64,000 nucleotides of DNA, taken from positions 48,236,001 through 48,300,000 of the forward strand of contig OX597830.1 of NCBI GenBank assembly GCA_951406725.2, in the 5' to 3' direction. Made by a program: the position numbers and the translations under genes. Shown here piece by piece: positions 1 to 64,000 of the stretch (position 1 is the first letter of the stretch; the number at the start of each line of letters is the position of its first letter). This stretch comes from Octopus vulgaris. Its lineage: Eukaryota. Under the pieces are notes generated by a model. That model was not told where the DNA came from. It saw only the letters and a list, made by a program, of their open reading frames with translations, and made no database searches.

Positions 1-500
1 AGATTGGCTATCCTTGCTCGAGTGGTGGAGTCGGAGATTAGCAAAATCACGTGGGATTTCTTAATCAAACAGATCAAGTGCTAGAGCTAACAGACCGGAC
101 ATAGTTGTGGTGGGCCGCATATGCTATATCATTGATGCTGCATACTCCTTTGAAGTCAAGAAGGAAGGCGATAAAATAAATATATACAACCCTCTTAAGT
201 ACGAAAAACCTCGGTTATGGGAAATGAAGAAGGTGAAGATAGTCACAATTATTGCTGGATCCTTGGGGACATTTTCAGAAGGCACCATGAGAGGTATAAA
301 AGACATCGGAAAAAGGGCACAGTAGAACTGTAACAAAAGGTTTGCCTCCTTGGCAAGGCCATAATAATCAGGTAAATATTCAGTGGTGAAGCGGAGTGGC
401 TGCATGAAATCCAAGATACGTTAAGAAATATAGAAGCCCAAGAAGACATAATGATATGTACAGAAATGGAAAAAAAGCAATTAAGAAATTGACCCATAAT
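1..500 (+). mobile_element. Degenerate Dong/R4-type (RLE) non-LTR retrotransposon fragments
   Basis: TDQV..NRPDIVV, CYIIDAA, LWEMKKVKIVTIIAGSLG: C-terminal restriction-like endonuclease motifs with frameshifts. Confidence 0.6.
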
Positions 501-562
501 GGCAGAAGAGATCTCTTGAGCTCTGACACATTTGAATAGGAACGTGCAGAAACATTACTCTC

Positions 563-1360
563 TCAGATGCCCCAAATTGCAAAGTCCATGGGATTGACAT
601 CTAGACTTAGGAGAGGCCATATTTTCTTGTCTCCAAAACCGTTGAAATGCTCTTTAAACCACCTCTGTCTCAAATTGAATGTATGGGCCGGAGCCCTGTC
701 TAGAATGAAGGTGTAACGGTCACCAAAGGTTTCTGTGATCCAGGGTAACACTATCTCATCCAACATTTCCAAATAAACCTCACTGTTATCATTGACGCCC
801 AGAATCGATGAAGAGCGATGGAGGCTTGGACCCATCTGATGCATCTGTAACCCACAGTGTGAGAGAAGCTGTCTTCTGATGGCGTATATGAACCCTGTTA
901 CCGTCGGGCATGTCCCCTGCATTATGTGCATAAAGCCTGTCATTCTATTGGAAACTGCCTCCGCGGTGAATAGTTTCTATTCGGATCATATCAACACGCA
1001 TCATCTCAACTAACATAGTTTTAACCCTGTCGAGCCGTTTCTTCTTGGATGTTGTTGAAATTGACCGCTTGGATTGTTTCTTTTTTGCAGCAAGTTTTAA
1101 ATCCACTTTAAAAATCCTTTTCTTGCATCCTGCGGGGATTTCCGTTCATTCGTTTCTTCACAGCGTCAACATTTCAATTGTTCGCTTCCTACTAGGAATT
1201 GGCTTGCTAGAGGTTGTAGCGGACTCCATATATTGTTTCCAGGTATTGAACACTGTTTACGAAGCACATTCAACCGTTTTATTATGTCATCGTTGCTCAC
1301 TCTAGCTGCTCTCAAAGCGACAATCTGGTCATGTTTTGCGTTTGACGCCATATTTGCTTG
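563..1360 (-). mobile_element. Decayed Tc1/mariner transposase, DD37D (maT) type
   Basis: FILDRAPAHT...WPLLSLDVNPMDFAIWGI has 37 residues between the last two Asp; an N-terminal HTH-like piece MASNAKHDQIVAL lies upstream. Confidence 0.75.
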
Positions 1361-2034
1361 TAAGACAGTTTTAGACGAACGAAACAATAGACACATGAAC
1401 AAGAGAAAGAGAAAGAGAAGAAGAGGTATAGAAAGAGAGAGAGAGAGAGTTACTCAGGATTGTGGGCAATTCTGATTTGATCCAGTTTGAGGGTTTTCAT
1501 TCATTTGTGAGTAAGTTACCCTACTTTTTTCCCCATTTTCTTTGATTTATTTTTAAAAACAAAATCTGATTTACACATTCAGTTAAGCATCTTGTGTAAT
1601 TATTGTGCGTAATTTTAAAAACGCATATCATATTCTGTTTTATTATAAGATCCCTTTTCGTCTCCCTCACAAACTGATGTCATCCATACACAAATATTAC
1701 ACATCAGATATGCATTATTTTCTTCATCAAATATATTGAGAATATTCTCTGAGAGTCACATGACAAAACGGTCTTATAAAACTTTACATTTTCTCTTCCC
1801 TCTTCGGTAATCTTGTGTCTCAATCCGTTTCTAAATTTTCTGCTAAACACATCACTCAAAACTTTATTAGAATTTTAACTCTACAAACAAATATTTTTCA
1901 AGTCACGCTAATCTACATCGACCAGAGAAATCGCAGTCAATTTTCAAATGCTAACCGTATTGTCTCTCTTTGGACTAAAACATAGAATACAAGTCAAGGA
2001 ATGAAAAAACACAAGAAGATTCAAATTTGTTTAC

Positions 2035-2292
2035 CGTCTCCATACTTGGTCGGCACAGATCTTCTCAACTGATAAAAATGGGTTTTATATTCTCTTATTA
2101 GCATCCTCTCTGTTGAGTCTTCTTCGTATAAAATACAGCTTGGACTTATCGTTCTGTTCACGAAGGATTTACATGCAGAAGTTTCAAAACAACTCTTCGA
2201 ACAGTTGAAGGCATCCACGTCAAGTGTCATCAATGTTTTGGCATCTTTCAGACCGGCGTTTGGTACTTTCATAAAATACTTCAGATATTCAA
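2035..2292 (-). CDS. Copy A coding exon 3, PAN/apple-like domain 1; the gene presumably continues beyond the window start
   Basis: 258 nt, intact splice sites, open frame, CSKSCFETSACKSFVNRTISPSCILY. Confidence 0.85.
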
Positions 2293-2849
2293 CTGTAACA
2301 AAGCCAGGCAAATTTAACAACCAAAATACGAAGACGAAAATAAAACATTGTGAAAATAGATAATAATAAAGATAGAAAATATTAAATGTTTGAGGATCAG
2401 CATTGATATTTTTACCAGGAAGAAGTGACAGAGTTGTTACTACCATAGTGTAGGTACAAAGCATCTTGGGATATATAATCTGTTTAATGAAAATGACTGC
2501 GAATGAGTCTTTAATGTTGTTTAATTAATTCTATTATTTAAATGATTCACAAGTTATATACTATAATGTTTAACGGTTGTCTGTTGTAAAGAATGTCCCC
2601 TAATACCAGCCCTTTGTTTTATTTAACAAAATGCTTACAAACTGACGTAAAACTGAATTATCACCAATGGAAATTATGTTAAGAATCGAATTCTTCATAA
2701 TACGAGATTTATCTTGATTCTTCTTTTCATCTAATTTACTTAGAGAAGGAAAATATTTTCCTCCACTGAACTTATAAATTAATGTTTTGAGTAGTGATTT
2801 TCATAATTTTCATAGATATATGTCTATATATTGATATAAATTTACTTAC

Positions 2850-2885
2850 GTCCATTTCCAAATGTCAGTGAGATGTAGAAGAGAA
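2850..2885 (-). CDS. Copy A coding exon 2 (FLFYISLTFGNG)
   Basis: Identical to copy B exon 2, with intact splice sites. Confidence 0.75.
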
Positions 2886-4077
2886 CTGCAACGAAAATTT
2901 ATTTTGGTAAAAAATTTCATATTTCATATTCACGTTTAGCATTAATTTACAAACAATAAAGATGAAAGGAATAAGAAAGAAAAGTGCTACAAGCATAATT
3001 CAGTAACAAATACGGCAATGACCACCACTACATCACCATAAAATTATCCATTGAAATAATGAGTGAGAGCGACAAATTGGAGAGGGATAGAAAGAGATGG
3101 AACATAAGAGAGAGGGATAGGAGAAGTGAGGGTGAGATAAAAAGAGAGAGGAGCAAAAATAGAAAAAGAGAAAGAAAGAAAAAGAAATGTTATTTGTTTC
3201 AAACGAGATTAGAAGCATCAGTATTTCTTGGAAGAGAACATTCTAGACACTTCAGAGACTTTAGTGAAAGTATTACGTATAACTTGTTCGTAGAATTAAC
3301 CACCTTTTTATAAAGGCGAGTCACCACTTTTATAACGGGTTGATTCTATCTTATTTATAGAGTGATTATTCTCCTGAGTAGACTTTTCTAAGTCCACGTC
3401 GGCTTGTCACCAATATATAAGCTTGTGTTGGATAATCTGGTGTAGAATGTTTTTGACTTGGAAAAGATAATAAATATAGATGTTTACTGAGTAGAAATCT
3501 ATAGTGATAAACCGGTCACTTATAACTTAACTATAAGTGTTATCACTATACATAAATCTTAACTCAGGCTGCGTAAGCACCGTGATGAATTATACACCAA
3601 GACGCTGAAATGTACATGTTGAAAGGTCACCGCCATAATAACAGTTTCATGGATACAGAAATAAATCTCATTAACAGGTTGAAGAAAATGAAGAAAGAGA
3701 AATTATTTACTAAATTAGTTTAATTACGTACATTTAATATTTACAGTACATTTAGAAGTCAAAGAAAATTGTCGTAGAGAGTTACGACATAAAATTTATA
3801 TTAACTAATTCTTCCATACGAAACTAGCAGAGTTTTACACAACGATTCAAAATAGTCCTGTTGGATTTAAGTAATAGAGATGGCATAAAAATAGCCAATA
3901 TCTCAAGAGCGGGAGTGTCGTGGAAATGAAGGACAACCAACGAACACTGAGGGTGAGTGTCGTGGAATCTAGTGACAACCAACGCTCCCTGATTAATTTT
4001 TATCTCACTGGACAAGGGATAGGCCTAGTTCAGAAGATTTAGGTCATGTTAATATTCACCCATTTTATATATATATG

Positions 4078-4110
<33 letters not shown>

Positions 4111-4117
<7 letters not shown>

Positions 4118-4910
4118 TAAAAGAAATAAAACATATGCATATATATAAACATATATGTACGTACCTACCTCTACATGTACATATACACGCATATATGAGT
4201 ACAGGACACCAAAGGGACGTCGAACACATAGAGAAACGAAAACATAGACACAAACCAAAGGAACAGGACATTTTTTTAAAAACAACAAAAAATGGAGTAC
4301 AGGACAGTTAACACAACGAAAAAACCCCTTCTTCAGTCGCTAAGGTTTCATCTACTCTACGTTTCGAAGGATAAAAGCGAGACGTATCTTCGACAAGAAA
4401 CTTTCCTTCCTGCGAAAAGCAAATCAATTAAAATTCTGAGATCTTTTCGCAGAGGGGTAAAAAATGTTTAAAAAACGGTAAAAAAAAAACGAGACAGTAA
4501 CGACAGTACAAAAATATAAACAGTAAAAAAAATATATATATAAACTGTAGAAAAAAAAAAAATTATATATAACAGTAAAAAGACAGGACAGGGAGAACAA
4601 GATAAGAAGGGCTGTTGACGCCGAACGAAAAAAGTATTGCAAACGCTAATTTTTTGTGAACGACGAGAGAGCAGGAAAAGTCGTCCAGTAGCCTTAAAAG
4701 GCGGGCGAGAAAGACCGTTAGCAGTTACGGCGGAAGTATCGTCGCAGATGGACGACGGGAATGGGGGAGGAGGAGCAAGAGGAAGGGAGAGAAGAAAGGG
4801 AATGGTGCGAGGAGACCATGAAGAATGGTGAGGGGGAGAGAGAGAATGAAGAATGAGAGAGAGGAGGAGACAAGTTAAGTGAGGGAAAAAAGACGAAAAG
4901 GGGATGGGAT

Positions 4911-4945
<35 letters not shown>

Positions 4946-5545
4946 GAGCAGAGTGCGCGTGAGAGTTAATATCAAGGCGAACTTGATATACAGAACAATC
5001 TTACTTAAGAGGGTGCGTGCGTTTAGTCGTATAATATATTAATAAAAGAAATAAAACATATGCATATATATAAACATATATGTACGTACCTACCTCTACA
5101 TGTACATATACACGCATACATGAGTACAGGACACCAAAGGGACGTCGAACACATAGAGAAACGGAAACATAGACACAAACCAAAGGAACAGGACATTTTT
5201 TTAAAAACAACAAAAAATGGAGTACTGGACAGTTAACACAATGAAAAAACCCCTTCTTCAGTCGCTAAGGTTTCATCTACTCTACGTTTCGAAGGATAAA
5301 AGCGAGACGTATCTTCGACAAGAAACTTTCCTTCCTGCGAAAAGCAAATCAATTAAAATTCTGAGAGCTTTTCGCAGAGGGGTAAAAAATGGTAAAAAAA
5401 CGGTAAAAAAACGAGACAGTAACGACAGTACAAAAATATAAACAGTAAAAAAAAAATATATATATATATATATAAGGAAATGAAGAAAATTTTCTTCATT
5501 TCCTTTCTTTATATATCACAACTCGTGTTCCACATCTCCTTTTTT
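4111..5545 (-). mobile_element. Left-arm-specific insertion in a (TA)n tract with two ~430 bp direct repeats (4111-4540, 5036-5465); probably a Penelope-like pLTR remnant
   Basis: Absent from the right arm, which has only (TA)n at ~23430-23508. It shows tandem partial repeats, CGAAACGTA/CTGAAGA words on the - strand and a perfect 32-bp palindrome at 5474-5505. Confidence 0.55.
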
Positions 5546-5894
5546 AAATATATATATATATATATATATATACATTTATATATATGTATATATATATATA
5601 TAGATATATAAGCATGTATGTATGCATGTATGTATGTATGTGTATGTGTATTTGTGTATGTATGAATATATGTATACATACATATATGTATATTCATTTG
5701 TAATATATATGTATAATCATGTGTATATATATGTGCATACATATAAAAACACACATACACATATACATACATACATGTATAATTGCATAAGTTGGAGTAA
5801 TAAGAAGGAATACGAAGGCACATTTATTTGGAAACCCTACAATTGTTTCCACGCACCGCAGTCTTTCATTTTGGCAGGAATTTGGTTATGCATA

Positions 5895-7996
5895 ATTTGG
5901 TTAAACATAGACTCCAAAACAACATGATGTCTATCATCAATAGTCAGCGAAGAGCTGAAGAGGCCTGGGCCATTGAGAATATCAAACTCAATCCCAAAGT
6001 GTTCTTTTCATTTGCAAAAATACACAGAGTCATTGATTCTACTGTTGGCCCTCTGATTGATGAAAATGGTACTCTTCAAGACAATGCCAAAACCATGGGA
6101 GAGATATTGCAGAAACAATATTGCTCTGTTTTCAGCAATCCTGATATGACTGATCTGGGATGTATCAGTGATGTTAATCCCCAATACACTTTATCGGGCA
6201 TAACCTTTGGCGCTCCTGATGTCTTAGCAGCAATAAAGGAAATGAAGCATAATTCAGCAGTAGGTCACGATAGGTTCCCTGCTTGTGTCTTGAAGATGTG
6301 TCAAAACCAACTTGCACCCCCTCTAGCCAATCTGTGGCGGAACTCGCTGGATGCTGGATATATACCAGAAGACCTTCTATCCCAGTCTGTTGTCCCAGTT
6401 TTCAAAAAAGAAAACAAATCGCTTGCCGTGAATTACCGTCCAATCTCACTCACCTCTCATATCCTTAAGGTATTTGAGAGAGTGCTGAGATCGCGTATGA
6501 CTCACTTCCTTGAGAGTCATAATATGCTGAACTCCAACTAGCATGGATTCCGTAATGGGAGAGATTGCCTGACGCAGCTACTGCATCATTTTGATGACAT
6601 TTTGAGAGCCTTGGGAGAGGGTTCCAACACTGATGTCATCTACCTTGATTTCAGCAAGGCCTTTGACAGGGTTGATCATAAGATCCTTCTGAGAAAGCTG
6701 TCCAATATTGGTGTCACTGGAAAGCTGCTGCAGTGGATCAAGTGCTTCCTGTCTAACAGAACCCAACATGTTGTAGTCGAAGAAGTCAAATCCAGCCCAG
6801 CCAAAGTCAGCAGTGGTGTCCCACAAGGCACTGTGTTGGGCCCACTTCTCTTCATCATCTACATAAATGATATTACTGACACCATCAAACACAGTAACAT
6901 CAGAACCTTCGCTGATGATTCCAAGCTCCAGAAGGTCATCAATGGCGTGGATGACCGAATAAACCTTCAGTCAGACCTACTGGGTGTTGTCCAATGGGCG
7001 GAAAAGAATAACATGTTGCTAAACGAAGACAAATTCGAACTGATCCACTTTGGAAGGGAGGATGCTCTGAAACTCCCATACTACCTTCCTTCTGGAGAAA
7101 TTCTCACGGCGTCCAACAACATTAGAGACTTGGGAGTAACAGTGGACAACAACATAAGCTGGGCTACACATATAAGCAGCAAAGTTGACATGGCCCGCAG
7201 AATGTGTCCCTGGATTCTCAGAACCTTCCAGTCAAGAGATTCCCACACTATTTGGGCACCGAGGCCCATTCGAGCAGAGAGTTATTGTTTGCGGAGACAT
7301 ATCCGGGTGTGGGTGGTTTGTCCGGGACTGTTATCCTTCTGTTATCCTTCTGTTCTCCTTCTATTATCCTTCTGTTCTCCACTTTTGCCCACCCCACCTT
7401 GAATACTGCTGTCCACTGTGGTCTCCCTACACAAAACAAAATATTATGAGAATTGAAGCTCCCCAAAGGTCAATCACAAAAAAGATAGATGGCATGTCAG
7501 ACCTTGACTACTGGGGTACACTAGAGAAGCTGAAACTGTATTCACTCCAACGACGCCGTGAACGCTACATTATCTGTATGATGTGGAAAATATTCCATCA
7601 GCACTGTCCGAATGATGTTGGCATCACCTTCAAAATACATCCAAGGCTTCGACCACGTGCCATCCGTCCACAACAAAAATCTAAATCGCATCACATAACG
7701 ACAATACGGCACAATTATTTCATCTCAATTGGACCCGCTCTCTTCAACATTACACCAGGACACGTCAAAAAAGAAACTGACCACACAAAATTCAAGAAGT
7801 CTTTGGACAAATTCCTTCAAACAGTCCCGGACAAACCACCCACACCCGGATATGTCTCCGCAAACAATAACTCTCTGCTCGAATGGGCCTCGGTGCCCAA
7901 ATCCTGAATTGAAAGACTTCGCCAGGTGGTGCTATTAAGTTAGATATGGCCTGGGCCAATACTGGCCAAAACATTTCCAAGTTATTCTAAGTTATT
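5895..7996 (+). mobile_element. 5'-truncated CR1/L2/jockey-group LINE (reverse transcriptase), disrupted
   Basis: NYRPISLTS, DFSKAFDRVDH, SGVPQGTVLGPLLFIIYIND, FADDSKL and PHLEYCCPLWSP motifs; in-frame TAG at 6539; (CYAAGTTATT)2 3' tail; CATA on both flanks; empty site in the right arm near 23120. Confidence 0.93.
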
Positions 7997-8842
7997 CATA
8001 CGTTTCTCTGCATTGAGAAATCTTGTTGTGTCAACGGGTCGTCTGCATGTAACGTTATTAAAATATAGTCACATGGCAATCGTTCCTTGTGATACTCAGT
8101 GGTAAATAAAATATTGATTAATTGGTATAAACTGGTATTAATAAAGGAGTATTGAGGCAAAGGAACTTGTTAATTATATATTAAGAAAATTATAATCTAA
8201 GCAGGTTTTTTTATAAGTAATGAATATACCAGTATATTATGAATTTATAGAGATACAAAAATTAGAATTAATTTTATAAATAAAGGCTAATTATAAAATA
8301 ATAAAGAAATGCGATAAATGATCAAGTAGGGCAGAACACCATAGAAAAGGAAATAAAATAACTTAATTACTAAAACTTATGGTAAAGCATATGTAGCTTA
8401 TTAACACCAATAGAGAAGAATTTTAGAAAAAGTATAATAATTCAAAATATATTAGACTAAAAATTATATATTTACTTATTTAGCTAATATCAATAAAAGA
8501 CAAATATCTGGTATCAGCTAATAAATCATATTTTACACTAATGTTTTCTTTTTAAATTAAGCGTTATATCATAGATTTAAGAAGTTAATATTGTTACTCC
8601 CTACATGATATTTATAGTTTCTTAGTTGTACTTGTTTAGAAGGGTTATTTATATAAAGGCCCTTGTCAATACTAAGATCAGTAGGGTAGAGCCATTTAAG
8701 AAAGAGATAAATCAAGTAATTTCTTAAGATCTTTTCAAACAATATTGTCTTGTTGTATTAAGTTAAAATTTAGGGTAATCAAGAAGATTATTAAGAATGA
8801 AATTTTAACATAAGGATAAAAATTCTTTGAATATTTGGAGTA

Positions 8843-9361
8843 CCGTAAATCCTCGAGTATAGTCCGCCATTGAGTATAACACGCAGGGGATTTTTGTGGT
8901 GGGGGGGTGCTGTACATCTGAAAAACCTAAACCTTGTGTATAATATGCACTCCTTCTCTAACTTGAGTCAAGGAGGTCTATATAACGTCCTTGGTTTGTA
9001 AAAATGTATATGGTAACGTCCTTTATTATTATTGTATATATAACATAGTGGGAACGTGTAGTATTTTTATGCATTTTGCTTTCAGAAAATAAAGAGATAA
9101 CAGTAATAACGTTTAAGAAATGTTGCTTACTGCAAGTTATGGATGATTCTTTTATGACTTCATTGCTTTCAGGTTTAGCTTAAGGTATTTTCACGCCCGA
9201 CATCACAAAAGGCGTCTGATTAAACATAGCCAGAGAGCAAATAGAGACTCTGACATAGCTTAGAAAATAATTTTCATTTTTAACCTCGTATATAGTACGC
9301 AGTAGGTATGTTGATCTTTAGATTTTAGGAAAAAATGCGGATTATACTCGAGGATTTACGT
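8843..9361. mobile_element. MITE with CCGTAAATCCTCGAGTATA TIRs and TA flanks (right-arm copy 21919-22262 is internally deleted)
   Basis: ~25 bp terminal inverted repeats flanked by TA, no ORF. Confidence 0.7.
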
Positions 9362-9562
9362 TATATACCAAAGTTTTACCACAATAGAGAGAGAGTAGAA
9401 AATTGCATTACTTTTGAAAATCCTTGTTGCTTATTTTGATTTTAATCACCTTACTTTGAAATTGTATGGATAATACGGTACTAAATTCTGGTCCTTCAGC
9501 TTAAGTACCATATTCATGTGAATCTAAATTTTTGCTGAACTCATACATATATATATATATAT

Positions 9563-9603
<41 letters not shown>

Positions 9604-9699
9604 TATATACAAAATGTGTTCTTGTGGGGTCTCAGTCGTGATGGCTAAATTCTTCAATAATTAAAAGCATATTAATTATACAATAAAACATTTACTTAC

Positions 9700-9730
9700 A
9701 AATAATTCGAAGATAATTCCTCCTCAACAT
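9700..9730 (-). CDS. Copy A coding exon 1 (MLRRNYLRII)
   Basis: Reverse complement of copy B exon 1, with intact ATG and GTAAGT donor and a Q-to-R change. Confidence 0.72.
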
Positions 9731-9863
9731 CCTGTCTGTTTTCTAGGTAGAAATGGCTGTCAAGAGCGAGATGTTACTTGTTTGAATTTATCTTCTTAAT
9801 GAAGGATAATCATTAGATGAACTTCGTATCGATTTATCACTATTAGCTGGCATTGTATTCCAC

Positions 9864-9899
9864 AACTGATGTGTTTGCATCTATTCAATACACTTTATA
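9864..9899 (-). promoter_or_regulatory. Putative core promoter of copy A (TATA box and initiator)
   Basis: Mirror image of 21439-21474: tttata at 9894-9899 and aactga at 9864-9869 on the + strand. Confidence 0.45.
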
Positions 9900-11865
9900 A
9901 AGATACTCCGGGTGAAAAGGTATTGACTTAACGATTGAGAGGGCATAAGATCACCAGATGATACATATAAATATATATATGTGTGTATGTGTGTGTGCGT
10001 GCCGGTCTGTGTGTATGCATGTGCATGTACGTGTGTGTATGTGTGTGTGCTTTTGCATGTGTATGCGTATGCATGTTTATACTACTACACAAAAATACCA
10101 ACAACTTCATCAAAAACAAATAAAGCAACCATTGATAAATTTCGTATCTAAAGACTTTGCCGTTTTTCATTCTTTTAAAAATTCCAATAATTCTTAAATG
10201 TGACATTTCCTGCTGTGAGTTGAAACTAAAAGGTCGCACTCATTTATAAAGTATATTTCCACTAGCGTTATTAAAATAATGACAGTTATTTCATGCCAAC
10301 TTCTATCGTACACCATCAGCTATTTTAAGATCGTCAGAAAATACGAGCTCCTTCAACATGTAACAATAACAATCTCAGATAAAATATTTCTTCTTTCTTT
10401 GGACTTAGAAACTAAAGTCTTGAAATAATTCTCTCTTCTCATCTCTCGTGTAGTTTCTAAACAGTCATCCTTTTGTCACACACATAATGATAAGGAATAT
10501 CAATATGCAACCGGCGTCTTGTATTTCTATATCATTTACTAAGGACAAACCATGATGGTAGAGGCGTGTTACGACGGGCAGCTCTTCTCTCTCTCTAACG
10601 CTTCTTTCTCATTACTTTCTCTGTAAAAGACAGATTCTTGCTGTTGCACTGGCAGCGTGTATAACAGTATGGGGTCTGTTATATATTTTCATCATATACA
10701 ACTTCAACGTCCATCTTCCTTTTACTTATATTAAATTTAATGTTTTTGTAGCTTTTATAGAGTTACTTGAATATTTATTTCATTGACTTGGTAGTCGGAC
10801 ATATTTGCATATTTACATGCGCTTTGAAAGTACGACATTGGTCCTTTTTTATTGAGGACTACAAACCTATTATTAACTTTATAAACTTGTATTGTCCCAC
10901 CTTGGCGCCACCTGTAGCATGTATAACCAGTGTCATTTGCTCATGTTTCTTCAAGAAATTCGCTAGGAATCTTCTTTGACAGTGTCCGTTCACCATGCAA
11001 ACATCCTCTCAGGTGTCTTTCACTCTCAGGTCCATGCTTCATGCGTGTTGTTTTAAAATATCATGAAACAAATGCTCAGTTTCTACGACAGAAGCTTCGC
11101 GCGCACACACACACGTCTAATGACCGTGAGGAATATTATTCTTTTTCTGTTGCTGTATCAGTCAGATAGATTCCTATTAAGCTGACGAGATTTCAGAACT
11201 TATAAAGAAATTAATAGGAGATCCGGACGAAGGGACACTATAAGCAGTGTAGCAAAGGATGTTCAACATTCTAACATATTGGTAATCAACGATAAATGAT
11301 GATATCAGCAATTTAAACAATTTCACGATCTCTTGCACACTCAGAAATTATCAAGTTTAATTACAAAGTAGAAATCTTACTAACATAGAACTGACGATAA
11401 GAATTTGAAATTAAAACTACAAAATGTTCACTTTACGCGATGATTCAAGTAATATACAACTTATTTGGACGTGGATCAAGTTTGGAGAAGAATTATGAAA
11501 ATACATTTGATATGATGATTAAGTGGATCTCCGTTGATTTCGACGATGAATTCGATCCTCAGGACAACTTACTCATTGAATTAGTGTACAAGTCGCAGAA
11601 CATTCTATTGATAGGTGTACACTTAACGTAATTCTCAGATAGAACCAGACTGAGACAATGCGACACGGTTTCACCTTTAAATTAGAACTGTTATCAACTG
11701 GACGGGATTCTACACAGTTTTTCCGTAATTTCACTTACAAAGCTTTGGTCGACTCGAGTCTGTTGAGCGCTGAGCCACTTACACATTAATTTCAGGAGTT
11801 GGCTGTTCTTATGATTGGATTAAGTGGAACACTTGTCGTCGTGACCAACGGAGTGGCGTAGTAAG

Positions 11866-11905
<40 letters not shown>

Positions 11906-14167
11906 GGGTGTGTAAACATCGAATTCTATAACCAAGCAGTGATAATGTAGAAAAGTTTAGACAGATATTGTTGTTGTGTTAGCTATTAGTTCGTCCGTCG
12001 TTGTCGACGATGACTAATGAGATCAGATGGCAGAAATAGATACAAGTTGTGTCTAGTTGCGGTCGATTAGTCTGATGCGTGTCCAGAAGGCTCTGCCGCA
12101 AGAAGCCAGGCACCGGTGATCTGCTGGGGATTGAAGGAAAGGAGTTGTTGGCTCAGGACTTGCGTAGTTTGCGTTTTCTTTCTGACCATGGAAAACTGTT
12201 TTGTTCTCAGGAGGTGGCACCGTTGTTGGAGCGGAACCATATGTGAGAAAGGCGGACGGATTACTCCGAACAGCACCACATGTTCCCTGTCAGAGCTATC
12301 ACATCACCCACATACCCGATGCACCACATCTTTATAGTAGAGTGAGTAGAGAGATGCAATAATACACGTGAACTGTATTGTCAACCTCCAATAATTCTAC
12401 AGCTTCTACCTTTGAACTTTGACATCTCTACACAAAACCAACGACAACTGATCGCACATTATTATCAATCCCACCCCTCCCACTCATCTCCCAACTTTCC
12501 ATTTCTACTACCCTACCCAACTCAATACTCTCATTATTAACCCACTTCCTCTCACCATTTCCTGTCTTAATATTTCTCATAACCCCACCGACCCTCCTAC
12601 TTCCTTTCTTCATTACGGATTGTTCTCCACATTTAATCATTCCATCTTTGAATTTCTCTGCATTATCATCTGAAATGTAAGATCTTCTCTACCCTAACGA
12701 CGGAGGTTCGATTTGTCCAATGTTGATTATTTCCATTACGGCCGCATTTTGTCATGAAGTAAATCTGTCAACATTGTGATGGAACTTTGAGCCCCCAGAA
12801 ACAACCCTTGAACTTTATATACATATTTCATAACCAATCTGTTATATTCAATATATCAAAATTGTTTATCTGCATAATTGACTCTCTCTTTCTCTCCTCT
12901 ATATCCTCTCTCTCCTCTTTCTCTCTCTGCATGCTTCTCTCTCTCTCTCTCTCTTTCTCTTTATATGTATATGTGTGTGTGTGTCTGCGTGTGTTTGTGT
13001 GAGAGTGTGTATGTGTGTTTGTCCCTAACCACCGCTTGACAGCCGCTGTTGGTGTGTTCGATAAAACAGACAGATATAAAGAGTACCAGGCTTAAAATAA
13101 GTGCACTTAACCGGAAATTCTTCAAGGCGATGCACCAGCTTGGTCGCAGTCTAAAGATGAAATAGATAAATAATTTGAATCAGCTGGCAGAATAATTTGG
13201 ACATCGGTGAAAATGGTGAGTGGCATTTGGTCTGTCATTACGCTCTGAGTTTCAATATCCGTCTATCTCGACTTTGCATTTCCTTTCTCCGGGGGTCGAT
13301 AAAAGAAGCGCCAACAGAGCACTGGGGCTCGTTGTAATTGACATACCCTTCCCCCGAAATTGCTAGCCTTCTGCTAAAATTTCAGAAAAACAACAAACTA
13401 TAGTATGTTGTATTTATAATATTTGTTGCAAAGAATGATATAAATGTATGTATATCTATGTATAAGTACAAATGTGAATGTTATAGACGTATCGGTGTGT
13501 GGTAAATTCGTTGTGGCTACGATCGTTGTTATTGTTCAACTATGTCCGTTCATGAATGAACTGGCATCTGATACAAGGGCTTCTCCTTCTCAGCCATCTT
13601 GCCTTTCATTTGCCTTCAAGGAATCATTGACTACATTATCTAATCTGTACCTTACTGTCGGTTCGGTCCAACCTCTGGCAAAACGGTTTGAGTATCGCAC
13701 AAAAATGCTATGCTCTAATTACTTACGGCTCTTAGTTGCGGATCTTATTTACCACTCTTTGTTATTGTCCTTAGTTACGGCCTTTAGTTACCGTCCCTTG
13801 TTATAGTCCGTTGTTATGACCCTTAGTTATCGTCCTCTGATGTAGTCCTTAGTTACGGTTTTTCGTTACAGTTTGTACTGAAATCACGATGAGGTCAATC
13901 CTCCCGGAATCAACCAAGTTAAGTATCAGTCAATGGAATTTGTAGGAAATGCGAATGAAATTGCAGTCGAAGAATAAGAACTGTAGCTCCTGCAATGATT
14001 GGTAGATCGATTTTTATTCATTTTGTATCGATAAAACTTATATACCACATTTGAAAGGGATCACAAACATTAGTGTGCAACTGGTTTGATGTTGCGCATT
14101 TTTGTAGTCCTGAATAATTGATTTGTGCAGTGGCTTTCTACTCTCTTTTAACTGTTTGGGGATCTTC

Positions 14168-14220
14168 GTATGTATGTATGTATGTATGTATGTATGTATG
14201 TATGTATATATGTATGTATG

Positions 14221-14252
<32 letters not shown>

Positions 14253-14465
14253 CATGTATGTATGTATGTACATACGTATGTATGTATGTATGTATGTATG
14301 TATGTATGCATGCATGTATGTATGTATGTACGTATGTATGTATGTATGTATGCATGCATGTATGTATGTATGATGTAAGTATGAATGTATGTATGTATGC
14401 ATGTATGTATGCATGTATGTTTGTACGTATGCATGCATGTATGTATGCAAGGATGCATGTATGAA
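14168..14465. repeat. (ATGT)n compound microsatellite (mirror 16765-17052); many further (TA)n, (CA)n, (GATA)n, (CATA)n and (TAT)n tracts occur across the window
   Basis: Visible directly in the sequence. Confidence 0.97.
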
Positions 14466-16975
14466 CGAATAGTTAAGTGTGTGGATGTATGTATATTTAT
14501 ATACACCTATACATACACACACGTATACATTTAACCATCCTCGACTTTGCATTCATTAAAATTCACTGTGTGGATGTATGTATATTTATATACACTTATA
14601 CATACATACCCGTTTACATTTAACCATCCTCGGATTTGCTTTCACTACAATTCATTGAGTTAGAAAATATCTTGAGGTTTGATTAGAAAATGTGATTAAA
14701 ATTTAGGTCCGCTTTGGTTCAATACTATTTCTTGGTTTAATCTTAATATCTCCAGCTGTCTCTTGCCTATTTAATTCATTTATGTTTCTTATATATAGTT
14801 TTATATACTGTCGAAAGCTATTCATTTCTTTTTATATCTACTATAATTACTTTACTTTCTCTCTCTCTCTCCTTATTCCTTCCTGTTTTTTTTGTGTGTT
14901 TTTGATAAAATTTAGGACAGTGAATTCCCTGAATTCAAATCTAGCACAATCATTGATATGATACAACATATTCTTTATTTTTACTCTTCATACCGAGCTA
15001 AATTTACCAAGCCCCGGTCTACCATTCAGTATATTTATAATGTGAAAATCTTGTATGTATATTCAGAGTCGAATCGTTGATGTAACCATGCTGTTCTGGT
15101 GATCTGATGAGCTGGCTTCCTTTATTTGCGTTGATTTGTGAATATACACGTGAATCGTAAAATGCATAGCATACATATTGATGCAGGCATGTAAACATAA
15201 TTTTTTATACACTGACATTTTTGTTACATAAATACGGCTGCGAAACGGCCGTAATACAAAGTGGGACAAAGGTTTTAAGAAATATGTTCATCTCTCATAC
15301 ATACTGACATTTTTGGTTTATAAACGCCGCATGAAATAATTTCATCGAACGAATCTCCCTTCACCATATTAAAGCGGAGGGACATGTGAAGAGACTAGCT
15401 TAACGAAACCAAAGTGTATGGACCACACGAGAGAGAAAGCTATTGTAAAGTTTATGTTACGAAGCTATATCACAGGCAAGAGAACATTTCGACAACAAAG
15501 AAGTCATTTATCTGAGAATGTTCCCAGCAGAATAACTAAGTTATAACATGCTTGCTTGCACACAGAAAAAATGCAACAGAATTATGCGATGACAAACAAC
15601 CCTCAATTAAGCCCCGTTGTTCCTTCCAAGGGAGGCAAGAAAAGGCCTGGCGGAAGCATAACTTTAGTAGGGCGCGGAAAATTTTGTGCAAATGGTTGAA
15701 AGGGAGATTTAGAGAAAATATTCGTTTTCTCTTTTTTCAAGCATCATTGCAATGATATATGTTTGCGTGGTCCAACTTGATTAAATCTAAGTACTTGTTG
15801 TTGAATTGACTGTGCCATAGAGAAGGAATCCGGAGTGGAAATATGAAAGAAAGTGACTGAAATATGACGAAGTTCGAAGGTTGTATCAGGCACGAGAATA
15901 ACAGCATACATTGCTTCCAGTAGAGGTGGAAGATGTCTCGATTTTTAACTAAATTGATCAAGGCTGAGCGGGCTGTCAAAGCAAGCAACAAGATCCGTCA
16001 AAACATGTTTTGGATTGAACAATAAAAATGATCAATCGCTGAAAATATTTTCTGACTCAGTGAATTTTAATGAAAGCAAAGTCGAGGATGGTTAAATGTA
16101 TACGTGTGTGTATGTATAGGTGTATATAAATATACATACATCCACACACTTAACTATTCGTTCATACATGCATCCTTGCATACATACATGCATGCATACG
16201 TACATTCATACATGCATACATACATGCATACATACATACATTCATACTTACATCATACATGTTGTATCATATCAATGATTGTGCTAGATTTGAATTCAGG
16301 GAATTCACTGTCCTAAATTTTATCAAAAACACACAAAAAAAACAGGAAGGAATAAGGAGAGAGAGAGAGAAAGTAAAGTAATTATAGTAGATATAAAAAG
16401 AAATGAATAGCTTTCGACAGTATATAAAACTATATATAAGAAACATAAATGAATTAAATAGGCAAGAGACAGCTGGAGATATTAAGATTAAACCAAGAAA
16501 TAGTATTGAACCAAAGCGGACCTAAATTTTAATCACATTTTCTAATCAAACCTCAAGATATTTTCTAACTCAATGAATTGTAGTGAAAGCAAATCCGAGG
16601 ATGGTTAAATGTAAACGGGTATGTATGTATAAGTGTATATAAATATACATACATCCACACAGTGAATTTTAATGAATGCAAAGTCGAGGATGGTTAAATG
16701 TATACGTGTGTGTATGTATAGGTGTATATAAATATACATACATCCACACACTTAACTATTCGTTCATACATGCATCCTTGCATACATACATGCATGCATA
16801 CGTACAAACATACATGCATACATACATGCATACATACATACATTCATACTTACATCATACATACATACATGCATGCATACATACATACATACATACATAC
16901 GTACATACATACATACATGCATGCATACATACATACATACATACATACATACGTATGTACATACATACATACATG

Positions 16976-17007
<32 letters not shown>

Positions 17008-17779
17008 CATACATACATATATACATACATACATACATACATACATACATACGAAGATCCCCAAACAGTTAAAAGAGAGTAGAAAGCCACTGCACAAATC
17101 AATTATTCAGGACTACAAAAATGCGCAACATCAAACCAGTTGCACACTAATGTTTGTGATCCGTTTCAAATGTGGTATATAAGTTTTATCGATACAAAAT
17201 GAATAAAAATCGATCTACCAATCATTCGCATTTCCTACAAATTCCATTGACTGATATTTAACTTTGTTGATTCCGGGAGGATTGACCTCATCGCGATTTC
17301 AGTACAAACTGTAACGAAAAACCGTAACTAAGGACTACATCAGAGGGCGATAACTAAAGGCCATAACAACGGATTATAACAAGGGACGGTAACAAAAGGC
17401 CGTAACTAAGGACAGTATAAAGAGTGGTAAATAAGATCTTACATTTCAGATGATAATGCAGAGAAATTCAAAGATGGAATGATTAAATGTGGAGAACAAT
17501 CCGTAATGAAGAAAGGAAGTAGGAGGGTCGGTGGGGTTATGAGAAATATTAAGACAGGAAATGGTGAGAGGAAGTGGGTTAATAATGAGAGTATTGAGTT
17601 GGGTGGGGTAGTAGAAATGGAAAGTTGGGAGATGAGTGAGAGGGGGGGATTGATAATAATGTGCGTTCAGTTGTCGTTGGTTTTGTGTAGAGATGTCAAA
17701 GTTCAAAGGTACAAGCTGTAGAATTATTGGAGGTTGACAATACAGTTCACGTGTATTATTGCATCTCTCTACTCACTCT

Positions 17780-18135
17780 ACTATAAAGATATGGTGTATC
17801 GGGTATCTGGGTGATGTGATAGCTCTGACAGGGAACATGTGGTGCTGTTCGGAGTAATCCGTCCGCCTTTCTCACATATGGTTCCGCTCCAACAACGGTG
17901 CCACCTCCTGAGAACAAAACAGTTTTCCATGGTCAGAAAGAAAACGCAAACTACGCAAGTCCTGAGCCAACAACTGCTTTCCTTCAATCCCCAGCAGATC
18001 ACCGGTGCCTGGCTTCTTGCGGCAGAGCCTTCTGGACACGCATCAGACTAATCGACCGCAACTAGACACAACTTGTATCTATTTCTGCCATCTGATCTCA
18101 TTAGTCATCGTCGACAACGACGGACGAACTAATAG
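17780..18135 (+). mobile_element. RTE-type LINE 3' remnant (mirror copy ~11985-12340 on the - strand)
   Basis: Degenerate ...DRGTW...KRKLRKS...CGRAF...RIRLI peptide ending in gtcatcgtcgacaacgacggacgaac. Confidence 0.55.
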
Positions 18136-18234
18136 CTAACACAACAACAATAGCTGTCTAAACTGTTCTACATTATCACTGCTTGGTTATAGAATTCGAT
18201 GTTTACACACCTTGATGCGTATATATATATATAT

Positions 18235-18559
18235 AATAAAATATTAGGGAATAAATCCAAACTTACAGGGAAAAATCAGATTTAGAATTGAATCCAATTT
18301 TATACTAAAATATTATATTATATTAAATTAGAGATAAAACCACTATTAGGCAAATCATACAATGAAAAACTTAAGCCAATACATAAGATTAATTAATTTA
18401 TATTATTTAAATATATATCAAAATTATTTAAAAAAGATAATTAATTATCTTTTTTAATAATTTTGATATATATTTAAATAATATAAATTATTAATCTTAT
18501 GTATTGGCATAAGGTTTTCATTGTATGATTTGCCTAATAGTGGTTTTATCTCTAATTTA

Positions 18560-18570
<11 letters not shown>
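18235..18570. mobile_element. Right-arm-specific AT-rich insertion in (TA)n containing a ~260 bp near-perfect hairpin
   Basis: Self-complementary about 18442|18443; related sequence lies inverted at 47391-47480; absent from the left arm (11868-11900). Confidence 0.75.
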
Positions 18571-18612
<42 letters not shown>

Positions 18613-19368
18613 CTTACTACGGCACTCCGTCGGTTACGACGAGGAGGGTTCCAGTTGATCCAATCAAAAGAACAGCCTACTCCTGAAATTAATGTGTAAG
18701 TGGCCCAGCGCTCAACAGACTCGAGTCGACCAAAGCTTTGTAAGTGAAATTACAGAGAAACTGTGTAGAATCCCGTCCAGTTGATAACAGTTGTAATTTA
18801 AAGGTGAAACCGTGTCGCATTGTCTCAGTCTGGTTCTATCTGAGAATTACGTTAAGTGTACACCTATCAATTGAATGTTCTGTGACTTGTACACTAATTC
18901 AATGAGTAAGTTGTCCTGAGGATCGAATTCATCGTCGAAATTAACGGAGATCCACTTAATCATCATATCAAATGTATTTTCATAATTCTTCTCCAAACTT
19001 TATCCACGTCCAAATAAGTTGTATATTACTTGAATCATCGCGTAAGGTGAACATTTTGTAATTTTAATTTCAAATTCTTATCGTCAGTTCTATGTTAGTA
19101 AGATTTCTACTTTGTAATTAACATTGTTAATTTCTGAGAGTGTGCAAGAGATCGTGAAATTGTTTAAATTGCTGATATCATCATTTACCGTTGATTACCA
19201 ATATGTTAGAATGTTGAACATCCCTTTCTACACTGCTTATAGTGTCCCTTCGTTCGGATCTCCTATTGATTTCCTTATAAGTTCTAAAATCACGTCAGCT
19301 TAATAGAAAAAAGAATAATATTCCTCACGGTCATTAGATATGTGTGTGTGTGTGTGTGTGTGTGTGCG

Positions 19369-19415
<47 letters not shown>

Positions 19416-19454
19416 GTGTGTCTGTGTCCACATTCATTCTATTTAGAATTCTCT

Positions 19455-19890
19455 TTCGCGACAAAAGAAAACGAATAATAAAATCAAGGTGTGTGCTGAT
19501 TTTTGCACTGTTTTAAACGAATGTTTTAAAACGTGCCACAATCCGTTACTTTCTACAGAGGATATTTTTGCGAAATTAAACGGTGTCAAGATTTTTTCTA
19601 AATTGGATGTCTCTGACGCGTACCTACAAATTAGAGTTGACGATGAATGCTCTAAATGCATAACAATTAACACACAGGAAAGACTGTATAAATACAACAG
19701 GTTACAATTTGGGTTTAAAAGTCGCACCACCGATTTTTCAACAGATTTTAGATGCAATATTAGTGGATTGTGAATTTGAAATTCCATATCTGGATAATAC
19801 ACTCATTAGAAAAACAAATCCAGATATGAACACGTAGAGCACGTAAAATATGTACTCGAATAAATTAGATTATTACGTCCTTAATTGAGT
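19455..19890 (+). mobile_element. Gypsy/Ty3 LTR-retrotransposon RT fragment, degenerate
   Basis: VCADF..LN...EDIFAKLNGVKIFSKLDVSDAYLQI..DDECSK..TINT..RLYKYNRLQFG and a frameshifted PYLDN.LI motif. Confidence 0.85.
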
Positions 19891-21306
19891 GTACCGATTG
19901 GCAGTGTACTGATCGGAGAGAGGTGAGGGAGACTAATTCTTAAAAGGGAAGATGTTATGGAAAGATTCTGACCACCCACAATGTAACTGAAGGTGGACTG
20001 ACTCATTGTTATAAAATAAAGAACTGTGAGCGATTGGCAGTTCAAGTTGGTAAGCAGTTCACTGTGAGCCGTGATTAAGAGCGTTGAGTCTTATAGTAGC
20101 GAGAGGTTGTTAAATTATATATCGAACACAAGGATATAAGATAATATTACATGGAGAGGACTCGTTGCAAATAGATCAGATTGTTTGCAGCAGCGAAGTT
20201 TCTGTCGTAGAAACTGAGCATTTGTTTCATGATATTCTAAAACAACACGCATGAAGCATGGACCTGAGAGTGAAAGACACCTGAGAGGATGTTGCATGGT
20301 GAACGGACACTGTCAAAGAAGATTCCTAGCGAATTTCTTGAAGAAACATGAGCAAACGACAATGGTTATCCATGCTACAGGTGACGCCATGGTTGGACAA
20401 TACGAGTTATTAAAGTTAATAATAGGTTTGTAGTCCTCAATAAAAAAGGACCAATGTTGTACTTTCAAAGCGCATGTAACTATGCAAATATTTCCGACTA
20501 CCAAGTCAATGAAATACATATTCAAGTAACTCTATAAAGGCTACAAAAACATTAAATTTAATATAAGTAAAAGGAAGATGGACGTTGAAGTTGTACATGA
20601 TGAAAATATATAACAGACCCCATACTGTTATACTCGCTGCCAGTGCAACAGCAAGAATCTGTCTTTTACAGAGAAAGTAATGAGAAAGAAGCGTTAGGGA
20701 GAGTGAAGAGCTGCCTGTCGTAACACGCCTCTACCATCATGGTTTGTCCATTGTAAATGATATAGAAATACAAGACGCCGGTTGCATATTGATATTCCTT
20801 ATCATTATGTGTGTGACAAAGGGATGACTGTTTAGAAACTACACGAGAGATGAGAAGAGAGAATTATTTCAAGACTTTAGTTTCTAAGTCCAAAGAAAGA
20901 AGAAATATTTTATCTGAGATTGTTATTGTTACATGTTGAAGGAGCTCGTATTTTTTGACGATCTTAAAATAGCTGATGGTGTACGATAGAAGTTGGCATG
21001 AAATAGCTGTCATCGTTTTTATAACACAAGTGGAAATATACTTTATAAATGAGTGCGACCCTTTAGTTTCAACTCACAGCAGGAAATGTCACATTTAAGA
21101 ACTATTGGAATTTTTAAAAGAATGAAAAACGGCAAAGTCTTTAGATACGAAATTTATCAATGGTTGCTTTCATTGTTTTTGATAAAGTTGTTGGTATTTT
21201 TGTGTAGTAGTATAAACATGCATACGCATACACATGCAAAAGCACACACACATACATACACGTACTTGCATACACATACACACAGACAGGTACGCACACA
21301 CACACT

Positions 21307-21379
<73 letters not shown>

Positions 21380-21438
21380 TCTGGTGATCTTATGCCATCT
21401 CAATCGTTAAGTCAACACCTTTCCACCAGGAGTATCTT

Positions 21439-21474
21439 TATAAAGTGTATTCAATAGATACAAACACTTCAGTT
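21439..21474 (+). promoter_or_regulatory. Putative core promoter of copy B (TATA box and initiator)
   Basis: TATAAA at 21439-21444 and TCAGTT at 21469-21474, with the A 32 nt after the first T of the TATA box; both motifs are kept in the left arm. Confidence 0.5.
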
Positions 21475-21607
21475 GTGGAATACAATGCCAGCTAATAGCG
21501 ATAAATCGATACGAATTTCATATAATGATTATCCTTCATTAAGAAGATAAATTCAAACAAGTAACATCTCGTTCTTGACAGCTATTTCTACCTAGAAAAC
21601 AGACAGG

Positions 21608-46529
<24,922 letters not shown>

Positions 46530-46637
46530 TGGAATTCACCCCAAAATTATTTACTTCTCAATGAAATGTGAGCAAGACTTCAACGGATCACGTTTGCTAA
46601 TAATAATTATATAAGATAAAATGTGTATTTCTTCATA

Positions 46638-46643
46638 AATAAA
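46638..46643 (+). terminator. Polyadenylation signal AATAAA of copy B
   Basis: About 110 nt after the stop codon and followed by T-rich sequence. Confidence 0.5.
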
Positions 46644-47049
46644 ATCAATTTAATTCAGTTATTTCTTTTGTTAATTTATTTTTATTGCTAACGTTTTTCC
46701 TTTTTAGTCTTCTCTTAGAAATCCATTCACACTCTGGATGATTTATAAGATTATTAAATTTACCCGAGTACCAATAGAACACTTGGGTATTATTTTATCA
46801 ACCTTCAAAGAAAGAAACAAAAAATTAACCTGAAAGCGTTGGGGGTCATAACTAAATACCACAAACCGAATTGTAACACTTCTTACCCATAATCTAAATA
46901 ATATATCAAATAAAAGGCTTGCATTTGGCTGATTTCTGTTGAGAAGTGAAAGGATTTGCAATTCAACCTAAAAAAAAAAACATAAAAGGCCAACAAATTG
47001 TTTCGAATTATATATATATTTTGATATACATACATAATAATAGTTCCCT

Positions 47050-47132
<83 letters not shown>

Positions 47133-47137
<5 letters not shown>

Positions 47138-47343
47138 ATCCAAGCATGAAAACACAAAGCGAAAACATAACAACGCGAGGACGTGGAACAAGTATAGTAT
47201 TATTGGACGCTCAGGAAAGGAAAGAAAGAAGTAGGTTTTAGCGTTTCGAGCGTAGCTCTTCGTCAGAAACATAGGAAAAGGAAAGACCCAGAGAAGGGAA
47301 GACGGAGGAAAAAAATCGTCAACGGTACACACGCGGTCACATT

Positions 47344-47350
<7 letters not shown>
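47133..47350 (-). mobile_element. Penelope-like pLTR remnant in (TA)n with a hammerhead ribozyme core
   Basis: The - strand reads CTGACGA-A-GAGC-tac-GCTC-GAAACGC (47241-47266). Confidence 0.65.
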
Positions 47351-47392
<42 letters not shown>

Positions 47393-47476
47393 TTATATTA
47401 AATTAGAGACAAAATTGGATTCAATCCTAAATCTGATTTTTCCCTGTAAATTTGGATTTATTCCCTAATATTTATT

Positions 47477-47557
<81 letters not shown>

Positions 47558-47572
47558 ATATATATATGTGTG

Positions 47573-47638
<66 letters not shown>

Positions 47639-47899
47639 TATGTATATATATGTATATATATATATATATAATAGGAATGAAAATTGCCTATCTTTCACTG
47701 ACTCATCTGCTTAATACACTTTTCTTTAATTAAAATTGATAATTTAAGTTAAGTAAACACTGAACAGAATATGAACACGTATCAGTTTCTTTATCCTTTT
47801 TTTTTCAACTATTTTTTGAATAATTATTATTTAAAAACATTGACTAAGTTTTTATTAAGAAATATTTAGTCAAAAATATGAAAGCAATGGAAACCTATT

Positions 47900-49101
47900 G
47901 GGAACAGCATCAATTGCGATGAGCTACGTCCCTTCGAAAAGCTAACATTCTTCCACAAGGGAAATAACTCTAGCATCAATAAGAAGGGAGATAACACAGG
48001 GTTGGGTTTTAAAATTTATACACTTGGCCCAACGATATAAACTCGTGAAGCAAAACAAAAAAAGGCATAAATTACTTTTGCTCAACGCACAGGTTATTGG
48101 CAATTTCATGTATGTTTTTGACGGATTCATATATACGTACACCTGTCCAGTGGATGTTAACATAAACCTGAAGATCAGTGAAAAGAGGGATTACTAACGC
48201 TGAACTATTGAGAAATCTGCAGTTACTCTATCCAGATTACAATTCAGGATTTATACCTGTAATTATTGGGGCCCTGGGATATGTAACACACTGCTTAAAT
48301 ATCTATCTTGAGAAATTAAGCTTCTCAAACGCAGATAAGAGAAAGCTAATTCAGAGACGACAGATCCAATCCATCACTGGAACTGTAAAAATCTGTAAAA
48401 CTTTCCAAAATTCATCATTTATATATACATGTACATGTCTATATATGCAACTATATGCATGAGAATGCATACATAAGTCAAAACATACAAATCTGCACAT
48501 ATACATACATACAAACAAAAATACCCTGTTGTTGATGTTGAAATTCCAATGAAGGAGCCTTGAAACTAGGTTAGAAACCGGCTCTTTCTCTATTAGCAAG
48601 AAATCTTGAAACAAGCCATAGCCACTCATAATGAAAAGGAGTAGTGGTGGATTGTCCCAGTGAAGATCTCAGGAAAAGGTAAGCACAACAGACTTGATCA
48701 AATGGTTTGGGTTTGAGAAGAGAAACGGTGCAGAGTCGTGGAAATTAGATGCCCATCGGATGTTAACATAAAGATCATTGGAAAAGGGAACACCTACGCC
48801 GAATTATTGAGAAATCTGCAGTTGCTCTATTCGGATTACAAGTTCAGATTTATACCTGCAATTATTGGGGCCCCGGAATATGTAACACTGTTTAAATACC
48901 AATATTGAGAAATTAGGCTTCTCAAAAGCAGAAAGAAGAAAGCTAATTCGAAGGCGACAGATCCAATCCAACACTGGAACTGTAAAAATCTGCAAAACTT
49001 TCCAGAGGCTTATTTAAATATATATGATCGTTTCTAGATGCAAGTATATGCATTGGAATACATACATACATACATACATACATACATACATACATACATA
49101 C

Positions 49102-49132
<31 letters not shown>

Positions 49133-49900
49133 CATACATACATACATACATACATACATACATACATACATACATACATACATACATACATACATACATA
49201 CATACACGCAAAAATACCCTGTTGCTGATGTTGAAATTCTAATGAAGGAACTTTGAATGTAGGTTAGAAATCAGCTCTTTCGCTATTGACAAGAAATCTT
49301 GAAATAAACCTGAACTATGACATACAAAATGTGAAGCTGGAGATAGAGTGATGTTTGGTGAGAGAAAGTGTTCCCCCTTAACGAGTTGAAAGCTGTCAGT
49401 GTAATTCTGGGGTTTCTGTTTCCTTGTGAACCACTGAGAGTATAGACAGCATCAGAGATACTGCATTCTATCAGTGATAAAACAGTCACTCCTTGTATTT
49501 GACTATGCTCAGTGGAACTTTAGCAAGTCGAAGGGCTTCTAGCATCCACACCAGAGGAACAGATTCAAAAATTTTCTTGTAGTCTAGCCAGATTGAAACT
49601 AGGTTCTTTGTATGCTTCCATACCTCTGACATTTCAGTTTTGTTGATTAACAATTGTTCGGCACATCCCCAGACTCTCTTCTTTCCAGCTGCTTGTTCTA
49701 CTACAATGATGTTTAAACATGCTGTATATATTTTATACATTAATTTCTAGCATGCAATTTGGCCGGTAATTTTTGCCATGTTGGTGGTTTTGCATTTAGG
49801 GATCAGTTTTGTCTCTGCCAGAGCTAACCAGTGTGATGTGCTACACTTCCCATTGAGAGCTTGTTAGTAAAGATTGATAAGATATATTTGGTAGGTTAGC
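47900..49900. mobile_element. Two tandem 3' ends of a Dong/R4-type LINE (+) plus an RT fragment (-); a related 3' end lies at ~40080-40500
   Basis: YAELLRNLQLLYPDY..F.PVIIGALG...QSITGTVKICKTF occurs twice (48140-48620 and 48750-49320); GCAEQLLINK and WLDYKKIFESVP on the - strand. Confidence 0.8.
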
Positions 49901-49994
49901 ATTTGGTACCAATATCTAACAATCAAGTCTCTTCCAGGTGCTTTTCCAGCCTGCACTTTCTTGATAATATATCCGAGAGATCAAGAAAACACCT

Positions 49995-50355
49995 ATCTGC
50001 TCTGCACTGGGCTCTTCTCTGTGCTCTGCTCTGCTCTGCTCTCTGCTCTACCCTGCTCTCTGCTCTGCTTTCTGCTCTATGCTCTGCTCTGCTCTCCTCT
50101 GCTATGCTCTTCTCTGTACTCTGTTCTGTGCTCTGCCCTCTGCTCTGTTCTACGCTCTGTGACCTGCTCTCCTATCTGCTCTGCTCAGTGCTCTTCTCTG
50201 TGCTCTGCTCTGCTCTCCTCTGCTATGCTCTTCCCTGTACTCTTTTCTGTGCTCTGCTCTGTGCTCTTCTCTGTGCACTTCTCTGTGCTCTGCCCTGCTC
50301 TCTGACCTGCTATGTGCTCTACTGTGCTCTCTCCTCTGCTCTCTGCTCTCTGCTA
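49995..50355. repeat. Degenerate (CTCTG)n/(CTCTGTG)n simple satellite
   Basis: Visible directly in the sequence; it generates the spurious Leu/Cys/Ser ORFs. Confidence 0.95.
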
Positions 50356-50810
50356 AATCGTACCTAAAACCCAACATTGCAGATGCAGAAATACATCTAA
50401 CAAAGTATGTTGTATTGCGAAGCGATAGAAAGACAAGAGCCATAGTGGAGTTTCAATTTGTATCCGTGAAGACCTCACGCCCCAGATCCTTTTGTCGCAC
50501 TCAAATTCTGTGTGAGACACACTAACTGTACATATAAGACAACTTGGCATAGTCATATGTACTACATGTCCTACACTAGACACTCCAAATCACATGGACC
50601 TATTCGAAGACTGTCTTGCAAGAACAGAAGAGGTCTTAACCAAACTAGAAGAGCACAGCCGTGTTCTTCTCATGGGAGACTTCAACCTCCCCAATGTGGA
50701 ATGCTTTTTCCTCTGAGAAAACGTACGATGTGAGCAACGTCATTTGGAATCCATGCTCAAATTCACTGACAAGTTATACTTTGAGCAAATAATACTCGAA
50801 TCTGAACTAT
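50356..50810 (+). mobile_element. CR1/L2-type APE endonuclease fragment
   Basis: LKPNIADAEIHL..Y.VLRSDRKTR, HSNSV and LLMGDFNLPNV motifs. Confidence 0.7.
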
Positions 50811-50989
50811 CAGGAAGCAGATTGGAAATCAGTTTAGAAAGAGATCACCCAACGGCACTGATCCCAATGAAACGAAAATTGAGGAGTAAATGCGAACGGT
50901 CTGCAAGCTAATGACGTCATAGCTAAACGGTCCGAATATAGTGAAGGCTATAAATATTTGTGCAGTATAATTGCTTAGATTGACAGCAG

Positions 50990-52020
50990 CTTTTGTAGCT
51001 TGGACAAAAGTTGAATTAGCAAAGCTAGACAGAAGAACTAGGAGGAAATTCGATAGGAATGAAGGACTCCACCAAGGCAGGAGTTACAAGATTATACCTA
51101 CCTAGAAAGGAAGGTGGAAGAGGGTTAATATCAGTGGAAAACTGCGCGGAGTTAGCTAGAATAGATATAGATTCTTATGATGTAGGTAATAGTGAAGAAA
51201 GATTATCAAGAGCTACTAAAGTCGCAACGAGACATAGGGAAACAAAGCGCTAAATGAAGTTAAAAACGAGAAAAATGCGCAAAAGTTGTCTGACTGGCAG
51301 GAGAAGGTGTTTCATGGTAGATTCCCGAAGATACTTACAGCAAATAGTAATAGTGGGACATGTTTGTAGTTTCAGATAGGAAGGCTGAAAAAGACGCAGC
51401 ACAAGATCAAGCGTTGAGGACGAATTAGATAAAAACTACGATAGACAATAACCAAGTTGGTTCCCAATTTCGGTTATGCAAATCAAAAGAGGAAAGTGTG
51501 GCATGCTGGCAGAGAAAAATATAAGAACAGACATGACAACCTATGGAGAGTAATCCATTTGGAATTATGTAGAAATCTAGGATTTCGCCATACTCATAAA
51601 TGGTATGAATATGAACCTAATAAAGTACTAGAAAGTAAGAAATATAAGATGTGGGACTTTCAGACGAACAGAGCATTAGAAACCTGAAGGTCTAAGCAAA
51701 GTGCCAGATAATTGACTTACAGTCCCAAATAATGAGAAAGTCAATATGAGAAGTAAAGAAAAATATCCAAGTACCAGGACTTAGCCATTGAATAACAGAG
51801 ACAAGGGAAAGTGTAAAATTAATCCCAGTAGTTATAGGTGCATTGGGAACCATCCCTAAATATCTGAACTGATAGGTAGAGAGAATAGGCGTGAAACCCA
51901 GTTTAGAACAGCTCCAGATAACAGTGCTATTACGGACTGCTAGAAAACATAGGAATGTTCTTGGCATCTAAGGTTTCTCTGCCGTATGTTCCAGGAAGAC
52001 ACTCAGCAATAATAATCTCA
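50990..52020 (+). mobile_element. Dong/R4-type LINE 3' half, degenerate
   Basis: RLYLPRKEGGRGLISVE, AAQDQAL, YKNRHDNL.RVIH, WDFQT and IPVVIGALG motifs. Confidence 0.8.
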
Positions 52021-53196
52021 TGGCATCTGATCGTAACTGACTGGAAGTGTCATCTTGTACATTGTTTTGTCCAGGTATAAAAAGATGGGCTACAGCAAAT
52101 ATTCTGCTCAATATCACAGATTTGCTTGTCGGTTGTTTGATCTTAAACAGTTGAGCATGTCATTTAATGGCTGACAATATGGGCACCTCTTGAAAGATGT
52201 GTGTTTTATTCATCATTCTTAAACAAACCTTATTCAGGGACCTTTTATATCTGCTTCCGTTGTTTTGTTTTATTGATTATGCGGTAATCCACCCCCACCC
52301 CACTGGCCTTATCCTTGTCCTCATCCCCATCATCATCACCATCATCATCACCACCACCACCATAATCACCATCATCATCTTCGTACCTGTGTGAATCACC
52401 ATCGTCTTCATAGTAGTTAGGATACTGCTGCAGCTGTTCCTACTACTATAACTACCACTACAACTAATGATGATGATGATGATGATGATGACGATGATGA
52501 TGATGATGATGATGATGAGGCCCTCCTCCCCACCAATGACGCAATACAAATATCCTTCAGACCAATATAAAACAGACGGCGATGTCGAGAAAATATATTT
52601 TTACAATTTCCTCTCAGGCACTCGACACTCAACGATTCGCTCTGCAGTTTCAAGACTTTCAACGTTTCAAAATGCTCAAACTATTTCGCAGGTTGTCCTC
52701 CATTTTTGGTAAGCTAAATATTCTTACATTTCTCTCCACGCATTCCCAGTTTTCTTTTAAAATCAAACTCAATGGCAGTTTTAATGTGTTCCATAATAAT
52801 ATTTAGTGATTGTGTATAAATACGATGTTTTCTCTATAAAATGATTCTGTAGAAAACTAGCGCTACACGAGGAAATTTCACAATCATTTCCAAAATGATA
52901 AAATTGTTGGAATCCTGTAAGAAAACCGCAAAAATAAAGAATTTCTTTGGAAATTATTTCTTCTTTTTATCTTTTACTTGTTTCATTCATTAAAGTGTGG
53001 CCATGCTGGGGCACCACCTTAGAGAGCTTTAGTCGAATGAATCGGCCCCAGTTCTTATTGTTTTATAAGCCAGGTACTTATTGTATCGGTTCCTTACTGT
53101 CGGACTGCTATGTTGCAGGGATATAAATATGCCAATACTGCTTGTCACATAGCGATGGGGGACAAACAGACACACGCACACATGTATATATATATG

Positions 53197-53323
<127 letters not shown>

Positions 53324-54060
53324 ATATATATGTATGTATGTATGTATATATATGTATGTATGTATGTATATATATAATTGTTTTGCAAGGTTCTTGATGT
53401 GAATTCGTTTGTTGAAACAGATGTTGTATTTGGGGATGTCATATTGTCAGTTTAGCCAATGAAAATACATGCACTATATATTTGGTGCTCGCTTACTTCA
53501 GCTTTATTTCATATTAATCGTATTTCGGCCAGAGTTCTTTCGTCACACTTCTGTCACCTCATCAGTGATCCTTTGCTTTCTTCTTTTCTTTTTAGTGGCT
53601 CTCCTTCCTAACGATCTGCTATTTTGTATTCCTGTTGTATGTGTCTTTATTTGCGCATGTGTATATCCCTGTGTGTGTGTCTATGTTTTGTAAGTGTGTG
53701 TATGGTAACTGCATTATTCATTATCAGTATCCCCTGTTTATTCACGTTCGTTTAATTAAATTTTATTTTACTTTATTCATTTGTTTTTATCAGTTCGAGG
53801 GATTTCATGAAATCGATTTTATGCATTGAAATTTCTTTTTTCTACAAAAAATGTTATGAATGTTTGTTCCTTAAACTTGAGTGTGATAGTATAGATATAT
53901 ACATTTTTATGAATATGGTTCTATAAGGAGACTTATGATATATGTTACCGGCGTCGCTGAGGTAAGGAAAAACATTATAAACGATACCACTAATTGACAC
54001 GTTATTAATTAGCGGAATAGCAGCATAGCCTTGAAAAAACATGGATTACATGCAAAATAT

Positions 54061-55113
54061 GTGAGCAAGAGAAATAATATTCTTAATTTAAATTCAAAAT
54101 ACATTGAAAGTCAACAATGTTTGGTTTAGAAGCGATGAGATGAACTGAAATATACGGAAATAATTTTATTCTCAAACGCAGGTTAATGCTAATAACATAG
54201 CACGAATAGGATAAACTATCCATATTTCTTTAGAAAAATCTGTCGTTGGCCAGCCATGAGACTCGAACTCACATCCCTGCGATTACCAATAAGTTAAACT
54301 GCCCAGCGACGAATTATTTTGCAATTTTAGGATGTATAAATCTAGCTTTAAAAGACGCTATCGTACGTATTATACAAAATAAGTTGAAAGTCAAGAAACA
54401 GAATATGGCTAATTTCTCCAGTTCATGCTATATTATTAGCATCACCATGCGTTTGAGAATAAGATTATTTCTTCATCTGTATGATAGCGTCTTATAAAGC
54501 TAGAAGTAAATATCCGAAAATTGGAGAAGAACTTGTCGCTCGGCAGTTTAGCTTAATGGTAAAGCCCTTACCGCGTAGTCATAGGTATGTGAGTTCGAGT
54601 CTCATGGCTGGTCGCCAACAGATTTTTCTACAAAATATGGATAGTTTATCCTACTAAGGCTATGTTGTTAGCATTATCCTACGTTTGAGAATACAATTAT
54701 TTCTTTATCTCTATTTTTCAATATCCTTAAGATTATAAACTTGAAAAATTACAGGACAAGTTATTACACCTGGAAAAGTTCAAGACAACTTATTATATAT
54801 GGTAAAATGCATAAAAAAATTACTTAAAATATTGCAGCTAAGGATAAAATGTGAATATTAAAATTTATTTGATTTTGATAAAAAAAAAGGTATTATCATT
54901 TTGTTAAAATATTGATACACTTGAATACAGAAAAACAGAAGTCCCAATAGGCGCAGGAGTGGCTGTGTGGTAAGTAGCTAGCTTACGAATCACATGGTTC
55001 CGGGTTCAGTCCACTGCGTGGCATCTTGGGCAAGTGTCTTCTGCTATAGCCCCGGGCCGACCAATGCCTTGTGAGTGGATTTGGTAGACGGAAACTGAAA
55101 GAAGCCTGTCGTA

Positions 55114-55172
<59 letters not shown>

Positions 55173-55868
55173 GTGTGTGTGTGTTTTTGTGTCTGTGTTT
55201 GTCCTCCTAGCATTGCTTGACAACCGATGCTGGTGTGTTTACGTCCCCGTCACTTAGCGGTTCGGCAAAATATACCGATAGAATAAGTACTGGGCTTACA
55301 AAGAATAAGTCCCGGGGTCGATTTGCTCGACTAAAGGCGGTGCTCCAGCATGGCTGCAGTCAAAATGACGGAAACAAGTAAAAGAGTAAAAGAGAGAGTA
55401 TATAACTAAAGCTTTATACAAAATAAAATAGTATACATGGTAGGCAAATTCCTCATGTGAAAAATAGGCATCAAGACTAAAAATGGGAAGACTTGGCAAT
55501 AACTCAGGCAATAACTCCAGCAAATTTTACTGTGGATTTGTAGTTATAGGTAGATTTTACAGCAATATATAACTAATTTTGTATTGTTCTATTTATTGTA
55601 CTAATTATATTCTACTATTTTCAACATTCTAATTATTAATTAATAATTTAAAAAATGAATATGTTTTAAAGTGCAAAAAATATTTTGAGTTATTTTTAAT
55701 TTTTCATATAAGTAACACGCACACACAAATAGAAGTAATAACCTGTAATGAAATTTTTAGTTTTAATAAAAGCTAATATTTTCTAAATCCAAATATTTTC
55801 ATGTCTAATAACTTTTCCTGTAATTTTCCAGGTTTATAATCTTAAGAATATTATTTCTCTTGCTCGCA
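54061..55868. mobile_element. Foldback/nested inverted-repeat element containing inverted tRNA-like units, interrupted by a SINE
   Basis: Inverted repeats 54157-54366/54479-54706, 54719-54777/55796-55853 and 54061-54087/55842-55868. Confidence 0.6.
54950..55392 (+). mobile_element. Full-length tRNA-derived SINE (octopus-type); fragments also at ~13010-13385, 44570-44785 and 52965-53110
   Basis: GGCGCAGGAGTGGCTGTGTGGTAAG A-box, GGGTTCAGTCC B-box-like motif, central (TA)/(TG) tract and ...GAAACAAGTAAAAGAG tail. Confidence 0.85.
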
Positions 55869-55907
55869 TTTTCAATATAAATATGTATGCATTTATGTTT
55901 GTATGTG

Positions 55908-55960
<53 letters not shown>

Positions 55961-57011
55961 ATATGCGCATACATGTATTTAGGTATGTATGTGTATGTAT
56001 GTCCGTCTGTATGTATGCATGCGAGTATATATGTATGTATTCGTATGTATGTATGTTTGTATATGTTTGTGTATGTGTGTGCAGATTTGTATATTTTATG
56101 TATGTATTCTCATGCATATAGCTGCATATCTATACATGCTCATATATGTTTAAATGATAAATTTCTGGCCAACTGTGAATACAGAATATGGTTTCAAATA
56201 ATTAAATGTCTGCTTGAGAAGCAGTAAAATCAATGACGGAATCGATATAATGTTGATGAAAAAGTACAGAACAAGTTTTTTACAGCTGGGAAAAGCGCGG
56301 GACAAGCATATTTGTATTTAAAATATTGCAGCTGAAATTAAAATTTTAAAATTCTTAGATTTATAAAAACTGAAAATAATAGCTTTTATTAGCTACTCTA
56401 TAATTAAAAACTTAACTCAAATAAAAACTGTTAGCAAAAACTAAAACAATTTTTATAGCCCCATTAAAAAGGATTTTTTTTCAATTATAAGTATTTAAGA
56501 ACTTCAATAAGTTTTTAAATAGTTTTCAGTTAAAATTCCTATTTTGCTCATCTTTTTGATAAAAAGTGTCACACTGCAATTCACTGATAAAAATATCATA
56601 AGGATGGTCTTTTGGAAATTTCAAAAAAGTCTACGGTATGGTTGTCGCAGTGTCTCGAAATAAAGCGAAGGAGAATGCAAGAAACCTGTGCAATGGCACT
56701 ACCAGAAGAAACAGAGGCACGGAAAAATGTGTACCAATTGAGAACAAAGAAAAGCCGTGCAATGGAAACACCACAAGAAACAGAAACACGGACAAATACT
56801 GATCGGCTGAAGAAACAGGACTCCAGGGAAAACACGACGCTGCCACAAATTCAGCAGCGACAAGCAAACAAACAACTAGGTACGATAGCAATGGAGAGTT
56901 GGTCAGCAAAGAACTGGCAATGAGAGAATGGCTACGGAAGATGATGTGGCAGATTTTCATGAGAAAGAACGAAACCCAAGCCTTATGTTGCACTATCCAT
57001 CCCGATATCAT

Positions 57012-59825
57012 CACTTCAGCCTGCTCAATCTGATGGGTATCTAAGAGATCAGCAGTGAATTTTTTGCTCTCTTTGAGAATAGAGTGAAGTTTTTTTGGTC
57101 TTTCATGTTTTCCAACAAGTTTTAGCATCCAATCGTTGGTTGCTTCGAGGTATTTGGCCAGTCCGATTGTGGTGGTTTTGTATGTAAGTTCAAGCTGGAT
57201 CAAACCTCGACCTCCCTGAGCTCTGGGAAGGTAAAGGCGATCTTATTGGTGCATCTTATTGCAAGTCAGTAGCTTGCGGATTTTTCTGTCAATTTTCATT
57301 ATTTCACTGGTATTCCAGTTAAGCACATGGAAACTATAAAGAACAACTGGTACTGCTAAGGAATTTATGGCTAAGACCTAATTATATGCATTCAGCTCAG
57401 ACTTCAGGACTGCTCCAACTCTTCTATAACATTCTTTCCTAACCTTCTCTTTCATGCTTGTATGCTGGATACTAGAGCCTTCATTTATTCCTAGGTATTT
57501 ATAGATTTGTTCCTGCTCAAGTTCCTTTATTACTATTTCGACATCTAATTCAATTGAACTAGACTTTACCAATTTCCCTTTCTTAAAAGTGGCTTTGGCA
57601 CACTTTTCAAGGCCGAACTCCATCCCGATATCATCACTGAATCCTTTCACAGTGTTGTAATAATCCTTCAAGCTCTTCATCATCTTTGCCATATAGCTTT
57701 AAGTCATCCATATAAAATAGATGGCTTTTTTTCCTGTTGTCAATTTTGTAGCCATATCCTGTTCTATTCAGTTCACTTGAGAGTGGTATTAGTGCTATGC
57801 AGAAAATTAGTGGTGAAAGTGAGTCACCTTGGAAAATTCCACAGTTTATGCTAATGTTGTTTGAGTGCAATACTCCATTAGAATGATATAATTGGAGCTT
57901 CGTGTTCCATAGTGACATATTATACTTTAAAATATCTGAAATCACAGGAGAAATTTTGAAAATGATCAGTGATTTCAGAATCCACGAATGTGGTATTGTC
58001 AAAGGCTTTTTTATAATCAATCCATGAAGAGCTGAGATTTCTGCGCTTGTTATGGCAGTTCTCAAGTATCATGCGATTAATTAGGAGCTGATCTTTGCAT
58101 CCGTATGAGCCTCCTCGGCATCCTTTTTGTTCAGTGGGAAAGAGGTTATTCTCTACCATAAACGTATATGTTTTCTCTACTAGAATAGATGTCAAAATCT
58201 TACAGGTAGTAGATAAACATGTTATAGGCCGGTGGTTTTTTGGGTCTTTCGTTTTGTTATTTTGGGGGAGGAGGTAAGTAATACCATTTACCATCCAATG
58301 TGGTGTTTTTTCCGGGTCTTTCATGATACTATTAAATAGTATTACTAACATTTTGTGTGCGGACGAGAGTGATGAGAGCCAGAAATTTGGTAGTCTATCA
58401 ATACCAGGGGATTTCCACTTATGAGCCTTCGTTAGTGCCCTCCTTAGGTCGGCGATTGAGATGTCTTCCCATACCTGTTCTTGTAGATTTTTTTAGGCAT
58501 CTTGGGTGCGTTTGATCCACTCTGCATTTTCATTGTATGGTTTCTCATCACTCCAGATCCCATTCCAAAGGTTTTCAATTTCTTCCATTAGGGGTGGATT
58601 TTCAATGGTTACTTTTTCGTTCCTTATTTCCCTGTAAAATGATTTGGCATTGGATTTGAACATATTTTGTTTGTAGAATTTGATTCTTTTCTCAAATCTG
58701 CGTATTCTCTGAGCTTTTGCTTGAACTTTTTGTTTAAGTGTTTCTTTCGCTGACATTAGTTCTTCTCTTGTTGAGTGTCCATATTTTCTCACAATCTTCC
58801 TGCCTTTTCTTGATCTTACATCATTTACAGAGATTAGCTCAGTTAATATTGATATCTCCCTTCGCAATGATTCAATTTCAGTTTCAATTCTACTCCTCCA
58901 GTTTGATTTTCTTTTCGAATTTGGTATTATTGGCTTTTGGGGTATTAAACAACGTCTTTCGATTACCTTAGCGACAGAGTAAATAATTTCATTGAATTTA
59001 TTAAGATCGGGTTTTAGTTGTTGTATGATTTCTTGTGTAACGCAGTTGCCAATTTTTATTTGTGTTTTATGTTGGTGTGCATTTGAGAGTTTATGGAGTG
59101 GTTCCCTATCATTCATAGTTGCATGGCCTACAACTGCAAGCTCATTCAGAACTTCTTGCTTCATTTCAATGATAGATTTTCTGTGTTGTTCAACAAATAT
59201 GTGGTCTTCAAATTCTGTTTCGACATCATTTTCCGGGCTGTTTTTCTAGGGTCATTATATTTTCCTTCTTCTTCAGGATCTTGAGTCGTTTCGGCAGATG
59301 GTCGCCTTTCAGTCAATGCTTGTGGCCCAACATGCCTCTTCTCAGCTTCGTTATTTCTTTCCTGACTTACATTTAAGTCATTCTCTACCACGTTTTTAAT
59401 AGAGGTTAATTCTGCATCTGTGAGTCTGACATTTCTGAAGATATCTCTTCTAACATTTGCTAATCTGTTTTCATCCAGGTTTGGTCTGCTAGCTGGATTC
59501 CGGCTCTTCCAAATTCTGTAGGAGTTTGCGGTGTGTTTTTCTTCGGTTGGCCTACTTAATGCAAAGTAATAAGCATATGTTACTTCTTTATATTCTTCCC
59601 GGTTCCATTTAGTTCTTTTACTTTTTTGATTTTCTGGTCGTTGTGGTGGTGAACTTTAGGGGCTTAATTTGGGACAAATCCCGTTTAAGTGACCTTCCAG
59701 GTTCGAATTCGGGGAAGATATTCTGCCATTTGAAATTTTTTTGCCATCAGGCTGGCAGCTTCCTTTATAACCATTGGACAAGCGATTCGGTGTACTGTTA
59801 AAAATTTTCTTTTCAAGTAAAGTTA
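57012..59825 (-). mobile_element. Dong/R4-type LINE, close relative of 41537-44025, retaining the 5' end
   Basis: [58 protein letters not shown] and HLFYMDDLKLY motifs, with frameshifts. Confidence 0.92.
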
Positions 59826-59983
59826 AATTATTAAGTATTCATTAAAAAAATAAATAAATAAAATAAAATAAAATACGAATAAAAGATTTATTGCTGCTGC
59901 TACAACTACTGGGGCTGCTACTGTTGCTACTGATGATAAAAGAGGCCCTCTATATGAAAATTAGTGGTTAAATCTTATTACTA

Positions 59984-60039
<56 letters not shown>

Positions 60040-60062
<23 letters not shown>

Positions 60063-60621
60063 CCTCTCTTTTAGCACCACAATATTATCACAATATTCAT
60101 GTCTATTAAAGAGTAGAAAATTTATCTATTTATTATTTCTCATTATTCATAAATAATAAAACTATACAACGTGAAACAGTTCCACCACCATTACGAAAAA
60201 CTACAAAAGACAACATTGATTTATCTATTTTCTTCTTCTTACAGGAAGATGTCCTTTAGATTTTATTGACAAAGCTAGTATACCTTCGAGTACCTTTGAT
60301 AGCTTGAGTTACTTTACTGACATCAGTTACACGAAATGTCTGCTTCGAAGATCATAGAACTGCTGAATTGCGTTTTTACAAGGATTGGACTTACACCGAA
60401 ATAAACAGAGGTAAGGGCGTCATTTTCTTGTTTTTATTTATTTATTTTGTTGGAATTATACACAGTCAGTTGGACAAGACTAAGGCACCACCTTCAAAAA
60501 TGTGTTAGTCTGTTATATTGAGGTCAGGACTTTGATTTACTTGGCTCTATCATTGGTTAAGTCCAACGTCATATAAAGGTACGGACTCAATACCAAATTA
60601 GATAGATAGATAGATAGATAT

Positions 60622-60690
<69 letters not shown>

Positions 60691-60775
60691 CAGACAGATA
60701 GACAGTTAGATAGCTAGGTAGATAGATAGGCTGACTGACAGACAGATTGACAGAGAGACAGACAGACAGACAGAC

Positions 60776-60816
<41 letters not shown>

Positions 60817-61101
60817 CATACATACATACATACATACATACATACATACATACATACAGATGCATACATACATACATTCACGGATGCATGCATGCATACA
60901 TACATACGTAGATACATACATACATACATACATACATACATACATACTTGCATTCATACATATATAGATGCATGCATGCATACATACATAATACATGTAC
61001 ACGCACACACTCATGCGAAGAGTTAACTACTAAATACTCGATGAACAAGAGGGATAAAGATAGCCCCAAACCTCCATGCTGTGATGAAAAATGTCGGCTC
61101 T
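60040..61101 (+). repeat. Direct duplicate of ~38900-39926 (exon 4 with flanking intron and microsatellites)
   Basis: Shares the acceptor region, the post-exon intron, the (GATA)n/(CATA)n tracts and the ...actcgatgaacaagaggga...gtcggctctg end. Confidence 0.92.
60245..60410 (+). pseudogene. Frameshifted paralogue (copy C) of PAN exon 4
   Basis: Same acceptor and donor context as 39073-39303. Reads RCPLDFIDKASIPSSTFDSLSYFTDISYTKCLLR, then an internal deletion, then DHRTAELRFYKDWTYTEINR. The length of 166 nt is not a multiple of 3 and gives a TAG in frame. Confidence 0.85.
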
Positions 61102-62095
61102 GTGGAAGATATCAGTCCTAAGCAATGCTGATTTTTGTAAGTGTTCTATATTCACACTTGCAGCAGTCTTTTTCAGCCATGTTGGCAGTTCAGTGTTGAT
61201 ATTTCCAAGTGCACCAATTATAATTGCTATCAATTCTCCTCTCTTCATTGGCCCCAACCTTCGTATTTCTCACTTCAAATGGTCTTCACCTTGATCCTGT
61301 TGTCACCCGGGCATGCTGTTCCCATTTTTATACATGTTCTTCCATATAAAAATTCACCATAACGATGTCTGGTTTCTGATATCTGGTCAGGTGATTTCCA
61401 TGGATCATTGCATCTGACAGGATTTTGCAATTCTCATTTTCGATGACTCCTTCAGGCGTTTGCTCAACGTCTTTGCTCTTTGTAGGCCGTGATTTCCACA
61501 GAACTCCTAATGGGTTATTCGTGCCACATCGTCATGGCATCTTTTGTATAAGCGTTGTGTCAATTTTGGGCATATTAGTGCTTCTGTCTCTATCTTCAGG
61601 TCACTCCTCCTCATTCATAACCACCGGTCCTCTCTGTACCTGTCTTGGCGTTCACATCTCTTGCAAAATGACCGTACATTTTCTTTACCTTCGATGCTTT
61701 TTCTTTTTTCGTTCATTTTTTTGCTTAAAGTTCTCTTTAGTTACACAATTTTCAGTGTCGATGATGCCATCTTTCCTGTGTTTCAAGAATGGTTTCACAA
61801 CATTTTGTATATTCCACCCTAGGCTGTTTTTTTTTTCTGCTTCGATATAGTCCTAGTACCTGATCAAGCCACTCCCACACTTTCTTCTAGACAAGTGTCA
61901 CTTTTAGGGTGGAAAGCTCTGTGCGCTGTCAAAATGTTTCTGGTCTTGGTATTCTTCATTTCTCTCTTTTGCCATTTTATAATTCCCACTCCATACCGAA
62001 GTGATGCTATCGCCCACGTATCGACTGCTTGGATTTTATTCTATCCAATCAATTTTGAGCGCAACACCAACCTCAGTCGTCTGAAATACTAGGGC
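61102..62095 (-). mobile_element. Dong/R4-type LINE 3' fragment, degenerate
   Basis: RPDIVM, IIIGALG and LQKSALL.T motifs. Confidence 0.7.
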
Positions 62096-63109
62096 CCCTA
62101 GTCTGTCTATGAAGATAGCTTCCTCATAGACAGACTAGGACCCCAAATTAACAACATGCTGGTTATTTTCAGCCAGTATATTATTCAGCTACATCTGGGT
62201 GCGTGTATAGCGGTATGGCTACCAAGTTTCTCTTATGTTATATTTTATAGCATATATTTTCTAGTTAGTTTGTTTACAGTTAATGCAACGCTACTTATTA
62301 TGTTTCCTATTTGGAAATAGATAAAATTATTTAGCTTTTAAAGTAGGGATATATAATGATAAGACCGTCACTTATAACTTAAGTGTTATCATTATACGCA
62401 GTCCTAACTACAGCTATATAAATGCCGTAGAGAAATATACTTTCTGGAACGCTAACGAACATTAGCGGGCATGTATATTAAATATATTTTCGTGTTCTTT
62501 TGACCGCTATAAAAAGTACAGTTTAATAATTACAGAAATACATTTCATATATAGTTTAAGAACTTCCTGCATGGATGGTAGTCCAGGGATCATTCTCAAA
62601 TTATCTTCAGTTCATTTTTTTATCGTCCCAAGTGCTTCTACAATCACTGGTATTGTAACCGTCTCGTGATGCCATCTTTGCTCCTACTACTGTGTAGAAT
62701 TATTAAATATTGTTTAGTTTCGACTTTTGTCTTGTACTTGAGATTATCAAAAATATGTGAGGGCTGGAGGTGATAGTAGGAGAAAGAGGAGTAGCTTAGG
62801 GGTGGGGCGGATTTTTTTGAATTTTCCTTTCCTTTCTTTTAGGTTTCGCGAGTCGGACATCTTTACAGAAGTTTCCTCATTTAAACTTGCAGTTTTGATA
62901 CAACCATTTGGTTTATTTTTGTCTTGTTTTTTCTTAATCTTAAATCTATTATTCAAGAAGGATATTGTCATTTTAAGAACACAAGTGTTTGGAACTGAAT
63001 TGGAACTGGTTATATGATAAAGAGCGTGGTTGGATAGCTTAGAAATTCCTCTCAAAATCGCGTGACCCTAAAACACAGTATTTTCGGCTAGTACATTTTA
63101 CCATCATCT

Positions 63110-63752
63110 CAAGTCGACCAAAGCTTTGTAAGTGAAATTACGGAGAAACTGTGTAGAATCCTGTCCAGTTGGTAACAGTTGTAATTTAAAGGTGAAACCG
63201 TGTCGCATTGTCTCAATCTGATTCTATCTGAGAATTACGTTAAGTGTACACCTATCTATAGAATGTTCTGTGACTTGTACACTAATTCAATGAGTAAGTT
63301 GTCCTGAGGATCGAATTCATCGTCGAAATCAACGGAGATCCACGTAATCATCATATCAAATGTATTTTCATAATTCTTCTCCAAACTTTATCCACGTCCA
63401 AATAAGTTGTATATTACTTGAATCATCGCGTAAAGTGAACATTTTGTAGTTTTAATTTCAAATTCTTATCGTCAGTTCTATGTTAGTAAGATTTCTACTT
63501 TGTAATTAACCTTGTTAATTTCTGAGAGTGTGCAAGAGATCGTGAAATTGTTTAAATTGCTGATATCATCATTTACCGTTGATTACCAATGTGTTAGAAT
63601 GCTGAACATCCTTTGCTACACTGCTTATAGTGTCTCTTCGTTCGGATCTCCTATTGATTTCTGTATACGTTCTAAAATCTCGTCAGCTTAATAGGAATTT
63701 ATCCGACTGATACAGCAACAGAAAAAAGAATAATATTCCTCACGGTCATTAG

Positions 63753-63787
<35 letters not shown>

Positions 63788-63815
63788 CACATCCATTTTA
63801 TTTAGAATTCTCTTT
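63110..63815 (+). repeat. Third copy of palindrome-arm sequence (matches 18725-19455 directly and ~11105-11755 inverted)
   Basis: Runs from gtcgaccaaagctttgtaagtgaaattac through cacggtcattag(TG)n to tttagaattctcttt with high identity. Confidence 0.93.
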
Positions 63816-64000
63816 TGAATTTTGTTTGTTTGGAATTATATTTCTCCCAAATTTCGCGACAAAAGTTTGCAGTAATACTCATACCAAAGCACCTCAAATT
63901 CCAGCCCTTAAAAACCGTTCTCTGCCCCTCACTCTATTTTATATACTTCCCCTTTCGCTAATTGACCCCCACTTCATTTATCGTTACATACATACACGTT

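Follow-up and report, generated by a model that had tools for sequence, protein, structure and literature searches.

A family of three-PAN-domain genes around the locus

The window, the whole 64,000-nucleotide stretch of Octopus vulgaris DNA analysed here (contig OX597830.1, positions 48,236,001 to 48,300,000), holds copies A, B and C of one gene family. Copy B provides the reference gene structure, and copy A lies partly in the window on the opposite strand:

2030..9730, minus strand: exons 1-3 of copy A, a member of this family with its exon 4 (L003) to the left of the window
21608..21638, plus strand: first coding exon of copy B, with the beginning of the predicted signal peptide
24685..24720, plus strand: copy B exon 2, remainder of the predicted signal peptide (read against P0001)
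25266..25523, plus strand: copy B exon 3, first PAN domain
39073..39303, plus strand: copy B exon 4, encoding an intact PAN_1 domain (E 7e-10 against Pfam PF00024, better than the cut-off)
45732..45827, plus strand: copy B exon 5, linker; a paralogue transcript splices at 45827
46333..46529, plus strand: copy B exon 6, third PAN domain and stop

The exon at 39073 was rightly called exon 4 in the initial annotation, being the fourth of the six coding exons of copy B. These six exons match an O. sinensis protein of 280 aa (P0001) whose layout runs from a signal-like start through PAN, PAN and a linker to a final PAN. Exon 4 of copy B comprises one whole PAN/apple domain (PF00024, 39.1 bits against a cut-off of 21.4), and exons 3 and 6 also exceed the PF00024 cut-off. 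It is bounded by AG/GT borders in phase 1-1 and carries a cysteine core at residues 2, 29, 33, 39 and 51. The predicted structure of this middle domain follows a strand-strand-helix-three-strand order with a pLDDT of 62-89 over the domain; outside it the full-length model is poor (mean pLDDT 46), and a model of the domain alone (pLDDT 70) found no fold match with an E of 0.001 or lower.

Our search for exon 4 homologs returned 26 matches among 83 candidates, every one located on C17 and with an open frame; searching at the DNA level brought in copy C and a second such copy, C′. Judged from sequence, the octopus has a tandem family with some 28 genes, which encode three-PAN/apple-domain proteins predicted to be secreted. 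Transcript support came from one of four RNA-type runs, in which a paralogue's contig joins exons 4-5 and 5-6 at the predicted donor; the other three runs yielded no spliced contig over exons 5-6. For the copy C stretch no RNA data set was listed, which has no bearing on whether it is expressed. All relatives with a name belong to octopods (O. sinensis, O. vulgaris, O. bimaculoides and Argonauta, the last at 36%), and an Atlas look-up returned PAN clusters only. O. sinensis LOC118761179 and LOC118766713, O. bimaculoides LOC106868906 and LOC128249715 and Argonauta hians P0013 belong to the same family and have the three-PAN layout. Several second PAN domains (PAN2) of octopod proteins named "Apple domain-containing" are identical to paralogues in this genome, and PAN2 is 96-100% identical to the O. 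sinensis orthologue in six of seven cases, which is more in keeping with a maintained repertoire than with ongoing sweeps in the older clusters.

The layout of the locus has been reworked on a larger scale. Window positions 1832-14966 and 16262-25727 form a large inverted duplication with arms 85-100% identical, which places copies A and B head to head. Two further stretches, 42388-44033 inside intron 4 of copy B and 57014-59177 upstream of copy C, are 89-92% identical and hold reverse-transcriptase-like reading frames; we take them to be LINE-like, and they may have served as recombination substrates.

Copy C is a disrupted exon-4 copy

Copy C consists of a single exon with recognizable intron flanks, within a larger duplicated block:

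23500..62846, plus strand: block with most of copy B plus copy C; a duplicate, 93-99% identical, lies 83-90 kb downstream (G000:C17:48343.9-48388.6 kb)
60123..60244, plus strand: intron sequence preceding exon C, 86-87% like that of copy B and closest to paralogues L009 and L008
60245..60410, plus strand: copy C exon 4 (middle PAN/apple domain), a pseudo-exon, by alignment
60411..60603, plus strand: intron sequence following exon C, differing from 39304-39495 at 8 places
60604..61102, plus strand: TAGA/TACA microsatellite and a 78-nt tail, the tail 91% like 39851-39926

The initial annotation had reported an exon far more diverged than the intron that follows it, and this is what we find: exon C shares with copy B 13 of 31 residues ahead of the break and 12 of 20 beyond it, against eight differing places in the downstream intron. 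The figure of about eight is itself accurate (six substitutions and two one-base indels over ~190 nt after the donor). It left out the upstream intron, however, which is much less similar (16 differences over 113 sites), so that the downstream intron by itself understates the background divergence; the downstream flank of exon 4 is also the most homogeneous flank of the family (diversity 0.04-0.09). By alignment, the 166 nt of exon C equal the 231 nt of exon B plus 6 minus 71. The added 6 nt are the in-frame two-codon indel proposed earlier, here an insertion in copy C, and the missing 71 nt are a frameshifting deletion at about 60346/60347 that removed Cys33, Cys39 and Cys51, the three cysteines that a later deletion had been thought to take. 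As described earlier, the exon ends are kept, with intact splice sites, and so are Cys2 and Cys29.

The deletion was checked, as had been proposed, in independent sequence data. In a comparison of four public DNA runs, contigs of X1, from study P1, and of X4, from study P3, read across it without a difference; a contig from run X3 crosses it too, reaching just 30 letters on one side, and among the contigs listed for run X7 there is no spanning one. Further, the twin copy C′, ~90 kb downstream, carries the identical deletion. An assembly error is ruled out by the spanning contigs from two studies and by this twin. The exons of C and C′ are identical and their flanks differ by ~2%; the shared deletion would then predate the duplication that produced the two copies. 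X3 and X7, which are labelled as other organisms, also contain contigs that match 60240-60346 with 0 and 1 differences, respectively, and whose loose ends at the break, read by eye, run on in frame with the missing cysteines. These undeleted ends indicate that the distinctive sequence of copy C is older than its deletion, and we infer that copy C was a working exon-4 variant until then. The search for an intact paralogue with a copy-C exon that the initial annotation had called for gave none in this assembly, in which a 26-base pattern allowing up to two mismatches matches only C and C′.

Duplication of the 23.5-62.8 kb block gave rise to C′ and to g13 (L002), the twin of copy B. Exon 4 of B and g13 differs by five replacement and no silent changes, and their flanking introns by one difference in 292 sites. 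C′ is followed by remnants of exons 5 and 6. At 62846 the window copy lacks ~5.3 kb present in the twin (G000:C17:48388635-48393951), where it includes a truncated exon 5 and an exon 6, and copy C is for this reason a lone exon here. No exons 1-3 were found between the last exon of copy B and copy C, or before C′. Given this arrangement, C-type exons could be an alternative 3′ cassette (exons 4-5-6) that is spliced to exons 1-3 of the upstream gene, and the intact splice sites of copy C and the remnants behind C′ would agree with such a use. We consider this quite improbable, as it requires read-through of the terminal exon of copy B and was seen in no transcript, and loss of the 5′ half of copy C by rearrangement explains the layout equally well.

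Support for diversifying selection on exon 4 across the family

Family-wide, amino-acid change in exon 4 runs at roughly three times the rate of silent or intron DNA. In 55 pairs drawn from 11 young genes (the old-type genes g1 and g4 were left out here and in all other young-gene counts, and g7 from this comparison only), dN is 0.229 in exon 4 and 0.063, 0.040 and 0.059 in exons 3, 5 and 6, while fourfold sites of exon 4 differ by 0.088 and its flanking introns by 0.090. A tree-free comparison of eight disjoint close pairs gave the same picture, with pN of 72/1395 = 0.052, pS of 7.7/408 = 0.019 and intron divergence of 25/1493 = 0.017. Replacement sites exceed both silent sites (p = 0.004) and introns (p = 1.5e-7), whereas silent sites and introns are alike (p = 0.67), and dropping the most divergent pair leaves p values of 0.034 and 4e-5 for the first two contrasts.

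Codon models written for this analysis gave an overall omega of 1.49 for exon 4. For 12 genes, M2a was preferred over M1a with a 2dL of 42.1 and placed 31% of codons at an omega of 5.3; with 27 sequences (C′ left out) the site test reached a 2dL of 103.7. Recombination inflates this test, as 25 of 52 simulations with recombination and no selection passed the nominal 5% level, and we therefore dropped the nominal chi-square p values. None of the 52 simulations reached a 2dL of 42, however, the maximum being 29.3. Taken together with the excess of pN over pS and introns, this supports diversifying selection on exon 4 at the family level, robust to recombination, and agrees with the earlier proposal that the exon is under selection. 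Exon 6 shows no such signal (omega = 0.43; the second exon-6 copies of g3 and g12 were left out). In exon 3, which encodes the first PAN domain (25266-25523 in copy B), omega exceeds 1 at a few sites (2dL = 33.9) and recombination has been heavy; either exon 4 is not the sole target, or the recombination in exon 3 misleads the site test.

Raw Nei-Gojobori estimates make exon 4 look less unusual, with a dS of 0.23, a dN of 0.25 and an intron divergence of 0.096 over 120 pairs, and dS = dN = 0.36 between B and C. We ruled out plain Nei-Gojobori dS as a neutral clock because the majority of silent steps occur where the amino acid of the codon changes as well; of the 8.3 such steps between B and C, just 2 are in codons whose amino acid stays the same. 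Silent change in exon 4 is about twice as high in the core (0.116) as at the ends (0.060). Of 45 codons that differ within close pairs, 16 have both versions present in other paralogues, so part of the recent change is recycled. In the structural model, the 16 selected sites would lie in strands and loops with none in the helix, an avoidance that is not significant (p = 0.08).

The initial annotation had concluded that copy C diverged under selection and then died. The order of events is borne out by the undeleted C-type ends in X3 and X7, but selection on the branch of copy C itself is not shown. The branch has an omega of 0.99 unmasked, and with six codons around the insertion masked it has a dS of 0, a dN of 0.056 and a 2dL of 2.3, which is not significant. 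That copy C underwent its own adaptive burst before dying would fit the masked branch, on which all changes are replacements, and the existence of an undeleted C-type exon in X3 and X7. It nevertheless seems rather unlikely, since copy C is an ordinary tip in the family tree and the stem to copy B is longer (0.78, against 0.25-0.51 for copy C; the two are not sisters).

Conversion or recombination probably homogenises the rest of the gene

The genealogies of the exons are unlinked, and conversion or recombination acts on the family. Pair distances in exon 4 are uncorrelated with those in exons 3, 5 and 6 (rho 0.07-0.14), and for exon 4 the intron tree is worse by 77 log units than the exon's own tree (C′ left out). 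Diversity is 0.08-0.13 upstream of exon 4, 0.02 in its last 18 nt and 0.04-0.09 downstream, and recombination is also detectable within the exon (p = 0.015). Silent divergence in exon 4, estimated by maximum likelihood under the better-fitting models, is 0.15-0.17 against 0.094 in introns, or 1.6-1.8 times as high.

The same mosaic is found across species. Between the O. bimaculoides proteins P0003 and P0009, PAN1 is 88% alike and PAN2 43%; in PAN2 the two resemble different genes of this genome, each at 75-76%. AU tests reject a single history for the two exons: they exclude that P0003 groups in PAN1 with the orthologue it has in PAN2 (p = 0.004) and that the two O. bimaculoides PAN2 domains join each other (p = 2.8e-5); the result concerns two O. 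bimaculoides genes only, the PAN1 grouping has moderate support (73-88), and the mis-joined models P0004 and P0011 were left out of the trees. This comparison indicates that exon-4 lineages outlive speciation while exon 3 is homogenised or reshuffled. Within the octopus genome, g1 (L026, G000:C17:47937800-47949900) and g4 (L024, 48032100-48044400) have an old-type exon 4 with 39% protein identity to copy B and a dS of about 1, surrounded by exons 3, 5 and 6 that are 88-97% identical to those of B. This reflects either a whole-exon cassette swap or homogenisation round exon 4.

Conversion alone might leave old, neutral or relaxed exon cores between recently converted introns, and several observations agree with this: the equal dS and dN between B and C, the exon dS above intron divergence, the near uniformity of the downstream flank and the last 18 nt of the exon (0.02-0.09) relative to the upstream flank, and the conversion seen across species. 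The initial annotation had set such conversion, ending at an old exon with dS as high as dN, against its own reading, and this mechanism is present in part. In close pairs, however, silent sites equal introns and only replacement sites run ahead; fourfold sites match introns, 25-26 of 26 copies retain their cysteines and reading frame, and the observed 2dL lies above all 52 recombination nulls. Something must, in addition, still halt conversion at the exon core. Conversion without positive selection is thus an improbable explanation, and conversion adds to selection rather than replacing it.

Targeted hypermutation and templated segment exchange have been proposed for some venom genes. Aimed at exon 4, either could generate many multi-base codon changes of the kind we observe, along with the internal recombination and the excess of exon dS over introns. 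It would also be expected to raise silent sites in close pairs, where they are not raised, and it fits poorly with exons of C and C′ that are identical while their flanks differ and with the near-identity of orthologous PAN2 to O. sinensis. We regard such a mechanism as very improbable.

We favor, with a probability of roughly 0.7 (0.72), the reading that copy C is a dead exon-4 copy of a tandem three-PAN family in which exon 4 is likely under diversifying selection on a binding surface, and recombination or conversion homogenises the flanks and the other exons. In a review of such families, conversion and unequal exchange are described as homogenising tandem genes unless selection keeps differences, which lifts silent divergence there (Ohta 2010, PMC3966226). 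In the octopus family, conversion and unequal exchange would likewise even out all but the regions where selection keeps differences; selection would block conversion in the exon-4 core, as in the Ohta/Innan model, and the retained differences would also raise silent divergence in exon 4. The family further shows the birth-and-death pattern invoked earlier, with near-identical young pairs alongside C, C′ and stops in some linker or PAN exons.

Possible function and comparison with known systems

According to a snail genetics paper, PAN/apple domains mediate protein or carbohydrate binding (PMC13712769). The middle domain of the octopus proteins likely sets ligand specificity, for a glycan or a protein, with binding being predicted. 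The only solved structures that match the exon-4 profile are the apple-domain lectins MIC4 of Toxoplasma (4a5v, E 2.3e-7) and SML-2 of Sarcocystis (2yil, E 3.9e-6), a match that spans only the cysteine core; sugar binding in the octopus would be a candidate property. SML-2 with a galactose analogue is also among the top fold matches of the middle domain, all of which are weak (best E 0.05).

Evidence for the toxin, immune or gamete role typical of families in which exons outpace introns was looked for and none was found in this analysis; in the main text of two cephalopod venom preprints, PAN or apple domains are not mentioned. As a guess at slightly less than even odds, the proteins serve surface or mucus recognition of microbes or parasites. 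Gamete or egg-coat recognition is distinctly less likely, on a par with some other role altogether, and a part in saliva or venom a little less likely again. A bolder possibility, which we hold to be doubtful, is that octopods carry an undescribed MHC-like recognition repertoire: ~28 secreted three-PAN proteins with a homogenised frame, in which symmetric exon-4 cassettes of old cross-species lineages, swapped by recombination, would set binding, and haplotypes would differ in their live cassettes.

Exons that outpace introns are already known from snake toxin genes and from the families of Ohta's review. Snake three-finger toxin genes (PMC2474615) share with the octopus family the similar introns, divergent exons and fixed cysteines but have a different fold. 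The review (PMC3966226) describes human RHD/RHCE exon 7, vertebrate protocadherin ectodomains, immunoglobulin CDRs and insect serpin exon 9, each with one divergent region, some rise in silent change and a homogenised remainder; the octopus family differs in consisting of separate secreted genes rather than alternative exons of one locus. The process is thus a known one, and the family itself is undescribed in the open-access literature searched, where we found no analysis of the function, expression or evolution of these octopod proteins (preprint supplements were outside the scope).

The pseudo-exon is ordinary in itself, yet it leads to a sizeable octopod family in which one domain clearly bears the mark of diversifying selection. 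Molecules of immune, gamete and prey recognition are poorly known in cephalopods, and the three-PAN family is a testable candidate that comes with a built-in experiment, namely proteins with common domains 1 and 3 and a different domain 2.

Weak matches to P0001 (26-38%) at G000:C10:23.4-24.7 Mb, C13:76.17 Mb and C17:26.4-26.6 Mb suggest older related PAN gene clusters, and distant three-PAN proteins are present in O. bimaculoides and Argonauta. Finally, exon 6 is tandemly duplicated in g3 and g12 (G000:C17:48021811/48022583 and 48330310/48331079), possibly providing alternative last exons.
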